From the IMG/VR virus record IMGVR_UViG_3300021387_000463, positions 171,001 to 235,000 of that record: 64,000 nt of DNA; one strand, given 5' to 3'. The DNA is from a virus (lineage: Duplodnaviria > Heunggongvirae > Uroviricota > Caudoviricetes). The notes beneath the pieces were generated by a model. That model was not told the origin of the DNA and searched no databases. It worked only from the letters and a program-made list of their open reading frames with translations. Shown one piece after another: positions 1-64,000 of this stretch. The position numbers and the translations under genes are program-made. Positions within the stretch are counted from its first letter, which is position 1; each line of letters starts with the position of its first letter.

Positions 1-269
1 TTATATGTTCTCCAAAGGTAGATATTGATACGGAAAACCTAACGGAATTTGCTTACATACCACATAGAGAAAAATATACTAATTTCGATTGTCATTTTAT
101 TGTATGCTTTGATGGAGGGATTGATGCTGGTGGCAATGACTGTAGAAGTGGGTTTTTCGAAAGTTGTAAAGTTATACCTTTAAACGACAAAGACCTTGAG
201 GAAATTAAAGAAGCAGTTACCAAATTAGGTGTGAAATATAACAGAAAATTAAATAAAGTGATATTATGA
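1..269 (+). CDS. Partial hypothetical protein (3' end) with shared C-terminal ..GxxYNxxLNK motif
   Basis: Frame from position 3 is open to TGA 267-269 and overlaps the next ATG (ATGA); ends PLNDKDLEEIKEAVTKLGVKYNRKLNKVIL. Confidence 0.75.
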   Translation, partial: ICSPKVDIDTENLTEFAYIPHREKYTNFDCHFIVCFDGGIDAGGNDCRSGFFESCKVIPLNDKDLEEIKEAVTKLGVKYNRKLNKVIL

Positions 270-778
270 GAGTTACAGATAAACACATTTTCTTTTGGGG
301 TGAATTCCCTTCAAATTGGTATAAGTGTCACTTCAAAGTAAAGCATGAGGGTAAGGAATATGATTTCTTTAACTCTGAACAGTATTTCATGTGGATGAAA
401 GCCATTACATTTGGTGACGAAACAACTGCATTGAGAATTTTGATGGAGGGTAAGAATCCTAAGATGGCAAAGACCCTTGGTAGATTGGTTAAGAACTATG
501 ACGATAAGAAGTGGAACGAGGTTCGCTATAAAATCATGGTTGATGCCAACTACTACAAGTATTCTCAGAGCGAGGAACTGAAGGAGTTGCTCTTGAATCC
601 AGAGTTTGATGGTAAGCACTTTTGTGAAGCTAGTCCCAAGGACCGTATATGGGGTGTCGGATTAAGTGAAAATGACCCATTGATTGACGATGAAAAGAAT
701 TGGTTAGGTACGAATTTGCTTGGAAAAGCATTAGACGAGGTAAGAGAAATGATTTTGAATGAGAACAATAAAAGTTGA
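266..778 (+). CDS. NADAR (DUF1768/YbiA-like) family protein
   Basis: Motifs SNWY, EQYFM..KA..FGD, AKTLGR.V.N.D...W, EASPKDRIWG.G. Confidence 0.92.
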   Translation: MRVTDKHIFFWGEFPSNWYKCHFKVKHEGKEYDFFNSEQYFMWMKAITFGDETTALRILMEGKNPKMAKTLGRLVKNYDDKKWNEVRYKIMVDANYYKYSQSEELKELLLNPEFDGKHFCEASPKDRIWGVGLSENDPLIDDEKNWLGTNLLGKALDEVREMILNENNKS

Positions 779-1091
779 TATTAGTACGAGTACAAGAGGT
801 GTAATCGTGCTTGCAAAAGGAATAAATGGTTATAGTGATTGGTTAGTGATGGTCACAAGGGTAGATGATATAGGCTCAGGAGTTTTAAAAATCTATGGAC
901 ATATCTTCTACAACATTTCTGAGAATCTATGGTATTTTTCTGAAGGTGACGAAAACTATGCTTGGGGGAGCACAAACCATTGGGAATTCTTTGAGCCAAC
1001 TAAGGAACAAAAACAACTACTTGTAGATGAACTTAGAAAAAGAGGGTACAAATATATTTCGGTGCTTAATAGAATAATACGCAAAAGATAA
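759..1091 (+). CDS. Hypothetical protein, paralog of 1599-1943
   Basis: Shares NGYSDWLV and C-terminal PT.EQKQ.L..EL.K.GYKYI.VLN. Confidence 0.8.
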   Translation: MRTIKVDISTSTRGVIVLAKGINGYSDWLVMVTRVDDIGSGVLKIYGHIFYNISENLWYFSEGDENYAWGSTNHWEFFEPTKEQKQLLVDELRKRGYKYISVLNRIIRKR

Positions 1092-1621
1092 TGTACAAGA
1101 GAGGACTTTATGAGAGTATAGGTTCATATAAGTATCAATTGGCAATATGTCGTTACTCATATGAGTGTTTCCAATCCATGAAGTATTACGTTGTTATACG
1201 TTATTGCGATATTTTTGAAAATGATAGGCTTGTTGGATATGGGGATGGATATTTCATCAAATATGAAAACCATTACGATTTCTTGTCAATTGATGAATTT
1301 ACCCAATATTTCACCATAGTGGATAACTGTGAGGAAAATAAAAGGATAAGCAGTCTTCTTAAATGGCTCAGAGAGGAAAGGAAAATCAAGATAACAATAA
1401 TTCCAGACATTCTAGATGATGGATATTGGTTCAATTATTATTTCTTTACCGCCTATCCATTCTACACCAAGAACATTGAGGAAAAGGGATTTGAGAACTT
1501 TGAAACGGCAGCAAAGAAAGCTATCGAACTAGCAAAGAAAGCTTGTGTTCAAGTTCATGGTAAAAGTGGTGGAGAATGGCTAAAATACGTATTACTGAAT
1601 GAAAGAGATTATTATATATGA
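1091..1621 (+). CDS. Hypothetical protein
   Basis: Intact ORF coupled to neighbours. Confidence 0.7.
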   Translation: MYKRGLYESIGSYKYQLAICRYSYECFQSMKYYVVIRYCDIFENDRLVGYGDGYFIKYENHYDFLSIDEFTQYFTIVDNCEENKRISSLLKWLREERKIKITIIPDILDDGYWFNYYFFTAYPFYTKNIEEKGFENFETAAKKAIELAKKACVQVHGKSGGEWLKYVLLNERDYYI

Positions 1622-1943
1622 GAATATGAAGCCATGTATTGTATATGCCAAAGCAAAATCAATAGTAAATGGCTATTCTGATTGGTTAGTTTTTATATCT
1701 AAGGTTGAAAAAGAAGATTATCGTTCTTATCTTCATATAAAACATTTCATTTGTATGACGTTAGGTAAGGATAAACACGAAGTTTATTTTCATGAGAATG
1801 GAGAAAGAGGATGGGGACATGCAAATTTAAATTGGAATTTCTATATTCCATCTGAAAAACAAAAACAAACACTAATTAAGGAATTAGCTAAAAAGGGATA
1901 TAAATATATATGTGTTTTAAATAAGTTGGTTAAAAAAACTTAA
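1599..1943 (+). CDS. Hypothetical protein, paralog of 759-1091
   Basis: Same N- and C-terminal motifs as 759-1091. Confidence 0.8.
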   Translation: MKEIIIYENMKPCIVYAKAKSIVNGYSDWLVFISKVEKEDYRSYLHIKHFICMTLGKDKHEVYFHENGERGWGHANLNWNFYIPSEKQKQTLIKELAKKGYKYICVLNKLVKKT

Positions 1944-2002
1944 TTAATTTTGTAACCTCAGTTTTTTTTAGTATCTTTGCATCGTAAGTAAAGAGTAATA
2001 TT

Positions 2003-2434
2003 ATGCGTACATTAGAAGAAAAAAAGATATTAGTCAATGCCATTTGTGAGTATGCACCATATAACCCACTTATTGCAAATGAGGATATTGACAGTGGTTT
2101 CCCAACAAGAATTCATCCTGGACATTTAGGCTTGTCTAGGTTCATTGAGGGATATGGGTTGGATAGCGAGATTTATGGAGAGTATAAAGCTGATAAAACT
2201 GTCATTTATCTCCGTCCAATGGACTCAATTACTGACAAGGAAAAGGAATTCATTTGCAATAAGTGTTGTATTCAAACTGTTAATCTTATTGGCGGTAATG
2301 CTGGTTCAATGATGCCTCTGTTGGCAGTAGAATGGCTTATTGACTGGTATCGAGAGAATCTCATTGACTATCGTGGTCTTATTAAGAAGGGTATTGCGAA
2401 GCCAATTGGAACTGAGAAAAAATTCGAGGGATAA
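2003..2434 (+). CDS. Hypothetical protein, paralog of 21306-21728
   Basis: YLRPM.S.T..EK and DYRGLI..G.A motifs; own promoter. Confidence 0.8.
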   Translation: MRTLEEKKILVNAICEYAPYNPLIANEDIDSGFPTRIHPGHLGLSRFIEGYGLDSEIYGEYKADKTVIYLRPMDSITDKEKEFICNKCCIQTVNLIGGNAGSMMPLLAVEWLIDWYRENLIDYRGLIKKGIAKPIGTEKKFEG

Positions 2435-2435
2435 T

Positions 2436-2651
2436 ATGGATAAGAAAAGAATAGAGGGTCTTAGAGGTGATATAAACACCTTGCTTGGTGATGCAGTAGC
2501 ATTGCTTAAGGATATGGAGACCAAGGCTTATGAGGAGCGTGAGATTGACCTCATGAAACCAATCTCCAAGGTGAGAAACATCATTCAAGACTACAAGGTT
2601 AAGATAGTTAAGGAACTTGACAAACTCTCAAAGATGAAATCGACTTGGTAA
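2436..2651 (+). CDS. Hypothetical helical protein
   Basis: ATG 2436 just after the upstream stop; start trimmed from the ORF track. Confidence 0.7.
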   Translation: MDKKRIEGLRGDINTLLGDAVALLKDMETKAYEEREIDLMKPISKVRNIIQDYKVKIVKELDKLSKMKSTW

Positions 2652-2652
2652 T

Positions 2653-3102
2653 ATGAAGTATCGCATTGTTCAAACTGGGGAAGGATTTATTATTCAGCAC
2701 AAGTGCTTGGGTTTGTTTTGGAAGAACCATAGGACTCCTAGCTATATGCAGTACAGCGTTACTCAAAGGGCTATCTACAATGGCAATGAAACAATTAAGT
2801 ATGATTCGATTGAACGTGCTACCAAGGCTTTGCAACTTATAAAGAGTTCTCCAATAAAGTATAAGGGACACAAGATTGAATGTTCATTCCAGTTAGGATA
2901 TGTGCCTTTCTATGTTGATATGAATTCATATTGTGGACACGATGACATTATTGACAGACCATGTTTTTGTAGGTATTCAACTGACCTAGACCTTGTTAAA
3001 AAGGCTATTGATGACTACATAACAACTCAGAAGAGACTCAAAGAAGAGAAACTTAAGGAAAAGCAAGATAAGAAGATAATAAATGTCTGGTATGAAGATT
3101 AA
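2653..3102 (+). CDS. Hypothetical protein
   Basis: Intact coupled ORF. Confidence 0.7.
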   Translation: MKYRIVQTGEGFIIQHKCLGLFWKNHRTPSYMQYSVTQRAIYNGNETIKYDSIERATKALQLIKSSPIKYKGHKIECSFQLGYVPFYVDMNSYCGHDDIIDRPCFCRYSTDLDLVKKAIDDYITTQKRLKEEKLKEKQDKKIINVWYED

Positions 3103-3208
3103 GAAACGTTATGTCTTTGCCGTTGTCTTTGGATGCTTGCTGATGTGCAAGAGATTCAGACAAGGCTTGAGAGAAGACTTGCAAGAGATTTTCGGAGAAG
3201 AGAAGTAA
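3092..3208 (+). CDS. Small hypothetical peptide (38 aa)
   Basis: MKIKKRYVFAVVFGCLLMCKRF...; fills the gap between neighbours. Confidence 0.5.
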   Translation: MKIKKRYVFAVVFGCLLMCKRFRQGLREDLQEIFGEEK

Positions 3209-3245
3209 AATAGCAGAATATTATAACCCTTAAAAATTAAATGGG

Positions 3246-3689
3246 ATGAAAAAGATTATTTTTTTACTGCTTGCTGTTATCAGTTTTGTATCATGCGAGT
3301 GTCCTTATGCTGATTGGGACGATAACGGTTTTCGTGAGAATGGTGGCAAACAAGCCAAGCTCACGTATGTTGGGGATTACTTCTGTGCCGACAAGCTGTT
3401 AGGTACATGGCAGATGGACTACGGATGCATTGTTGGTAATGTTGAGTTGAAGCAAATCAAGTTCTTCGATGGATGGTATTGCGATATTACAATGGCTCAA
3501 GTGAGAAATACTGATTGGTTCACTGAGACATGGACATATACCTATTATGGGAATACCATTAAGTTTGCTAGAAATGATGGAAGAACAACTTTCTCGTTTA
3601 TCCTGAAAGGGTACACATTCCCAGAACTTTATTTACAAGATTCATTTGGTAAATATACATGGAGAAAAGTTAGGGCTTATGGATGTTGA
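3246..3689 (+). CDS. Putative lipoprotein, lipocalin-like beta-barrel
   Basis: Signal MKKIIFLLLAVISFVSC with lipobox Cys; LLGTW motif. Confidence 0.65.
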   Translation: MKKIIFLLLAVISFVSCECPYADWDDNGFRENGGKQAKLTYVGDYFCADKLLGTWQMDYGCIVGNVELKQIKFFDGWYCDITMAQVRNTDWFTETWTYTYYGNTIKFARNDGRTTFSFILKGYTFPELYLQDSFGKYTWRKVRAYGC

Positions 3690-4047
3690 ATACATATCTG
3701 ATGGATACAAAATAATTGTTCGTTTCTTCAAAGAGATTGGACTTTATCGAGAATTTAAAGAGTATTGCCATTGGTGCAACAAGTGCAAAATGGACACATA
3801 TAACTTTAAAACCTACAAACAGGCCCCACTTTCAAATTTTGGTAGCACTAAAATAACACGTTGGCTTAAAAATGAAAGAAATATTGAACTAAAAGATAAA
3901 AACTTAAACCTTTATGAGTATTTTAAAGCTTGGATATTTACGTTTTATCCAAATTATTATGATGTTAATGTCCAGCCATATAAAAATGCACTAAAAACGA
4001 TAAACAAAGAAAAAAGAACAATAAAAATAGAATTTATAAAAAAGTAA
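3679..4047 (+). CDS. Hypothetical protein, F.K..xLY..F family
   Basis: RFFKEIGLYREF; paralog of 4581-4922. Confidence 0.7.
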   Translation: MDVEYISDGYKIIVRFFKEIGLYREFKEYCHWCNKCKMDTYNFKTYKQAPLSNFGSTKITRWLKNERNIELKDKNLNLYEYFKAWIFTFYPNYYDVNVQPYKNALKTINKEKRTIKIEFIKK

Positions 4048-4051
4048 AAAA

Positions 4052-4597
4052 ATGAATAGTGGAGTAAAAACAATTGTAGTTATTGCAGTGATTATCATCG
4101 TGGCATTGGGTGTAATCACAACAGTGGGTAGTTATTTCAACTACAACAACCAAGAGGTTGCTCTTCGTGAGCAAGCTGAAGCACAGCGTGGTAAGGTAGA
4201 GGGTGTCCATGATGCAATGTGGAAGATTATCTCTCAGAAAGCGCAAGTCTCTCAAGATTATCGCACATCATTCGATTCAATCTACACCCACATCATCGGT
4301 GGACGTTACTCACAAGGTGATGGCACTCTCATGAAGTGGATTAAGGAGGCTAACCCTAACTTTGATACAAGTCTCTATAAGGACTTGATGGATGCTATCG
4401 AGGTACAGCGTACACTCTTCAAGAAAGAGCAAGAGCGAATGCTCGACATCAAGAGACAGCATAGTACTCTGTGTAAGACATATCCAGGACGTTGGTTCAT
4501 AACCAATCAGTCTGAGATTGAATACACGATTGTATCGTCAAGTCAGAGTAAGCAAGCAATGGAAACTGGAGTAGACGATAATGTCAAACTTTACTGA
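4052..4597 (+). CDS. N-terminally anchored conserved phage protein (LemA-like, tentative)
   Basis: One N-terminal TM helix, then a helical domain (LMKWIKE.NPNFD.SLYK.LM..IE). Confidence 0.55.
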   Translation: MNSGVKTIVVIAVIIIVALGVITTVGSYFNYNNQEVALREQAEAQRGKVEGVHDAMWKIISQKAQVSQDYRTSFDSIYTHIIGGRYSQGDGTLMKWIKEANPNFDTSLYKDLMDAIEVQRTLFKKEQERMLDIKRQHSTLCKTYPGRWFITNQSEIEYTIVSSSQSKQAMETGVDDNVKLY

Positions 4598-4922
4598 TAA
4601 GAAGAAAGACGCATTTCGTATAGCCTCACGTTTCATCAAAGAACTAGGACTATACGATATTTGGCTTAAATATTTGTACGACCCTAATACTAGTAAGAGT
4701 TGGCTCGATAAACCAGATAGTAAGTTTTTCGATTCAGATATTTTAGGTTGTACAAGATTTACTGAATATGTGTATAGATATAAACCAAAGTTCGATACTA
4801 AGGGGCATTTCATGTATGAACTTTTGGAATTTTATCTTGCAGCGTTAAAAGACCCAAAAGGAACTTGTTATCCACTAATAATTGATAACGAAAAGAAAAA
4901 GATAGTATTACGCACACATTAA
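4581..4922 (+). CDS. Hypothetical protein, F.K..xLY family
   Basis: RFIKELGLYDIW; paralog of 3679-4047. Confidence 0.7.
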   Translation: MSNFTDKKKDAFRIASRFIKELGLYDIWLKYLYDPNTSKSWLDKPDSKFFDSDILGCTRFTEYVYRYKPKFDTKGHFMYELLEFYLAALKDPKGTCYPLIIDNEKKKIVLRTH

Positions 4923-4934
4923 TAACCATTACAT

Positions 4935-6260
4935 ATGGAAATAATTGTTTATTCATTACCTTTTATCATATCAGTATTTCTTCTTGTTTTCTTTAAGAAG
5001 TATATTGTATGGTGGGAATATATTTGTTTGGTAGGCGTATCAATCCTATTTACATTCTTGCTTAAGTCAGCATTCATTGCTTCACTTGAGTATGATACTG
5101 AATATCTTGGGGGATACATTACCAAGATTACCCATTACGATGAATGGGATGAATGGATACATAAGACGTGTACTAGGCGAGTACCTTGTGGGCGAGATAG
5201 TAAAGGAAATACTATATATCGAACAGAAACATATGACTGCTCATATAGGGAATATCATCCTGAGTGTTGGAAATATACTGACAATTACAACAGAGAAGAG
5301 TATTTCTACAATAAATCATATTTCGATGCTGCAATGAAAGAATTAGGGTATCCTAAAATGGTATTCAGAGACATGCATCGACACTACTATAGAATCGATG
5401 GTGATGCTCAAGATTACTATTATGATGGCACTCCGCAGCATTTGAGGGCATTGGTTTGGGAGAACTCTTATCAGAATAAGATTCTTGCGTCTCACTCTAT
5501 CTTCAAATTCGAGGATATTGATGATGACGATGCAGACTCGCTAGGGTTGTTCAGATACCCTGACGTTAATGATAATGACCAAGATGTGATTCTTGGTTTC
5601 AGAGCTGGAAAAGAGGTACATAAGCAGTTTAAATATATAAACTCTATCTACGGTGCTAGAAAACAGTTTAGAATATATGTGCTTGTGTTTAGAGATAAGC
5701 CATTGGAAATATCTGAAAAACAGAAATCCTATTGGCAAGGTGGTAATAAAAACGAATTTGTTCTTTGTCTTGGCTACAATACCAAGAAGGGTACTATAGA
5801 TTGGTGTAATCCATTCTCGTGGTGTGATAAGCCAGAGTTGGAGGTAGCTACCAAGAGATATTTCAGAGAACATTCAAGAATGGATTTGAGTAAATATCCA
5901 GAATGGCTTCAAAAGAATATCAATCTATGGCAGCGCAAGCAGTTTAGTGATTTCGACTACATCAAGAATGAAATGACAAAGGGACAGAGCATTGCACTCT
6001 TAATTATCATACTCATACTTGACATTTTCGCATCTATATTCCTTATTGGTAACGAGGTAACAAATGAAGGTGTATATGACAACTCGTTTATATATGATTT
6101 CAAGCAATATCAATTTAAGGTTGTTGAGAATACAACCTCATTCTTTAGTGAGTTATGGGAGTTGATATGTGATAGCGTAACTGTTTGGTGGAAATACAGT
6201 CTGATGCCCACTCTAACTAAGATAGAGGATAGTTATAAAAACATTCATACTTGGAAATGA
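4935..6260 (+). CDS. Membrane protein with large extracytoplasmic domain
   Basis: Two N-terminal TM helices and one near residue 355; 441 aa. Confidence 0.75.
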   Translation: MEIIVYSLPFIISVFLLVFFKKYIVWWEYICLVGVSILFTFLLKSAFIASLEYDTEYLGGYITKITHYDEWDEWIHKTCTRRVPCGRDSKGNTIYRTETYDCSYREYHPECWKYTDNYNREEYFYNKSYFDAAMKELGYPKMVFRDMHRHYYRIDGDAQDYYYDGTPQHLRALVWENSYQNKILASHSIFKFEDIDDDDADSLGLFRYPDVNDNDQDVILGFRAGKEVHKQFKYINSIYGARKQFRIYVLVFRDKPLEISEKQKSYWQGGNKNEFVLCLGYNTKKGTIDWCNPFSWCDKPELEVATKRYFREHSRMDLSKYPEWLQKNINLWQRKQFSDFDYIKNEMTKGQSIALLIIILILDIFASIFLIGNEVTNEGVYDNSFIYDFKQYQFKVVENTTSFFSELWELICDSVTVWWKYSLMPTLTKIEDSYKNIHTWK

Positions 6261-6862
6261 AATACTACAGATACCTTAGAGAAATAGAAGAAGTTCAAGA
6301 TAATACTAATATAAATTATTTTATCACATATACATTTGGCGGTAGAACGAATAGATTAAATAATCTTGGTACATATGGAAACAATGATATGTGGCATAAT
6401 ACTGGTGACGTAATCTATTCTCTTGAACCACAATACAAGAAATATAATTTCCATGTTAGCTGGATTTATCAATCTGCTGATGATGGAAAGACCATCATGG
6501 ATGACACCAATAATCTCCATGATTTAGAGCCAATTAGGGACTATTTCTTTGAGGTTAACACTGACCTCGATGCTGCAACTGAGGAACTAATCAAGCTAAA
6601 GAGAGAGAAAGGTGCTAATATTACGATAAAGCCACTTATGATGGATATGAGAAGTTATAAGATTATCTATCATATTGAGTGTAATGTTATGACTAAAAAC
6701 GGTAAGTGCTTCTCTAGTACTTGGGATGAAGACACCGATGTATACAACTCAATTGTTAATTGTTTCAAGAAACTTAGAAAAGGTACTTCTAGTGGCTATC
6801 ACTATAAAATAAAAGAGGTTTTAGAAAAACAGAAAGATGAAAGAATACGGAAGCATACCTAG
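6257..6862 (+). CDS. Hypothetical protein
   Basis: ATG overlaps the upstream stop. Confidence 0.7.
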   Translation: MKYYRYLREIEEVQDNTNINYFITYTFGGRTNRLNNLGTYGNNDMWHNTGDVIYSLEPQYKKYNFHVSWIYQSADDGKTIMDDTNNLHDLEPIRDYFFEVNTDLDAATEELIKLKREKGANITIKPLMMDMRSYKIIYHIECNVMTKNGKCFSSTWDEDTDVYNSIVNCFKKLRKGTSSGYHYKIKEVLEKQKDERIRKHT

Positions 6863-7523
6863 GTTTTTCGATGATGGTACACTTCGTGGTGAGCAAGTCG
6901 TTGCTTTCAATAAGCTAGATGGGCAGAACTTTAGAGTTAAATATACTCCAAAGGGAGCAACAAAAAAGCAATTCACCATGTTTGGTTCACGTCATCAATA
7001 TGTGGATGAAAATACTGAGGGCTTTGGTGATGCAGTTAGATACTTCAAAGAACATTATGAAGATGTATTGAGGGAGATAATTGTGAACAATAGCGGTAAG
7101 AAAGGTATTTTCAATGGTGTTGAGGAAATTACATTGTTCTTTGAATGGTATGGAGATAATTCCTTTGCTGGATTCCATCAAGAGGGAGATACTCTTCGTC
7201 TCGCATTGATTGATGTGTTTCTTAAGAAGAAGGGATATATTGAGCCAAATACGTTTGTTGACCTTTTCTGTAAGGATGATAGGGTGTTGACTCCAGAGGT
7301 GATATATATCGGCAAACTCGATATGGACTTTGTTAACTCTATCGTGAAGAACGATTGGACTAAGGAGGGATGCCAATATCCAAACATCAAAGAAGGAGTG
7401 GTTATTAAGCGTTCTACGCTCATGAAAGGGCAGAGGCTACCAATGTGTAAGGTAAAGACAATTTGGTGGCTTGAGCAACTTCATAATCGTTTTCCAAAGG
7501 AAATGTGGAAGGAACTTGAATAA
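6837..7523 (+). CDS. ATP-dependent RNA ligase-like nucleotidyltransferase
   Basis: Motif I KLDGQN, III FFEWYG, IIIa LIDV, IV EGVVIK, V KVK. Confidence 0.8.
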   Translation: MKEYGSIPRFFDDGTLRGEQVVAFNKLDGQNFRVKYTPKGATKKQFTMFGSRHQYVDENTEGFGDAVRYFKEHYEDVLREIIVNNSGKKGIFNGVEEITLFFEWYGDNSFAGFHQEGDTLRLALIDVFLKKKGYIEPNTFVDLFCKDDRVLTPEVIYIGKLDMDFVNSIVKNDWTKEGCQYPNIKEGVVIKRSTLMKGQRLPMCKVKTIWWLEQLHNRFPKEMWKELE

Positions 7524-7915
7524 TGGAGATAATAGAAAAAAGTGCAGGATATAAGGCTACCAAAATTGCCTTAATGGAAGGTAAAACAGAACTTGGTTTC
7601 CTAATATATGGAGAAAAGAATCCACCTTACGAGGATTATGTAGAGGTTCTTTATCTTCGTGTTAACCCTAGTTACCGTAGGAGGGGATATGGAAGAATCT
7701 TGATGGATAAATTCTTCAGCAATATTTCTTCTTATGTTGGTGATGTGATGTTATATGCAACTGCAAACTATGATGTTGGTAGTTTGTGTCATGTTGATAA
7801 AGTATTACAGATACCGCAAGATAAATTGGAGGAATTCTATAGGAAATATGGATTTAAGAAAGTTGACCTTTGGAAAAACGAGATTTCTCCGAGAATGAGA
7901 ATGACCAAAAGTTAA
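7523..7915 (+). CDS. GNAT family acetyltransferase
   Basis: Acetyl-CoA motif LRVNPSYRRRGYGRILM. Confidence 0.85.
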   Translation: MEIIEKSAGYKATKIALMEGKTELGFLIYGEKNPPYEDYVEVLYLRVNPSYRRRGYGRILMDKFFSNISSYVGDVMLYATANYDVGSLCHVDKVLQIPQDKLEEFYRKYGFKKVDLWKNEISPRMRMTKS

Positions 7916-7965
7916 GATTAGTTAAAAAACTTGTTTTTCTCGTTTTTTATGTATATCTTTGCAAC

Positions 7966-8067
7966 ATGAAAAACGTAAAGGATTTCAAGATTGCATTAAA
8001 CAAGGAATTGAAGAATGTATTGTTTGTTATGGCAATAGCCATTACGATACTTATTTTTCTGATATAA
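7966..8067 (+). CDS. Small membrane peptide (33 aa)
   Basis: ATG directly after promoter 7954; hydrophobic C-terminus. Confidence 0.5.
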   Translation: MKNVKDFKIALNKELKNVLFVMAIAITILIFLI

Positions 8068-8096
8068 AAATAACAATTTTAAATATTTATAAAGAC

Positions 8097-8783
8097 ATGG
8101 CAAATTTAAAAGAAAGACTGTTAGGTCTCATCGACAATGGCACATCTGCTGCATTGAGTCTTGTTGACAAGATGAATGAGACCATCAATTCTATCGACTG
8201 GGATGAGCAGTTCGAGTCTCTTAACACAGTGAAGGACTCTTTACTTCAGAAGGGTAATGAGCTGCTTGGTGAGTTTAACGAGCTGATGAAGCAAGTTAAG
8301 AACAATATCTCTGATTTCGAGGTAACAGTACCTTTTGACGAGTCTCTTGGTGAGAAGTTTGAGTCAAGAATTGAGGACGGTAAACTTATCGTTGAGGTTA
8401 CATTCAAGGACGAGCACACCGAGCGTTCTAACAAGACCGCAGTTACAATTCCTCAGAACTGTGACGTTGAGAAGAAGACCGAGAAGTATAACGCAGTCAC
8501 CAAGACAATGACTGTGATTATTCCGAAGGTCATCAACGAGCCAAAAGAAGAGCCAAAAGAAGAGGCAAAGACCGAGAAGAAAAAGAGCACTCGCTATAAG
8601 GTTTCTCGTGTAGTTACTACAAAGAAAGAAGCAAAGGAGGATACAACCTCTCATGCTCAGGAGGCAGCTAGCAAACTGTTGAAGAAGTTCCGTGAGAACA
8701 GTGCCAAGGCTGCTACCAAGGTTGTACAGCAGTCTCGTGCAGCTAACGGACGATTCGTTAAGAGAACTCCAAGCGAGAACTAA
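8097..8783 (+). CDS. Hsp20/alpha-crystallin-like protein with helical N-terminus and Lys-rich tail
   Basis: Central beta-sandwich pattern ending YNAVTKTMTVIIPK; start trimmed to ATG 8097. Confidence 0.55.
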   Translation: MANLKERLLGLIDNGTSAALSLVDKMNETINSIDWDEQFESLNTVKDSLLQKGNELLGEFNELMKQVKNNISDFEVTVPFDESLGEKFESRIEDGKLIVEVTFKDEHTERSNKTAVTIPQNCDVEKKTEKYNAVTKTMTVIIPKVINEPKEEPKEEAKTEKKKSTRYKVSRVVTTKKEAKEDTTSHAQEAASKLLKKFRENSAKAATKVVQQSRAANGRFVKRTPSEN

Positions 8784-8825
8784 AAGATAACATTGTTATT
8801 TTGTTCATATTGATTGGTAAACATT

Positions 8826-8857
8826 GCCTACTGCCGTTTGTGAAAATAGTGGTAGGC
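8826..8857 (+). terminator. Hairpin with GTGA loop (terminator or processing stem)
   Basis: gcctactgc...gtggtaggc between the Hsp20-like gene and the tRNA. Confidence 0.55.
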
Positions 8858-8868
8858 TTCATTTATAT

Positions 8869-8960
8869 CTCCACGTGGGTGAACTGGTTTAGCCACTAGT
8901 CTGCAAAACTAGCTGAACGGTATCCAATCCGTCATGTCGGTTCGAGTCCGACCGTGGAGT
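8869..8960 (+). tRNA. tRNA-Cys(GCA) with atypical long variable arm
   Basis: Acceptor CTCCACG/CGTGGAG, U73, anticodon stem CTAGT/ACTAG with loop CTGCAAA, T arm GTCGG-TTCGAGT-CCGAC, 23-nt variable arm; CCA not encoded. Confidence 0.85.
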
Positions 8961-8979
8961 CAGGAAAATGTAGAATGTT

Positions 8980-9294
8980 ATGTTTGAAATTATAGACAAG
9001 AACGAATTAACGAAGGGAGAAGTCACTTATCTTGTCATAAAGTTCTTGAGAAGGAAATGTTTGCTTGAAGAGTTTTGTGAAGAATATAGCGACTACCATA
9101 AGCGTTATAGGCGTGATTTAAAAACAACCATTAGAGAAGCTGTTAGAGATTGTTGGTCAATAGCTGATTTCTTTAAGAGTACTGAGTCTTCATTTGTCTG
9201 GAATAAAACAAGAAGAGGCTATTGTTTTTGGTATGAGCTATCAAAAGAATGGAAAGAGTATACAAATGGTAAACATTTTAAAGGTGGTTTATGA
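8980..9294 (+). CDS. Hypothetical protein, FxW..TxxG..YW family
   Basis: KFLRRKCL..F ... FVWNKTRRGYCFWYELSKEW. Confidence 0.8.
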   Translation: MFEIIDKNELTKGEVTYLVIKFLRRKCLLEEFCEEYSDYHKRYRRDLKTTIREAVRDCWSIADFFKSTESSFVWNKTRRGYCFWYELSKEWKEYTNGKHFKGGL

Positions 9295-9644
9295 TTGATA
9301 TTGAAAGAATATTATCCAATGAATTTGGTAAGGATATGATAGTAACCGAAGAACAACTAGCATATCTTTTCACCAAGTTTCTTTTGGCAACTGGAGCTTA
9401 TAGGGATTTCGTTAAAGAATACGTTAAATACCATAAGTCAAATTTAAAACCCAAAGATGTTATTATAGACTCAATCAGGAACCTAAAGTTAGATGGAAGA
9501 ACAATTAATGATATGGTTACAGCATATTGTTCTGCGTTTGACTGGTGGGGTACAGAAAAAGGAAGTCAATATTGGAGCGCTCTAAGTGAACAATGGTATG
9601 GCATGACTAAAAGGCGTTTTTTAGGATATTTTATGGTAAAATGA
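9291..9644 (+). CDS. Hypothetical protein, FxW..TxxG..YW family
   Basis: FDWWGTEKGSQYWSALSEQW. Confidence 0.8.
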   Translation: MIDIERILSNEFGKDMIVTEEQLAYLFTKFLLATGAYRDFVKEYVKYHKSNLKPKDVIIDSIRNLKLDGRTINDMVTAYCSAFDWWGTEKGSQYWSALSEQWYGMTKRRFLGYFMVK

Positions 9645-10003
9645 TTGATATTAAAGAAATATTGTCTCACGAAATTAAATCTGAGATAAGTAAAAAGCAT
9701 CTAGCATATATTTTTACCAAATTCCTTTTAGCAAATGGGTCGTTTAAAGAGTTTGTTAAAGAATTTATTTCGTATCACAATGAATTTAGGCGAGAAAATT
9801 TGATTATAAAAAATCCGAAGGATGCTATTTTTTATTCGATAGAAAAATTGAAGTCAGATAATAGACACATTCGTGCAATACTTCTAGCATATTCTTCAGC
9901 ATTTGATTGGCGAGATACTGAAAATGGAGAGGAATATTGGAGTAGATTAAACGACAAATGGCTTGATATAATCAAAAGCTATCCACAAATATATGTAAAA
10001 TGA
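9641..10003 (+). CDS. Hypothetical protein, FxW..TxxG..YW family
   Basis: FDWRDTENGEEYWSRLNDKW; tandem paralog of 9291. Confidence 0.8.
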   Translation: MIDIKEILSHEIKSEISKKHLAYIFTKFLLANGSFKEFVKEFISYHNEFRRENLIIKNPKDAIFYSIEKLKSDNRHIRAILLAYSSAFDWRDTENGEEYWSRLNDKWLDIIKSYPQIYVK

Positions 10004-10236
10004 AGAATATATATGAACGTGCAAAAGAATACTGTAAGTCTACCTTGGTAGGTAGTAACTACATAAAGGAGAATGCTTATGTGCAAGGTGCAAAGGATGT
10101 CTTGAGAGAACTTTCAATGACATTATCGGTGTCAGATGAAGAACACCTTGAGGAAAACCTCATGTTGTTATATAATCAGCTCATGGGGGATATAAGAGAA
10201 GAACATGAAACAATAGATGATACTCTCGATTTTTAA
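10000..10236 (+). CDS. Hypothetical protein
   Basis: Coupled ORF. Confidence 0.7.
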   Translation: MKNIYERAKEYCKSTLVGSNYIKENAYVQGAKDVLRELSMTLSVSDEEHLEENLMLLYNQLMGDIREEHETIDDTLDF

Positions 10237-10327
10237 AGTTAAAAGTTGTTAGAATGGGGCTATTGAATTTGGTAGTCTCATTATTTTTTTATATATTTGC
10301 AAATATAGGTTAAACTTACCTTTTATT

Positions 10328-10723
10328 ATGATACGTATAATACCTTATGTCGATACTATATTGAATGAACCTGACATAATAACGCATAAACAAGGGAAAT
10401 ATCTATTAGGTAAATTCTTAATGGAGAATAAACTTTTGAACACCTTTATAACTTGTTATAAATACACACGATATAAAGAGTGTAAGAGAATTGAGTATTG
10501 TAAGACAATAGATGCAATGACATACAATGATGTGTTGTATGACTGCATAAACAGAGTTGATTTGTATGGTATGTCATTCCGTGAGGTGTTTAACTTTGCT
10601 TACTTGTCATTTAGTTGGTGGGAACCAGCCACAAACATAGATTGGTTTGTAATTCATAGCAAATGGCAAAACCAAATTGGGTTTACATACTTTAGAAAAC
10701 ATGATACTGATGAATACGTATGA
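10328..10723 (+). CDS. Hypothetical protein, divergent FxW family
   Basis: KFLMENKL..F ... FSWW..W...HSKW; own promoter. Confidence 0.7.
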   Translation: MIRIIPYVDTILNEPDIITHKQGKYLLGKFLMENKLLNTFITCYKYTRYKECKRIEYCKTIDAMTYNDVLYDCINRVDLYGMSFREVFNFAYLSFSWWEPATNIDWFVIHSKWQNQIGFTYFRKHDTDEYV

Positions 10724-11106
10724 AAGCTGAAGCATATAGAGATTATTTACTTAAGAAATATAAGAAAGTGTCAGCAAGGGAAAACTCTATAACAAGAAAG
10801 GAATTAAAGAATCTTGTTTATAGGTTTTTGTGTGAAAGAGGATTATGGTATGCAATGGTGATGGAGGTTAGACACTTCTGTAAAAAACCATTAACAGCAA
10901 GAGAGGTACTGATTCGTATGACTTCAAATTCTGTTACACCTTCTGATTCCCTAATCAATATAAATTGTGTATTTGATTGGGATACAGCGTTATACGGAAA
11001 GGATATGTTTTTTTCATATTCACGATTATGGGAGGGCATATATACAAAATGGATTTTATTTTTGGGTAATTTATCCAATCTGTATATAAATCATTTGGAA
11101 ATTTAA
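10720..11106 (+). CDS. Hypothetical protein, divergent FxW family
   Basis: RFLCERGL ... FDWDT ... W...YTKW. Confidence 0.7.
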   Translation: MKAEAYRDYLLKKYKKVSARENSITRKELKNLVYRFLCERGLWYAMVMEVRHFCKKPLTAREVLIRMTSNSVTPSDSLININCVFDWDTALYGKDMFFSYSRLWEGIYTKWILFLGNLSNLYINHLEI

Positions 11107-11129
11107 TTTTTTTTATATATCTTTGCATT

Positions 11130-11486
11130 ATGGTAAATCTAAAATATCCGTTTGATATACTGAATGATAAAGATACTGTCACTAGGAAAGAAGCAAAGGT
11201 ATTGATTGTCAAGTTTTTAAAACGAGAGCATTGTTTCAAGGAAATGATAACTGAGTGTTTAAGGTATCATACACACTTGAATAGTATAGATGAAATCTTG
11301 GATAATATGACAGATGCTTATTCATTGGATGGATGTTTATACTATTCGGATAGGATATTTCCTTGGGAATGTGCTACAACAATTGATAAAGGCAATGCGA
11401 ATGGGTATTGGAGAAATCTTAGGGATAAATGGTGGAAACAAATAGATTATTCTAGAACGATAAAAATAATAAGAGACGATACATAA
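11130..11486 (+). CDS. Hypothetical protein, FxW family
   Basis: KFLKREHCF ... FPWE ... GYWRNLRDKW; near-leaderless after promoter 11118. Confidence 0.75.
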   Translation: MVNLKYPFDILNDKDTVTRKEAKVLIVKFLKREHCFKEMITECLRYHTHLNSIDEILDNMTDAYSLDGCLYYSDRIFPWECATTIDKGNANGYWRNLRDKWWKQIDYSRTIKIIRDDT

Positions 11487-11496
11487 AACAAAAAAG

Positions 11497-12180
11497 ATGA
11501 GAATATGTGCATTTTCAGATATGCATGGACAACTTGAGTTTAAGGTTGAACCATGTGATATTGTTATGATATGTGGTGATATATTACCACTCAAGATACA
11601 AAATTTCACAAGTCCAAGCGAGGTTTGGCTTAGAGACGTATTCATACCTTGGTGTACTAATCTACCTTGCGAGAAAGTGCTATTTGTTGCAGGTAATCAT
11701 GATTTCTTCTTTATGCGCCACCCAGACAGAGTACGCTTAATGTTGAAAGGTCAAGAGAAGATTACTTACTTGGACTGTGAAACCTTTGAATATAAGGGAA
11801 AGACAATATACGGCACTCCAATGTGTAAGCCATTTGGAAGATGGGCATTTATGCCTACCTATGAAGAGCAAGACGAAAAGTATGCAAGACACTTAAAAGC
11901 AATCGAGCATATCGACATCGTTATGTCTCATGATGCGCCTTATGGAGTGAGTGATATTATATTGCAGAAGGATTGCCCTTGGGCTGATGGTAGTCACATA
12001 GGAAACCAATCACTTAAAAAGTTTCTAGAGGCTTCTAAACCAGCTCTGAATATTCATGGTCATTTACACACCTCTAATAGAGAGAAGGAAATGCTTGGCG
12101 ATACTGCTGTATATAACGTGTCTTTACTGAATGAGGATTATAAAATGGCATTTGACCCTTTATACTTGGATTATGAATAG
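11497..12180 (+). CDS. Calcineurin-like metallophosphoesterase
   Basis: SDMHG, CGD, AGNHD, SHDAP and IHGHLH motifs. Confidence 0.92.
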   Translation: MRICAFSDMHGQLEFKVEPCDIVMICGDILPLKIQNFTSPSEVWLRDVFIPWCTNLPCEKVLFVAGNHDFFFMRHPDRVRLMLKGQEKITYLDCETFEYKGKTIYGTPMCKPFGRWAFMPTYEEQDEKYARHLKAIEHIDIVMSHDAPYGVSDIILQKDCPWADGSHIGNQSLKKFLEASKPALNIHGHLHTSNREKEMLGDTAVYNVSLLNEDYKMAFDPLYLDYE

Positions 12181-12349
12181 TTTTGATAAGAAATTTCTGC
12201 TAAGATGCAAGGATTGTGGATGTGAGTTCTACCCTTGGAAAACGTTGATGGTGACTTCGGATAAGACAAATTGGAAAGAATATTTGTATTGTCCGAATTG
12301 TCATAAGTTCGATGATAAAGACAATTTCAAGATTGTTAACACTAATTAA
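12173..12349 (+). CDS. Small zinc-ribbon protein
   Basis: CKDC...CPNC. Confidence 0.7.
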   Translation: MNSFDKKFLLRCKDCGCEFYPWKTLMVTSDKTNWKEYLYCPNCHKFDDKDNFKIVNTN

Positions 12350-12393
12350 CCTTGAAAATTTGTTTCTAAACTAAAAAACCTATATATTTGCAA

Positions 12394-13116
12394 ATGAAGA
12401 AGAAAAAGAAGGAAACATACGATATAGAGCTATTGATACTTAGGATATTCTTGAAGCATATCAAAAAGTATCATTTATATCATATATTCAGATGCAGCGT
12501 AGGAATACCAAACAGTCACAAAGACCTATTCCACATCATAGCATCAAGAGTATGGAGAAACTACTCCAATATGGTTGGAAGACTTGGTATGATGTGTTCA
12601 TGCTATGCTAGCAGTAAGTCATTAGACGAGTTCCTTATGTGTATGCGTAGCAATGGCGGTGGTAAATTCCAAATTGTAAATGATGTAAACTGTCAGATGG
12701 CTGTAATGAACATCGTCAATGGCTTGATACACTCTTGCATCGAGTGTGGTATTGGTGAAGACTTCAAAGTTCTTGAAAAATTGGGCGAAGGAGTATTCAC
12801 AGAGGTTTGCCAAAACTTGTTCGGTGACGAGTTTGTTGACAAGACAACAGAAATGTTGAAACCAGAGCAAATGGAAATGCTTGAAAAATATGGTAGAATG
12901 ATACCACCGCCTCACATGGATAGAAGACATAGAGGGGATGTGATACCACCACCACAGCAACCAAATCAAGAAGAATTTCAAAGATGGATTGAGGAATATT
13001 TATCTCGTATTCCAACAAGAGAGCAAATGGAAATGACACAACCAACATTTAGAAATGATAATATGAATGTTGGTTATTGGGACGATATTGAAGATGAAAT
13101 TGAACTTTTGAATTAA
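12394..13116 (+). CDS. Hypothetical protein
   Basis: Directly after promoter 12383; Pro/Gln-rich, acidic tail. Confidence 0.75.
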   Translation: MKKKKKETYDIELLILRIFLKHIKKYHLYHIFRCSVGIPNSHKDLFHIIASRVWRNYSNMVGRLGMMCSCYASSKSLDEFLMCMRSNGGGKFQIVNDVNCQMAVMNIVNGLIHSCIECGIGEDFKVLEKLGEGVFTEVCQNLFGDEFVDKTTEMLKPEQMEMLEKYGRMIPPPHMDRRHRGDVIPPPQQPNQEEFQRWIEEYLSRIPTREQMEMTQPTFRNDNMNVGYWDDIEDEIELLN

Positions 13117-13134
13117 GAGATAAAAAAATATATT

Positions 13135-13824
13135 ATGACTGAATTTGGACAAGGACATCCTTGCTCTGGTAAGGATTGCAAAGATTGTGAAACTTGCATA
13201 TTTGACGAGGATTTGTTTATAGATAAAGTGCAACCAAATAAAAGAAAAGATATAATGAGTAGTAATTTATGTAATTTCTGTACTAACTTAGAGAAATCAT
13301 TTGAGCACCGTGAACCAGGACGTTTTGATGCAGCTTGCCGTGCTGTTACCTATGACACATGGAGTTGTTCAAGACCTAGGAGAATTGATTACAATCTCTC
13401 TCAGACACAAGACATTGTTCGTCCTAGTTGGTGCCCATTGAACAACCCTAACAACAAGCACATGGCATTACCAAGTTCTAGTCAGCCATCTACGCCCTTG
13501 ATACCGCCATATACTCCAAAGTCTCAAAACCTTGAGGAGTTACGCAAAAAGCCTGTAGATTCGTTGACTTACAGTGAGAAAAGGGAACTTATGAAAGAAC
13601 TTCCAAAGCATCTTGAATGGGATGAAATAGAGGAAGGTAAAACATACGTTATCCCAAGGATAATGAACCAGTTGAGAAAAGTCGTTAAGGTTTCAAGTAA
13701 GACAAGTGGTGTTTGCGTTTGTCACGAGATTAACGAATCCACTGGGGATGAATATACATTTAGTTGCAACATATATCCATCAGACCTTGATGTGGTATTT
13801 ATTACAGAATTTCGTAAGTTTTAA
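13135..13824 (+). CDS. Cys-rich hypothetical protein
   Basis: CSGKDCKDCETC, CNFC and WCPL clusters. Confidence 0.7.
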   Translation: MTEFGQGHPCSGKDCKDCETCIFDEDLFIDKVQPNKRKDIMSSNLCNFCTNLEKSFEHREPGRFDAACRAVTYDTWSCSRPRRIDYNLSQTQDIVRPSWCPLNNPNNKHMALPSSSQPSTPLIPPYTPKSQNLEELRKKPVDSLTYSEKRELMKELPKHLEWDEIEEGKTYVIPRIMNQLRKVVKVSSKTSGVCVCHEINESTGDEYTFSCNIYPSDLDVVFITEFRKF

Positions 13825-13829
13825 ATAGC

Positions 13830-14093
13830 ATGGCAGAAAAACGTACAATAGAAAGTTGTAAGGATGACCTTAAGAAGATAAAGGCTCACATTCATCCTTC
13901 AAATCTCAAAATTAACAAGATTTATCACATACCTCCAGTGATTACATTGGAAAGAATGGATATTATGGTTCTTGGTGTTGAAGGCGATTTCATTCGCTTC
14001 AAGAGAGTGGATAGTACCACTGATAAGGATGAGAAGAAGATGCACAAAACTAGCATCCTCTCTAGGTTTATTGTTAACAAAAGAAAATATTAA
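13830..14093 (+). CDS. Hypothetical protein
   Basis: Intact ORF; resembles the C-terminal domain of the upstream gene (KIYHIP/KTYVIP). Confidence 0.7.
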   Translation: MAEKRTIESCKDDLKKIKAHIHPSNLKINKIYHIPPVITLERMDIMVLGVEGDFIRFKRVDSTTDKDEKKMHKTSILSRFIVNKRKY

Positions 14094-14160
14094 CTTTTTT
14101 TAAGGTGCAAAATTTAATTTTCTCAAGAAAAATTGATATATTTGCGCAAAAAAAGAAAAC

Positions 14161-14673
14161 ATGTTGTATAATAACTTTATAGTTTGCATTATGACTGTTG
14201 CATTTTTCGCCATGATTCACATGGTTGTTAATGGACAGTGGGCATACATCATTCTTCCAATAGGAATTCTTATTTGGGGAATCTTTAAGTTCTTTGATGA
14301 GAACGATAGGAAGTATCTAGAGGGTATGGGAATAGACCCAGATGAGTTCAACGCATTCTTTCCAGATTATTATAACAACTACAGTTATAATAGGACTCAT
14401 AGAAACGTTAAGTACCCTATAAATAACGATGTAGCTAATGCGCAGAAGAATACTATAGTTTGGAATAGTCCAACAGATGATATAAGGAGAGAGACTACCG
14501 TTAAGACCTATAGTGGTGGATTCAATAGAGGTGGTTTCTTCCCTCAGAGAAGAAGAAATAACCCTGAGTATAAGGGTATGGTGGATAAGTGCAAAAGAAA
14601 TTTTAAAATAACTATAGAAGATGAATCAAAACGAGAACGAGTTCATCACGGCATCAACAGTGTTTTTGGGTGA
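14161..14673 (+). CDS. Hypothetical membrane protein
   Basis: Two N-terminal TM segments; own promoter. Confidence 0.7.
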   Translation: MLYNNFIVCIMTVAFFAMIHMVVNGQWAYIILPIGILIWGIFKFFDENDRKYLEGMGIDPDEFNAFFPDYYNNYSYNRTHRNVKYPINNDVANAQKNTIVWNSPTDDIRRETTVKTYSGGFNRGGFFPQRRRNNPEYKGMVDKCKRNFKITIEDESKRERVHHGINSVFG

Positions 14674-14748
14674 TGCCGAAACAAATGAACAGCCTATGGT
14701 AGAAAATAAGGAGCAAGTAGCTCTACATCCAGAATTGTATTACGGATA

Positions 14749-14967
14749 ATGGCAAATTTTAGCTTGAGTGAACAAGAAGAAAAGAATGCAAAGGCTTTTA
14801 TAGAGAAGCATAAGAAATGTAGGACTAAACCACGTGTGAACAACACGTTTAAACAGTCTGCTCCCTACAAATATATTTTCACTCCAACTAGTATTGGCAA
14901 TGTAGTAATTATCAAATGTCCTTACTGTGGTAAGGAAAAAGATATAACTGATGTGGATTGTTGGTAG
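14749..14967 (+). CDS. Small zinc-finger protein
   Basis: H..C...CPYC motif. Confidence 0.7.
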   Translation: MANFSLSEQEEKNAKAFIEKHKKCRTKPRVNNTFKQSAPYKYIFTPTSIGNVVIIKCPYCGKEKDITDVDCW

Positions 14968-14988
14968 AAACATAAAATTACAATAACG

Positions 14989-15363
14989 ATGAATACTAAT
15001 AAAGAGACAAAAGTAGAAACTCCTACAGAAGAGAAGTGGGAAGGTAACATCAAAGAGTTAGAGAAGTATGGTGACAAGATGGAACACATCATGTCGGTTA
15101 TCCCAGCTCCTCTGTTCATCATTTTCGCTGAGTATCTTGGATACGTCAGTCAGTTCAACAAGAAAGCAGAGGATTGGTGCGATGGCAAGGTTCCTGATGT
15201 TCATGTGCAGAAGGTGATGCTCATTGAGGCTAAGTGTATCTATCGTCAGATGTCTAAGGATTATGACCTAGAGGAGATTCAGTACTACTATGATAGCTAT
15301 TACCCACTCATACTAAAAGAGTTTGATGAAAAACTCGCTAAGATTTGTGAGAACGAAGACTAA
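14989..15363 (+). CDS. Hypothetical protein
   Basis: Intact ORF followed by a hairpin. Confidence 0.75.
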   Translation: MNTNKETKVETPTEEKWEGNIKELEKYGDKMEHIMSVIPAPLFIIFAEYLGYVSQFNKKAEDWCDGKVPDVHVQKVMLIEAKCIYRQMSKDYDLEEIQYYYDSYYPLILKEFDEKLAKICENED

Positions 15364-15371
15364 CATCGATA

Positions 15372-15396
15372 TTGGGCTAGCACATAGCTAGCCCAA
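15372..15396. terminator. Intergenic hairpin
   Basis: ttgggctag-cacatag-ctagcccaa. Confidence 0.55.
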
Positions 15397-15411
15397 AATC
15401 ATTTATGTACT

Positions 15412-15744
15412 ATGGAAAGTGATAGAATAGCTGCATTCGTGAAGAGAAAGAGACCTTCCGCAGCGGTAAAACAAGTGGAGATTAAAGAGGTCGAATTACC
15501 TTGGTATAAAAAGCCTATACTTAAAGAGGATTTCCATACTAGGCAAGGTATGGATGGACTGTATTATGCACAACACAATGGTTGGTCAAAAAGAACATGG
15601 ATTGGACCTTATAGCTCAAGTGCTGAAGCTGAGAAGGTGATTGATTCTTACATAATCGAGTCACTTAAGGGAAGCCTTGAGCATAAATCTATGGATTCAA
15701 TACATTCAGTAATTATTGAAAATGGAAATTTCTTTAGAAGCTAG
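15412..15744 (+). CDS. Hypothetical protein
   Basis: Intact ORF. Confidence 0.7.
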   Translation: MESDRIAAFVKRKRPSAAVKQVEIKEVELPWYKKPILKEDFHTRQGMDGLYYAQHNGWSKRTWIGPYSSSAEAEKVIDSYIIESLKGSLEHKSMDSIHSVIIENGNFFRS

Positions 15745-15991
15745 ATACTTTTATAAATTTCTCAAGAAACACAATTGTTTGAGGGCATTTATGAAGAATA
15801 TTCTCACGGAGAATAATGTGTGTATTTATAAGAATTGGAGTATACTAGAAATACTAACAAAATACCCCACTATTTCTGTAGCATTCATTTGGGCTGGAAC
15901 ACCTGAAGGGCAAGCATATTGGGAAGAACTTAATAATAAATGGATAAATGAAAGAAAGCGAAGAGAGAAAAAAGAAAGCGAGATTGCTTAA
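15722..15991 (+). CDS. Hypothetical protein, FxW..TxEG..YW family
   Basis: YKFLKKHNCL ... FIWAGTPEGQAYWEELNNKW. Confidence 0.8.
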   Translation: MEISLEARYFYKFLKKHNCLRAFMKNILTENNVCIYKNWSILEILTKYPTISVAFIWAGTPEGQAYWEELNNKWINERKRREKKESEIA

Positions 15992-16295
15992 CGCTAGAAT
16001 TTTATATAAATTCTTGAAACGTAACAATTGCATTGCGGATTTTGCCACTAATGTATTGGAGTATGAGCATAGGATGAATAACCCTAGAGTAAAGAACTTG
16101 AGAGAGTTTAGGAAGAGCAATATTTTGGATGTGTTAGATGATATTGGCTCAATATGTAAAGCCTTCTCATGGTATGGAACACATCAAGGGGATGCATATT
16201 GGAGAAGATTGGATGATGAATTTTGGAGATTTAAAATGCCCATTATCTTTTCAATGAGAGTTCTAGACCCTAACTTACCAACTGCATGTCATTGA
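15948..16295 (+). CDS. Hypothetical protein, FxW family
   Basis: YKFLKRNNCI ... FSWYGTHQGDAYWRRL. Confidence 0.8.
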   Translation: MKESEERKKKARLLNARILYKFLKRNNCIADFATNVLEYEHRMNNPRVKNLREFRKSNILDVLDDIGSICKAFSWYGTHQGDAYWRRLDDEFWRFKMPIIFSMRVLDPNLPTACH

Positions 16296-16315
16296 TTTTG
16301 TTAAATTTTAATAAA

Positions 16316-16561
16316 ATGGAAATTTCTTTGAGAACTAGATATTTGTACAAATTCCTCAAGAAAAATAATTGTCTAAGAGAGTTTGTCATCAATGTTAAGA
16401 AAGCCCATCCTGAACGAAAATATTGGGATGTATTAAGGATATTAGAAAGAAGTGGTTGTATTGGAATAGGATTCTTATGGTCTGAATCAGAAGAAGGGCA
16501 TGAATATTGGGAAGAACTAAATAAAAAATGGGGAAGAGAAACAAAAAAAATTGAGGACTGA
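16316..16561 (+). CDS. Hypothetical protein, FxW family
   Basis: MEISLRTRYLYKFLKKNNCL, close paralog of 15722. Confidence 0.8.
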   Translation: MEISLRTRYLYKFLKKNNCLREFVINVKKAHPERKYWDVLRILERSGCIGIGFLWSESEEGHEYWEELNKKWGRETKKIED

Positions 16562-16639
16562 TGGTTTTTTAAACTATTAAAGTTTTTTAAAAAATTTGGT
16601 TATATCATTTTTTTTTCATATATTTGCATTAAAAATAGT

Positions 16640-16927
16640 ATGACTACGATTCTTTGCATAGCAGCAATATATTTTGCGACTGTTTTAGTGATGAGGGATA
16701 TGATTAAAAAAGACATAGACTATTATCTTCATTATTCATTGGGTAGGACTCCATCACATACAGCGTATAACTTTGTATCAAACCATAGAAAGGAAATAAT
16801 TAACACCTTTTCGGTTATATTCCCAATATACTTTGGATATAAATTTGGGTGTCAATACGGAATATCACTATATAATATATTAGTAGACTATAATTATGAA
16901 AATAGGATTATTGCTTGGCTCTTTTAA
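16640..16927 (+). CDS. Hypothetical membrane protein
   Basis: Hydrophobic N-terminus; promoter 16619. Confidence 0.65.
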   Translation: MTTILCIAAIYFATVLVMRDMIKKDIDYYLHYSLGRTPSHTAYNFVSNHRKEIINTFSVIFPIYFGYKFGCQYGISLYNILVDYNYENRIIAWLF

Positions 16928-17519
16928 CCCAATCACGATTGCTCATGTGGCAATGGCATCAAACGTTATAGCAAGCGGACTTTGCGATAAGGTCTTGTTC
17001 GTTGTTGCAAAACATAACCCTTGGAAGAAAGAAGAACCAGCGCCATTTGACTTAAGATGTCAGATGATTGAAGAAGCCATTAAACCATTGGGTAATGCTT
17101 GTGAGGTATGCAGATTTGAAGAGAAATATGAACCTCCAGTTTATTCATATATCCCTATAAATGAAGCTATTGAAGCATATCCAAATGACAAGATAATCCT
17201 CATTGCTGGTACTGACACCATTGACCGTATTCCTCGTTGGAAAAACTTTGAAACCCATATCAAGGATAAAATTGGGTTTATTATGGTTACAAGGTGGGAT
17301 GAGGGACACCAACACAGTAATTTAGTTGGTATTCCGATTCCATTTAGGGTAGGATATGAGGCAGTTAGCACATATATGAAAGCGACCACACTTGAGATAC
17401 AAAGACTAGATGTTTCTTCAACTATGGTTAGAATGATGGTATCAAAGGGCATGAATCCATACCCCTATGTAACTGAAGGGGTTGCCAAGATAATTTCAGA
17501 TAATAAGCTGTACACATAA
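16896..17519 (+). CDS. nadD: Nicotinate/nicotinamide mononucleotide adenylyltransferase
   Basis: GSFNPITIAH (HxGH variant), HNPWK, GTD...RW...E, VSSTMVR. Confidence 0.88.
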   Translation: MKIGLLLGSFNPITIAHVAMASNVIASGLCDKVLFVVAKHNPWKKEEPAPFDLRCQMIEEAIKPLGNACEVCRFEEKYEPPVYSYIPINEAIEAYPNDKIILIAGTDTIDRIPRWKNFETHIKDKIGFIMVTRWDEGHQHSNLVGIPIPFRVGYEAVSTYMKATTLEIQRLDVSSTMVRMMVSKGMNPYPYVTEGVAKIISDNKLYT

Positions 17520-17521
17520 AG

Positions 17522-18055
17522 ATGGGAGAAAAAAGAATTTTAAAGGAAGGCGATTTTATTAAAAGAGATAACCGAAAAGGTAGTTTCATGATATATGAGG
17601 GTAAGAACATATCAGATACTTGTGTTAAGAAACTGACACTGATATGTGCTTATGACCCAGAGAAATACATGCAAACCTCTGCTGGTTATGACCATGTTCC
17701 TTATCTTGATGTCTCTAAAGATGGAAAGACATGCGGTGAGACAATAGATACAGATAAGGAAGACTATTGGATTAGTCTCTGTACACCAACAGAAAAAGCA
17801 GATGCAATCAAAATCCTAGAGCAATATGGCTATGTTTGGGATGAAGAAAATCTTGCATTAGTTGACATGGCTACTGGAGAGATTATCAAGAAGATTGTCA
17901 TTCCAGATAATACATACTACGGTGAGATAGTAAGACCAATTACAGATGATTTCAAGGGAATATTAAAGAAATCTTGTTTGGATAAAAGTAAACCAACACA
18001 TACATCATACCACAATCCAATCTATCAAGAAGATTGGGATAATTATGGTGAGTAA
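17522..18055 (+). CDS. Hypothetical protein with internal T..E...L...GYVWD motif
   Basis: Intact ORF. Confidence 0.75.
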   Translation: MGEKRILKEGDFIKRDNRKGSFMIYEGKNISDTCVKKLTLICAYDPEKYMQTSAGYDHVPYLDVSKDGKTCGETIDTDKEDYWISLCTPTEKADAIKILEQYGYVWDEENLALVDMATGEIIKKIVIPDNTYYGEIVRPITDDFKGILKKSCLDKSKPTHTSYHNPIYQEDWDNYGE

Positions 18056-18069
18056 AATAATTAATAACT

Positions 18070-18237
18070 ATGGAGAAATACCTTAGATGGCGTTTTTTAA
18101 GCGACCCATACGTCAGAAGCAAATTTGGACAATACTGCGAAGAGTGGATTAAAGGTGTCACTGAGGAACAGTTGGCTTATTTTAGAGTTGAAAGAGAACG
18201 TTTAACCCTTATGGGAATATACAAAGAACAACAATGA
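18070..18237 (+). CDS. Small hypothetical protein (55 aa)
   Basis: MEKYLRWRFLSDPY...; stop overlaps the next ATG. Confidence 0.6.
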   Translation: MEKYLRWRFLSDPYVRSKFGQYCEEWIKGVTEEQLAYFRVERERLTLMGIYKEQQ

Positions 18238-18590
18238 TTAGCGCAAGAGATTTAAGAAGATGTATTGACATATTGGCAGAGCTTAACGCTGGTGCTGATT
18301 CCAATTCCAAACGTCTTATCCTAGAAGTTGGATATATCCTTAAGCAAGAACTAGAAACAGTGGAGGCTTGGGATTCACAATTTAAGGATAAAAGGCGCGG
18401 ATATGGTGACATTGACATTAAGAAACTGCTTGAGGACAATACACAGTTGTTTAATGAGAATAAACAGCTACAAGACCTCAATATAAAACTCAAGGAGGTA
18501 ATTGACCAACGCATCCCAAATGTCGAAAAAGGCATCAGTGAGGTCAATCGGAAGTTTAATATAATGTCCGAAACTATTAATAAACTATAA
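18234..18590 (+). CDS. Coiled-coil hypothetical protein
   Basis: Heptad pattern. Confidence 0.7.
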   Translation: MISARDLRRCIDILAELNAGADSNSKRLILEVGYILKQELETVEAWDSQFKDKRRGYGDIDIKKLLEDNTQLFNENKQLQDLNIKLKEVIDQRIPNVEKGISEVNRKFNIMSETINKL

Positions 18591-18677
18591 TTTTTGGTAA
18601 AACCTTATAAAAAATTTGGTTTTACCAATTTTTTTTTGTATCTTTGCATTATTAGGCAAATTATAAACAAATTAAAC

Positions 18678-18860
18678 ATGGCTAAAGAAAGTGTATTAAG
18701 AGAGGCAATCGCTAAACTGAAATATAATAGCGGTGTACTCAAGGACAAAAGAAGTAGATGCTCAACTAACAAAGAAGTGGCTGAGATTGACAAACAGCTT
18801 GCTCAGAATGCTAGCATGATACTCGATTACGAATACAGAATCAAATATAATTTAGGGTAA
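18678..18860 (+). CDS. Small coiled-coil protein
   Basis: ATG 18678 downstream of promoter 18639. Confidence 0.7.
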   Translation: MAKESVLREAIAKLKYNSGVLKDKRSRCSTNKEVAEIDKQLAQNASMILDYEYRIKYNLG

Positions 18861-18861
18861 T

Positions 18862-19284
18862 ATGTACGAACCATTTGTAAAGTGTGCTGAAGAAACTAAT
18901 CGTGAAAAGATTATGAAAGGCGAAAATACAAAAAGCTTGGGAAAAATAGTGTGGAACTATACAATACGACCAATCAAGTGGTGGTTTAATTCTGATTGGG
19001 GTGCTGTTATCACTGGAATCTTGGTAATTGCCCTATTCACATTTGTAGGCATAAAATTCATCCAATACCAAGACGAGAAAAACTATCCCTATGGAGAGTA
19101 TGAAATGACATACCGTGTGTATTACTCTGAAAACAATGTGAAGGAGTATACGATTACCCATAACAGACCAATCTATATGAGGTCAAGCAAGGGTAGTAAC
19201 GAGATACATAAGCATAATTGGGGTGATGTCATTGAGACAAGTGCTCCAATTGAAATAGTTAGATACGTAAATAGAGCTAAATAG
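18862..19284 (+). CDS. Hypothetical single-pass membrane protein
   Basis: TM helix near residues 48-66; TAG stop. Confidence 0.7.
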   Translation: MYEPFVKCAEETNREKIMKGENTKSLGKIVWNYTIRPIKWWFNSDWGAVITGILVIALFTFVGIKFIQYQDEKNYPYGEYEMTYRVYYSENNVKEYTITHNRPIYMRSSKGSNEIHKHNWGDVIETSAPIEIVRYVNRAK

Positions 19285-19286
19285 AT

Positions 19287-19421
19287 ATGGCTAGAATAAT
19301 TAAATGCCCCAAGTGTGGTAAGAATTTACTTGTGAGCAAAAAAATTGAAGAAGAGGGGAAGCATAAGGGTATGCACCATGCATCATGCCTCTCATGTAAT
19401 TATGAAACATATACATTTTGA
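19287..19421 (+). CDS. Small zinc-ribbon protein (44 aa)
   Basis: CPKC...CLSC. Confidence 0.65.
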   Translation: MARIIKCPKCGKNLLVSKKIEEEGKHKGMHHASCLSCNYETYTF

Positions 19422-19423
19422 AT

Positions 19424-20275
19424 ATGAGTAGAGAAGAGAACATCGCAGTATACAACAATACAGTGGCTATTGTTAAGAAAGGTGGCTACATGTCCCCAAT
19501 GGGAAAGGAAGTGAAGCTACCTAATCCAAAGGAAATGGCTGATGGCACTAAGTTCTATGACAAGAGAGTTGTCAATAACTATGATGCTATCCCAAGATAT
19601 GAGACCGAAGTTAAGGTTATCGACATTGATTGCATCTATGCAGCCAAAGACCTTATTGACAGAGGCTTCAACCCTTGTATGCTGAATATGGCATCATTCT
19701 CAACTCCTGGTGGCGGTGTTATTAAGGGTTCATCAGCTCAAGAGGAGAATATATTCAGACGTTCTAATATCTTCATGTCACTCTATCAGTTCCATTCAAT
19801 TGGTGAGAACTATGGGGTTAAACAGAGAGAAGAGCGTTATCCACTTGATTATAACTTTGGCGGTATCTACACTCCACATGTAACGATATTCAAAGGTGGC
19901 TCAGATACACGTTATACGCTCCTAGAAGAGCCTTTTGAGGTGGCTGTGGTATCAGTGTCCGCAGTGAAGAATCCAGCGCTTAAGAACGGCAAATTAGAGC
20001 CTTGGGTAATTGATACTACCAAGTCAAAGATTAGACAGATTTTTGACATCGCTCTTGAGAATGGTCACGATTCACTTGTGCTAAGTGCATTCGGCTGTGG
20101 GGCATACAAGACTCCTCCTACAGAAATGGCAAAGCTGTTTAAAGAAGTCATTGAGAGTAAGAAATACAAGGGAGCATTCAAGGTAATTCACTTTGCCATT
20201 ATTAATCTTGCTTCTACAAATGGTAGTCATAACCCAGAGGGTAATTTCAAGCCATTTAAGGATGTATTAGGATAA
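19424..20275 (+). CDS. TIGR02452 family macrodomain (bacterial PARG-like ADP-ribosylhydrolase)
   Basis: NMAS...PGGG...GSSAQEE.IFRRS and LVLSAFGCGAY. Confidence 0.9.
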   Translation: MSREENIAVYNNTVAIVKKGGYMSPMGKEVKLPNPKEMADGTKFYDKRVVNNYDAIPRYETEVKVIDIDCIYAAKDLIDRGFNPCMLNMASFSTPGGGVIKGSSAQEENIFRRSNIFMSLYQFHSIGENYGVKQREERYPLDYNFGGIYTPHVTIFKGGSDTRYTLLEEPFEVAVVSVSAVKNPALKNGKLEPWVIDTTKSKIRQIFDIALENGHDSLVLSAFGCGAYKTPPTEMAKLFKEVIESKKYKGAFKVIHFAIINLASTNGSHNPEGNFKPFKDVLG

Positions 20276-20973
20276 TGAATAACTCTGCAAAATATAGTAA
20301 ATGGAAAGACGAAAACCCTAATTACTCTAAAGAATGGTATCAAACCAATAAAGAGAAAATTAGGGAAGCAGCCAAGAAGAAATACCAAGAAAAAGTGGCA
20401 GCAAAAATTGAAGAAGCCTCTTCCCTTCTAAGTGATGAAGAGTGGAAACCTATACCTAATTTCGACTCATATAAGGTGAATAGTAATGGTGTGGTTCTTA
20501 ATAAGTTTGGCAAGGAACTAAAACCTGGAAAGATACCTTCAACTGGTTATCTTCATGTTTCACTTTCCAACAAGGAAGTAAAGGGCAAACATTTCTATAT
20601 ACATCAGTTAGTATGGCTTGCATTCAGAGGTGAAGTGCCAGACGGATTGCTAGTATGCCATAGTGATGGTAATACTGAGAATAATTCACTTGATAACCTT
20701 TGCCTATTGACGCATAAAGAGAATTTGAATAAACCAGAAACGATTGAGAGATTTAAGAAAAGTCAAAAGCTTTATCCTAGAACTCGAAACGGAAAAAAGA
20801 AAAAAATTGTATATCAATTTGACCTTGATGGGAACTTTATAAAGGAATGGGAAGGTGTTAAAACAACTGAGGAAGGCGGTTTTTCATCCTCTTGCGTTTC
20901 TTTATGTTGTACTGGAAAATATAAGAAACATAAAGGGTTCATTTGGTCTTACAGTAATACACTAGAAAATTAG
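20275..20973 (+). CDS. NUMOD4-HNH-NUMOD1 homing endonuclease (freestanding)
   Basis: EEWKPIP..Y.VNSNG, HQLV..AF, VCHSDGN..NN..DNL, C-terminal VYQFDLDGNFIKEW. Confidence 0.9.
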   Translation: MNNSAKYSKWKDENPNYSKEWYQTNKEKIREAAKKKYQEKVAAKIEEASSLLSDEEWKPIPNFDSYKVNSNGVVLNKFGKELKPGKIPSTGYLHVSLSNKEVKGKHFYIHQLVWLAFRGEVPDGLLVCHSDGNTENNSLDNLCLLTHKENLNKPETIERFKKSQKLYPRTRNGKKKKIVYQFDLDGNFIKEWEGVKTTEEGGFSSSCVSLCCTGKYKKHKGFIWSYSNTLEN

Positions 20974-20974
20974 C

Positions 20975-21337
20975 ATGAAAAAAGAAATAGGTAATTGCCC
21001 AATACAAATGGTTGATTGTGCTGATGATGTGAACGCAAGATGGGTTACACTTAGGTCACAAATTGATTTAAAAACTAGGCGTTATAAAAATCTAGTTGCA
21101 TTTCATAGAAATGCTATAAGAGACAATAATTATGCACTAACTATGATAAACAATATATTCAAAAACGGTTTGAGTGGTAATATCATTCCAAAAGACATAA
21201 TAAGAAACCCAACATTTACTGAGATAAATGAAATAAAAACCTTCTTGAGAGATTGCAATTGTAGATACAACAGAAAGAAGGATGAATTCATAGAACTTCA
21301 ATCTAATGAAAACAATGAAAGAAAAAGCAGAGGATAA
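20975..21337 (+). CDS. Hypothetical protein
   Basis: Coupled ORF. Confidence 0.6.
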   Translation: MKKEIGNCPIQMVDCADDVNARWVTLRSQIDLKTRRYKNLVAFHRNAIRDNNYALTMINNIFKNGLSGNIIPKDIIRNPTFTEINEIKTFLRDCNCRYNRKKDEFIELQSNENNERKSRG

Positions 21338-21728
21338 GAAAATAGGAATTATGGCACAAGAAGATAAAGATTTATTACTTAAAGACCTTTGCGCAAGATT
21401 GCCATATCATTCAATAGTATATGTAGATGAAAATTTACCACGTCTTAAACTTGGCGCAGCAACAAGAGTTTGGGAATATATTGCTGTAGATAAACCATGT
21501 AAACCTTATCTACGTCCGATGTCTTCCATGACCGAGGAAGAGAAAAAGGAATTCGAGTCATTTGGGTGGATGGTAAACGAGTTTGATGACAACTATCCTT
21601 GGGTGCATATCGGACAAATAGAAAATGTGCTTTTGGGGCTTGATTGGCTCAACAAGCATCATTTTGATTATCGAGGACTGATTGAAAGAGGTTTAGCGTT
21701 GGAAGCACCTGAAGGAATGTATAATTAA
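21306..21728 (+). CDS. Hypothetical protein, paralog of 2003-2434
   Basis: LLLKDLCARLPY, KPYLRPMSSMT, FDYRGLIE.GLA; start may be 21351. Confidence 0.8.
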   Translation: MKTMKEKAEDKKIGIMAQEDKDLLLKDLCARLPYHSIVYVDENLPRLKLGAATRVWEYIAVDKPCKPYLRPMSSMTEEEKKEFESFGWMVNEFDDNYPWVHIGQIENVLLGLDWLNKHHFDYRGLIERGLALEAPEGMYN

Positions 21729-21743
21729 TTATTTTCAATTAAT

Positions 21744-21998
21744 ATGGGATTTTTAATATATATTTGTGCAATAGTAGGTGGTATATGTATCTATTTTTTG
21801 TTATGGATATTCCTAATAGACCCCTTTATAAAATATTTGAAACGACTGTATCTTTTCTATGTATTAAAGAAAATTCGTGTAGCACATTATGATTCTGTTT
21901 ATCATTATTTTTTAGGCCCTAGTCGTATTGAAATTATGACTCGAAAAGAATTTAAAAAACTCCACGGATACGAAGCAAAATTTAAAAATTGTTTTTAA
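21744..21998 (+). CDS. Hypothetical membrane protein
   Basis: Hydrophobic N-terminus. Confidence 0.6.
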   Translation: MGFLIYICAIVGGICIYFLLWIFLIDPFIKYLKRLYLFYVLKKIRVAHYDSVYHYFLGPSRIEIMTRKEFKKLHGYEAKFKNCF

Positions 21999-22153
21999 AT
22001 AAACAAAAATAACTATGGCAACAGTTAAAGATAATGAAGAAATAATTCAGTTATTAGATACTGCAAAATATCTTCTTAGAGGACATAAACAGAATTTGAA
22101 CGTTCAGTGGTCTATTGATAAAATTAACCAAGCAATTAAAATTCTTAAGTAAT

Positions 22154-22552
22154 ATGACAACAATTAGAAATTATACTACTGTGGAGCAAAGCCGCAAGTT
22201 GGCAGAGATACTGCCATTAGAGAGTGCAGATATGTATTATTCTGATGTACCTGTTAGAGAATGGATAGATAAAACAGATACTTCAAAAGGTACTCATGTA
22301 GTGTTTAAAAGTGAAATATTTGCTATCGAAAATCTACGTAATCATGAAGTTGGAGAAGGTGATATTTATGCTTGGAGTCTTACAGCATTGTTTAAACTAC
22401 TTCCAAAGTCTGCACGATTAGAAAAAGGTAATGCCACTGAATTATACAGAGTTACATTACCAGTCGAATTAGAAACTTCTGATTGGTATATAGACCCAAT
22501 TAATGCTTGCTATGAAATGATATTAAAGTTACACGAACTTAATATGTTGTGA
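22154..22552 (+). CDS. Hypothetical protein
   Basis: YTTVEQSRKL..ILP.ESADM, AWSL.AL..LLP; start trimmed. Confidence 0.75.
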   Translation: MTTIRNYTTVEQSRKLAEILPLESADMYYSDVPVREWIDKTDTSKGTHVVFKSEIFAIENLRNHEVGEGDIYAWSLTALFKLLPKSARLEKGNATELYRVTLPVELETSDWYIDPINACYEMILKLHELNML

Positions 22553-22661
22553 TTATGGAAGAAAATGTTATAAACATAAGAGTTTTATTAAGTGCGTTAT
22601 TACCTAAATATGATAATGTTTGGGAGAAACTAAAAGAACTAACGATTAAAAACAAATAATT

Positions 22662-23762
22662 ATGAAAGAACTTAGTATAGAGCAAAAAACCCAAAGATAT
22701 GACGAGGTTGTAAACAAACTCAAAAGATTTATGATGCAAGGTGTTGACCCTTTAATAACAAGGGCTGATGTTCAAGACTTCTTCCCAGAACTCAAAGAGT
22801 CAGAGGATGAGAAGATGCGAGCAATGGCAATAAAAGCAGTATATGCGCCTGAAGCACAAAGTTGTATTAAAAGTTGGGGAATAAATCCAGACGATGTCAT
22901 TGCTTGGCTTGAAAAGCAAGGTGATGCCAACAAAGAGTATTGGACAGGTTACAGGGAGGGTAAACAAGAAATTCTCGATAAATACGCTGAACTTGAAAAG
23001 CAAGATGAGCAGAAGCCTTATGGTCAAAGAGAAGAATGCTCTGATTGTCAATTCAACTATGCTGGAGAATGCAAAGGCTCTTGCTCTATGAAAAGAGGTG
23101 AGCAGAAGGCTGATAAGATTAAACCTAAGTTTCATGGAGGTGATTGGCTTGTAAGCGTTGAACATGGTAATGTAGTAAGGGTTCTTGAAGTCTTAAAAGA
23201 TAATTATAGGCTTGATTTCGATGGAAATACTATTGGAACTCTTTGCACAGAACTTATAGACAAAGATTATCGTTTGTGGAATATTACCAAAGATGCAAAA
23301 CCTGGTGATGTGCTTGCTGGTCATGAATCCTATGTGATATTTAAAGAAATTGATGGATTGAATATTAAATGTCATTGCACATATCATTATATGGGTTTTA
23401 AACCAAGTTTTTATATAAATACCTTACAAAATAAAGATGCTTTTCATCCAGCAACCAAAGAACAGCGCGATGCTCTTATGAAAGCAATGGCTAATGCAGG
23501 ATATACCTTTGACTTTGAAAAGAAAGAATTGAAGAAGATTGAGAAGAAGCCACAACGTATGATATCAGCAGAGGCAAAAGAAGCGATGTATTCAAAGCCT
23601 GCTGAGTGGAGTGAAGAGGATGAACTGCATATTAGAGAACTTGAAAGTCTTGTAAAACGAGTATGGGCAACAGCAGAGCATGAAAATGATAAAGACACTA
23701 TACATAAAATGAGTGGCTTGTCATTTTTTCTAAAGACACTTAAAGCACAGAAAGGAGAATAG
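22662..23762 (+). CDS. Mosaic hypothetical protein
   Basis: Modular motifs ESEDE..R, WLEKQ, PKF..GDW, PATKEQRD.L...GY.FD, WSEEDE. Confidence 0.8.
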   Translation: MKELSIEQKTQRYDEVVNKLKRFMMQGVDPLITRADVQDFFPELKESEDEKMRAMAIKAVYAPEAQSCIKSWGINPDDVIAWLEKQGDANKEYWTGYREGKQEILDKYAELEKQDEQKPYGQREECSDCQFNYAGECKGSCSMKRGEQKADKIKPKFHGGDWLVSVEHGNVVRVLEVLKDNYRLDFDGNTIGTLCTELIDKDYRLWNITKDAKPGDVLAGHESYVIFKEIDGLNIKCHCTYHYMGFKPSFYINTLQNKDAFHPATKEQRDALMKAMANAGYTFDFEKKELKKIEKKPQRMISAEAKEAMYSKPAEWSEEDELHIRELESLVKRVWATAEHENDKDTIHKMSGLSFFLKTLKAQKGE

Positions 23763-23905
23763 TATGAAATTGCAAGAATTAAAAACTATTAACGACTATA
23801 AGAAAGCATTTTTTCAACTTGCGAATGATTGCAAAAATAAGTTCGGTGCAGATGAAATAGAAGTATCTATATTTGGTTCTACTGTTAGAATAGAATTTAA
23901 ATAAT

Positions 23906-24193
23906 ATGGAAAAGGTTGAGCAATACATCAAAGAGCATACAAACAGATACAGTAACCACGTAGAACTTGCACCCTACATAACAGGTTTCACAGAATGGCT
24001 TACTATAGATGATGCAAGAAGGGTGGCTGAGATTGCAAGGGAGGAAACCATCAAGGAGGTGTGCGAGTGGCTAAATAGTCATTATAGGGATTATATGCAC
24101 AATCCAACAAGAAAGCAATTAGAAGCCTTCTTTGGCATGGATATGATTGAGGACTTAAACAATTATTTGGATAACAAGAAAAAGAAACTATGA
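23906..24193 (+). CDS. Hypothetical protein
   Basis: Intact ORF. Confidence 0.7.
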   Translation: MEKVEQYIKEHTNRYSNHVELAPYITGFTEWLTIDDARRVAEIAREETIKEVCEWLNSHYRDYMHNPTRKQLEAFFGMDMIEDLNNYLDNKKKKL

Positions 24194-24420
24194 GCAAAGC
24201 AGAATATAGATATTTAGAACATTTTTTAGATGGCAAGTTAAGAAATTGTAGTAGTAAAGACGCTTTTCTTTACGGCTACCATCAAGCCAAAAAAGATGTA
24301 TTATCTGAATATGGATGGCTTGTGTCAAAGGTAAAAATCCTAAAACTTAAATATTGCCACAACAGAGAGGCCGTAAAAGCAATAGAAGAAGCATGCAATA
24401 TATTAAACGAATTTGGATAA
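24190..24420 (+). CDS. Hypothetical protein
   Basis: Coupled ORF. Confidence 0.6.
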   Translation: MSKAEYRYLEHFLDGKLRNCSSKDAFLYGYHQAKKDVLSEYGWLVSKVKILKLKYCHNREAVKAIEEACNILNEFG

Positions 24421-24434
24421 TAATCAAAAATAAT

Positions 24435-24980
24435 ATGGAAAAAAATGTAAAAGAAGGTACTCTAATGCAAGAAATAGAAACTGCGTTGGAGAAAGCAAAG
24501 GGAGAGAAAGCTAAGATTATATCTGCTAACAAGGAAGCTGAAGTACCTGCTAACCTTAATGAAAGAATTAAGAGCCTTGTGCTTATTAAGTCAGAGCTTA
24601 TCCGTGAGAACAGAAAACACTTTATGAACTATGAACTCACAAGAGAGGCTGAGATTGACGAACTTAATAAGATGGCTAATGCACGTGAGCAGAACATTAA
24701 GGACTATTCAAATAACGGTAGACTTGAGTTGGCAGAGGCTGACGCAAAGGAATTAGCAATCATTAAAGAATTCTTGCCATATGTTCCAGAAGGAGAGGAA
24801 TTGGAGGAATTCATTAACAGAATGATAGATACATACCTTTCTGAACAAGCAGAAGGTTACGCACCTTCAATGAAGGATATGGGTAAAATAAAGGCTTTGG
24901 TTAACGCTACTTATCCTACTGTGAACGGTGGTATTATCAAAGACGTTTTAATGAAGAGAATCAATGGCAACAACAACTAA
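24435..24980 (+). CDS. GatB/YqeY domain protein
   Basis: KM...RE..I..Y...GR.ELAE...KEL.II.EFLP ... MKDMGKI. Confidence 0.85.
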   Translation: MEKNVKEGTLMQEIETALEKAKGEKAKIISANKEAEVPANLNERIKSLVLIKSELIRENRKHFMNYELTREAEIDELNKMANAREQNIKDYSNNGRLELAEADAKELAIIKEFLPYVPEGEELEEFINRMIDTYLSEQAEGYAPSMKDMGKIKALVNATYPTVNGGIIKDVLMKRINGNNN

Positions 24981-25299
24981 TACTAAGAATAGCATTGTGC
25001 TCACAAGGGGAATCACTAGCACAGATTCCCCCTCGTGTGTCAACCAAGAAACAATAGAGAAACTTGCTAAAAATGTATTAACCAATATGTCAAATAAGGA
25101 ACTAGAAAAAGAGGAAAGGGAAGTCCTTTGTAAGATGGTTGTTAAGGGCAAGGCAAGCAACTTGAGTAACATAGTTAGCCAAGTTTTCAGTACCTATTAT
25201 AAAAGCTCAAGCAGCTATAGCAGAGGCTTTGACAAGGAACTAGTGGTTACTTTGATGATTGAAAAAGGAGACGAAGAAGAGGAAGTTAAAAAATCTTAA
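24964..25299 (+). CDS. Hypothetical protein
   Basis: Coupled ORF. Confidence 0.65.
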   Translation: MATTTNTKNSIVLTRGITSTDSPSCVNQETIEKLAKNVLTNMSNKELEKEEREVLCKMVVKGKASNLSNIVSQVFSTYYKSSSSYSRGFDKELVVTLMIEKGDEEEEVKKS

Positions 25300-25338
25300 G
25301 GGCTTTGATAATCCAATTTTTTTTCGTATCTTTGCATT

Positions 25339-25635
25339 ATGAAATATGAAGTAATTGAAAAGATACTTAATAAAAAGGGCTTCCTTGGGCATACTGTAAA
25401 GCGAGAGGATTCTAGATTGACTTATACCTTCAGAAGTATATCCTACTTTTGCGTGGAGATAAAGGTGATGAAGATTAAGGTCAATCCTAAGACCTTTGGC
25501 ACTAATAACATTGTTGGTAGCATAACAATCAATGAGCAGCCAATCAAAGACCTCAAGGAGCTTACACGCATTCTTGATTATGACCTTCGCAAGATACACA
25601 AAGAAGCATTTATAAAAACCTTTAAACAAGTTTAA
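25339..25635 (+). CDS. Hypothetical protein
   Basis: Near-leaderless after promoter 25327. Confidence 0.7.
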   Translation: MKYEVIEKILNKKGFLGHTVKREDSRLTYTFRSISYFCVEIKVMKIKVNPKTFGTNNIVGSITINEQPIKDLKELTRILDYDLRKIHKEAFIKTFKQV

Positions 25636-25809
25636 ATTATGATTTCACTAAAACAGATTAATAGCCTTCTCACAGTGGTTGGGACAGCAGCTACCACTTT
25701 TGAGATTATGATGAAGACATTCAAGTGGTATGAGAAACATCATGGTAAGAAGAAAAAGGAAGAAAAGAAAGAGGATTTATCTAGACCTATCATCAAAGGA
25801 CTATAAAAC

Positions 25810-26178
25810 ATGCCAACTAACGAAAATAAACTCAAAGTAAGAATGGTAAGGACTCCAAGATATGAAGATGAGTCCATATTCATTATTATGGATAGGTTGC
25901 CACCATTTTCCGTTGTAAATCATTCCTATTTCCTTGGCTGCAAACTTTACAACACCAATCTAGGAATTGAACGAAGTACGAGGAATGGAGAGAAGATAGA
26001 TAGCGATTTGATGCTAAGAGGAAATGACCATGACCCTGTTAATAGAAGCCGAGAGGATGTTTACGAGTTACCTACTATTAGGGAGTATTCTAGGTTTATG
26101 GAGTTGCTGAAGAAAAATGGATATGTCTGGAATAAAAAGAAAGATACATTAACAAAAGATGGGAGACTTGTTGGTTAG
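25810..26178 (+). CDS. Hypothetical protein with C-terminal GYVWNKK motif
   Basis: LPTIREYSRFMELLKKNGYVWNKKKDTL. Confidence 0.75.
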   Translation: MPTNENKLKVRMVRTPRYEDESIFIIMDRLPPFSVVNHSYFLGCKLYNTNLGIERSTRNGEKIDSDLMLRGNDHDPVNRSREDVYELPTIREYSRFMELLKKNGYVWNKKKDTLTKDGRLVG

Positions 26179-27320
26179 TCTCCCTTCTTTATTATATTAT
26201 TAATTTCCTCTCTTATTATATTACCTATTTTTTTCTTAGATTCACCATACGGATAACGCATTGCGTGATAAGCTGCTAAGTTACCAGCAGCACGCTCTTG
26301 TGGAGCATATACAGCTCTGTCTCTAGTATTTCTGAAATCCTTATAATAGTCAAATTTCTGTTGTTGATTTGCTAAGTGAGGAACAAAAACAGTTTTTTGT
26401 CCATTATTATATTGTATTGGTTCATCATTGTTTTCATCTTCGTCTTCGTATGATTCTGGACCGTAGTTACCATCAATGTAGTCTTGTACTGTACAAGCTG
26501 TTATAGTTCCATCGTTTCTCCAATCTTCAAACACCATGTGATATTGGAACATGTCACTGACATTTGCAATTCCATTATCTTGCAAAGCATAAAGAATATT
26601 GCACAATGTCTCTGGGTCTGGTTGTTCACTTTGATAGAAACCAATCATTTCCTTCTCTGGCCATATTCTACCCTCGCTGTTACCCATTTCGAAGTATTGA
26701 TAGAAATCCATATCAATTTCTTTCATAGCATTGTCAATACCTTGTTGGTCGCTAAAATCATACCCTTCTGTTAATTGATTATTTAAATATTCATATATTT
26801 CACTACTACTTGGAATGTTTGTATCACCTTGAGTATAATTCTCTACAAAATCATAAGCATAACGATAGCAATTAACTGGTCCACTAACTTGGTCTGTTAT
26901 TTCTGCTGCGAAGTCATCCAAATCCTTTGAGTCATATTCAGATACCCACACATCATTATCTTCGTCATATTGATAGCCATATTCTTGAAAGTTGGATGCA
27001 AACCCTTCAATTGCATCTGAAAGTTGATAAGCCTCATCATCCACTTGTTCGCTCATTGAATCATTGAAATACTGTTTAGCACATTGTCCACAAGCATTTG
27101 CATGAGTTGTCCAAGGCTCTCCAATAACGAATTCCATTTCTCCACTGTTGTCTATAGGCCAAAAACCAAATGGGAAACCATAATCACCGTTCCAATTGGC
27201 TTCATAAACCTCTCCAGTTTTTTCATCTTCGAAATAAGGATGGTCAGTTCCAGCTTCGAAATTCCACCTATCACTGTATATTTCGTTTAATTTACTCTCT
27301 TTTATATGAATTCTCTTCAT
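26175..27320 (-). CDS. Acidic hypothetical protein, possible virion head cargo
   Basis: 381 aa; the only large minus-strand gene in the first 39 kb; termini KESKLNE and IIREEINNII. Confidence 0.8.
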   Translation of the reverse strand: MKRIHIKESKLNEIYSDRWNFEAGTDHPYFEDEKTGEVYEANWNGDYGFPFGFWPIDNSGEMEFVIGEPWTTHANACGQCAKQYFNDSMSEQVDDEAYQLSDAIEGFASNFQEYGYQYDEDNDVWVSEYDSKDLDDFAAEITDQVSGPVNCYRYAYDFVENYTQGDTNIPSSSEIYEYLNNQLTEGYDFSDQQGIDNAMKEIDMDFYQYFEMGNSEGRIWPEKEMIGFYQSEQPDPETLCNILYALQDNGIANVSDMFQYHMVFEDWRNDGTITACTVQDYIDGNYGPESYEDEDENNDEPIQYNNGQKTVFVPHLANQQQKFDYYKDFRNTRDRAVYAPQERAAGNLAAYHAMRYPYGESKKKIGNIIREEINNIIKKGD

Positions 27321-27398
27321 TTTTACATTAACATTTTTTAACTATAAATATTTTGCTATTCCCAATATTTTTCGTATCTTTGCATAAAAAGATAAAAT

Positions 27399-27851
27399 AT
27401 GTGTTGGATAGGTACAGTAGATGATAAGAAGATAGCCACTGAGGACATCAAGACAAGAAAAATTGTCGATAAGTTCAATGGAAGTTATTATGGATATTAC
27501 CAAGAATGGTTCGAATATGAACTAGGTAAGGAATACAGCACTAAAGTAACCCCAAGAGAAGGAAGCAAATATGGGATTGTTATCGAGGCTGGTTTCCATT
27601 CCTATGCTTGGGACATTGAAATGAAACAGATATGCGCTGGAGATATAAAGGTTAGAACCCTTAGACCTCTAGGTGGTCAGACCATATATCAAAATAATGG
27701 CAAGTATGGTGGAAACCATAAAATAGCAGTAATGGAATGCACAATACCCAAGGGCACTGCATATTGGGAAAACCAAGTTGGTGAGATTGTGAGTGAGAAA
27801 CTGATTCTTGAAGAAGAAATATACGTAGAAGATGACTGTAATTTTTGCTAA
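27399..27851 (+). CDS. Hypothetical protein
   Basis: GFHSY and CTIPKGT.YW.N..GEIVS motifs; own promoter. Confidence 0.8.
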   Translation: MCWIGTVDDKKIATEDIKTRKIVDKFNGSYYGYYQEWFEYELGKEYSTKVTPREGSKYGIVIEAGFHSYAWDIEMKQICAGDIKVRTLRPLGGQTIYQNNGKYGGNHKIAVMECTIPKGTAYWENQVGEIVSEKLILEEEIYVEDDCNFC

Positions 27852-28389
27852 TAATAAAGATATAGATTGCGATACTCTGCCAAAGATATGGGAGGGACAG
27901 TCAAATGTCAACCTTATTGAAATTACCAAGGATTCAGAAGATTGGGAGGATAAGGTTGATGAAGCCATTGCAAGCGAGGGAGATACACTTATATTCGCTG
28001 GTCATGGTACAGAGTGTGGATTGCTGTTTCCAGACTTTGATAAGGGAATGTATATTCTCCATGAGAACAACGTGCATCTTATCAAGGCAAAGAACGTCAT
28101 CTGTGTGTGGTGCTATGCCGCAAACTTCTGCGAAAACAATCACCTTAAGGCATTCGCAACATCAATGTTTATCTCAAATGCCCTAGAGTGCTATGATAAT
28201 TGCATCTATGACTATTCTGATGAAGAGATTATGCAAAACAGCAAGAGATTTGACTGTGAACTTGGAAACCTATTGGAAGATAAAGTCCCACTTGATGAGT
28301 GGTGCGGAAAGCTTATAGCCAATATGGATTCAAACAATGCAGTCGATATGTTCAATAGACAAGGACTAATGTATATTCAAGGTGACTAA
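27832..28389 (+). CDS. Hypothetical protein, possible clan CD (caspase-like) fold
   Basis: LIFAGHGTECGL and ICVWCYA. Confidence 0.6.
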   Translation: MTVIFANNKDIDCDTLPKIWEGQSNVNLIEITKDSEDWEDKVDEAIASEGDTLIFAGHGTECGLLFPDFDKGMYILHENNVHLIKAKNVICVWCYAANFCENNHLKAFATSMFISNALECYDNCIYDYSDEEIMQNSKRFDCELGNLLEDKVPLDEWCGKLIANMDSNNAVDMFNRQGLMYIQGD

Positions 28390-28473
28390 TCACTTATAAT
28401 TAATGTTAAATGTTGAGGTAATATTTTGTTATCTCAACTTTTTTTCGTATATTTGCAGCAAAAAGTATATTAT

Positions 28474-28605
28474 ATGATATACGATGACGAATTATACGGC
28501 AATGAAGATATGTGGGACGATGAGTATGACTACGACCCATATACTAACTATTGGTACGAAGAAGATTGGGACTATACTAACTATTTGGACGATTGTTATG
28601 AGTAA
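28474..28605 (+). CDS. Hyper-acidic aromatic peptide (43 aa)
   Basis: MIYDDELYGNEDMWDDEYDYDPYTNYWYEEDWDYTNYLDDCYE, first gene after promoter 28448; missed by the ORF track. Confidence 0.7.
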   Translation: MIYDDELYGNEDMWDDEYDYDPYTNYWYEEDWDYTNYLDDCYE

Positions 28606-28625
28606 TCGAAAATAAAATATTAGAA

Positions 28626-29048
28626 ATGGAAGAAATAAGATACGGAAAGTGGACACCTATTAAGGCAAAGAGAAAGAGGGATGGTAAGGTCATCTTGGCA
28701 ATGATTCAACAGCAGATATACAAATCTTTAATGCTGTGGGATGGTGATAATCAGTGGATGGTAACTCCTGGAGAGGACGAGATTTCAATTCCAACTCCGA
28801 AGGAGATTGCAATCATTGAGGCAAACGTTAACAAGTGGAAAGAGCGTTTGTTCAATACTTCTGCAACCAAAACAGAACTAAAACCAAAGTTCGAGATAAC
28901 TAGGACAAAGATTGGGAAGCCAAATAAGGTGTCAAGTGTTCTCGATACAGCCAAGAATATATTGAACGAAATTAAGGAAACTCCAATAGCAGAACCAAAG
29001 AAACTTACTGACTTTGACTTGCTTACAGCAGACGTAGAATCAATATAG
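28626..29048 (+). CDS. Hypothetical protein
   Basis: Intact ORF. Confidence 0.7.
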   Translation: MEEIRYGKWTPIKAKRKRDGKVILAMIQQQIYKSLMLWDGDNQWMVTPGEDEISIPTPKEIAIIEANVNKWKERLFNTSATKTELKPKFEITRTKIGKPNKVSSVLDTAKNILNEIKETPIAEPKKLTDFDLLTADVESI

Positions 29049-29050
29049 CA

Positions 29051-29581
29051 ATGATTGAAAAAGGAACTATATTTTATTGGGGAACTGATGGATTCCCTGG
29101 ACATTATTTAAAAATCTATGGCAAAAATAACCTCACCTATGAGGAAAGACGTAAGATAGAACTCCTTCTTGAAAGCGTTGATTCCAGAGAGGAAATTGTT
29201 CGTGAAATCTTCTCAAATAAACTTAACACATTTGGAAGATTCTATTTCACTGACATGGGAACTGTCTTCGGAATGTTGTCTTCTCCAGATGATGAGAGAT
29301 ATGGCTGCAAGACACTTTTCATGGTTTGGGGAGAGAATAAGACTGAAACCGAAATGATTGATATTGCTAAGAACAATGATTTCTTTCGCAAACAGTTTAC
29401 CAAACTAGCACAACGCTGGAAAGTAGATGTCCCTTGGCTTGAGAAGACAACTGATTATACAATCGATGACTGTATCTCAGAATTTGAAAAAGCATATCTA
29501 GAGAATAAATATAAGGAATCAGGAGCCAAACTTAAACTCGTAACAAATTGGCTTAAAATTGCAAAAGAACATTTAAAATAA
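29051..29581 (+). CDS. Hypothetical protein
   Basis: YWGTDG.PGHY, SPDD.R.GC.T.F motifs. Confidence 0.75.
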   Translation: MIEKGTIFYWGTDGFPGHYLKIYGKNNLTYEERRKIELLLESVDSREEIVREIFSNKLNTFGRFYFTDMGTVFGMLSSPDDERYGCKTLFMVWGENKTETEMIDIAKNNDFFRKQFTKLAQRWKVDVPWLEKTTDYTIDDCISEFEKAYLENKYKESGAKLKLVTNWLKIAKEHLK

Positions 29582-29588
29582 CAGCAAT

Positions 29589-29813
29589 ATGAAATTATTT
29601 GCATTTATTCGTGAATGGTGGGAAGAGAGGAAATATCCAGAAGAGGTTAAAGAACTCATTCGGATTAAGCGCAAGAAAATCCGTTCCTACAAAAAGAAAA
29701 TCAAGTCTTCGATAAAAAATGGTGGTAGAGACCATACCATTAAGCAATATCGATACTTAGCTAGAAAGGCAAAAAAAGAACTTGAAGGTATTAAAGAACA
29801 TTTTAAGAAATAA
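29589..29813 (+). CDS. Basic small protein
   Basis: Very Lys/Arg-rich. Confidence 0.6.
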   Translation: MKLFAFIREWWEERKYPEEVKELIRIKRKKIRSYKKKIKSSIKNGGRDHTIKQYRYLARKAKKELEGIKEHFKK

Positions 29814-29816
29814 TAT

Positions 29817-30158
29817 ATGGCAAATACTAATTTTACAAAAGGAGACTCCGTAAACGCTAAGAAATGGAATGGTACATCATTCTTGGGAATCTATGAAAAT
29901 ATGTATGATGATGGTTCTCATTGCGTATTAGATGTGACAAGCGGAAAGAGCTTTAACGTCCATCCTACTGACGTTAAGATGGCCACTGAGGAAGAGACCA
30001 AGGAGATTAAGAAACTCTCCAAGGAGAATAACATAAAGCCTCGTGACAATGGTGCTAATACCTATGTGACTGGCAAACCCACCACACCAAAAGAAAAGGA
30101 AGAACCAAAGGTTGACAAGGAACTTGAGGCTGCAATGGAAGCCATTGAAGAAGAATGA
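29817..30158 (+). CDS. Hypothetical protein (SH3/Tudor-like N-terminus)
   Basis: F.KGD.V.A ... G.....V.P.D.. Confidence 0.7.
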   Translation: MANTNFTKGDSVNAKKWNGTSFLGIYENMYDDGSHCVLDVTSGKSFNVHPTDVKMATEEETKEIKKLSKENNIKPRDNGANTYVTGKPTTPKEKEEPKVDKELEAAMEAIEEE

Positions 30159-30463
30159 ATATGGGTAAATTAACATTTGCAGATGTCGTAGATAAGGAGT
30201 TCACCATCTATGAGGTATCAAGAGGTGGCTCTATTTCCAAGAGGGAGAAATGTAAGTTTGGTTTTGACTATGAGTTCAATCGCAAGGATGTCGAAGGACC
30301 AGCCAAATTGACTCAATCAGCCTTGCACATCAATAAGAATGGAAACATTCATATTGGATGGGGATATGGCATTTTCCTTAATAAAGAAGATGCTCAAGCA
30401 TTAGCTTTGAAGATTGCCAAAACCAAATATGAGAATTCTATTAAGAAAATTATGAATATATAA
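30155..30463 (+). CDS. Hypothetical protein
   Basis: Coupled ORF. Confidence 0.7.
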   Translation: MNMGKLTFADVVDKEFTIYEVSRGGSISKREKCKFGFDYEFNRKDVEGPAKLTQSALHINKNGNIHIGWGYGIFLNKEDAQALALKIAKTKYENSIKKIMNI

Positions 30464-30541
30464 TGCAAGTAGGTGACATCATAGAATACAAGGGAAAACT
30501 AAACGCAAATATTAGGCAATTATATAACAATTAGACCCAAT

Positions 30542-30904
30542 ATGATTACAAACCAAGAAAGAATTAATATCATAAGAGAGAAACTGAATAAAACTCCCTT
30601 AATTAAATTTGAAGAACCAATAAGCGTTGGCGTTCAAAGAAGTTGTTTGGAATTACGTGCAATTGTGGATATTCACAAAGAAGGAAAATCTATAATATGC
30701 ACAGAAACAGTAAGTCCATATAACAAAACAGGAGAGGGTACGTTGAACATTAGAGAAATAAAACCTGGTTCTGTAATGTATATTCTATGGGTAATTCTAT
30801 CAGAAGAAGAAAGGAATGAAATTATGAAAGAACATTTTTATAAAGATACTGAATGGGCATATTTGTCTAATGCAACAAAAGAAAATACTGTAAGGGTCAA
30901 ATAA
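30542..30904 (+). CDS. Hypothetical protein
   Basis: Intact ORF. Confidence 0.7.
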   Translation: MITNQERINIIREKLNKTPLIKFEEPISVGVQRSCLELRAIVDIHKEGKSIICTETVSPYNKTGEGTLNIREIKPGSVMYILWVILSEEERNEIMKEHFYKDTEWAYLSNATKENTVRVK

Positions 30905-30946
30905 TATATGATTACCAAATATTATGAATCTAAATATAAATGAGCT

Positions 30947-30982
30947 AAAAAGGGTGAACAAATGAATGTTCATCCTTTTTTA
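30947..30982. terminator. Rho-independent terminator
   Basis: aaaagggtgaaca-aatgaa-tgttcatcctttttt. Confidence 0.7.
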
Positions 30983-31053
30983 CTTTTTTTAACTCTCCAT
31001 TTTTGCATTTCTCCTATTTTTTCCATATCTTTGCTTTATAACGCATAATAAGT

Positions 31054-31392
31054 ATGATACATCAAGATACATTAGAGGAAACACAAGAGATTCTTCTCAA
31101 TGTCTATGAGTCATTGAAGGAACTAACATTGGAGAATCTTAAGGAACGAACTGATTTCATTACCAAGGCATTCAAACACCTTCAAGAGAACGTCATCAAG
31201 GATGAATTCATTAAGGACACTAGCAACAATGTGGATGACTTGCTTAAGAAAATAAAGCGCAACATGTTGATGTTTGAAAGAATCGCCTTGTCGGATGTGA
31301 AACCAGAGAATTACATCAATAAGCAGCCAATGCTTACCCATTGGGTCAAATATTACGTTGAACAAGTTGATAGAATGCTGAAGAATGGGTGA
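31054..31392 (+). CDS. Hypothetical helical protein
   Basis: After promoter 31026. Confidence 0.75.
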   Translation: MIHQDTLEETQEILLNVYESLKELTLENLKERTDFITKAFKHLQENVIKDEFIKDTSNNVDDLLKKIKRNMLMFERIALSDVKPENYINKQPMLTHWVKYYVEQVDRMLKNG

Positions 31393-31618
31393 GGATTTTA
31401 AGCTGTTTGCCTTTGCCTCAAATGAAGATGGGAGCAAAATCTTCTGTAGATTAGCCTATAAGAAGAAAACAATGGCAAAAGGATTCTACGACTTCGACAA
31501 GGAAAAGTTCTTTGTAACAAACTATGTTAAAACCAATTTTGTAAAAGGTATCGGAAAAAATACAGTGAAGAAAAAACTAATTGAACTACTAAGAGAAGAT
31601 TATGATTGGGAATTGTAA
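31385..31618 (+). CDS. Hypothetical protein
   Basis: Coupled ORF. Confidence 0.65.
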   Translation: MGEDFKLFAFASNEDGSKIFCRLAYKKKTMAKGFYDFDKEKFFVTNYVKTNFVKGIGKNTVKKKLIELLREDYDWEL

Positions 31619-31955
31619 CCTTGTTCTGATATATAATAAGAATAATCATGATGAAAAATGGCTTACAAGAGAAGATTATATAGTTGGTAAAAGCCACTAC
31701 AAATATCTTATGCCACTCAGGAAAGATATTGAAAAAGATATGGCCAATCCTTTGAAACTCGCAAGCTTTAAGGATGCCGTGTTGAATCTATTCGCTGATA
31801 ATGTGTCAGATAGATACTTGGGAATCATGACAACTGATAGACAAAGAAAACCTGATATAAACACTTACCGCTTGATTTCAAAAATATTGAAATTAACATC
31901 TTATAAGTTCAATAAAAAGACACAAAAGTTAATCAAAATACATAATAAAAAATGA
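31602..31955 (+). CDS. Hypothetical protein with C-terminal YKFNKK..KL motif
   Basis: Shared C-terminal tag. Confidence 0.7.
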   Translation: MIGNCNLVLIYNKNNHDEKWLTREDYIVGKSHYKYLMPLRKDIEKDMANPLKLASFKDAVLNLFADNVSDRYLGIMTTDRQRKPDINTYRLISKILKLTSYKFNKKTQKLIKIHNKK

Positions 31956-32509
31956 GTATAAGCGTTATACAACAGATAATGTCATTCTTCAACAATGTAT
32001 CTGATTTGACATCAGACTACGTTGATAGAGTCGAATTAAACCCAATAAGATTGTATGGCAATATCTATATCACTGGGTTTAAACGTGGATTCACCTATGG
32101 TTCAACCATTGAGGCGCACATCAAGGAGATAAGAAGAATCCAAATTAAGACAGATGTGGCAATTGGTGATGATGATGGATATTACTTCATGGAACCAGAT
32201 AGCGAAATGTGGCTTCCTTGCACCATGCTCTCAGATGAACTACTTAAGATAGCATTCAAACAGTTTGAAGAAAGCTTCAATAAGGTAAAGGAGTTCCATG
32301 TGCTAGATATTCAGTATAAGGAAAAAGGCGTTGAAAAACACCATTCTGAAACAATCTATTATCAGAATAAACGAACTGGATATAAGGATGTCATTAAGTT
32401 CCGCAAGGACTTTGAACAATGCGGTACAAAGTTCCACATCTTCTCAAACATGAAAGGTAAGGAAGAAAAACCATCTGATTTCGAAATTCTAACAGCAGCA
32501 GTAGAATGA
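31952..32509 (+). CDS. Hypothetical protein
   Basis: Coupled ORF. Confidence 0.7.
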   Translation: MSISVIQQIMSFFNNVSDLTSDYVDRVELNPIRLYGNIYITGFKRGFTYGSTIEAHIKEIRRIQIKTDVAIGDDDGYYFMEPDSEMWLPCTMLSDELLKIAFKQFEESFNKVKEFHVLDIQYKEKGVEKHHSETIYYQNKRTGYKDVIKFRKDFEQCGTKFHIFSNMKGKEEKPSDFEILTAAVE

Positions 32510-32955
32510 TAATCACAAACGATACAACTTGTCTATTACTCTCACTTCGAGAGAATATGTATGAAGAGGTTAAAATATCCGTAGCACAAGTAATACTGAA
32601 GGAAAAGGATAGCACATTCATTTCTAAATACAGTAGAACAATATATCAGTATGCCGCATACTATAATCATGGAAACTTCCTCTATAATACATGTGGTGCT
32701 GCTGGACGAATAGCAGAGCTATGGTTTGATGACCTCGAAAGAGACAGAGAGGAAAAGGTGAAATATTTCTACAATCATATGAATAGAACGCATTACTTCC
32801 TCTCAAGGGACAAACAAGCCATAAAGGAAATAGCACACAATAAACTATTCCAATGGAAACAGAAGAAACTGCTCAAAGACTCAGAGTTCGATTTTTCACA
32901 AATAAACTTTACATATAAACAAATTTTATGTGATTTAAGACACGCTATTATATGA
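32506..32955 (+). CDS. Hypothetical protein
   Basis: Coupled ORF. Confidence 0.7.
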   Translation: MIITNDTTCLLLSLRENMYEEVKISVAQVILKEKDSTFISKYSRTIYQYAAYYNHGNFLYNTCGAAGRIAELWFDDLERDREEKVKYFYNHMNRTHYFLSRDKQAIKEIAHNKLFQWKQKKLLKDSEFDFSQINFTYKQILCDLRHAII

Positions 32956-33323
32956 GCAAGATAACACTCAATAAGGGACAATTCTATAAACTGAAACAGC
33001 ATGTATATGATACTGGATACGTAGTCATATGCCCTTCAAGAAACTTTACATTGAAGGAATATTGCGATTATGATGCAATCCCTTCACTCTTCAAGGTTAC
33101 TGGTTATGGCAAACGTAAGAAACTCCATCCATATTCAACATATAGAATAGAGAAAGGCAAACTTATAAAGTATGGTAGGGTATTCAATGTCATAATATAC
33201 AGACAGAACTATAGAACCATTAAGCCATTGTCTATAAAGGATTGCATACAACTCAATATTTTTCTGAGGGAAAATAGCTTTGTTTTCAATAAAAAGGTGA
33301 ATAAATTAATCCAATTAAGATAA
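32952..33323 (+). CDS. Hypothetical protein with C-terminal FVFNKK..KL motif
   Basis: Shared C-terminal tag. Confidence 0.7.
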   Translation: MSKITLNKGQFYKLKQHVYDTGYVVICPSRNFTLKEYCDYDAIPSLFKVTGYGKRKKLHPYSTYRIEKGKLIKYGRVFNVIIYRQNYRTIKPLSIKDCIQLNIFLRENSFVFNKKVNKLIQLR

Positions 33324-33389
33324 ATTAACGTGAGATATTTGTCTATCTCACGTTTTTTTTATATATTTGCAGATATAATAAGCACCAAA

Positions 33390-33848
33390 ATGGAATTAAA
33401 CGCATACACAGTAAAAAAAGGAATGGAACTCTTCATCTTGCAAGCAACCCATTACAAAGATGAAAAAACATGGTATTTTACCATCAAAAAAGTTAAGGCT
33501 GAATCTTTAGATGCTGAAGACTCATACTTCTATTTCTACGGAAGAAGACAGGTAAATACTAGTGATGAACTGCCATACAATTATCATGACGGTTATCATG
33601 TCTATGGGGATGTACGCAATAATAAAGAACCATTCCTCAAGATAAGGCATGACAATGAAATGTATACCCAAGACATAATCTATCTATGCGATTCCTACAA
33701 GACAACCTTGAAGACACTTAAGCAAGCTGTATTTAACGGCAAGGGAAACGAAACAACTAGGAGAAAAAGATTATCAATGTATAGGGCATTCATGGTAGCA
33801 TATAACAAAGCACCATATAAAGAAAACTTTTATACAACAATAAGATGA
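33390..33848 (+). CDS. Hypothetical protein, paralog of 33845-34327
   Basis: A.T/Y.KKG..LF....YKD..W..T.KK.K; ATG 33390 after promoter. Confidence 0.75.
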   Translation: MELNAYTVKKGMELFILQATHYKDEKTWYFTIKKVKAESLDAEDSYFYFYGRRQVNTSDELPYNYHDGYHVYGDVRNNKEPFLKIRHDNEMYTQDIIYLCDSYKTTLKTLKQAVFNGKGNETTRRKRLSMYRAFMVAYNKAPYKENFYTTIR

Positions 33849-34327
33849 ATGTCATTGATGCGGATTATATAAAAAAAGGAGATAACGTATTCCTATTCAT
33901 GGTGGATATATATAAAGATGGATTCTGGACACTTACCTTTAAGAAAGCAAAAGTGTGCGAATTTAAACTCACAATAATCTACTATGAATTCATACTAGGG
34001 GTACGTAAATATTATGGGGAAAAGTATAAAAATATCTTGAGTAGATATAACTTTAGAATACCAATTGAAACATTGAATGGTAATACAAAACCATCCATAA
34101 AAGCCAAAAGATTTTTTTCAACATATATACATGAATATGGAGCTGAGAGACACTATTATATCTGCTCAAGCATCAAAAGCGCATTGGAAGTATTTAAGAA
34201 AAATCATATCACAGATAAAAAATATAACGAAATAACCACAAGGAAAAGAGAAAGAATATATAGGCAATTTGTCACAGATTGGCTTAAAACCAAAGAACCG
34301 CTTAATTTCGTGGGATGCTTTAAATAA
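33845..34327 (+). CDS. Hypothetical protein, paralog of 33390-33848
   Basis: Shared N-terminal motif. Confidence 0.75.
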   Translation: MNVIDADYIKKGDNVFLFMVDIYKDGFWTLTFKKAKVCEFKLTIIYYEFILGVRKYYGEKYKNILSRYNFRIPIETLNGNTKPSIKAKRFFSTYIHEYGAERHYYICSSIKSALEVFKKNHITDKKYNEITTRKRERIYRQFVTDWLKTKEPLNFVGCFK

Positions 34328-34353
34328 CAATAATTAAAAATAAATTAATAACT

Positions 34354-34728
34354 ATGTCAAAAAGTAGAAAAAACAAGAGCGATATTCGCTCAAACAAGAG
34401 ATTTATTTTCAACTGCATTCTCAGTTTCGGTACAGACTCCTCTAAAGCCGATATAATGGGCGATAATCCACTTGAGGAGAAAGTATACACCAAACGTATC
34501 AACATCGATACGGACTACGAGGGAGGACTACATATCGCCTCTGTGTCACTCACAAGTGATAGTCCTAACTTTACCGATGCAAACAATACAGACATATCCA
34601 TCCGCAAGGTGAGAATCAACACCAAGAACTATAACGGTAAATGGGTAAACATCTTCCTCAACGAAGCACCTACCAAACTGGTAAACGCTATCGCTGAGAA
34701 ACTGTTCATGAAATATGCTGAAGATTGA
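34354..34728 (+). CDS. Hypothetical protein
   Basis: Intact ORF. Confidence 0.75.
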   Translation: MSKSRKNKSDIRSNKRFIFNCILSFGTDSSKADIMGDNPLEEKVYTKRINIDTDYEGGLHIASVSLTSDSPNFTDANNTDISIRKVRINTKNYNGKWVNIFLNEAPTKLVNAIAEKLFMKYAED

Positions 34729-35128
34729 AAAAGGTAAAAGATATGTGATGGTGAGGATTGATAATATGTATGTAGGCATTCATGCAGTCGCTATGACAAA
34801 TACGCCTAATTTCTCCTCTACTAGCACAATAATGAATTATAGGGTAATAGGAGATAATGGACTGTGCTTCGAGGGCAGTCCAATCCACTCCTCTTTCTTG
34901 TTCACAAATATATGCACATTTTTTGAACATTGGGTCGTTCTAGCACATGGATGGGCTTTGGTCGATTCGAGAGAAAATGCACTCAAGTATTGTAGGAAAG
35001 CAATTCTATGGGAATTCTATAGGGATGAAAAACTAGTGCCATTTAAACAGAATATGTCTGTGCATGGATGGATGTGTGGCGCAGCATACCAAAAGGCTCT
35101 AGCACAATTGAAAGCATTAAAACTATAA
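34715..35128 (+). CDS. Hypothetical protein
   Basis: Coupled ORF. Confidence 0.7.
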   Translation: MLKIEKGKRYVMVRIDNMYVGIHAVAMTNTPNFSSTSTIMNYRVIGDNGLCFEGSPIHSSFLFTNICTFFEHWVVLAHGWALVDSRENALKYCRKAILWEFYRDEKLVPFKQNMSVHGWMCGAAYQKALAQLKALKL

Positions 35129-35131
35129 TAT

Positions 35132-35536
35132 ATGTACGAACTCCTTAATATAAAAAATAAATTCAAAGGAAAAAGACTCTATTACTGTGGCTTCCGTGAA
35201 AACATATATTCATCAACCCCAGTCCTAAGAAGAGTATTCATAAGATTGGTCACATACGTTGATGAGGATATGCTGTTAGTCGGAGAAAACTTTAGACTCC
35301 AAATCCCAATGAAAGAACTAGTTACCAATAGGACATTCTCAATGAGGATGGGAAGCAAAGTGATGTATGATATCAAAACACCTTGGAGAATCATAAGCAC
35401 TGAGAAACAAGAGGTCGCTAGATTCATCAAGGATTATTATTGTACCTCCATGCGTGTAGCTTGGGGATATTCATATCATAACACTGCTGTGCAAGATAAG
35501 TATAAAAAACTTATGGAACAGTTAAAGAAGTTATGA
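35132..35536 (+). CDS. Hypothetical protein
   Basis: Coupled ORF. Confidence 0.7.
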   Translation: MYELLNIKNKFKGKRLYYCGFRENIYSSTPVLRRVFIRLVTYVDEDMLLVGENFRLQIPMKELVTNRTFSMRMGSKVMYDIKTPWRIISTEKQEVARFIKDYYCTSMRVAWGYSYHNTAVQDKYKKLMEQLKKL

Positions 35537-35964
35537 AACCTATGGAAACGAAAATTCTTAATTTCGCCACACTGTCCCAAGGACAAATAAATGTCTATAT
35601 CTATGTGGATGGCAAGTACCCAACAAAAGGGACAATAATGGGCTTTATGGGATTAGATGATAGTATTATATACGCAGATGCAATATCAATAGTGGTATAT
35701 GCCTCGCATACATTCCACACAGTACAATTCGATGTCATACAACTCATAGAAAATAATACAGACCATCTAGAGCTTAGATACGATAATAAAAGACCAACCT
35801 TTATAACCACATCAAAGGCAACTCTCATGGAATATATGAGAAAAGAAATACTCACTAGCCCACATATATGGACTGGTAAACTTGGTATCATTAATAACTT
35901 CCATAGAAAAGATGTGGCTAAAGAATTGTATCATGATTTGGTTAAGGTAATTAAAAATCTATAG
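35533..35964 (+). CDS. Hypothetical protein
   Basis: Coupled ORF. Confidence 0.7.
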   Translation: MKPMETKILNFATLSQGQINVYIYVDGKYPTKGTIMGFMGLDDSIIYADAISIVVYASHTFHTVQFDVIQLIENNTDHLELRYDNKRPTFITTSKATLMEYMRKEILTSPHIWTGKLGIINNFHRKDVAKELYHDLVKVIKNL

Positions 35965-35975
35965 TATAACATAAT

Positions 35976-36254
35976 ATGAAAAAAGAAGACAAAAATAGAT
36001 TGTTCTCCATATTACAGAACTATAACAATATCTCAATTCTAATGGGAGACCTTCTAAACCCCATTAAATCCATGATGGAGAAATATTCATGCTCCGAAGA
36101 TGAAGCATGCAATATTAAACTACGTGCCGAAGAATACCTTAAGAACTATGGCTGCATGACACTAGACGCAACAACAAAAGCAGTGAAAAATATTGTCGAA
36201 AGAATAGAAGTGGAAGAAGAAATTGAAACTCTAGTACCAATAGATGCAAGATGA
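35976..36254 (+). CDS. Hypothetical protein
   Basis: Intact ORF. Confidence 0.65.
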   Translation: MKKEDKNRLFSILQNYNNISILMGDLLNPIKSMMEKYSCSEDEACNIKLRAEEYLKNYGCMTLDATTKAVKNIVERIEVEEEIETLVPIDAR

Positions 36255-36314
36255 TAACATATAGAGGAACATACCAAAAAGTAATGAACACACTTAAACA
36301 ATTATAAAATAACT

Positions 36315-36707
36315 ATGTATTATAGCCACTCTACAGTCGAAGGTAAACAAACTTACCAACAACAACCAAAGGAATCACTTGAGGAGAGAACAAGAAAATT
36401 ATATAAACTCCTTAAACAACATAACCTCTTCGGAATATATATTACAACTGTAACAGTTAGACCTAAGAGAATACACGATATTCTAGATGAATGGCTCTGG
36501 ATTACAGAAACCCCAGTAGGAGTAATGATGAAGAAATATCATGACCAATTCATAATGGATGGAACTATAGAAATTAATAAAAGAGAACTATTGAAAAATT
36601 ATAATGATACACTCTCAAGACTCGATGAGAAATACCTAGTAAACCTCATAGAATATATGAGAAGATACTTTGACTCAGAAAGAGGAAGAAATATAAAATT
36701 GATATGA
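36315..36707 (+). CDS. Hypothetical protein, LK..xLY/F family
   Basis: LYKLLKQHNLFGIY. Confidence 0.65.
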   Translation: MYYSHSTVEGKQTYQQQPKESLEERTRKLYKLLKQHNLFGIYITTVTVRPKRIHDILDEWLWITETPVGVMMKKYHDQFIMDGTIEINKRELLKNYNDTLSRLDEKYLVNLIEYMRRYFDSERGRNIKLI

Positions 36708-37018
36708 TAATAAACGAGAAATCAAAGAGAATCATAAAACTCGCAAAAGAAAAAAAACTATATACACAATTCAGAGTGTTACTCCAATGGCTACACTCAG
36801 ATATAGATAAAACTAGAGCACATAATACACATTATATGCTCCCAAAAAATCATATCCTATTTAAGTTCTTTAAAGCCGTACAAAACGAAAATAATACAGA
36901 ACTAATCAACATATTGGAACACTTTAAACAAGTACAACCAAAATCAGAAAAACAAGTAAACAACTTTAAAAAATACTTCCTATATAAACCAAGAAGAAAA
37001 CATAGTAGAACACTATGA
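36704..37018 (+). CDS. Hypothetical protein, LK..xLY..FR family
   Basis: KEKKLYTQFRVLL. Confidence 0.65.
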   Translation: MIINEKSKRIIKLAKEKKLYTQFRVLLQWLHSDIDKTRAHNTHYMLPKNHILFKFFKAVQNENNTELINILEHFKQVQPKSEKQVNNFKKYFLYKPRRKHSRTL

Positions 37019-37287
37019 GCAAAAAAATAAACTATAAACACTTTATACAAACTCTTAAGGCATACGATGTATACGTAACATTCAGAGTGCTAATGCATAA
37101 ACAAATTGAACATCATGGGGGTAATCCACATGACAAATTTGCACTACAACTAAGACAAGCATATACATTACAACACTATAGAGAAAATAACTGGACAACT
37201 AAACGTATCATATCATTCCTTAACGCAGTCAAAAGAGCAATGGATAAAGAGAAATACAAATATTTCACTATCAATAACGCACTATGA
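37015..37287 (+). CDS. Hypothetical protein, LK..xLY..FR family
   Basis: LKAYDVYVTFRVLM. Confidence 0.65.
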   Translation: MSKKINYKHFIQTLKAYDVYVTFRVLMHKQIEHHGGNPHDKFALQLRQAYTLQHYRENNWTTKRIISFLNAVKRAMDKEKYKYFTINNAL

Positions 37288-37757
37288 CACAACAACAATT
37301 AATGCAATTCCAACTAACAGAACAAAAGAGAAAAACAATACTTCTCTTTAAAAAATATAAAATATACCCACAATTTAGAACTATAGTAAACCTTATGGCT
37401 GCTATGGCTGACTATACATGGCATATAGATGATGTCCCAGAATTCTTTCGGACAAACTCTAATCCATACAACACTAGACTAGAACAACGAAAAACACATA
37501 TAGGACAATTTAATAAAGAAGAAATAGAATCACTCATAGAATGGATTACTAAAACATTTAAAAATGTAAGAAACCTAATAATTGATAAAAAACAAAATAA
37601 ATTAACACAACAAGAAATAATTGACAAATATTATAATATGGTCGATAAATATGGCAATATAATAGTAACACCATTACTCAGAACTATAGCCGAAATACCT
37701 TCTAGATTATACCTCATGCAGACATATAAACAACTAGAAAATAAAACTTTTTCATAA
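37284..37757 (+). CDS. Hypothetical protein, LK..xLY..FR family
   Basis: FKKYKIYPQFRTIV. Confidence 0.65.
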   Translation: MTQQQLMQFQLTEQKRKTILLFKKYKIYPQFRTIVNLMAAMADYTWHIDDVPEFFRTNSNPYNTRLEQRKTHIGQFNKEEIESLIEWITKTFKNVRNLIIDKKQNKLTQQEIIDKYYNMVDKYGNIIVTPLLRTIAEIPSRLYLMQTYKQLENKTFS

Positions 37758-38089
37758 AACGCACCGTAAATATAAACTACTACCAAAAATTTTCGTATGA
37801 AACTTTTGTAAATGTCTGAAAATCAAAGAGATACAAAACAATATTTTTACTAATTTTTTTGGTATATTCTAAATATCTTCTTAATAAACGTTTGTACAAA
37901 AAATTTTCGTAGAAAAATATTGGGAAATATATAGAAAAGTAGTTAAAAAAACAGTCGTGTTTATATTCCAGAAAAAAAATTGAAAATTCCTGAGAGGGGA
38001 TTGTTAACAATATATAAAAGTCATTAATAAAATTTGGAAATGCGAATTTTTTTATATATATTTGCATTGATATAATAAAATGTAATTAG
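37758..38089. other. AT-rich intergenic region at a strand-skew switch (candidate replication origin)
   Basis: C-rich/A-rich + strand to the left, G-rich to the right; repeat AAAAATTTTCGTA at 37785 and 37899. Confidence 0.45.
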
Positions 38090-38821
38090 ATGTCAAAGAA
38101 GATAATTATACCTTTGAATAATATGAGGCATGCTCTTCATGATTTATTTCATGAGTATCTTGATGAGCTTTATGAGCTTAAGAGGACATGTCGTAGTAGT
38201 AGGTGTATGAGCAGATATAATTGGGCTGATGATGATGAGGTTCAGTGGTTGATGCAGCAAGGTGTTATATTTCCAGGAATGGAAGATGATATGGCCAATT
38301 TCTACGATGGAGAGTATGAAGATGAGGATGCTGACACCATATGGCCTCCCACATCTAAGAAAGGAAAGAAGCGCAGTCTTGACCCTTATGGTGATTATTG
38401 GAACATGATGGATGCTCTTGAGAAGAAGAGCAAGAAGAAGAAGCACAAGAGGGGTAGCAGAGGAAAGGGAAAGATTATTGACATCACAACTCCTTACAGT
38501 GGCATGGAAGAAGACCCACAAGAGGTTGATGAGTATGACACTAGTGGTATAGAGGATGGAAAGGAGATATGGTTTTACCCAGACTATTCGAACAAGCATG
38601 ATAGATTAGAGTTTAATAATCTGAATGACTTTAGTGAATTTTGTGCGGAGCAAGGCTATCATGTTGATGCTGATGTTGGCATGTCTATTGCATATAGGAG
38701 AATCAGTCACACGTGTTTAAACCCAGAGTTAAGGGACGAGGGGGTATTTAATATTGTTGCAGAGGAATCATATGGTGATATGAGATATGCTGTAACTCCA
38801 GTTCAAGAGTTGAGTCAGTAA
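38090..38821 (+). CDS. Hypothetical protein (acidic with Lys-rich linker)
   Basis: After promoter 38057. Confidence 0.8.
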   Translation: MSKKIIIPLNNMRHALHDLFHEYLDELYELKRTCRSSRCMSRYNWADDDEVQWLMQQGVIFPGMEDDMANFYDGEYEDEDADTIWPPTSKKGKKRSLDPYGDYWNMMDALEKKSKKKKHKRGSRGKGKIIDITTPYSGMEEDPQEVDEYDTSGIEDGKEIWFYPDYSNKHDRLEFNNLNDFSEFCAEQGYHVDADVGMSIAYRRISHTCLNPELRDEGVFNIVAEESYGDMRYAVTPVQELSQ

Positions 38822-38839
38822 TATAAAGTAATAAGGAAT

Positions 38840-39436
38840 ATGGCTAATTTAAATAAAGAATTAAAAAAGATATTTTTTACCACATTAAAGAGAAAGGCTG
38901 AAGAGGCATCGAAACCAAGGGCACCAATGTATTTGGGTGGTACAGTACCTCCAGTTACTCACAGGCCTACTACATATCAGCCTAATTTATTTAGTGGCCA
39001 AACAGACAGTATAGGTTGTATATATTTCTATGAGTGGTCAGACACCACAAGGAATCCTAAGACCTATTACACGTTAAAGGCATTTGAGAATTTCTTGAAT
39101 GATTGCCACATTTACCTAGCTAGTTGGCAGCGCGAGGTTCTTTCTCACATGAAGCATCCATACGTGGCATGCAAGAAGGGCGAGAGGGATATTGTCATCA
39201 AGAACAGCTACATGGAGTTGAGTAAAGCTATTGAGGAGGGTAGCAAAGCAGCTATCACCGTCCCTTTTACCCCAAGTAAATCTCAAGAGTCTAAAGCCCC
39301 TTTTACGGTTGGTGGTGGTAGTGAAGATAGAGAGCCATACAATGTGGCTATTACAAGACCACCAAGTATGAGACATATGGAGCCAGTATTCGAACCAGAT
39401 GGTAGATGGCCAGAGGAAGGACGTTGGTTTGGGTAA
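38840..39436 (+). CDS. Hypothetical protein
   Basis: Intact ORF. Confidence 0.8.
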   Translation: MANLNKELKKIFFTTLKRKAEEASKPRAPMYLGGTVPPVTHRPTTYQPNLFSGQTDSIGCIYFYEWSDTTRNPKTYYTLKAFENFLNDCHIYLASWQREVLSHMKHPYVACKKGERDIVIKNSYMELSKAIEEGSKAAITVPFTPSKSQESKAPFTVGGGSEDREPYNVAITRPPSMRHMEPVFEPDGRWPEEGRWFG

Positions 39437-39657
39437 ATGGACTTAAAAAAGTACAACGGCAACGTTGTTGCCATTGAACGTAAGTGAAATTGCGTACATA
39501 CGGCTAATGTTTTTTTCATAGTAGTTCACTATTTATTAGTGATGCATATTCTTCCTGCAATTGAAGCGGAAATGAGTTTTTCATGGTGAAAAGGACTATC
39601 TGTTGTGAAACACGTAGTCTGCGATTATTACTAAAATTTTGTGTTTTTCATTTTGGT

Positions 39658-39700
39658 AAAAAAAAGGATGGGTATTGTGAAATACTCATCCTTCATTTTT
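39658..39700. terminator. Bidirectional terminator between convergent units
   Basis: aaggatgggtatt-gtga-aatactcatcctt flanked by A and T runs. Confidence 0.75.
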
Positions 39701-39898
39701 TATAGGTTTTACATCTGTGATGCTTTCTTTACCATATTCCATAATTATTTTTTTAATTATGGCTGGTATTTCATTTTCCTTAATTAGCTTTGCGCTATTA
39801 ACATTGGTTGTTACGAGAGGTTTTCCGAAGACATCTACCCTTCTGAAATAGGTATTCTTTCTTCCCTTAAATGTGAACTCAAGCTTTACTTTATCCAT
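39686..39898 (-). CDS. Hypothetical protein
   Basis: ATG immediately after a 19-bp repeat. Confidence 0.7.
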   Translation of the reverse strand: MDKVKLEFTFKGRKNTYFRRVDVFGKPLVTTNVNSAKLIKENEIPAIIKKIIMEYGKESITDVKPIKNEG

Positions 39899-39922
39899 TG
39901 GACTTAAAAAAGTACAAGGGTC

Positions 39923-40141
39923 TTATGTAGGCACAACAACATATTCCATTGTTTTTAACTCATCATGGGTTTTTCCCATGTGATGTTTTAGGAAATCCAA
40001 TTCATTATTGGCTTCCATTGTACCTAGACACCCATAGTTATATGCCTCTTTAACGTCAGTGGTGAATTCCACCTTGTCATTGCTGATGTCGAATGATTTA
40101 ACCATCAGACCATCACTGTTTTTTGCTACTCCCTTTGCCAT
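39923..40141 (-). CDS. Hypothetical protein, related to 40193-40507
   Basis: Shared pattern V..FD...G/D.I.FT...A..Y...E..FLKHH...ELE/K.M. Confidence 0.75.
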   Translation of the reverse strand: MAKGVAKNSDGLMVKSFDISNDKVEFTTDVKEAYNYGCLGTMEANNELDFLKHHMGKTHDELKTMEYVVVPT

Positions 40142-40192
40142 AGTATAATAAGATTAAAGATTGGACTTAAAAAAGTACAACAGCAGTTGCTG

Positions 40193-40507
40193 CTAAGCTT
40201 CTCCATCTTCTTCAGCTAAGTCAGCATCTATTGGTTCATCTACTATCCATTCCATTTGAGCTATTGGTTCATCACCTACATCTTTATAGTTATACCATGA
40301 GCTATCGATATGCATGTATTCAAGCTCTGGATATTTTTCCGTGAAGTGATGTTTGATGTATTCGAATTCTGAATCAGCGAAGAAGCCATCATCCTCATAG
40401 TGTGCTCCTTCTCTCTCATCTTGGAACGTGATTGTTCCATTAGCCCCATCAACCTCTTTAATCCATTTCGATGGTTTGTTAGGCTCAGTAATTTTAAAAT
40501 ATGCCAT
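40193..40507 (-). CDS. Hypothetical acidic protein, related to 39923-40141
   Basis: EFEYIKHHF...PELEYM; acidic tail. Confidence 0.75.
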   Translation of the reverse strand: MAYFKITEPNKPSKWIKEVDGANGTITFQDEREGAHYEDDGFFADSEFEYIKHHFTEKYPELEYMHIDSSWYNYKDVGDEPIAQMEWIVDEPIDADLAEEDGEA

Positions 40508-40564
40508 AATATATCCAAGTTAAGTTATAGTTATTTTATTCCATATTCATTCAAATACGGAATA

Positions 40565-40605
40565 TGCTAATGCAAAGATATAAAAAATATCTTAAATAAC
40601 CAAAT
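40565..40605 (-). promoter_or_regulatory. Bacteroidota sigma70-type promoter (minus strand)
   Basis: TATCTTTG at 40580-40573 with TTTG upstream. Confidence 0.75.
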
Positions 40606-40653
40606 AAATTAAGTATTATTTGGATATATTAGACTTAAAAAAGTACATAACTC

Positions 40654-40992
40654 TCACTTTTGTTGATGAGAGTTATAGTATTCATGTATCTTACCAATGC
40701 GTTGGATAATTCTCCTTATATCGCTAACTTTAAACTTATATACGGAACAATATTTGCCATCTTGAAACCAATGTACCAATACATTTCCAATCTCTTCTGG
40801 GTCTATCTGAACCATATCCACATACAAGCCATCAAGTTTGAATGACGATGAATCAAACCTAATACCATTTGTGACAATATGATTGCCGAAGCACTCCTCA
40901 ATCAAATGCTTCAATTTATTTACAAGTTGAAGTTTTAAGGGTGTAGCCTTATATAACTGCACCCTTATCTCTTTAAGTTCTTTTTCGGTCAT
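40654..40992 (-). CDS. Hypothetical protein
   Basis: Coupled to the upstream gene. Confidence 0.7.
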   Translation of the reverse strand: MTEKELKEIRVQLYKATPLKLQLVNKLKHLIEECFGNHIVTNGIRFDSSSFKLDGLYVDMVQIDPEEIGNVLVHWFQDGKYCSVYKFKVSDIRRIIQRIGKIHEYYNSHQQK

Positions 40993-41222
40993 TATGCCAA
41001 ATCAGTTAGGAAATACCACCAATTACTGAGAAGTTGCTCTTTTGCCAATGGATTGTTGAGCACGACCTCGCTAAACTCTTCCATACTCTCAAAGATTGCT
41101 GTATCTCCGTCTGAAAGAGCAAGTGTGCTCATTTCCTTATCAGAGATTGAATCCATCCATTTCTTGTCATAAGATGAATCCTTTGGCACTCCGATTACTC
41201 TTACATTAAGATGTTTATCCAT
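40992..41222 (-). CDS. Hypothetical protein
   Basis: Start trimmed to ATG 41222 downstream of the minus-strand promoter. Confidence 0.75.
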   Translation of the reverse strand: MDKHLNVRVIGVPKDSSYDKKWMDSISDKEMSTLALSDGDTAIFESMEEFSEVVLNNPLAKEQLLSNWWYFLTDLA

Positions 41223-41243
41223 ATTCTTTTTAAATTTATTGTT

Positions 41244-41285
41244 TGATGGTGCAAAGATACGAAATATTTTTGAAACAGCCAAATA
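41244..41285 (-). promoter_or_regulatory. Bacteroidota sigma70-type promoter, divergent from 41428
   Basis: tttggctgtttcaaaaatatttcgTATCTTTGcacc on the minus strand. Confidence 0.85.
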
Positions 41286-41469
41286 AAAATAGATTTATTT
41301 TAATTTTATTTTTTCCCTATATATTATATAATAAGGTATATATAGTGATTTTGTAAAGAAATCAGAAATATTTTCGATTGAGCGTAATTTTTTTGGTATT
41401 TTTCTTGGTTATGTGCTGGGGATTTCGTATCTTTGCATCGCAAATAAAAAATTAAAGGAGATTTAAGTT

Positions 41470-41898
41470 ATGAAGTTTACGATTGACGGACGTGAATATG
41501 AGGATTATCAGTTGAGCAACGAGCAGATTGCTAGACTGATTGAGGGTGACAATACCTTAGATTTTAATGCCTTGCAATGTCTCACAAATAAGGTATATGA
41601 GCGTTTCAAGTATGCCCTTTGTCCTCGTAAGAATGAGGGCGAGGATAATGACGATGTATTTGCACGTTTCTTTAGCAACTTTGTCAATGGCAAGTGTCAT
41701 AGCAAGAAAAAGGTAGCAGAGAGAATGTGCCGTGAGCATAGATATTTGCAGAACGAAATGTTCAAGGTATGTTTGGAATATATCAAGAAACTCGCTGAGA
41801 ATTGTGAGAATGGCTATTATGACCCAAGGAACAAGTATGCAGCAGAGACCTCAAAGAAGATTATTGATTATTTTAAGGAAATAGATTATCCTTATTAA
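41470..41898 (+). CDS. Hypothetical protein
   Basis: Own promoter and SD; HRYLQNEMFKVC motif. Confidence 0.8.
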   Translation: MKFTIDGREYEDYQLSNEQIARLIEGDNTLDFNALQCLTNKVYERFKYALCPRKNEGEDNDDVFARFFSNFVNGKCHSKKKVAERMCREHRYLQNEMFKVCLEYIKKLAENCENGYYDPRNKYAAETSKKIIDYFKEIDYPY

Positions 41899-42015
41899 AA
41901 ATCATTAATGTATTGAAGATTTCTTCAAAATTTTTTGGTAGATTCAAAAAGATTTCGTATCTTTACATCGTGAAAGAAATTAAATCAGTTATTAACAATT
42001 AAGAAAGAGTTAGTT

Positions 42016-43113
42016 ATGAGCGCAATGATTGAGATTACAAGCAAGGGTGCAAGTTTCGCTGAGAATGGTAAGCGTGAGCGTGCTTGGCATGGACTTGGAC
42101 AAGTGGTAGATGAACCAATGTTCGTGAAGGATGCACTGAAACTTTGTCACGCTGATTACAACGTAGGCTTACAGCCAGTGATAGCCCTCTCTGATGAGTT
42201 ACGCAATGCTATGGACAATGGCGAGTTTATCAACGCTGCAATGTTGAAGAGTCTGCTTGTTGACAACACTATGGCTACAATGCGTCTCGATAGCAACAAG
42301 AGCCTTGGCATCGTATCTGATAAGTATGGTATCGTACAGAACGAGGACGCTTTCAAGTTCGTGGATATGTTCTGTAGCGGTAAGTTTGCCGATAGAGACA
42401 ACACCCCAGTGATTGAAACTTGTGGCGTGCTTGGAAATGGTGAGCGTGTATTTGTTACTGCAAAGTTCCCACAGAGCATTGTGTTGGACGCAAAACGTGA
42501 CGATTTGGTGGATATGTACGTAGTGTTTACCACCTCTCACGATGGCACTGGTTCAGTACGTTGTATGGTAACTCCAGTACGTGTTGTATGTAACAATACC
42601 CTTAATTGGGCAATGAAGAATAACATTGGGCGTATCGCATTTCGTCACTCTTCAAAGGTTATGTCACGTCTTGACCTCTTGAATAAGGAAAACGCTGAGT
42701 TTGCTTATAAGGCTCTGAATGTGGCTGAGACTTACTCTAACTCACTCGCACAGAGTTTTGAGCACTTGCGCAACATCAAGTTGGCTGAAAGAGACCTTGA
42801 TAACATCATTGCACAAGTTGTATTGGCTCCAGATGCTTCAAAGGATTTCTTGGAGAATCATAACATCTACAGCGATGCAATCAAGACACGTGGACGCAAC
42901 ATCTTCTTAGGTGTCAAGGAGTGCTTAGAGACTGGTATAGGTCAAGAGGGTCAAGAGCGAGGTACTGCAATGTGGCTGATGAACGGAATGACCTCTTACT
43001 TTCAGAATGAGGCCACAGAGCGCAGCGAGGAAATCAAGTTCGACAGCATTATGGATGGCAACATCTACAAAAAGGTGCAGAAGACATTTGACCTTTGTCT
43101 CGCAGCAGCCTAA
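42016..43113 (+). CDS. DUF932 / TIGR03299 phage-plasmid protein
   Basis: AWHGLG, LGIVS.KY.IVQN, ET.G.L..G.RVF, SHDG.GS, TP.RVVC.NTL. Confidence 0.9.
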   Translation: MSAMIEITSKGASFAENGKRERAWHGLGQVVDEPMFVKDALKLCHADYNVGLQPVIALSDELRNAMDNGEFINAAMLKSLLVDNTMATMRLDSNKSLGIVSDKYGIVQNEDAFKFVDMFCSGKFADRDNTPVIETCGVLGNGERVFVTAKFPQSIVLDAKRDDLVDMYVVFTTSHDGTGSVRCMVTPVRVVCNNTLNWAMKNNIGRIAFRHSSKVMSRLDLLNKENAEFAYKALNVAETYSNSLAQSFEHLRNIKLAERDLDNIIAQVVLAPDASKDFLENHNIYSDAIKTRGRNIFLGVKECLETGIGQEGQERGTAMWLMNGMTSYFQNEATERSEEIKFDSIMDGNIYKKVQKTFDLCLAAA

Positions 43114-43120
43114 GAAAATT

Positions 43121-43150
43121 AATCCCCACCTTAAAAAAGTGGGGATTTTT
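43121..43150 (+). terminator. Rho-independent terminator
   Basis: aatccccac-cttaaaaaa-gtggggattttt. Confidence 0.8.
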
Positions 43151-43205
43151 CTTGGTTATTTCAAAATAATTTCGTATCTTTGCATCAAGAAACAATTAAA
43201 GATAA

Positions 43206-43511
43206 ATGAATATGGAAAAGATTAGAATTAAAAAGAGAAAACCGAAATTGTGTTATCCAAAATGCAATCATATATATCAGCAGTCAGCACAACCTTATAG
43301 GAATGTGTTTGTTAGGGTTAAATCAGTCAATAAGATTGGAAAAGAAGATGAACTTGGTAATGCTACTTATAAAGTAATTTACACGTTTGATGAAATTGAT
43401 TATTATCACGATGTGTATGGCGATAAGGAGTTTGTAAATATGGTCACATCAAATGGTAAACCTTATGAGGATGGCGAAAGATATGAGTGGGAATTAAGTA
43501 TTGATTGTTAG
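43206..43511 (+). CDS. Hypothetical protein
   Basis: Own promoter. Confidence 0.7.
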   Translation: MNMEKIRIKKRKPKLCYPKCNHIYQQSAQPYRNVFVRVKSVNKIGKEDELGNATYKVIYTFDEIDYYHDVYGDKEFVNMVTSNGKPYEDGERYEWELSIDC

Positions 43512-43565
43512 TATGGAGAAAAAGTATATCATATAAGGGTAGTTAAACAAATAAAGAATAAGATT

Positions 43566-43841
43566 ATGAAGATTAATGAGTTAAAAGATTTTTCGTTTTA
43601 TATTGGTAACACTTCTGATGATTTAGATGTTGTTGCAACCAATGAGGGTATCATGATTGATGATGAACTTGATGGCACGTATGATGATAACGACATTATT
43701 GATAGTCATGACTTATGCAATGCCATTGATGATGCGATACTTAATTGCACTAAATTGTCAAGCGACGATACAGATGAATTGGGCACATATCTTGGTGCTG
43801 ATATTACCATTAAAGATTGGTGGGAAGAAAACTATGGTTAA
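43566..43841 (+). CDS. Small acidic protein
   Basis: Asp-rich, very few basic residues. Confidence 0.75.
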   Translation: MKINELKDFSFYIGNTSDDLDVVATNEGIMIDDELDGTYDDNDIIDSHDLCNAIDDAILNCTKLSSDDTDELGTYLGADITIKDWWEENYG

Positions 43842-44202
43842 ACAATATCATATAAGGGTATATATTCCCACAGAGGAAATTGGACTAATCATGAACGATG
43901 CGGTTGATACCAATGCTTTCAAACTGAATAATAGTTATGACGGCATGAATGGTATGATTGCAATCTATGATGGCTATTGCAATGGCAATGTATTGAAATT
44001 GCTCATTTCCCTTGGTATTATATATTTCCCATTGAATAATTATGAGGATTTCATTATCACTTGTCCAAATTGTGGTGAGAGGATTAATGATGATATGATA
44101 TTAACCATATATGATGAAAATCTATTGAGTGGCTATAATATACTATGTTATAGAAATGATTGTGGGGTACAAATGGCTGATGTGGAATTTCTAAACCAAT
44201 AA
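43834..44202 (+). CDS. Hypothetical protein with zinc ribbon
   Basis: CPNC...C...C; start trimmed. Confidence 0.65.
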   Translation: MVKQYHIRVYIPTEEIGLIMNDAVDTNAFKLNNSYDGMNGMIAIYDGYCNGNVLKLLISLGIIYFPLNNYEDFIITCPNCGERINDDMILTIYDENLLSGYNILCYRNDCGVQMADVEFLNQ

Positions 44203-44206
44203 AAAT

Positions 44207-44320
44207 ATGGATAAGTATCTATTTTATAATTACGCTTATTTAGCGTTATGGGTGATTGTTCCATGCTATCTATACATATTATATAAGGTATGCAAGTGGT
44301 TGGGATTAGATAAGGAATAA
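44207..44320 (+). CDS. Small membrane peptide (37 aa)
   Basis: MDKYLFYNYAYLALWVIVPCYLYILYKV... Confidence 0.5.
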   Translation: MDKYLFYNYAYLALWVIVPCYLYILYKVCKWLGLDKE

Positions 44321-44351
44321 GGTGTAATCTATAGGGGTTACACCTTTTTTT
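44319..44351 (+). terminator. Rho-independent terminator
   Basis: aaggtgtaatc-tatagg-ggttacacctttttt. Confidence 0.75.
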
Positions 44352-44463
44352 GTAAACAATTCAGAAAAATATTATTATAAATTGAAAATAATTTGGTTTT
44401 TGTTTGGCTAATTCAAAATAATTTCGTATCTTTGCATCACGAAACAATTAAGGAGATAAAGAT

Positions 44464-45285
44464 ATGTTAGGTTACAGCAAAGCAAAACAAGAGTTAGGAA
44501 TTTCCTACTTAGGTAATGTGGCACAGAGCATGAAAATGCGCCTTTCTTATGAGCATGGCACAATGACATATTGTTTGTACCTCGCTCCTTGGAATATGAG
44601 TGGCTACAATGTATGCCCCAAAGGTCAGCACTGCAATGAGTTCTGCCTTAATGGTAGTGGACAAAACAAGTGTGATGAACTTGCGAGAGGTATTGAGGGT
44701 TCTAAAATTAATCGCTCACGCATCAAGAAAACCAAATTGTTCTATGAGAACAGAGGTTTGTTCATGGATATCCTCATACATGAGATTGAGAGCAAACGAG
44801 AGAAAGCAAAACGCATGGGATATGGCTTTAGTGTGCGTTTGAATGGTACAAGCGACATTTCCCCACTTGCTTTCAGAGACCCTAAGACTGATAAGAACAT
44901 CTTAGAGTTGTTCAACGATGTGCAGTTTTATGACTACACAAAAGTTTACAACAGAACAAAACTCTTAGAGACCTATACCAACTATGACCTCACTTTCAGT
45001 TATGACGGATATAATTGGGATGAATGTGAAAAGTTCTTACAAAACAATGGCAAAGTTGCTGTAGTGTTCTATTCTGAAAAGGGCATCTTACCAAAGAAAT
45101 TTAAGGGTTATGATGTAATAGATGCAAACGACTACGATATGCGTTATTTAGACCCAAAACGCTCTATTATGGGGTTGCACTACCATAAAACAGCACATGA
45201 TTATAAGAGTGGACATTTTGTAGTGCCAAACACACCATTCGTAATTAATCTTGACAAAGAGAGTGATGTGGATTGGGGATTTTAA
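44464..45285 (+). CDS. GP88 domain protein
   Basis: LYLAP..SG.NVCP..C..CL, VRLNGTSDI, VQFYDYTK, NYDLTFSY. Confidence 0.85.
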   Translation: MLGYSKAKQELGISYLGNVAQSMKMRLSYEHGTMTYCLYLAPWNMSGYNVCPKGQHCNEFCLNGSGQNKCDELARGIEGSKINRSRIKKTKLFYENRGLFMDILIHEIESKREKAKRMGYGFSVRLNGTSDISPLAFRDPKTDKNILELFNDVQFYDYTKVYNRTKLLETYTNYDLTFSYDGYNWDECEKFLQNNGKVAVVFYSEKGILPKKFKGYDVIDANDYDMRYLDPKRSIMGLHYHKTAHDYKSGHFVVPNTPFVINLDKESDVDWGF

Positions 45286-45373
45286 TTCCCCACCACATTT
45301 TTCTACGAAAAAATTTGGTAGATTTAAAATAATTTCGTATATTTACATCAAGAAACAATTAAAGATTAGAGAT

Positions 45374-45541
45374 ATGGCAAGGAAATATGCGTATTACGTA
45401 TCCGTTGTGGACGGAGAGGATTCAGAGACATTTGAGCGTTATAGGGATGCTTTTACCCATTATATGAGAGGTGATGCACCTAAGACCCTTTGGGGAGTGA
45501 GTGAGGATGATGATTATTCAGTAATATTTTCAGAGGAATGA
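45374..45541 (+). CDS. Small hypothetical protein
   Basis: ATG 45374 after promoter 45338. Confidence 0.7.
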   Translation: MARKYAYYVSVVDGEDSETFERYRDAFTHYMRGDAPKTLWGVSEDDDYSVIFSEE

Positions 45542-45930
45542 AGAAGTTATTTAGTTTGCTTATAATGGCATTTGCTTTGTCTCTAACGGCTTGTAATGCC
45601 AAAGGTAATAAGTTAGAGGGTAAGTATCTTACAGAGGAATACAATACACAAGATGGCGATGGAATGACCCAAGTGACTTACACCTTTACTAATGATTCAC
45701 TCTACATTGATGCCTATCCAAGTGGTTGCGGAATCACGGCACTTTCATTGGAGTGGTACTCTGATAAGAGTTGCACGGCAACAGAGACCATAACCGACAT
45801 CAATGGCGATGGCAAAGAGGTGGCATATATAAGGATATACCATATATCTTTTGTACCATGCGAGTGGGGTAAAAATGAGTTTGCAGTATTCCGAGACTAC
45901 AAGGTTGTTGATATAATTAAGAAATTTTAA
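45538..45930 (+). CDS. Putative lipoprotein
   Basis: MKKLFSLLIMAFALSLTAC lipobox. Confidence 0.7.
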   Translation: MKKLFSLLIMAFALSLTACNAKGNKLEGKYLTEEYNTQDGDGMTQVTYTFTNDSLYIDAYPSGCGITALSLEWYSDKSCTATETITDINGDGKEVAYIRIYHISFVPCEWGKNEFAVFRDYKVVDIIKKF

Positions 45931-46004
45931 CGAGGTAACTTTGGTTATCTCGTTTTTTTTTAATATCTTTGCCAAAGTAATAAACTAATAAATTAATAGT
46001 AAAA

Positions 46005-46352
46005 ATGGCAGAGAACGAAAGTAAAGTTTGGGAAAAACTATGCGGTAAAAAGATTGGTACTGAGAAACTTTCGATAGAGGGTTTTAAGAATCAGATACCA
46101 TTTGAGATTTACGATGGCTATGCTTATTGTGAGAACTATAAGGGTCACAGGTATGATATGGAATATCCTACCCTCAAAGCGGTTAGGGAGAGTGAAGAAA
46201 TGGCTAATACCATTTTAAATTATATCAATAAGATTAGTGATAAAAAACTTGAATCAGTTGATGAAATTGGTGTTATCCATTGTTTGATTACATTTAACAC
46301 CTTGAAACGTGATGGCGTTGAGATTGTACCTAAAACAAAAGAGGCTGCATAA
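46005..46352 (+). CDS. Hypothetical protein
   Basis: Own promoter. Confidence 0.75.
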   Translation: MAENESKVWEKLCGKKIGTEKLSIEGFKNQIPFEIYDGYAYCENYKGHRYDMEYPTLKAVRESEEMANTILNYINKISDKKLESVDEIGVIHCLITFNTLKRDGVEIVPKTKEAA

Positions 46353-46354
46353 TT

Positions 46355-46528
46355 ATGGGAAAATTTAAGATACAACTTAACTATAACGCTTCGTATGTCA
46401 CCGAAGTGGATGCGAAGGATGAAGGTGAGGCTTATGATAAGGCTCGTAATAGAGCAGAAGAAGCCGATATTAAAGAGTTCGTGATTTGTGGTGAACGTGA
46501 ATCACTAATACTTAGTAGGGAAGACTAA
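46355..46528 (+). CDS. Small hypothetical protein (57 aa)
   Basis: Y...VDAKDE.EA...A pattern. Confidence 0.65.
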   Translation: MGKFKIQLNYNASYVTEVDAKDEGEAYDKARNRAEEADIKEFVICGERESLILSRED

Positions 46529-46572
46529 CGTTCATATAGTTTTTTTTTATTGTTTTATATTAGTTGTTCCAT

Positions 46573-46605
46573 GTGGGCTGGGAAGTAATTCTCAGCCCAT
46601 TTTTT
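46573..46605 (+). terminator. Rho-independent terminator, GTAA loop
   Basis: tgggctgggaa-gtaa-ttctcagccca-tttttt. Confidence 0.85.
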
Positions 46606-46707
46606 GTTAAAAAGGGTTAATATCCCAGAGATTTTCCACAATTTCCTTTGTCAATTCAAAATAATTTCGTATCTTTGCACCATCAAACAAATAAGGAAGA
46701 TTAAGTT

Positions 46708-47163
46708 ATGGTAGAAGCAAAGTTAAGAGTTGAAATGACCGAAACAAGAAATGGGAGCAAAAACCCTTTCTATGGTAATACTATGGTGAAAAAGGTAGTT
46801 GAGGACATTCTCTACCATGATACCGATAAGAGAGAAGATATTGCTCCTTGTGGAGTTTATGCCACCATTGGTATTAGGGGCAAAATAACATTGGGAGAGG
46901 GTGATACGTCCTTAGAGACGCTGAATGTATTTGACATCAAAATCAATAGGTATTATTTCGATAGAGAGGGTGATGGCGGTTACATTGCATATTTCACCAT
47001 TGAGGAAAAAACCTATGAAGTATGGGTGCGTTTTGAGGATAAACACCTTATGGAAATAACTCTTTCAGAATGGCTGCAAAGTTCATATTTTGAAGATGGT
47101 GACAATGCAGATAACGTTTACCATGTGTGTGATTTCACAACAATATCTGAACTCATCTGTTAA
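46708..47163 (+). CDS. Hypothetical protein
   Basis: Own promoter. Confidence 0.75.
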   Translation: MVEAKLRVEMTETRNGSKNPFYGNTMVKKVVEDILYHDTDKREDIAPCGVYATIGIRGKITLGEGDTSLETLNVFDIKINRYYFDREGDGGYIAYFTIEEKTYEVWVRFEDKHLMEITLSEWLQSSYFEDGDNADNVYHVCDFTTISELIC

Positions 47164-47274
47164 AAAGGGTTAAAAGACCAGATAAAATTTGGCCAGTTCA
47201 AAATAATTTCGTATCTTTGCATCACAAAAGAAAACAACATTATTAATAACATTAATTTATAGGAGATTAAAAAA

Positions 47275-47829
47275 ATGACAAAAGAAGTAAAGAAAGTAAC
47301 AATTGATGCACGTGTTCGTGCAATCGCTAAGAGTGGTAGCGGTAAGGGTGTAGGTATGCCAAATTGGTTTACGCTTCCGCAGAATAAGGAGAAACGTGCG
47401 CTGCATATCGACATCTGCAAAAAACTCGCAGAGTTGTCAGAGAAACACGACAACTATCCTATCACCTACCTTGTGTATTTCGCTGTGGGCAAGAACGCAC
47501 ATCGTCTTTGCACCTTCCTCGGTGGCTACGACAAGATTGACGAGAAGAAGGCCGAGACTATCTTCAAGTGGCTCACTCTCTTCGCAAAGCACCACAAGAA
47601 CGAAAAGTTGTTCAAGAATCCCAACGTGGCTCATGCTCTTTGTCGCTTCTACGACAAGTACAGCACCAAGACCAAGGATTTCAAGGATGCTTTGGAGAAG
47701 ATGGAGAAGAACCCCAAGATTGACGTGAAGAACGCTAAGATGGCAGTCGAAGGGTTGGGCATCGCCAAAAAGGTGGAAGAGACTGCTCCAGCAGAGGAAA
47801 TGGAAATGGCTATGGCTGCTGCCGAGTAA
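47275..47829 (+). CDS. Hypothetical protein, probably highly expressed
   Basis: Own promoter and SD; C-ending codons (TTC, AAC, ATC, TAC) strongly preferred. Confidence 0.85.
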   Translation: MTKEVKKVTIDARVRAIAKSGSGKGVGMPNWFTLPQNKEKRALHIDICKKLAELSEKHDNYPITYLVYFAVGKNAHRLCTFLGGYDKIDEKKAETIFKWLTLFAKHHKNEKLFKNPNVAHALCRFYDKYSTKTKDFKDALEKMEKNPKIDVKNAKMAVEGLGIAKKVEETAPAEEMEMAMAAAE

Positions 47830-47840
47830 GACAAAGGTTA

Positions 47841-47863
47841 GGTGGGGTGAAATAATCCCCACC
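47841..47863 (+). terminator. Hairpin after 47275 gene
   Basis: ggtgggg-tgaaataat-ccccacc. Confidence 0.6.
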
Positions 47864-47949
47864 ATTCCTTAACAAATCTTAAAAAATGCCGAAATATTTG
47901 GTCAATCCAAAATAATTTCGTATCTTTGCACCGTTAAAGCAAAAGAGTT

Positions 47950-48168
47950 ATGGATACATACGAAACAGAAAGTGGTTACATTGTAACTGAGACCCTTGGC
48001 GGTTTGGAAGTCACAGAGGACGATAGAGTTATTTGCACACTCGATGGCAAGACCCTTGAAGACTATTGTGACGAGGACGAAAACATTGACGATGATGCGC
48101 TTGAAGCAGACATCCGTGAGGGTGAAGAAGTAGAAGATTTCTTAGCCTATCAGAATGAATACTGCTAA
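47950..48168 (+). CDS. Small hyper-acidic protein
   Basis: YCDEDENIDDDALEADIREGEEVEDF; own promoter. Confidence 0.8.
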   Translation: MDTYETESGYIVTETLGGLEVTEDDRVICTLDGKTLEDYCDEDENIDDDALEADIREGEEVEDFLAYQNEYC

Positions 48169-48280
48169 CGAATGTTAATGAGTGCAAATTTCTACAAAAA
48201 AAATTGGTAGTTTCAAGAAATTTTCGTATCTTTGCATCGTGAAACAATAACAAAGTATTAATTAATAAAAGTAAAGCAAA

Positions 48281-48460
48281 ATGAGTAGCGCACAGAAACG
48301 TCTGAATAAGGCGATTAAGAACAACCGAGTGGTAGCAATCCCCTCGAAGAAGCGTAAGGACTATATGGTTGACGAGAATGGTCAGCAGATGTATGACCCC
48401 AAGACCAATGAGCCAATGGTCAAGGAAACGCAACTTTATAAGATTAAGAAAATGAACTAA
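48281..48460 (+). CDS. Small basic protein (59 aa)
   Basis: MSSAQKRLNKAIKNNR...; own promoter; missed by the ORF track. Confidence 0.75.
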   Translation: MSSAQKRLNKAIKNNRVVAIPSKKRKDYMVDENGQQMYDPKTNEPMVKETQLYKIKKMN

Positions 48461-48655
48461 CGGCTTCCGATTTGGGGCAAAGGTGGTAAGCGATTTGCGC
48501 TGTGTATAGGTCAGGAGATAGTCCGCACCTCCACCACCCCACTGCCGTTTCTTAGGTAGGGATAAAACAAACTATAGTGAATGGGAATGTGCTACGTGCC
48601 GCTTCGTGCTTGCACCTACAAGCCAACCCAATATTGGGGAAACCCTACCTAATTT
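48460..48655 (+). ncRNA. Structured 3' trailer, two closed stem domains
   Basis: acggc/gccgt, tgggg/cccca, ggtgg/ccacc; ttaggtaggg/ccctacctaa. Confidence 0.5.
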
Positions 48656-48729
48656 TCTCAAAGGTTAAACGAAGTTAAAACACCGAAAAAATTTGGTCAG
48701 TTCAAAAAAATTTCGTACCTTTGCATCAG

Positions 48730-49502
48730 AATTAGTAACGAGGGTTGCGATACCCTCACCTAAAAAGAAAGAAATAATGGAAAGACCTCCGCCCAGTTAA
48801 AGGGCTATAGTTATGTCGTTAATGTAAAGGTTAGAATAATAAGGTTGAGGGAGTGACCTTGAAAAACCCTACAAAGAAGTTATGATTAGAGACCGACCCT
48901 AAGTAAAGAATATATTTACCGCCTCTACCCATGTCAATGTGCATGGCTTGGCAAGGTCATTCGACCAAAAACGAAAACTTTAAGCCCCCTAAACGCTTAT
49001 GTTCCGCCCCCAATCCGCACCAATATGATAGAGTGCCGATGTCATTGGGCGAGTTTATCTGCCGATTATACGCTGCCAAACTGCCAAAAGGCTGCGATTC
49101 ACGGCTGTCCGTTAGAAGCGTTAGGGACTTGTTAGAACGATGGAAGTTAAGCCAGTATAAGCCACTGCCCCCCAAAACGTGCGCACATATCTGAGGGGCG
49201 TGCCAAAAGGTTATAAATCGTTCATTTTATTAACATGATGGGGCATTTGGGACGCGACAACTAAGTGATTATAAGCCGAGCGTTGTTCACGCCACCGTCG
49301 CCCTCAAAAGATAAGTTGTGTAATCAACCCTACTCACAGCGACTATGACGTTAATCGTTTGCGGTGTTGCCATAGTATGCTACTAAAGGTGTGAGAAACA
49401 AGTGAGGTGGATTCGATGCGCCCTAAGTGGGGATGCCGAACTGCGCTGCATTAAGTTGCACTCGCCTTTGCCATCATGGACTTTGGACGTGTCCCACCTC
49501 AC
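48730..49502 (+). ncRNA. Candidate large structured ncRNA (~770 nt)
   Basis: Own promoter (48716), no credible long ORF, raised GC, many stems including 49402-49410/49494-49502; ends at a tRNA-like element. Confidence 0.65.
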
Positions 49503-49510
49503 ATTTTTAA

Positions 49511-49582
49511 GCCTCAGCTAGCTCAGTTGGTAGAGCACTACGTTTGACGTAGGGGTCGTTGGTTCGAGTCCAACAAGGGGCA
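49511..49582 (+). tRNA. Degenerate tRNA-like element (short anticodon loop, broken acceptor base)
   Basis: Canonical D arm and T arm; anticodon arm CTACG-TTTGA-CGTAG; only 5 acceptor pairs. Confidence 0.7.
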
Positions 49583-49653
49583 CAAAAATGCTCGTTTTGC
49601 GTTGTGGTAACGCTCTTTGTTTTCCATAATTTGAATTGTTAGGTTTTTAGTTA

Positions 49654-49695
49654 GATGGGGTGATGTCGTGAGACATTTCCCCATTTGTATTTTTT
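49654..49695 (+). terminator. Rho-independent terminator, GTGA loop
   Basis: atggggtgatgtc-gtga-gacatttccccat-ttgtatttttt. Confidence 0.75.
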
Positions 49696-49769
49696 AACAT
49701 AAAATTTTTGGTAGATTCGTTATTTTTTCGTATCTTTGCATTGTCAAAACAAATAAAGCATTAAAGATT

Positions 49770-50087
49770 ATGAGTACAATTTTAGGAGTTCAGAGAACAA
49801 AGTTGGATAACTGCGAGGTAGTATCTTGTGGTTTGACAAAGGAGCAGCACGACATTGCAGCGGAAATGGTTAAGGATGACCCATTTTGGCTTATGCGGTA
49901 TGACTTTGAAAAGGTTGATACTGAAATGGCAAACGTATGGATTGCTGACGCATTTAGTGAGGGCAATGAGGAATATGCTCATTTCTTGCAGAAAGCCATT
50001 GCTGATGGTGCAGACCTTTACACTATGACTGATGGTTTTGGAGATTTTAAACAACCACTTGGTGAGGTAGCGATTTATTTTGATTAA
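49770..50087 (+). CDS. Hypothetical acidic protein
   Basis: Own promoter. Confidence 0.8.
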   Translation: MSTILGVQRTKLDNCEVVSCGLTKEQHDIAAEMVKDDPFWLMRYDFEKVDTEMANVWIADAFSEGNEEYAHFLQKAIADGADLYTMTDGFGDFKQPLGEVAIYFD

Positions 50088-50102
50088 AAAGGAGGTAGGA
50101 CT

Positions 50103-50393
50103 ATGGAATACGATGCATACGATTTTTTTGAAGCAGTCAAGCACTACGGAGAACTTGGTCACGATGAAATAATGGAGATAACCAATGATGAAGAAATCAT
50201 TATTGACGGAAAAATAGTAGATAGTATTCTCGATGATGATGGATTGAAGTACTCATACATTGGTGATGATGGGTGTGCATATTCAAGACATCTTGATATA
50301 GACAAGATTAACGAAGAAATTTGTGATAAGATTTATGAGTTTCTTTGTGATAATCGTAACGAGAATCTTGATTTCTTCAACGGATTGGGTTAA
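50103..50393 (+). CDS. Hypothetical acidic protein
   Basis: Strong SD AAAGGAGGT at 50088. Confidence 0.8.
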   Translation: MEYDAYDFFEAVKHYGELGHDEIMEITNDEEIIIDGKIVDSILDDDGLKYSYIGDDGCAYSRHLDIDKINEEICDKIYEFLCDNRNENLDFFNGLG

Positions 50394-50466
50394 AAATGTT
50401 AAAAAGTTTGGTGGTGTGAAAATAATTTTGTATCTTTGCACCATCAAACATTAAATAAGGAGAATT

Positions 50467-51273
50467 ATGGCAGAATTAAACTTAGTTGAGAAAGCAAATA
50501 AAGTTATTACGTTCCGTAAGTATATTCGTGAAGAGTGTCGCAAAAAGGGACTTGAATACCCATCAGATGCGAAGATTTCTGAGTATATCAATAAAAAGTA
50601 TGGCATGAATGTGGACGATTTCATGAAAGACTACACCAAACATGAGGGTATCTTCCGTGACCCATTCGAGGATTTCAAGGCTGAGATTATCAACAAGTTT
50701 GAATGGGGTGACAACAAGCCAACAGATGATGAAATACGTGATTTTCTCGTTAGTAGTGGATATGACATTAATGGTTTTGTACGCCAGCACTCAATCAATA
50801 GTCATGCTCCATTGGAGAAAGAAGTTCTCGTTTCCACTATTAATAACTTAGAGCCATTTCAGCTTGTTCAGTTGTGGAACAAGTTCATTGAGGAAAGCGC
50901 AATGTATGGGGCAGATTCCCACATCTATGACCTCAATGATAGAGAGGACTTGAATATGCTCCGCAGAAACATGACCCCAGCAGATTGGGCAAAGGTGGTA
51001 GTCTTAAGGGGTCGTTATGTTCAGTGGTTTAACCTCAACGATGGTAAGATACAGAAAGTCGATGAAGATGACATCAGAGGTGTAATTATTGCCTATTGGT
51101 ACGACATCTTCCCTCGCTTATTGGCATGGAGTGAGTGCTACGAAAAGATTGGAAAAGGTACAGAGGGAGAAATGTTCTATTTTGACTACATTGTACGTCC
51201 TATCTTCTGTAAGTATCTTGGGTATAACTATGACCCATCAAAGGGAACAATCAAAGAAATCAAAAAGGACTAA
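50467..51273 (+). CDS. Hypothetical protein
   Basis: Own promoter and SD; internal repeat P.D..I..Y/F. Confidence 0.85.
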   Translation: MAELNLVEKANKVITFRKYIREECRKKGLEYPSDAKISEYINKKYGMNVDDFMKDYTKHEGIFRDPFEDFKAEIINKFEWGDNKPTDDEIRDFLVSSGYDINGFVRQHSINSHAPLEKEVLVSTINNLEPFQLVQLWNKFIEESAMYGADSHIYDLNDREDLNMLRRNMTPADWAKVVVLRGRYVQWFNLNDGKIQKVDEDDIRGVIIAYWYDIFPRLLAWSECYEKIGKGTEGEMFYFDYIVRPIFCKYLGYNYDPSKGTIKEIKKD

Positions 51274-51542
51274 GTTATGTTTGGATTATTCATTTTATTC
51301 TGCATAGGTGTTATGATGTGGGACATTGCAAGTGACCCACACTACACCACCAAAATGAAAGAATTGGAAGAGGATTAACTATGTTATATGTCATTCCTAA
51401 TTATCGTAATATGTTTATCCCTACGTTCTATGACCCATTTGGCAGTCCTATATTTACTCCAAAGCATAGAAAACTAAAGGGGTATCAGAAAAAACATCGT
51501 TAAAAATTTGGAATTGTCGATATTTATTTATATCTTTGCAAT

Positions 51543-51830
51543 ATGAGTACAATAGGACAGAATTATAAACAAGCAATAAATAACAACTTTAGGCACTGCA
51601 CAATTAAGCGTGATGCGGAAAGTGTTTTCAATGCTCTTAATATCAGTATTAAGGGTAGTGATAATATGTCCATACTTCCAAAGGTCGAAAAGGTTGAATT
51701 AACCACTATTGATGATTTGCATGACAAGTTATCATTATCATGGGACGATTATAAGACCGAGGGGGTAGTTACATGGAGACCATCCGACAACAAGATTTCA
51801 AAGGAAATGGTTTTTTGTGGTATTGAATAA
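51543..51830 (+). CDS. Hypothetical protein
   Basis: Near-leaderless after promoter 51531. Confidence 0.7.
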   Translation: MSTIGQNYKQAINNNFRHCTIKRDAESVFNALNISIKGSDNMSILPKVEKVELTTIDDLHDKLSLSWDDYKTEGVVTWRPSDNKISKEMVFCGIE

Positions 51831-51878
51831 ATTGTGGTATCGTAATTAAATTTAACAAATTTTTCATTTTTAATTTTT

Positions 51879-51918
51879 CCCTTCTCAAGTCGTGAGATTT
51901 CGGAAGGGCTTTTTTTTT
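51879..51918 (+). terminator. Rho-independent terminator, GTGA loop
   Basis: cccttc..gtc-gtga-gat..gaaggg-c-T run. Confidence 0.7.
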
Positions 51919-51923
51919 TATAT

Positions 51924-52017
51924 GGGCGAGTGTTGCAACTAGGTTAGACAAGTTGGTCTTAAAAACCAATGGGCATAAAAGTAAGTCCTATGGAGGGTTC
52001 GAGTCCCCCCTCGCTCA
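51924..52017 (+). tRNA. tRNA-Leu(TAA)
   Basis: Acceptor GGGCGAG/CTCGCTC, A73, D stem TTG/CAA, anticodon loop CTTAAAA, long variable arm, T loop TTCGAGT; CCA not encoded. Confidence 0.9.
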
Positions 52018-52146
52018 CACTTTAATCTCCTTTACCAAGTGGGAAATGTTAAAGATTGTTATAATCCAGACATTTCTCACTAATTTTTTTGGTAGATTCA
52101 TTATTTTTTCGTATCTTTGCATCACAATTAAAAAGGAGATTATATT

Positions 52147-52392
52147 ATGAGAGTTTATCAAGAGGATATTATCAATGCTATCTATAGTAGAAAGACTTGG
52201 GGTGGCAGTAACGTGGTCGTAAGGACAGAGAACAACGTCACAGAGGTTTTCTTCTATGGCAATAGAATTGCAGTTATTGACCACAACACTAAGAACGCAA
52301 CGTTTGACAACTGCGGTTACAACAATGCAGCAACAACGGCACGTATCAACGCTTGTAAGATGTATTGTGACAATTATGGTTACACCTATTAA
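52147..52392 (+). CDS. Hypothetical protein
   Basis: V.FYGNRIA....GY...TT.ARINA; own promoter and SD. Confidence 0.8.
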   Translation: MRVYQEDIINAIYSRKTWGGSNVVVRTENNVTEVFFYGNRIAVIDHNTKNATFDNCGYNNAATTARINACKMYCDNYGYTY

Positions 52393-52405
52393 ATAGATTC
52401 AAGTT

Positions 52406-52852
52406 ATGGTATTTGAAGATAATAAAGAGTTATACGAGAAACAACAGAATTTACTCGCTGAACTGCGTAAGTTGGTAGGTAGGGGATTTGATTTCTCCGA
52501 AGCCTATATGAAGCAGTGTGACAACGATTGCAACCGCATAGGAGAGCAAGAAATCCGATATGGTAGGATTACCAAGAAGTATGTGTATATCGGTTGTAGA
52601 GCGATTTATACGACCAATGACGAGATTACAGAGTATGGCGCAAGGATTCTTAAGTATTCTGTCTGCACAAGGCAAGGAGAGACAAATAAGATAGCCTTAG
52701 AGGACTTGTTTGTCTGTGACCTCGAAAAGATTCTCCATGACATCGAGTTTGCCCTTTGGTGGGAGAAAGATGTGAGAATGAAGAAACTGCAAACGGAAAT
52801 GGCAGATTGCCAGAAATATGTGACTTTATTTGATAAGTTCTTGAAAAAATAA
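52406..52852 (+). CDS. Hypothetical protein
   Basis: Intact ORF. Confidence 0.75.
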   Translation: MVFEDNKELYEKQQNLLAELRKLVGRGFDFSEAYMKQCDNDCNRIGEQEIRYGRITKKYVYIGCRAIYTTNDEITEYGARILKYSVCTRQGETNKIALEDLFVCDLEKILHDIEFALWWEKDVRMKKLQTEMADCQKYVTLFDKFLKK

Positions 52853-52876
52853 ATAGATTCATTATATTTATAATAT

Positions 52877-52912
52877 ATCCAAGGGAAATTGAGGGATTCC
52901 CTTGGATTTTTT
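52877..52912 (+). terminator. Rho-independent terminator
   Basis: atccaagggaa-attgaggga-ttcccttggat-ttttt. Confidence 0.8.
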
Positions 52913-53056
52913 CAAGGAAGAAAAACCTTTTTAAATTGATTGGGTTTGGCTAATTGGGGAGTTAGCCAAACTTTTTTTTAATTTTTTTCTGTTTTTTCTT
53001 GGTTAATTCAAAATAATTTCGTATCTTTGCATCGTAAACAAACAAAGAATAAGATT

Positions 53057-53452
53057 ATGAGTAATTCAAAAGTAAGAAAGCAGTTAGAAGCACAGAGTAA
53101 GAATGAGAAGTTGTTGGAAGCCTACAAGAAAAAGGCTGACCTCATCCTCAACTATCAGATGTGCAAGGCATATTATAAGGATAGTGCCCTTTCTATCCTC
53201 GCCATCGTTGAGAAAATCCTCAAGGCTAAGTATAATCTACCTTGGCAAGAGAAACTCATCCGTAAGGCTCTAAACGAAGCAAGGGGCAAGACAAATGCAA
53301 CAATCGCTATCCCTCAGTTCAAGTATGAGAAGAAAGTGCATGACATTCTCATTGAGTTTGTAGAGAAGCACTTGGACAAGATGGCAAAGGAATCTGCCAC
53401 AAGGGGAGTGTACCCACTTGTATTTGTCGATTTGGTCGAGAAATATTCATAG
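53057..53452 (+). CDS. Hypothetical basic protein
   Basis: ATG 53057 after promoter 53022. Confidence 0.8.
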   Translation: MSNSKVRKQLEAQSKNEKLLEAYKKKADLILNYQMCKAYYKDSALSILAIVEKILKAKYNLPWQEKLIRKALNEARGKTNATIAIPQFKYEKKVHDILIEFVEKHLDKMAKESATRGVYPLVFVDLVEKYS

Positions 53453-53473
53453 TCGTAATCTTTTTGTTTTGAC

Positions 53474-53517
53474 GTGGTGACTAGGTAATCAATCAAAGCC
53501 TAGCCACCACTTTTTTT
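53474..53517 (+). terminator. Rho-independent terminator
   Basis: gtggtgactagg...cctagccaccac-ttttttt. Confidence 0.8.
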
Positions 53518-53597
53518 GTTAAAAACCCTTAAAAAATTTGGCTATGTGCTGGGAATTTCGTATCTTTGCATTGTAAAACAAATAAAGGAGATTAAAT

Positions 53598-54314
53598 ATG
53601 AAATTATCAGAGATTAAAGCAATTGTTACGAATAACTACTCAAAGCAGTATCGTGTTCATGTGATTAATGGTGGCTCTATCGTTGTGCGCCTTTGGAAAA
53701 CAGATGATGGACGTATCGCCATCATGGGTAATAGAAAAAAACGCTACGGACATGAGTTGTCTTTGTGGGACAAGTATGATGAGTGGACAGATTTACGTCT
53801 CGTTGAGCACAAGGAAATTGACTATTACAAGCGTTTCGTTAAACGTGCTAATGATGCACTGAAAATGCTGAATGAGAGTGGTCTTTGGAAAGACATCAAA
53901 GAGAGTATTGAGCATTTCTTCACGCTTTCAGGGGCAGAACAAAGAGAATTGGTAAATGACATCATAACAGATTCTTATGAGTTGTTTTATCACGAAGTTT
54001 ACAAAGAAAATGGAAAGTATTCTTGGGTGCATGGCTATCAAGTGTTTGAAGCCTTTGTGAGAAAGACGTGTTGGAAATCTATTGCTTGGCACAAATGGGA
54101 ACGCAACCGCATGAGTGAAGAAGTTGCTCAGTGCATCAAGAATGGCACAAGTTTTCACAGACGTTGGGAAAATGGCTACGACAATACGGTTGAAGTGGCA
54201 AATCATGATGGTGAGAAATGTGCATGGTATAGTGAGGAGTATAGAAATTGTGGAAATGGCCACTACTACTTAATGTTTGATGCTACTCATGCAATATATT
54301 ATGAGGACGATTAA
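53598..54314 (+). CDS. Hypothetical protein
   Basis: Own promoter and SD; C-terminal AWYSEEYRNCGNGHYYL. Confidence 0.85.
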   Translation: MKLSEIKAIVTNNYSKQYRVHVINGGSIVVRLWKTDDGRIAIMGNRKKRYGHELSLWDKYDEWTDLRLVEHKEIDYYKRFVKRANDALKMLNESGLWKDIKESIEHFFTLSGAEQRELVNDIITDSYELFYHEVYKENGKYSWVHGYQVFEAFVRKTCWKSIAWHKWERNRMSEEVAQCIKNGTSFHRRWENGYDNTVEVANHDGEKCAWYSEEYRNCGNGHYYLMFDATHAIYYEDD

Positions 54315-54397
54315 AAAAAAGGGGAAAAAAAATCCCCTTTTTTCTTTGTAGATTCAAAATAATTTCGTATCTTTGCATCACAAAACAATTAAAGATT

Positions 54398-54796
54398 ATG
54401 GCAGATTTAAAGAGTTTTATTAAGAAGTGGGATGGTCGTACCTTAGAGGATGATGGTTGCTACGTTTCAAAGGAATTTCATTCATTCCAAGTGGCTTTCT
54501 TTAACGCAATGCGTAAGATTGCAGCATCCCTTGGTGGTGAGGTTGTTAACCCTTGCTATGGTCATTATGATATGTGTGGCTTCGTTAAGAGAGGTGACAA
54601 GTATGTGTTCTTTAACTATTCGAATGGTTGTGGTCGTGGTGGCAGAAGTCACGTTGCATTGAAAAACGATGGAAATTGGCTCACTCCAATGTATTGCAGA
54701 ACAGCCAAGCACGATAAGGATTGGACTGGTGGGAGCAATAACAACTGCTACTTTGAAGATTGTGAGAGCGTTATCGAGAGACTATTAAATTCTTGA
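54398..54796 (+). CDS. Hypothetical protein
   Basis: GHYD..GF and YCRTAKH.KDWTGG.N motifs; own promoter. Confidence 0.85.
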   Translation: MADLKSFIKKWDGRTLEDDGCYVSKEFHSFQVAFFNAMRKIAASLGGEVVNPCYGHYDMCGFVKRGDKYVFFNYSNGCGRGGRSHVALKNDGNWLTPMYCRTAKHDKDWTGGSNNNCYFEDCESVIERLLNS

Positions 54797-54979
54797 TTAT
54801 GGCAACATTACATATATATTGGGATGATGATGTAACCGTTGAGTTGCGTTATTTCCCATCAGAAAAGAGTGCAAAGGAATACGCTAAACGCAATGGTGTT
54901 GTAAACTATAACATTGATTGAATTGTTAAAAATGTTAATTGATTTGGTTGAATGAAAAAGATTTCGTATCTTTACATCG

Positions 54980-55515
54980 CTTAAGAGAAATAAACGTGGG
55001 TCAAAATATCATCAAGGTTCTGCGCAGATTGGTGATGGTGGTGTGCGGTTATGCGGAAACCTAAAACTCCATCTTTCCCACATTTTAAGATATAGGGGGA
55101 GAACATTCAGAGGACTTAGGAAATCGGAGTGCCCCAAAGGAGAAATAACCTCGTCTAAGGGTAAGAGTAGGTCGTTTGACATTCCAATGCGCATTTGGAA
55201 GAAGAGGCTGGCTGTGTAGTCAAGTAAGGAAAGTGCAACTCCGCCACTAATTAGTTTCTCCTTTTAAGATATAAGACAAGATTGAGTTGAAAGATGGGGA
55301 TAGGCATCCATCGCAAAGAGGGAATAAGGTTCGCCTACACAAGAAAACAAACCTCCCATGTCTTGCCTTGTTATAGGGTGATTCCCTTGCAAGAGGTGAT
55401 AGATAAGGTAAACAATGGTGTAAAAACCAGAGTAGTTTCACCCTTCAATTTTTATCATTCAAATCTCCTTTCCGACCTCCAAGTGTTAAAAATTGCACTT
55501 GGGGGTTATTTTTTT
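54980..55515 (+). ncRNA. Candidate structured ncRNA (~530 nt)
   Basis: Own promoter (54967) and terminator (55474-55515); no credible ORF; long-range stems; 12-nt direct repeat. Confidence 0.6.
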
Positions 55516-55581
55516 AATAAAAAATTTGGTAGATTCAAAATAATTTCGTATCTTTGCAACACAATTAAAAAAATAAAGATT

Positions 55582-55815
55582 ATGAAGTATTCATTAACAA
55601 TTGAAAAGAGTAATTCAAAGTATTACACTTACAAGAACAACATTCCAACTTGGGATAAGGTTCGTGAGATATTAAGAAGTGGTCTTGACCAGTGGACTAC
55701 TAAGGTTTATATCTATAAGTGGAGTTCAAACGACAGATGTCTTGGGCATGTGTGTGTCACAATGGGCAATCTGTGGAATGTGTTATCATACGGAACTGAT
55801 AAACTGTTAAAATAG
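55582..55815 (+). CDS. Hypothetical protein
   Basis: ATG 55582 after promoter 55549 (the ORF-track start 55294 is over-extended). Confidence 0.75.
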   Translation: MKYSLTIEKSNSKYYTYKNNIPTWDKVREILRSGLDQWTTKVYIYKWSSNDRCLGHVCVTMGNLWNVLSYGTDKLLK

Positions 55816-55893
55816 TGTTAAAGAATCTGGATTGTTTGGTCAATTCAGATTTTTTTCGTATCTTTGCATCAGAAATTAAAAAGATTATAGATT

Positions 55894-56133
55894 ATGGGAA
55901 TATTTTTCAACAATGACAAAAAGAACTACTGCGGAAGATACAAGGGTATTGATGTATGGCAGTATGGTTGCATGATAGGAAATAATTGGTATGGTGATTT
56001 CTACGTTACCATTCCGAGGGGAACAACAAAGCGGAACATGAAAGTTAAGGATAGTGTTTGCCGTTCTCTCGATGCCGTTAAGGGTTATATTGACAGAAAT
56101 TTAGAAACATTGAAAAAGGAGAGCGCAAAATGA
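55894..56133 (+). CDS. Hypothetical protein
   Basis: Own promoter. Confidence 0.75.
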   Translation: MGIFFNNDKKNYCGRYKGIDVWQYGCMIGNNWYGDFYVTIPRGTTKRNMKVKDSVCRSLDAVKGYIDRNLETLKKESAK

Positions 56134-56789
56134 GTATAAGGAGTGGAAAAGAAACAAAGCGTACCCCAATGGAACTTTATAAGGGGTATCGTGTTATCAA
56201 GGTGACGAAAATTGAATATCATCGTTGCCTTTGGGATAATAGCCGATTCGATAAGAATTGGATTGATAGCAAAGAGGTGCATTTCGATTTCTGCAAAGAG
56301 GGTAACGAGAAACTCCCATCGCAAGATTATAACGTGCAAGCAAAGAACGTTGAGGGTTGCAAAGAAGCAATAGATAAGTTCCTCAATGGGGATATATATT
56401 ATACTCATGCGGAATATCAGAAATATGTTAAATCGCCCAATAATAAGTGTGATAATGCCTATGGCTATGATTCTCTTATGAAGTTAATGCGTGAGCACAA
56501 AAAGGCTGATAAGCGTATGAAATGGTTCCTCGAAGAGAGATTGCACGATGCAAATTTCCATTATGACGCTGGATTTCTTTCTGATGGTGATTATGAGGGA
56601 TTTGAGAAGTATGTTACAGAGGAATACCGATTTCATGAGAAGTTTGAGGTATATACCCATACAATGCGCAAAGCTATCAAAGACCCCAAGGCTTTGGAAG
56701 ATGGATTAAATAAGGTGATAAGTGATTACCTTGCAAGTCAAGGAATAAAAGATACATCTGTGGAAGTGAAATTCTGTGAAGAATGGTAA
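56130..56789 (+). CDS. Hypothetical protein
   Basis: Coupled ORF. Confidence 0.8.
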   Translation: MSIRSGKETKRTPMELYKGYRVIKVTKIEYHRCLWDNSRFDKNWIDSKEVHFDFCKEGNEKLPSQDYNVQAKNVEGCKEAIDKFLNGDIYYTHAEYQKYVKSPNNKCDNAYGYDSLMKLMREHKKADKRMKWFLEERLHDANFHYDAGFLSDGDYEGFEKYVTEEYRFHEKFEVYTHTMRKAIKDPKALEDGLNKVISDYLASQGIKDTSVEVKFCEEW

Positions 56790-56833
56790 CTTTAGCACGT
56801 TTCTGTTAAGTTAAGTATGTGAATGTTTGTTTG

Positions 56834-56870
56834 ATTGGGTGGTGTTGAGAAACATCACCCAATTTAGTTT
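56834..56870 (+). terminator. Rho-independent terminator, GAGA loop
   Basis: attgggtggtgtt-gaga-aacatcacccaat. Confidence 0.8.
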
Positions 56871-56952
56871 TATTAACACTTTTTCCTTGGCCAGTTGAAA
56901 ATAATTTCGTATCTTTGCACTAACAAATAACAATTAAAAGGAGATAAAGATT

Positions 56953-57387
56953 ATGGAAGAAATTAAAGTTTGCCCCTATTGTAAAGAGCATGATGTCGTT
57001 AAAAACGGCAAATCATATCATTGCAATTCTTGTGATAGTGATTTTACTGAAAACGATTTTATTCACGAAATCTTACGTCAGAAGATTTCATGCGTTTGCA
57101 GTGGTGAAGAAGCAACAGAAGAAAATCCTATAGACTGCACGATTGGCGGTGAAATGCTCATGATTGAAGACGAAGCACAAGGTCTTTCTACATTGGAAAT
57201 GTCAAGGGTTGTTGGCTTATTCCAAGACTATGAAGGTATTGTATGGGTTAATATTGAAGCGTGTAATGAGCCAATAGAAGTTGATTCATTAGCAACATCT
57301 GATTTACAGACTATTTTTAATTGGCTTGAAGAAAACTATGGTAATGTAGTGGCAACTGACTATTTTTGGGCATATTATAAAAAATAA
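56953..57387 (+). CDS. Hypothetical protein with N-terminal zinc ribbon
   Basis: CPYC...CNSC; own promoter and SD. Confidence 0.8.
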   Translation: MEEIKVCPYCKEHDVVKNGKSYHCNSCDSDFTENDFIHEILRQKISCVCSGEEATEENPIDCTIGGEMLMIEDEAQGLSTLEMSRVVGLFQDYEGIVWVNIEACNEPIEVDSLATSDLQTIFNWLEENYGNVVATDYFWAYYKK

Positions 57388-57391
57388 AATT

Positions 57392-57787
57392 ATGATGTTC
57401 AACAATAAATTTAACAAAGACAACACGATTCACTTTGATGTGGAAGAGTGGGTTTGCACAGATACAGACGAATGCCAGTTCTGCCGTAAGATTAGCGACA
57501 CAGAGTTTGAGTACATTCAGTTAAAGAATGAGGATTTGAAGAAATTCATTGAGACATTCCAGTTGGGCAACAAGCATTTGCTTTCAGTGCTGAATGACCG
57601 CACCACCATTGCTGATTGGTATCAGAGTGAGACAGATGTGAATGATTACGATGCAGATGCAATCGGTGAGTATCTTTCCCCTTATGGTGGTATTCTCGAT
57701 GGTGTGACTGACGAAGCCGAGCGCAATCAGTTAATTGCAGAGTGTATTTTTGAAACTGATGATGTAGCAAACGATTGGTATGAGTAA
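57392..57787 (+). CDS. Hypothetical acidic protein
   Basis: WVCTD.D..QFCR, NQLIAECIFE. Confidence 0.8.
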   Translation: MMFNNKFNKDNTIHFDVEEWVCTDTDECQFCRKISDTEFEYIQLKNEDLKKFIETFQLGNKHLLSVLNDRTTIADWYQSETDVNDYDADAIGEYLSPYGGILDGVTDEAERNQLIAECIFETDDVANDWYE

Positions 57788-58040
57788 GAATGTTAAAGTA
57801 GTCTGTTATGTGGACACTAAGGATAGTACAAAGGGGTGTTTATGCGCTATCCCATCTGATAAGGATGCACGCAAAAGCGATGTTATCCAAAAGGTGGCTG
57901 ATTGCATTGTTGAGAGTGGCATTCTCGCACAATTCTCAAATCATGCCATTGACATTGCAAATGCAGTGTGCCATCATGGTTTTTCCAATATCAATGAATA
58001 TGAGTTTGGTGTTGAGGAAGTTCCATTGATTGAGTGTTAA
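57780..58040 (+). CDS. Hypothetical protein
   Basis: Coupled ORF. Confidence 0.7.
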   Translation: MSKNVKVVCYVDTKDSTKGCLCAIPSDKDARKSDVIQKVADCIVESGILAQFSNHAIDIANAVCHHGFSNINEYEFGVEEVPLIEC

Positions 58041-58112
58041 AAGTGTTAATTCCCTTGGTCAATTCAAGGGAATTTCGTATCTTTGCACCATCAAATAAAA
58101 GGAGATAAAGAT

Positions 58113-58589
58113 ATGGCACATAAGAAGTTTACAAGTAAGAGCATACCTGAGATTGTCTATGAGGTGCAAGATGAATATTGGCTTGGTGATGATACCTACG
58201 TGATTATCTTTCAAGATATGGATGATGCCGATGGTGGCACATTCCGTTTGGAAGTCGAGTACCATAAAGACGAAGAGCGTATCACTTACACAAGGGTGTA
58301 CGATTATAAGAATGTTGAAGCATCCAAGTTAGTTTCTCCGTGCTTTAAAAAGCAGATTGAGGAATATATCTTACAGAAAGTTAGTGTTATCTCTGAGGAC
58401 GAAATGCTCGTTACCAAGGAAATCTCTGTAGAGTTGAAGTTGGTAGTGCCCAAGTCAATGACACTGGGTGAGTTCCAAGAATGGCTAAAGGAGAGTTTCA
58501 TCGAGGTTAATCGCCTTACTCCTACTGATAAGGAGAAATTCTTCAACAAAGTGAAAGTATTAGAAATTAATAATAAAGGTAACAAATAA
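58113..58589 (+). CDS. Hypothetical protein
   Basis: ATG 58113 after promoter and SD. Confidence 0.8.
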   Translation: MAHKKFTSKSIPEIVYEVQDEYWLGDDTYVIIFQDMDDADGGTFRLEVEYHKDEERITYTRVYDYKNVEASKLVSPCFKKQIEEYILQKVSVISEDEMLVTKEISVELKLVVPKSMTLGEFQEWLKESFIEVNRLTPTDKEKFFNKVKVLEINNKGNK

Positions 58590-58590
58590 C

Positions 58591-58869
58591 ATGGCAAAGG
58601 AGTTAGCAAAGATGCGGACAATCCGCACAAAGCAAGTTGAGGTACGCACCTCACTGAAGCATCGAGAGGAAGCAAACAAGTCTCTCCGTGAGAAGATTAC
58701 ACCCATTTGGACTGCTGACAAGGAGAAGAGAACACCTCAGTTGGAAGCACTTACCAAGTTACTCGTTGAGGGTCGTGCAAAGGTGGTTTGCTATCAAATG
58801 GAATTGCATGGCTTGAAGTGTGAACTAAAGGCAACAAATCGTGCTTATGACCTCTCAAAAGGGGAGTAA
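58591..58869 (+). CDS. Coiled-coil hypothetical protein
   Basis: Coupled ORF. Confidence 0.7.
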   Translation: MAKELAKMRTIRTKQVEVRTSLKHREEANKSLREKITPIWTADKEKRTPQLEALTKLLVEGRAKVVCYQMELHGLKCELKATNRAYDLSKGE

Positions 58870-59081
58870 ATGTTAAACATTGTAAATAACTGGAAGAAAT
58901 TGGGTTAATCGTTTGGTTAATCCAATTTTTTTTCGTATCTTTGCATCAACAAATAAAAAGAGATTATGAAGAGATTTAAGATTATCAATGGTAAGAAGCA
59001 CAAGGCAATAGGTTACACCTATGATGGAAAACCAATTGGTTGGATTGCTTGTGGTGAGAACGATTAAAAGAGATTAGAGAT

Positions 59082-59300
59082 ATGGCAAAGTTATTAGATT
59101 TATATGTTGGTGGCGATTGCATAAGTCAGCATCGTAAGTTTGACTGCGCAAAGAAAGCCTTTGATAAAGAGGTTAAGAAGATGCGCAAGAATCCAATTGA
59201 TGAACGCTCAGACATTGACATCATGTTTGAAGACGAGTCTATTTATGCCTATGATGGCGATAACAATGAGGTTTACGATTATACCTATAGATTGAAATAA
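59082..59300 (+). CDS. Hypothetical protein
   Basis: Intact ORF. Confidence 0.7.
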   Translation: MAKLLDLYVGGDCISQHRKFDCAKKAFDKEVKKMRKNPIDERSDIDIMFEDESIYAYDGDNNEVYDYTYRLK

Positions 59301-59301
59301 T

Positions 59302-59526
59302 ATGGCAACAATAGTTAGAATCGGTGAGGGTCGCAGTAAAAGCGGTAAGATACTCGACAGAAATACCAAGTGGTTTACCATCAGTGATAAGGAAGCTTGG
59401 GAAAGATGTGTACATGAGTGGAGTTTAAAGGAGAATAGCGGTAAGCCACTCTTTATCTCTCGCAATGGTCGTGCCTATAAGAAGATTAGTGGCGTAGATT
59501 TAATTAAGCTTAAAGATAAATTATAA
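59302..59526 (+). CDS. Hypothetical protein
   Basis: Coupled ORF. Confidence 0.7.
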   Translation: MATIVRIGEGRSKSGKILDRNTKWFTISDKEAWERCVHEWSLKENSGKPLFISRNGRAYKKISGVDLIKLKDKL

Positions 59527-59527
59527 T

Positions 59528-59818
59528 ATGGAGCAGTGGAGAACTTTATGGTGGAACACTCGTTATGAGGTTTCAAACCTTGGTAGGGTACGCAACAGAA
59601 AGAGTGGTAAGATATTAGCCACAAACCCAACGAAGTCACATAAGAAGCCACAAGTATGGCTTTATACAGACTATTTTAGCACGACATTGCAATATACGCT
59701 TGATAAACTTGTGTATTTCACGTTCAATAATATTTCATCAAGGTCTGAATTAAAACGTGTGTATCATCGTGACGGAGACGTTATGAACTGCAAACTTGAA
59801 AATCTCTATGTAAAATAA
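59528..59818 (+). CDS. NUMOD4 plus degenerate HNH protein
   Basis: EQWR....RYEVSNLGRVR; HRDGDVMNCKLENL; ends right after the HNH-like motif. Confidence 0.75.
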   Translation: MEQWRTLWWNTRYEVSNLGRVRNRKSGKILATNPTKSHKKPQVWLYTDYFSTTLQYTLDKLVYFTFNNISSRSELKRVYHRDGDVMNCKLENLYVK

Positions 59819-59886
59819 TGGAGATTTTTCTTGGCTAATTCAAAAATATTTCGTATCTTTACATTGTTAAAACAAAAAGGGTTAAT

Positions 59887-60153
59887 ATGAAGAAAAAATT
59901 AGAGCAAGAGGTTAAGAAGATTGGCAAGAATCTTAAGCGTGGCGACAGAATAGAGTTGCTATATGATGGCGAGGAAATTGCTCGTTATGACTATTTTGAG
60001 AGGTCTATTGATTGCAAGACACCTTTGCAATGGCTGCGTGGCTGCTTTGTATTTGATATTGACCTTAAGGGTCGTGACATCAGCAAGGTTGCGCTTAAAC
60101 ATAATAAAGCAATCAATCTATCAATTGGTAATTGTGGAATTACTATAATCTAA
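59887..60153 (+). CDS. Hypothetical protein
   Basis: Own promoter. Confidence 0.7.
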   Translation: MKKKLEQEVKKIGKNLKRGDRIELLYDGEEIARYDYFERSIDCKTPLQWLRGCFVFDIDLKGRDISKVALKHNKAINLSIGNCGITII

Positions 60154-60160
60154 AAAGAAT

Positions 60161-60484
60161 ATGGATAAAGAAATTACAATAGGAATTGAGAAACTCATTG
60201 CAATGTTTGTTGTTGCAAAGGGTACTCCGATTGGTGATGGATTCACTTATTTCCCAAAGTTGCCAAAACCATTCAGTAAGAACATAGATTTTCAAAACTC
60301 TTGTGGGTGCAATGCTGATTTATTGTGCCTACGTGTTAACGACCAATTTGATGTTGAGGTATGGTTTGCTGACAAAGATGGTGATACATTCTGTTATGGA
60401 TTGAAAGAAATTCAGAAAAGCCACCCAATGTTGTTTGTGAGTCTGTTCACACATATCTTTGATATGATTGAAAACATTAAATAG
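60161..60484 (+). CDS. Hypothetical protein
   Basis: Intact ORF. Confidence 0.7.
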   Translation: MDKEITIGIEKLIAMFVVAKGTPIGDGFTYFPKLPKPFSKNIDFQNSCGCNADLLCLRVNDQFDVEVWFADKDGDTFCYGLKEIQKSHPMLFVSLFTHIFDMIENIK

Positions 60485-60559
60485 GATTAATTTGTTAAAA
60501 AGTGTAAAAAGTTATGAGAAAATTTTGGATTTAAGAAAAAAGGATATATCTTTGCATTG

Positions 60560-60810
60560 TCAATGAGACGGAAATAAAGTAAGGTTACAAGGTAATCACA
60601 CACCTCCTTTCTGTGATAAAATGGTTTTGCAAATCTAAAGATAACCTTAAAAATTCTCAGCGGAGAATACCTTACTTTCCAAAGATATATTTGAACGATA
60701 CCAGAGGAGAACTATCCGCAAGGGTAGATGTGGACAAATGGGCATTAAGTTCGTGCTTAATGTGTCACTTCGGTGACTTCGGTGATTCAAATTCACCTCG
60801 TTCAACTAAT
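60560..60810 (+). ncRNA. Structured ncRNA with two multi-stem domains and an anti-SD-like loop
   Basis: Own promoter (60547); closing stems 60576-85/60669-78 and 60691-98/60798-805; GCAA and cUUCGg tetraloops. Confidence 0.8.
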
Positions 60811-60890
60811 TAGTAAGTAATTGTAGTAATGGCTTGTACTGCGCTCTGTTCTATAGAGCAACTTGAGCGGTCCGATTCCGTGCTTACTAA
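60811..60890 (+). tRNA. Degenerate tRNA-like element (TCT anticodon, Arg-like)
   Basis: Acceptor TAGTAAG/CTTACTA, anticodon stem GCTCT/AGAGC, T loop TCCGATT, abnormal D arm. Confidence 0.6.
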
Positions 60891-60929
60891 CAATCTAATC
60901 TTTTTAATTGTTACTGATTCTTGTCGCAA

Positions 60930-60970
60930 GGGGTGAAAGCAATTCGGCTTTCACCCCAAAAGTTATTTTT
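60930..60970 (+). terminator. Rho-independent terminator
   Basis: ggggtgaaagc-aattcg-gctttcacccc. Confidence 0.75.
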
Positions 60971-61088
60971 GGCGATAATTGTTGACTTTTTCTTTTATTT
61001 TTGTTAATTTCTACTAATTTTTTTGGTAGATTCAAAATAATTTCGTATCTTTGCACCATCAAACAACAATTAAAAGGAGATTTAGAAT

Positions 61089-61253
61089 ATGGTAGATGAA
61101 TTATTAGACGACGAAAAGGTTTGGGAAAAGTTCACCGAATTTTTCAGATTAGAGAAAGGATATGTCGATTGGACGGACGAAGAAATCGACTTGTCACGTA
61201 ACAACGATGATTTTGTAGAATTTGTCAAGTGGCTTTGTACTGACAACAATTAA
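61089..61253 (+). CDS. Small acidic protein (54 aa)
   Basis: MVDELLDDEKVWEKF...; own promoter and SD. Confidence 0.7.
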   Translation: MVDELLDDEKVWEKFTEFFRLEKGYVDWTDEEIDLSRNNDDFVEFVKWLCTDNN

Positions 61254-61266
61254 TAATAATTAGATT

Positions 61267-61443
61267 ATGGAAAAAGACAAGAAAGAAGAGATTTTGGCTA
61301 AGTTAGAAGAAATGAGTAGCGAAGCATTTAATATTCGTGAAAGTTTGGATGATGAAGACGACCCTGCATGGGGCCTAATTGACAGCATCGTAACCTTCAT
61401 AGAGGAAACGACAGAAAAGATTGAAGAGTCATGGGATGATTAA
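61267..61443 (+). CDS. Small acidic helical protein (58 aa)
   Basis: ...ESLDDEDDPAW...EETTEKIEESWDD. Confidence 0.7.
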   Translation: MEKDKKEEILAKLEEMSSEAFNIRESLDDEDDPAWGLIDSIVTFIEETTEKIEESWDD

Positions 61444-61530
61444 GAAAAATTAACGTGAATTGTTTGGTCAGTTCACGTTTTTTTCGTACCTTTGCATCGT
61501 AAACAAATAACAATTAAAAAGAAAAAGATT

Positions 61531-61818
61531 ATGGAAAAGAAGTTTAAAGTGTTAGTACAAAATTGCACACCGAGTTACTCATCAGAGTCTTTGGCTGTAA
61601 GTAGTGGAAATAAATATAAGATTGTCGCAGAGAACGGCAACTGCTTTTCACACTTGGTAGTATATAAATATACGCATAATGGCATTGACCGAATTGCATG
61701 TGAGTATGACATTCCAGATTATAAGCGTGTAGATTATATGTATAATGAAGCCGTAAGAACGAAGGGTAATGCGGATAATATTCGTGCAGCGGAAAAATAT
61801 ATTTTGAAAATAGATTGA
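61531..61818 (+). CDS. Hypothetical protein
   Basis: ATG 61531 after promoter 61487. Confidence 0.75.
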   Translation: MEKKFKVLVQNCTPSYSSESLAVSSGNKYKIVAENGNCFSHLVVYKYTHNGIDRIACEYDIPDYKRVDYMYNEAVRTKGNADNIRAAEKYILKID

Positions 61819-61884
61819 TTTTATTTTGCCTATCTCAGATTTTTTTCGTATCTTTACACCAACAAAGAAATATGAGCAAAGAAA

Positions 61885-62175
61885 ATGAAGACAACAAAGT
61901 TTTTTAGCGAGATTAAGAAGGTAGCAAAGGACAGCACAATCACAAGCATGTTTGACTATAGCGTTAATCAAGACAAGAATTTCTTCGAGATTCTTCTTCA
62001 CAGCGAGCCGACAAAGAAGGTTCAAGACATGTGCGTGAAGAATGGCTTCAGCATCACTAAAAATATCATGCACGTCAACGAGGGTGGCAAAATGGTGGCA
62101 CATAACGTTTGGGAGGTTCGCCCCATCAACGCAGAGGACATCCAGTTTCTTCGAGATTATATAACAATTAAATAA
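61885..62175 (+). CDS. Hypothetical protein
   Basis: Own promoter. Confidence 0.75.
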   Translation: MKTTKFFSEIKKVAKDSTITSMFDYSVNQDKNFFEILLHSEPTKKVQDMCVKNGFSITKNIMHVNEGGKMVAHNVWEVRPINAEDIQFLRDYITIK

Positions 62176-62183
62176 GTAAGATT

Positions 62184-62480
62184 ATGGCAACATACGAAGT
62201 AGGGTTTGTGTTCTTCATCGCAAATGACGATGATGATGCAGTAGAGAGGAAGGATAATCTCCTTGATGAACTTGACAACATCGACGATATTACAAGTTAT
62301 GATGTGTCAGATGATGGGGAGGATTGGAATATTGAATGTACCGCTCTGATAGAGTGCGAGCCTAATGGTGAACGTGATAATGATGCCGTGGATAAGGTTA
62401 TGATGGATATGCTACCTAATGAGACTTGGGATTACCACTACATCAAGGGTGTCGATAATGAGTTCTATTGGCAACCATAA
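62184..62480 (+). CDS. Hyper-acidic small protein
   Basis: NDDDDAVE...LDELDNIDD...DVSDDGED. Confidence 0.8.
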   Translation: MATYEVGFVFFIANDDDDAVERKDNLLDELDNIDDITSYDVSDDGEDWNIECTALIECEPNGERDNDAVDKVMMDMLPNETWDYHYIKGVDNEFYWQP

Positions 62481-62546
62481 ATTTAACAGAAATTTAACGT
62501 GAAATCTTTGGTGGTTTCACGTTTTTTTCGTATCTTTGCAAACGTT

Positions 62547-64000
62547 ATGTTAAAGAGATTAGAATATTCAGATTATCAGTTGGACATTTTCGATGCAATT
62601 GAGAATGGTAGCGAGAACATTGCCATCAATGCAGTTGCAGGTAGTGGAAAGACCACAACCATTGTTTCTGCTTGTAAGCGTTTAAGAGAGAATGAGCGTA
62701 ATGTTTTATTCCTTGCGTTTAACAAACTCATTGTAGAGGAATTAAAAGGCAAATTAAAAGGCTATGCAGAAGTATCAACATTGCACGCATTTGGCTTTCA
62801 TGTATTGAAGAAATACTATAATTGTCCCCAATACAAGATGTTTGTCAAGGTTGACGATTGGAAGTATCAGAAGTACGTGAAACAGAATGTATATTCATTG
62901 TCAAGGATTATAACACCAAATACAGATGCTGCAAAGGTATTTGGTTTCTGTTGCAACGTAGCAAAGTTGTACTCACTTGCAAGGGTTAATCTTATTAAAC
63001 ATAGTGATAATGATTTGTCAAAGTTGAGAAACCTTTGTGACGAGCATAACCTTATGACATTGTTTGACGAAGTTGAGGTATGCAATATATTGCTTGCTGA
63101 TGCCTACAAGATGCCAAAAGACTTGACTATTGACTATACGGACATGATTGTATTGCCATTGTTCCATAAGGATGCAATACCAACTTATAAATACGTCTTC
63201 ATTGATGAGTGCCAAGACCTTAATAGGGCACAAAGAGAGTTGATGCTTTGCGCTGCAAAGAATGGTAGGTTCATAGCAGTTGGTGATAGAAACCAAGCAA
63301 TCAATGGTTTTGCAGGTGCTGACTGCAATTCATTTGACAAAATTGCAAACCAAGATGATACCATTGAACTGCCTTTGTCAGTCAATTACAGATGTGGCAA
63401 AAACATGATTGCATTGGCACAAGAAATCGTACCTCAAATAAAGCCCCACAATGGTGCAATTAAGGGCGAGATATATCATACAAAGGAACTTAATAAATCT
63501 CTGTTTAGGGACAATGATATGGTGCTTTGTAGGACATCCGCACCACTTGTTGGACTTTGCATGAAACTCATTGAGAGTGGTATTACCGCAGTTGTCAAGG
63601 GCAAGGACATTGCACAAGACCTTAAAAACCTAATTGAAAATGCCAATACGAATAGCATACAAGAGGTATTGAAATATCTTGACAATGAAAAGAACAAGAT
63701 GATTAGTATCATCAAAGAAGAGAGAAAATGCAGTGAAGCAGATGCAAAACACGCCATGAAATATCTCAACCTTGAAGATAGGTGCAAGTGCATTGAAAAC
63801 ATCTGTATGTATTCTGTCAAGGATGCAATGCAGTTGAAATCTTACATCAATAAGATGTTTACTGATGATAGGATTGAAAATGCGGTTATGCTATCCACTG
63901 CACATAAGAGCAAGGGACTTGAAGCAAATAGGGTTATAATATTATTGCCAAACAAGTTGCCATTGGAATACCCAAATCAAAAGGAATGGCAGAAACGGCA
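62547..64000 (+). CDS. UvrD/Rep-family (SF1) helicase, 3' end outside window
   Basis: AVAGSGKT, VFIDECQD, VGD.NQAINGFAGAD, LSVNYRCG, TAHKSKGLE; absent from the ORF track because it is truncated. Confidence 0.93.
   Translation, partial: MLKRLEYSDYQLDIFDAIENGSENIAINAVAGSGKTTTIVSACKRLRENERNVLFLAFNKLIVEELKGKLKGYAEVSTLHAFGFHVLKKYYNCPQYKMFVKVDDWKYQKYVKQNVYSLSRIITPNTDAAKVFGFCCNVAKLYSLARVNLIKHSDNDLSKLRNLCDEHNLMTLFDEVEVCNILLADAYKMPKDLTIDYTDMIVLPLFHKDAIPTYKYVFIDECQDLNRAQRELMLCAAKNGRFIAVGDRNQAINGFAGADCNSFDKIANQDDTIELPLSVNYRCGKNMIALAQEIVPQIKPHNGAIKGEIYHTKELNKSLFRDNDMVLCRTSAPLVGLCMKLIESGITAVVKGKDIAQDLKNLIENANTNSIQEVLKYLDNEKNKMISIIKEERKCSEADAKHAMKYLNLEDRCKCIENICMYSVKDAMQLKSYINKMFTDDRIENAVMLSTAHKSKGLEANRVIILLPNKLPLEYPNQKEWQKR

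Follow-up and report, generated by a model that had tools for sequence, protein, structure and literature searches.

What is the RNA with which a jumbo phage displays a copy of the 16S rRNA 3' tail in a hairpin loop, and does this copy act on translation? The window that we analysed, a stretch of DNA of 64,000 nucleotides, comprises bases 171001-235000 of an IMG/VR phage record of 412,753 bp that is rated complete. Bacteroidota-type promoters (TTTG, 19 nt, TAnnTTTG) lie upstream of the RNA locus and of neighbouring genes, and the helicase-like protein encoded just downstream of the RNA was closest to Bacteroides thetaiotaomicron phage proteins, with 40% identity. These promoters and these closest phage proteins make a Bacteroidales host likely. 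Bacteroidia ribosomes sequester the anti-Shine-Dalgarno (ASD) sequence, which is what the initial annotation of the locus had taken as its background (PMC7797042, PMC9976891), and are reported to ignore Shine-Dalgarno (SD) sequences.

That annotation had placed a promoter at 60547 and, behind it, an ORF-less transcript folded into two closed domains. A −7 box does begin at 60547, with a −33 element 19 nt upstream, and this TATCTTTGCA box with its upstream TTTG was kept at all homologous loci and also stands before neighbouring early genes. The pairings that had been listed were all present and were reproduced by the minimum-energy fold of 60556-60965 (−115.5 kcal/mol, z = −4.1, 0/100 shuffles as good). 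The 66-aa GTG frame at 60613-60813 overlies an RNA module that shows covariation in its stems and 1-3-nt indels between its copies, so that the description as ORF-less holds. The notion of a free-standing two-domain RNA did not survive: the stems are there, but they belong to a longer unit, in which the predicted transcript runs from promoter to terminator. The unit is made of an early-type promoter, a leader (D1), a module that had been called domain 2 (M), a tRNA(UCU)-like element (D3), an anti-leader trailer and a terminator hairpin, in this order:

60524..60554, plus strand: Bacteroidota-type promoter, with the −33 TTTG at 60524-27, the −7 TAnnTTTG at 60547-54 and a 19-nt spacer.
60570..60681, plus strand: leader D1, with a closing stem, an inner stem, a hypervariable tip and a conserved 3' hairpin.
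60595..60617, plus strand: hairpin ATCACA / TGTGAT (stem arms 60595-600 / 60612-617) within D1, with the 11-nt loop CACCTCCTTTC.
60690..60806, plus strand: module M, a tRNA-like RNA, anticodon-less and derived from tRNA-Tyr.
60810..60891, plus strand: D3, an atypical tRNA(UCU)-like element with acceptor TAGTAAG/CTTACTA, anticodon loop GTTCTAT and T-loop TCCGATT.
60889..60914, plus strand: A/U-rich trailer, the reverse complement of the common early-gene leader (AACAATTAAAAAGATTAG...).
60930..60957, plus strand: GC-rich terminator-like hairpin, with an 11-bp stem, the loop AATTCG and then an A/T-rich tail.

The terminator-like hairpin showed compensatory stem changes between homologs; the terminator scan did not call it because its T run is not adjacent to the stem. 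An Rfam search, which had been proposed as a check, was run on the window and the loci: nothing exceeded the gathering threshold for the RNA unit, and at E<=10 D1, M and D3 had no match either, apart from a sub-threshold one of the loop hairpin to the S4-Bacteroidia leader. Likewise, blastn of the locus against 50,697 phage records returned no match. We consider the anatomy of the RNA unit secure, and the locus is very probably an ORF-less transcription unit that stands by itself and is of tRNA type, in a 412-kb jumbo phage of Bacteroidales that is uncultivated. The RNA family, which combines a leader carrying a swappable tip with an anticodon-less tRNA-Tyr-like module, is undescribed.

Module M had been seen as a generic closed domain, a view that alignment and a covariance model led us to replace. 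Its acceptor-like closing stem of 8 bp (60691-98 / 60798-805) encloses four hairpins and abuts a 5-bp T-stem, and the order of the arms aligns with the cloverleaf of tRNA-Tyr. The D-arm, CCA/TGG, has an inserted hairpin, and its D-loop holds an invariant insertion of ~30 nt. In place of the anticodon arm there is an 8-bp arm, whose loop of 5-6 nt (TTCGTG or GGTAA) lacks a conserved triplet. A variable arm and a T-arm follow, the latter being GGTGA-TTCAAAT-TCACC in the window, with TGCAAAT as the T-loop in most copies. We aligned 44 distinct copies of M, with a mean identity of 78%, and observed compensatory changes in 22 of the 35 predicted pairs. In this alignment 98.4% of the cells were paired, as compared with 33-41% when the partners were slid; the closing stem was a criterion by which copies were selected, which in itself accounts for its 100% pairing, whereas no such selection applied to the other six helices. 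The covariance model of M (R1) matched the phage's own tRNA-Tyr(GTA) end to end (40.2 bits, E = 3e-10), with the acceptor, D-stem, variable arm and T-arm all aligned, and scored 23.1 bits on a second tRNA-Tyr. This alignment, together with the 5-6-nt loop in place of the anticodon arm, indicated that M is an anticodon-less derivative of a class II tRNA, namely tRNA-Tyr. It resembles class II tRNA-Tyr and the tRNA arrays of phages in aligning over its whole length and in standing elsewhere in tandem with tRNAs. It differs in its D-loop insertion and in the absence of a 7-nt anticodon loop on a 5-bp stem, and it was called neither by ARAGORN nor by the Rfam tRNA model. M is likely a substrate of tRNA end-processing enzymes, in the manner of tRNA-like processing signals of the mascRNA type.

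In an IMG/VR scan, the core of M recurred in at least 27 rumen phage contigs, often as tandem arrays directly after tRNAs, and in rumen jumbo phages the arrays stand beside tRNAs, a tmRNA and a GOLLD-like RNA. Two more copies were found in the genome under study at 130.3-130.6 kb, between a tRNA and a GOLLD-like RNA and near a tmRNA. M was not found in the 401 Bacteroidales genomes searched; it is without an Rfam family, and we found no paper describing it. The setting of rumen phages with tRNA islands is shared with GOLLD and ROOL (PMC5737381; 10.1101/2024.12.08.627333), and M copies lie beside a GOLLD-like RNA. However, the D1-M-D3 RNA is far smaller and has no GOLLD/ROOL match, and the link is thus one of neighbourhood, not of homology.

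Several further observations concern M and its surroundings. The RNA island that holds the two additional copies, outside the window (G000:C1:129164-131566; L002 161-2562), has a tRNA-Ile, a tmRNA (64.3 bits), a tRNA(CAT) and the two copies of M, and then a structured spacer of ~380 nt, the GOLLD-like RNA (73.6 bits, E = 4e-18, where the gathering score is 150) and a tRNA match of intron-containing size. At G000:C1:110213-110785 (L186 1213-1584), two or three tRNA-Tyr(GTA)-type class II genes stand in a row, of which one (L186 1399-1494) was uncalled by ARAGORN; these genes are likely the ancestors of M. At many loci (for example L004 5640-5680 and L002 1455-1490), M is preceded by a conserved hairpin, GGTGG-ACAAnnnnAAAAA-CCACC, with TTTTGG after it. 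This hairpin was present whenever M had neither a tRNA nor another M nor a short D1 linker immediately before it, and it may be a processing or folding aid. At six loci (L006, L011, L030, L160, L171 and L178), the T-stem and acceptor 3' strand at the 3' end of M read CACCTCCTTCAAC, which includes 9 nt identical to the 16S tail, here base-paired; M of the window has CACCTCGTTCAAC. Three of these six loci belong to phages with the anti-SD-like D1 loop.

The element behind M, D3, was not called by ARAGORN or by the Rfam tRNA model at E<=10 either. In its homologs (n = 9 distinct) the anticodon stems covary around a UCU triplet that is retained, and the T-loop is mostly the canonical TTCGATT; D3 was absent from the homologs L016, L022 and L021. 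The tRNA(UCU)-like elements of L026 (about 6290-6500) and L013 (1146-1235) have a large insertion or a replaced anticodon region, possibly an intron or a sign of further decay.

In the trailer, TTTTAATTGTT makes its only plus-strand occurrence; it occurs five times on the minus strand, four of these being the reverse of promoter-adjacent gene leaders. The predicted duplexes of the trailer with three neighbouring leaders reached −16.2 to −17.6 kcal/mol, the leader near 61519 offering a perfect complement of 15 nt, and the trailer segment TTTTAATTGTTA was kept in all full-length homologs. The trailer could act as an antisense RNA, or it could be an orientation-independent DNA site.

We then come to the leader that carries the 16S-like loop. 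The closing stem of D1 (60576-85 / 60669-78) is a perfect 10 bp, with two compensatory changes in L005; its inner stem (60589-93 / 60644-48) pairs AAGGT with ACCTT, and its 3' hairpin, ATTCTC-AGCG-GAGAAT at 60653-60668, is conserved. Homologs were gathered by a metagenome scan on the scaffold sequence alone, that is, blind to the tip, and from viral loci, which gave 22 distinct D1 sequences. The scaffold was conserved in all of them and the tips were unrelated between types. Five D1s had the 16S-like loop on a hairpin (the window, L178, L171, L160 and L174) and one more, that of L016/L167, kept the motif without that hairpin, which makes six of the 22. Unrelated inserts occupied the place in the 16 others, 13 sharing one tip and 3 carrying different ones. 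The scaffold bears at least six unrelated types of tip; further loci showed tips of other kinds or lacked D1 altogether. By sequence comparison, D1 is a scaffold that is conserved while its tip is exchanged from one phage lineage to another, and the 16S-tail copy is an accessory of a sub-lineage, confined to one phage lineage.

The initial annotation had held that a loop lost while the stems are conserved would speak against a mimic, and for the family as a whole this is largely what we observed: the closing stem and the 3' hairpin were conserved and the tip was replaced in 16/22. The covariation that it had proposed to test was found for the stem within the loop-bearing lineage, but the loop itself was not a family trait. 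The other tip types did not extend the idea of mimicry. Their best matches to rRNA were of 9-12 nt, mostly inside the range of shuffled sequences, and we rejected them as rRNA mimics. The idea that every tip is an antisense seed was also rejected, as the commonest of the other tips, with a 17-nt loop, had no near-perfect complement in its own genomes besides itself.

Within its lineage, the copy is precise. The 16S tail of Bacteroidales had been given correctly in the initial annotation, and the identity proved slightly longer than claimed: 60600-60613 equals the 3' end of Bacteroidota 16S rDNA at 14/14 bases, including the first base after the tail. Apart from this one base, it comprises the 13 nt that follow helix 45, which make up nearly all of the single-stranded tail. 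The 16-mer of the 16S tail, GGAACACCTCCTTTCT, occurred almost exclusively in Bacteroidota genomes, including Segatella copri, Alistipes, Porphyromonas and Bacteroidaceae, and in five Bacteroidota genomes it ended 2 nt past the end of the Rfam SSU match. The 13-mer of the loop occurs once in the 412,753-bp genome, where ~0.002 occurrences are expected on that strand from base composition. Among shuffled tips, 0-1/100 reached a 14-nt match anywhere in two rRNA operons, and a match to the tail was far rarer. We judge the identity too long and too well placed for chance: it takes in nearly all of the free tail, and the two come to an end together.

The 11-nt loop on the ATCACA/TGTGAT stem was found as described. 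The mean unpaired probability of its motif was 0.86 in the window and 0.74-0.87 over the five hairpin-type homologs, and the loop was exposed both in the full-length fold and in D1 alone. In relatives the stem reads AACACA/TGTGTT, a compensatory change, or has TGTGGT, with a G-U pair. The loop was identical in four of the five hairpin-type D1s, the close relative L171 reading CCTTC (CCUUC). In the diverged L016/L167, the 13-mer ACCTCCTTTCTGT was the longest conserved block of the tip, the rest being poorly alignable; the minimum-energy fold of L016 pairs part of the motif within D1 (unpaired probability 0.34). Because the motif persists in L016, we lean towards the view that the 16S-tail copy is under selection.

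We also looked at what else could account for the motif. As an SD of a minus-strand gene it was rejected, the only frame being a 38-aa GTG ORF that lies immediately next to the motif and extends across the promoter. Among the first 115 IMG/VR matches listed for the 14-mer, 66 were the reversed SD of an opposite-strand gene and 27 lay inside long ORFs, while the other 22 mostly resembled these two cases too; none of the 115 had 16S-like flanks or was a further ncRNA mimic. The exact 17-mer around the loop had in IMG/VR three unrelated matches only, in coding sequence or reversed SDs. Hairpin 60595-60617 scored 13.7 bits (E = 2.9) against RF03139, the S4-Bacteroidia leader, as compared with a gathering threshold of 34.7; we rejected membership, the likeness being limited to a hairpin with a pyrimidine loop. 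Incidentally, we noticed that GTTACAAGGTAA at 60581-60592, upstream of the tail copy, resembles the 16S segment GTAACAAGGTAG at 11/12 positions (L104 about 4790-4803). This segment lies just before helix 45, and D1 looks like a 16S 3' end minus helix 45. By a rough estimate the chance of such a block is a few per cent, and it is not kept in L016.

A possibility is that none of this bears on SD or ASD. The tip of D1 would then be a tolerated insert of fast turnover and the 16S-like stretch a captured host 16S end or a product of chance; any constraint on it would be structural or serve an unrelated partner, and the conserved job of the RNA would lie in its tRNA-like modules and trailer. Such an explanation is in keeping with the unrelated tips found on one scaffold and with the absence of the motif in 16/22 D1s, with loop-less sister phages that have the same early-gene island, and with the mutation of the core to CCUUC in a close relative. 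Capture would also fit an identity that stops at the end of the 16S tail and the weak upstream block, UUACAAGGUAA vs GUAACAAGGUAG. It is less easily reconciled with the rarity of rRNA-operon matches among shuffled tips, and of tail matches above all, or with the compensatory change in the stem of the loop hairpin. Moreover, a neutral 13-mer should decay like its flanks in L016, yet it stands there as the one conserved island. We hold this explanation to be about as probable as the pairing seed that we favour below.

If the loop acts by pairing, SD-like leaders are the obvious place to look. Between 52111 and 62530, the window has at least 12 near-identical early promoters (TATCTTTGCA), each with an A-rich leader of 25-35 nt. 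The early leader has the form AATTAAAA(G/A)GAGAT..ATTATG, with GGAG in some only, and the same island occurs in sister phages. GGAG at SD-like spacing was found before ~5% of the large phage ORFs, and the sites cluster next to the RNA; for plus-strand AAGGAG-N4-9-ATG sites, 12/43 lay within 20 kb upstream of the RNA or next to it. Many early leaders were without any GGAG.

Our preferred reading, to which we give a probability of about 0.3, is that the loop is a lineage-specific anti-SD seed that pairs with SD-like early leaders and is accessory to the core function of the family. We infer that the unit is transcribed, processed and active by pairing in trans. Enzymes of tRNA processing would recognise the tRNA-like modules as cleavage sites and so set free D1, a small RNA of ~125 nt, whose open C/U-rich loop would act on RNA as the 16S tail does. 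It would pair with the AAAGGAG(G) tracts that the phage's own early genes have in their short leaders and, with the anti-leader trailer of the same transcript, would damp or time early-gene translation. This seed would be an accessory of one lineage and not the core function of the RNA family.

Several observations are consistent with such a seed. The loop is exposed in both folds computed, its 14/14 match to the 16S tail is unique in the genome, and no plausible opposite-strand gene would account for the motif by an SD of its own. Members of the lineage keep the loop on a stem that covaries, the 13-mer outlasting the rest of the tip in L016/L167, and the sole loop variant, a C to U change, still pairs with GGAG via G-U. 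With nearby early-gene leaders the loop forms 7-9 bp at −9.3 to −13.6 kcal/mol, a range that does not clearly exceed that of random windows, whose cut-offs are −10.8 (5%) and −13.8 (1%). The AAGGAG sites that cluster beside the RNA offer potential partners, the transcript ends in a conserved segment antisense to early leaders, and the well-supported tRNA-like modules could direct processing. We favour leader pairing because of this conserved trailer, because the C-to-U variant pairs, and because anti-SD seeds in hairpin loops are established. Indeed, RNAIII and RsaE of S. aureus and RoxS of B. subtilis are small RNAs that pair with SD regions through C/U-rich loops, and the phage RNA also shows an unpaired pyrimidine-rich loop complementary to purine-rich ribosome-binding sites. 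It differs from them in that their seeds are short (UCCC/CCCC) and family-wide, whereas the phage motif is a 14-nt copy of 16S found in one sub-lineage. Besides, the host ribosomes of the phage are reported to ignore SDs, and there is no sequence or Rfam relationship.

Other results weigh against this same seed. The initial annotation had put forward the AAAGGAG(G) sites of the early genes as possible targets of the loop, an idea that was weakened by the comparison of genomes. The loop-bearing genomes had 43 and 41 AAGGAG-N4-9-ATG sites on the main strand and the genomes that lack the loop had 35 and 43, which are similar numbers, and a correlation of loop presence with SD usage was rejected. 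The two loop-less sister genomes have the same SD-like early-gene cluster; the loop is thus not needed for those genes. The phages behind the 16/22 D1s that miss the loop keep SD-like leaders in similar counts. The 7-bp duplexes of the loop with typical leaders were no better than those of ~5-10% of random 34-nt windows, and GGAG is missing from many of the early leaders. The best genomic complement of the loop, 12 nt at window position 23746 (−17.7 kcal/mol), was missing from the other loop-bearing genome, G004, and present in the loop-less G005. We rejected it as a conserved target because its occurrence does not follow the loop. Finally, the 16S identity exceeds what SD pairing needs, with ACA on the 5' side and CUG on the 3' side, which mimicry or capture fits better than an antisense seed does.

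Host rpsU, which had been named as an alternative target, fared no better. An rpsU with an SD is described for Flavobacteriia (PMC7797042, PMC9976891). In the three Bacteroidales genomes checked (L189, L190 and L191, i.e. Segatella copri and two Bacteroidaceae MAGs), rpsU had an A-rich leader and no SD upstream. The Flavobacteriia route is not transferable to these three genomes, and an rpsU target is inapplicable if the host is a member of the Bacteroidales.

The surplus of identity brings in another partner, ribosomal protein bS21. In this alternative, the mechanism put forward by the initial annotation, the loop would be a decoy of the 16S tail for its bS21/bS18/bS6 pocket that soaks up exchangeable bS21, so that bS21-poor ribosomes with a free ASD favour SD-led phage mRNAs. 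SD pairing would require less than an identity over nearly all of the single-stranded tail, and a decoy for this tail pocket explains it better than leader pairing does. There is a precedent in the ASD mimic of OLE RNA, which binds bS21 and whose mutation abolishes binding (PMC12054373). Flavobacterium ribosomes that lack bS21 gain SD recognition (PMC9976891). We found no bS21 gene in the phage genome, and the replacement of bS21 proposed for other phages (PMC9723584) is thus a route closed to this one. A subset of phage genes with GGAG at SD-like spacing could profit. Yet the loop is absent from 16/22 D1s, and loop-less sisters have similar SD counts. The copy sits in a closed hairpin loop instead of a free 3' end, and the CCUUC variant alters a core base. 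A decoy in trans would presumably have to compete with the tail tethered to the ribosome, and in OLE the mimic forms a duplex with a strand that resembles an SD, a pairing that the predicted folds of the phage RNA do not show. On balance we find a bS21 decoy unlikely.

The comparison with OLE RNA deserves to be made in full, as it was the only case we found of a published ncRNA that mimics the ASD and has a demonstrated partner. In P6 of this Bacillota RNA, a CCUCCU strand paired with an SD-like strand forms the ASD mimic that binds bS21 (PMC12054373). Both are structured non-coding RNAs with a stretch identical to the local 16S ASD. They differ in that the CCUCCU of OLE is base-paired, whereas the 14 nt of the phage RNA lie in an open hairpin loop. 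Moreover, OLE is encoded by Gram-positive anaerobes as a cellular RNA of ~600 nt, and here the stretch belongs to the leader of a phage RNA in a Bacteroidales setting, in which sequestration of the ASD is the normal state. Homology with OLE was not indicated by Rfam, at the gathering threshold or at E<=10. A duplex of the OLE type was absent from the minimum-energy and ensemble folds of the phage RNA, the one candidate being a hypothetical 7-bp contact with M.

That contact leads to action in cis, in which the loop would pair with a GGAG strand of its own transcript, either AGAGGAG in the D-loop of M or GGAGAA in the 3' hairpin of D1. The resulting SD-ASD-like duplex would alter folding or processing of the precursor, or create a protein site like that of OLE P6. 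CUCCUUU and the AGAGGAG of M can form 7 bp, including one G-U, at −9.5 kcal/mol. The D-loop tract concerned, AGAGGAGAA, was invariant in the 44 copies of M, and the fold of L016 does pair part of the motif inside D1. However, the tract is invariant with or without the D1 loop, which points to another role for it. In the full-length fold the loop stays unpaired, the energies do not stand out from the random background, and no covariation was seen between the loop and the tract of M. We regard cis action as improbable.

An equally doubtful idea, and the boldest, is that the RNA replaces the 16S tail in trans, being tethered to modules of tRNA shape, and would in this way reprogram SD-blind Bacteroidia ribosomes. 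It could strip or occupy the bS21/bS18/bS6 pocket and so free the ASD, or it could itself supply SD recognition with the tRNA-like part docked on the ribosome.

Collectively, the locus addresses the question of how phage mRNAs are translated by SD-blind Bacteroidia ribosomes, and why SD-like leaders persist there. A phage RNA that displays the exact 16S tail gives this question a concrete, mutable handle, be it as an anti-SD regulator or as an OLE-like decoy of bS21 and the tail pocket.

Follow-up and report, generated by a model that had tools for sequence, protein, structure and literature searches.

The analysed window, a 64,000-nt stretch comprising bases 171001-235000 of a 412,753-bp IMG/VR phage record, contains between two open reading frames a 604-nt gap (60485-61088) that houses a noncoding RNA locus. 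The genome, that of a Bacteroidota phage, also has genes for a TyrRS and a CCA-adding enzyme as well as for ~55 tRNAs, one tmRNA and a GOLLD-like RNA, and the helicase at the end of the window has its nearest relatives in Bacteroides phages at ~40% identity. The locus specifies a modular RNA that consists of a scaffold with variable cargo (D1), a second domain (D2), an optional third domain (D3), a single-stranded anti-leader segment and a terminator, with the following features in and around it.

60524-60554, + strand: Bacteroidota-type promoter, with the −33 element TTTG at 60524-60527 and the −7 element TATCTTTG at 60547-60554.
60576-60678, + strand: D1 scaffold with variable insert; 10-bp closing stem and a 3′ hairpin (60653-60668) with an AGCG loop in the MFE fold.
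60595-60617, + strand: anti-Shine-Dalgarno (ASD)-mimic hairpin within D1; stem 60595-60600/60612-60617 and 11-nt loop CACCUCCUUUC at 60601-60611.
60692-60806, + strand: D2, a tRNA-Tyr-derived tRNA-like RNA (32-sequence alignment, covariance model R1).
60811-60891, + strand: D3, an optional non-canonical tRNA-like module; cloverleaf with T-loop UCCGAUU and 7-nt loop GUUCUAU (UCU).
60892-60925, + strand: single-stranded linker with the invariant anti-leader core CUUUUUAAUUGUUACUGAUU, reverse complement of the leader box ACAAUUAAAA(A/G)GAUUA.
60930-60970, + strand: intrinsic-terminator-like hairpin and U-rich tail; 11 bp, loop AAUUCG, 4 covarying pairs in 15 orthologues.
61046-61091, + strand: next promoter and leader bearing a Shine-Dalgarno (SD) element, ACAAUUAAAAGGAGAU ... 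with AUG at 61089; an example of the predicted target class.
Starts at 41428, 44427, 47212, 50431, 52112, 53561, 56910 and 58078, + strand: eight other SD+ promoter leaders.
Near 56116, + strand: further SD-like site, from a start-codon scan.

Transcription was predicted to start at ~60559-60560. The −7 element follows TAnnTTTG, a promoter type of Bacteroidota, and the motif TAT[CA]TTTGC had 37 + strand occurrences in the window where shuffles gave 0.6, indicating that the promoter at 60547 is the standard one of this phage. A first-pass annotation had placed a promoter at this position, and both the −33/−7 elements and the motif enrichment bear it out. The same promoter block was found 5′ of the orthologous RNAs, which were gathered as L-numbered loci by pattern scans of related huge phages and metagenomes. 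The same annotation had described a two-domain, ORF-less transcript of 250 nt, of which the two domains stood but the size did not: the transcript extends over ~410 nt, from 60559 to ~60970, and D3, the linker and the terminator had been absent from the earlier description. Its whole-length fold reached −118 kcal/mol (z = −4.6 against shuffles). The absence of coding potential was borne out by the D2 orthologues, whose lengths of 113-118 nt change by steps that are not multiples of three and whose stems carry compensatory substitutions, leaving no credible ORF, while many G·U pairs fix the + strand as the RNA strand.

The Rfam search that had been proposed for this RNA returned nothing at the gathering threshold in the locus (Rfam 15), and at E up to 10 it gave chance-level matches only (Plastid-ycf2, manA-II and S4-Bacteroidia). 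No match to the 604-nt intergenic region was obtained by blastn against 50,697 phage records, and literature searches turned up no earlier report of an ASD-mimicking phage RNA, nor of tRNA-like units combined with GOLLD. As a tmRNA, the locus was called neither by ARAGORN nor by Rfam, which both find the real tmRNA at genome 129249-129604; the conserved 3′ domain of GOLLD (RF02032) had no match in the window; and for a Y RNA/YrlA reading there was no Rfam match and no TROVE domain (Ro60/Rsr) in the 413-kb genome. About 730 nt 5′ of the RNA promoter, a 96-aa ORF (window 59528-59815) matched the NUMOD4/HNH endonuclease region only and is probably a truncated homing-endonuclease remnant; besides this fragment, small ORFs near the locus gave no informative families.

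D2 represents a new, tRNA-Tyr-derived family and makes up the conserved core of the locus. Its closing stem (60691-60698/60798-60805) and four enclosed hairpins, already drawn in the first-pass annotation, were upheld by the alignment, in which 95.4% of cells were paired and 22 of 32 pairs were compensatory, a level that none of 500 shuffles equalled. The acceptor stem comprises 7 covarying bp with U1-A72 and G2-C71, followed by invariant A73 and C74; the D-arm is expanded by an insertion of ~25 nt in the D-loop; the "anticodon" arm has 7 bp and a 6-nt loop UUCGUG (5-nt GGUAA in others) in place of a 7-nt anticodon loop; the variable arm is long with a UUCG loop; and the T-arm carries the T-loop UUCAAAU or UGCAAAU. 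Covariation between the equivalents of positions 18 and 55 is perfect across 44 copies, which argues for a tRNA elbow. When compared with phage tRNAs, model R1 scored 39.9 bits against tRNA-Tyr(GUA) (E 3.5e-9) and at most 27 bits against the others, and D2 shares with the phage tRNA-Tyr the U1-A72 and G2-C71 pairs, A73, C74, the D-arm words, the long variable arm and the T-loop. The hallmarks of class II tRNA-Tyr are likewise present, namely the D-arm words CCAGAG..GG..AAAUGGG, a variable arm followed by CUUCG, and A73. D2 drew no ARAGORN call and, at E up to 10, no Rfam tRNA (RF00005) match, and a role as a decoding tRNA was rejected on account of the UUCGUG or GGUAA loop that replaces the anticodon loop, so that D2 is tRNA-like only.

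The D2 pattern had no match in 185,579 prokaryote species genomes, and the family appears phage-restricted at that pattern stringency. The phage genome holds two tRNA-Tyr genes and at least three anticodon-less D2 RNAs, with two paralogues at genome 130323-130611, and D2 copies are located in tRNA/tmRNA/GOLLD-like arrays. Its TyrRS is full-length (TIGR00234, 380 bits; genome 93894-95180, L322 1423-2709) and its CCA-adding enzyme lies at 164271-164678; the presence of both enzymes alongside the D2 RNAs raises the question of D2 tyrosylation. Between the two tRNA-Tyr genes, an unannotated tRNA-like sequence (genome 110600-110695) has a hairpin resembling a GUA anticodon arm at an unusual position, scored 23 bits with the D2 model and received no ARAGORN call. 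A weak D2-model match (20 bits, E 0.004) at genome 168565-168692, 2.3 kb before the window, has a closing stem TTGGTGGT/ACTACCAA and the word CCAAAGGAGAA, and may be a divergent D2 relative or a chance match within a gene.

D3 has the same 3′ end as D2 (...AAC) and folds into a cloverleaf of which all four arms covary in a 9-sequence alignment, with 8 of 20 pairs compensatory and 96% paired. It contains U33 in its loop (A33 or C33 in orthologues), 4 nt between acceptor and D-stem and a 4-bp T stem, was called neither by ARAGORN nor by the Rfam tRNA model, and is missing in the orthologues L147, L172, L185 and L018. Elsewhere in the genome, an RNA array at 129164-131566 (L002 161-2562) comprises a tRNA-Ile, the tmRNA, a promoter, a tRNA(CAU), two tandem D2 paralogues, the GOLLD-like RNA and an intron-containing tRNA-Arg. 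The tmRNA of this array encodes the tag AENVDSPAYEYAIAA; the GOLLD-like RNA, ~100 kb from the locus, scored 73.6 bits (E 1.8e-18), below the gathering threshold of 150; and phage L008 shares this arrangement, a tRNA lying within the GOLLD-like RNA. ARAGORN also called in the window a 95-nt tRNA-Leu(UAA) (51924-52018) and a 93-nt tRNA-Cys(GCA) (8869-8961), the latter unusually long and perhaps carrying an insertion as in D2 and D3. At genome 134142-134227 and 123167-123294 it called tRNAs whose anticodons read CUA and UCA (labelled Pyl and SeC), and a further two calls have 4-base anticodon loops. Such tRNAs could suppress stop codons or act in frameshifting, a hint that part of the genome is recoded.

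The pairings reported earlier for D1 (60576-60585/60669-60678, 60589-60593/60644-60648 and ATTCTC-AGCG-GAGAAT) were all recovered in the MFE fold, and the scaffold arms covary (CTTTC/GAAAG, TTCTC/GAGAA and TTTTC/GAAAA) in 37 distinct orthologues. The interior of D1 is swapped wholesale between relatives: 21 of the 37 distinct versions carry a type A insert, which is unrelated to the ASD insert, 6 carry an ASD-type insert and 10 carry others. The window insert consists of the ASD hairpin and a second small hairpin (60623-60635). When the distinct D1 variants were compared by BLAST with 120 Bacteroidota rRNA loci, matches were of chance length only, the ASD excepted.

Positions 60600-60612 (ACACCTCCTTTCT), corresponding to the closing pair plus the 11-nt loop, match the 13-nt single-stranded 3′ tail of Bacteroidota 16S rRNA at every position. 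The tail sequence given in the first-pass annotation is correct: CTGGAACACCTCCTTTCT was recovered from at least 120 loci, almost all of them with Bacteroidota titles and including Segatella, Porphyromonas, Alistipes and Bacteroidaceae, and it ended the SSU rRNA in the two loci checked. The mimic covers exactly the single-stranded tail, from the nucleotide after helix 45 through the mature 3′ end. ACACCTCCTTTCT occurred once in the window, where ~0.003 occurrences of the exact 13-mer and 0.11 even allowing one mismatch were expected, and CACCTCCTTTC occurred once in the whole 413-kb genome. The loop was predicted to be unpaired with a probability of 0.5-0.9.

ASD-type sequences numbered six in all, five of them close relatives. 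The loop is identical in four versions (the window, L147, L176 and L185), with a single compensatory stem pair (AU/UA/UG); in L172, CCUUC replaces CCUCC, equivalent to C1538U, with G·U pairing to GGAG retained; and in the divergent L018, ACCUCCUUUCUGU is retained but the stem is not, and the motif is predicted to be paired. Within the insert, the sole long block conserved between the window and L018 is ACCTCCTTTCTGT. The insert is lineage-restricted (6/37 D1 variants), and we regard the ASD hairpin as recent lineage-specific cargo and not as the core of the element. An exact scan of IMG/VR for the ASD hairpin gave three unrelated chance matches only, and the looser pattern AYACCTCCTTTCTGT matched more than 110 loci, none informative. 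The only Rfam match of the hairpin was the S4-Bacteroidia leader (RF03139; 13.7 bits against a gathering threshold of 34.7, E 4.8), which it resembles in being a short hairpin with a UCCU-rich loop; membership was rejected, given the score below gathering and the position of the ASD element, which is not upstream of rpsD.

Other modules of the orthologous loci vary as well. The D1 insert of L184 is a different cargo with AUAAUCUU, complementary to AAGAUUAU(G) at the start codons of nine leaders, which hints that other D1 inserts may also carry seeds against initiation regions. Many orthologues (L007, L017, L023, L026, L006 and others) have a conserved hairpin GCGGTGGACAAC ... AAAAACCACC, then UUUU, between D1 and D2, and others have an additional 5′ module GAGACAGAAACAACCACUGAAC... 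The operon is a mosaic of interchangeable RNA modules.

Among the 24 promoter-proximal leaders at 41428-62531, nine insert AAAGGAG(AT) 7-10 nt before the ATG, whereas the remaining leaders have the same A-rich box without GGAG; over 41428-61091 of the window, the classes read as ACAATTAAAGATTATG-type (SD−) and as the same box with AAAGGAGAT inserted (SD+). The existence of two leader classes suggests differential translational control of a gene subset. SD+ leaders are concentrated in the 20 kb upstream of the locus, and the ASD loop was calculated to form a duplex of −9.3 kcal/mol with an SD+ leader as against −1.3 with an SD− leader. However, it pairs with phage leaders over only 7 nt as compared with its 13-nt identity to the 16S tail, and so is not optimised for those leaders. 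Counts of TTAAAAGGAGA were similar in relatives with other D1 inserts, and the local co-occurrence of ASD insert and SD+ leaders (6/20 vs 8/67) was not significant, the numbers being small and non-independent. Across the genome, GGAG was found in 6% of upstream regions as against 4% in controls, and the phage as a whole is not SD-dependent; most phage genes lack an SD, as expected for a Bacteroidota host.

In Bacteroidia, the ASD is sequestered by bS21, bS18 and bS6 (PMC7797042, PMC9976891). In the F. johnsoniae ribosome, the tail runs extended along the bS6/bS18 groove and its 3′ nucleotide, which is free, stacks on bS6 and bS18; nucleotides A1534 to U1544 contact bS21 (at A1534), bS18 and bS6 (PMC7797042). 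Bacteroidota phages act at this site through a bS21 of their own (PMC9723584), and OLE RNA is a noncoding RNA proposed to sequester bS21 (PMC12286853). No bS21, bS18 or bS6 gene was found in the phage genome. The first-pass annotation had held that SD pairing in Bacteroidota is used mainly on rpsU, which is valid for Flavobacteriia and not for class Bacteroidia, where among 104 genomes an SD was present on rpsR in 66%, on rplI in 82% and on rpsU in 0/104.

The linker contains a further segment complementary to the leaders. Its core CTTTTAATTGTTA[CG]TGATT does not vary among 30 distinct orthologues and stays unpaired in the consensus fold, and its complement, the leader box ACAATTAAAA(A/G)GATTA, lies between phage promoters and start codons. 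Perfect complements to the linker of at least 11 nt (up to 15 nt) were found in 6 of 122 promoter leaders, a count equalled by 1 in 3000 AT-matched genomic 34-mers (empirical p ~3e-4). Against 36 window leaders, the duplex energies of the linker beat 195 of 200 shuffles (5 were as good), and the duplex with the 61046 leader reached −17.6 kcal/mol. The linker is better supported as an anti-leader seed than the ASD loop.

We tentatively propose, while granting that the proposal may well prove wrong, that the RNA is excised by tRNA-processing enzymes and that translation-initiation regions are where its ASD loop and linker base-pair. Cleavage by RNase P and RNase Z at the tRNA-like modules would yield two sRNAs, one from D1 (~130 nt) and one from the 3′ trailer (~80 nt), and both would act in trans by base pairing at translation-initiation regions. 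For the trailer, the partner would be the leader box ACAAUUAAAA(A/G)GAUUA that promoter-proximal phage genes have in common, and for the ASD loop any SD-like element, including the AAAGGAG leaders of ~9 phage genes nearby and possibly SDs on host mRNAs, for instance those of rpsR or rplI, because a loop that is an ASD recognises whatever the ASD would recognise. The loop may thereby compete with, or stand in for, the ribosomal ASD, and its most likely action is to mask SD-like sites. Masking of the AAAGGAG sites of early genes had been raised as an alternative in the first-pass annotation and becomes the favoured one, given the 9/24 leaders, the −9.3 kcal/mol duplex and a linker antisense to the same leaders. 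As would suit a trans-acting anti-SD/anti-leader sRNA, an accessible loop is complementary to nine SD+ leaders, and the same RNA has a second, statistically exceptional anti-leader seed; in addition, sequence rather than stem is kept in L018, and the L172 change is wobble-compatible. Counted against antisense action are the excess of the 13-nt tail identity over the 7-nt leader match, the equal frequency of SD+ leaders in phages without the insert, the few ASD-type sequences, the predicted pairing of the motif in L018, and the use of the same promoter type by the RNA and its putative targets, which clouds the regulatory logic.

Part of what weighs against antisense pairing speaks for a different reading, the main idea of the first-pass annotation, in which the loop, as a decoy of the 16S tail, binds free bS21, bS6:bS18 or the platform groove, so that the real ASD is freed and SD+ phage leaders are recognised. 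The copied stretch coincides exactly with the tail nucleotides in contact with bS21, bS18 and bS6 and exceeds what leader pairing needs, a distinct SD+ leader class is present, and both OLE RNA (PMC12286853) and the phage bS21 acting at the same site (PMC9723584) offer precedents. However, although the copy is exact over 13 nt, its geometry differs: the native tail is extended with a free 3′ end, whereas the hairpin keeps its ends roughly a helix width from each other and has the U1544 equivalent in a base pair. Against a native tail tethered in cis, a trans competitor would also be at a large disadvantage; L172 alters the contact nucleotide C1538; SD+ leaders are equally common in relatives without the ASD insert; and rpsU has no SD in Bacteroidia. 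We consider such a decoy improbable and structurally less likely than antisense pairing, and titration of bS21 or of the ASD pocket drew no support from the analysis. Somewhat more credible, though still unlikely in our judgement, is that the ASD resemblance is incidental and the insert is interchangeable D1 cargo with a structural role, for example kissing with the invariant AGAGGAG of D2, or with an unrelated factor as its partner. The D1 inserts are hypervariable with only 6/37 of the ASD type, the others have no rRNA similarity beyond chance, and pairing of the loop with the D2 junction equals leader pairing at −9.3 kcal/mol. Yet an exact 13-mer match to one functional RNA end has the very low expectation per window given above, with or without a mismatch, the block is kept between divergent versions, and A14 and G15, two D2 purines, should take part in the tRNA-like core.

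MazF-type toxins cleave UCCU-like sites and inactivate ribosomes at the ASD, and the accessibly displayed 16S tail could accordingly serve as a decoy substrate for a host abortive-infection ribonuclease that cuts the ASD, a hypervariable cargo position being the expected product of an arms race. We know of no ASD-cutting abortive-infection system in Bacteroidales, and with no toxin or defence context identified, this purely inferential idea is very improbable. The reverse complement of the motif reads AGAAAGGAGGUG, and a GTG-initiated ORF of 38 codons is listed at 60603-60487, so that the motif might be a minus-strand Shine-Dalgarno; this hardly merits belief and was rejected, as the GTG directly abuts GGAGG without a spacer, the promoter, terminator, G·U pairs and covariation all lie on the + strand, and the orthologous inserts are unrelated in sequence.

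The components of the proposed antisense RNA each resemble known kinds (an sRNA seed, a tRNA-like RNA and a tRNA-linked sRNA), and the RNA that copies the ASD tail, the D2 family and the anti-leader segment have no counterpart in Rfam 15 or in the papers found. RsaE and RNAIII of S. aureus and RoxS of B. subtilis are sRNAs with C/U-rich loops that pair with Shine-Dalgarno regions. Like them, the phage RNA has an unpaired pyrimidine-rich loop complementary to GGAG-type sites, proposed here to act in trans, and a terminator end; unlike them, it is phage-encoded, lies within tRNA-like modules, has a second seed against an A-rich leader box, and has as its loop the entire 13-nt 16S tail of a phylum that normally hides this tail. 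E. coli 3′ETS-leuZ, the murid herpesvirus TMERs and the T4 species 1 and 2 RNAs are released from tRNA transcripts by processing enzymes. The phage RNA shares with these the co-transcription with tRNA(-like) units and the RNase P/RNase Z ends, here predicted, but its D2 units are a conserved anticodon-less family. BMV has a tyrosine-accepting viral tRNA-like structure (TLS), and tmRNA has a tRNA-like domain. D2 resembles these in acceptor/T-arm mimicry, in the elbow, in the lack of a decoding anticodon and in tRNA-Tyr-type identity elements (A73 and the long variable arm), whereas it occurs in a DNA phage, clearly stems from the phage's own tRNA-Tyr and is present in several copies per genome. 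With bS21/bS18/bS6 sequestration and the phage bS21 (PMC7797042, PMC9976891, PMC9723584), the locus shares the RNA sequence and the host phylum, but those systems place proteins on the ribosome, and here an RNA copy of the tail is encoded by a phage that has no bS21, bS18 or bS6 genes.

The D2 RNAs are widespread and strongly covarying, lie beside tRNA, tmRNA and GOLLD-like genes in huge phages that have their own TyrRS, and are absent from Rfam 15. The presence of an invariant anti-leader segment suggests that an entire class of phage genes is under the control of RNA. If a decoy did operate, it would unlock the hidden ASD for SD-dependent translation of the SD+ leaders, amounting to an RNA-based reprogramming of start-site selection. 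Bacteroidota ribosomes hold a canonical yet hidden ASD, and a phage with two leader classes and an RNA copy of the hidden tail provides a compact natural handle on SD-ASD pairing during infection, whether such pairing is switched on or blocked.
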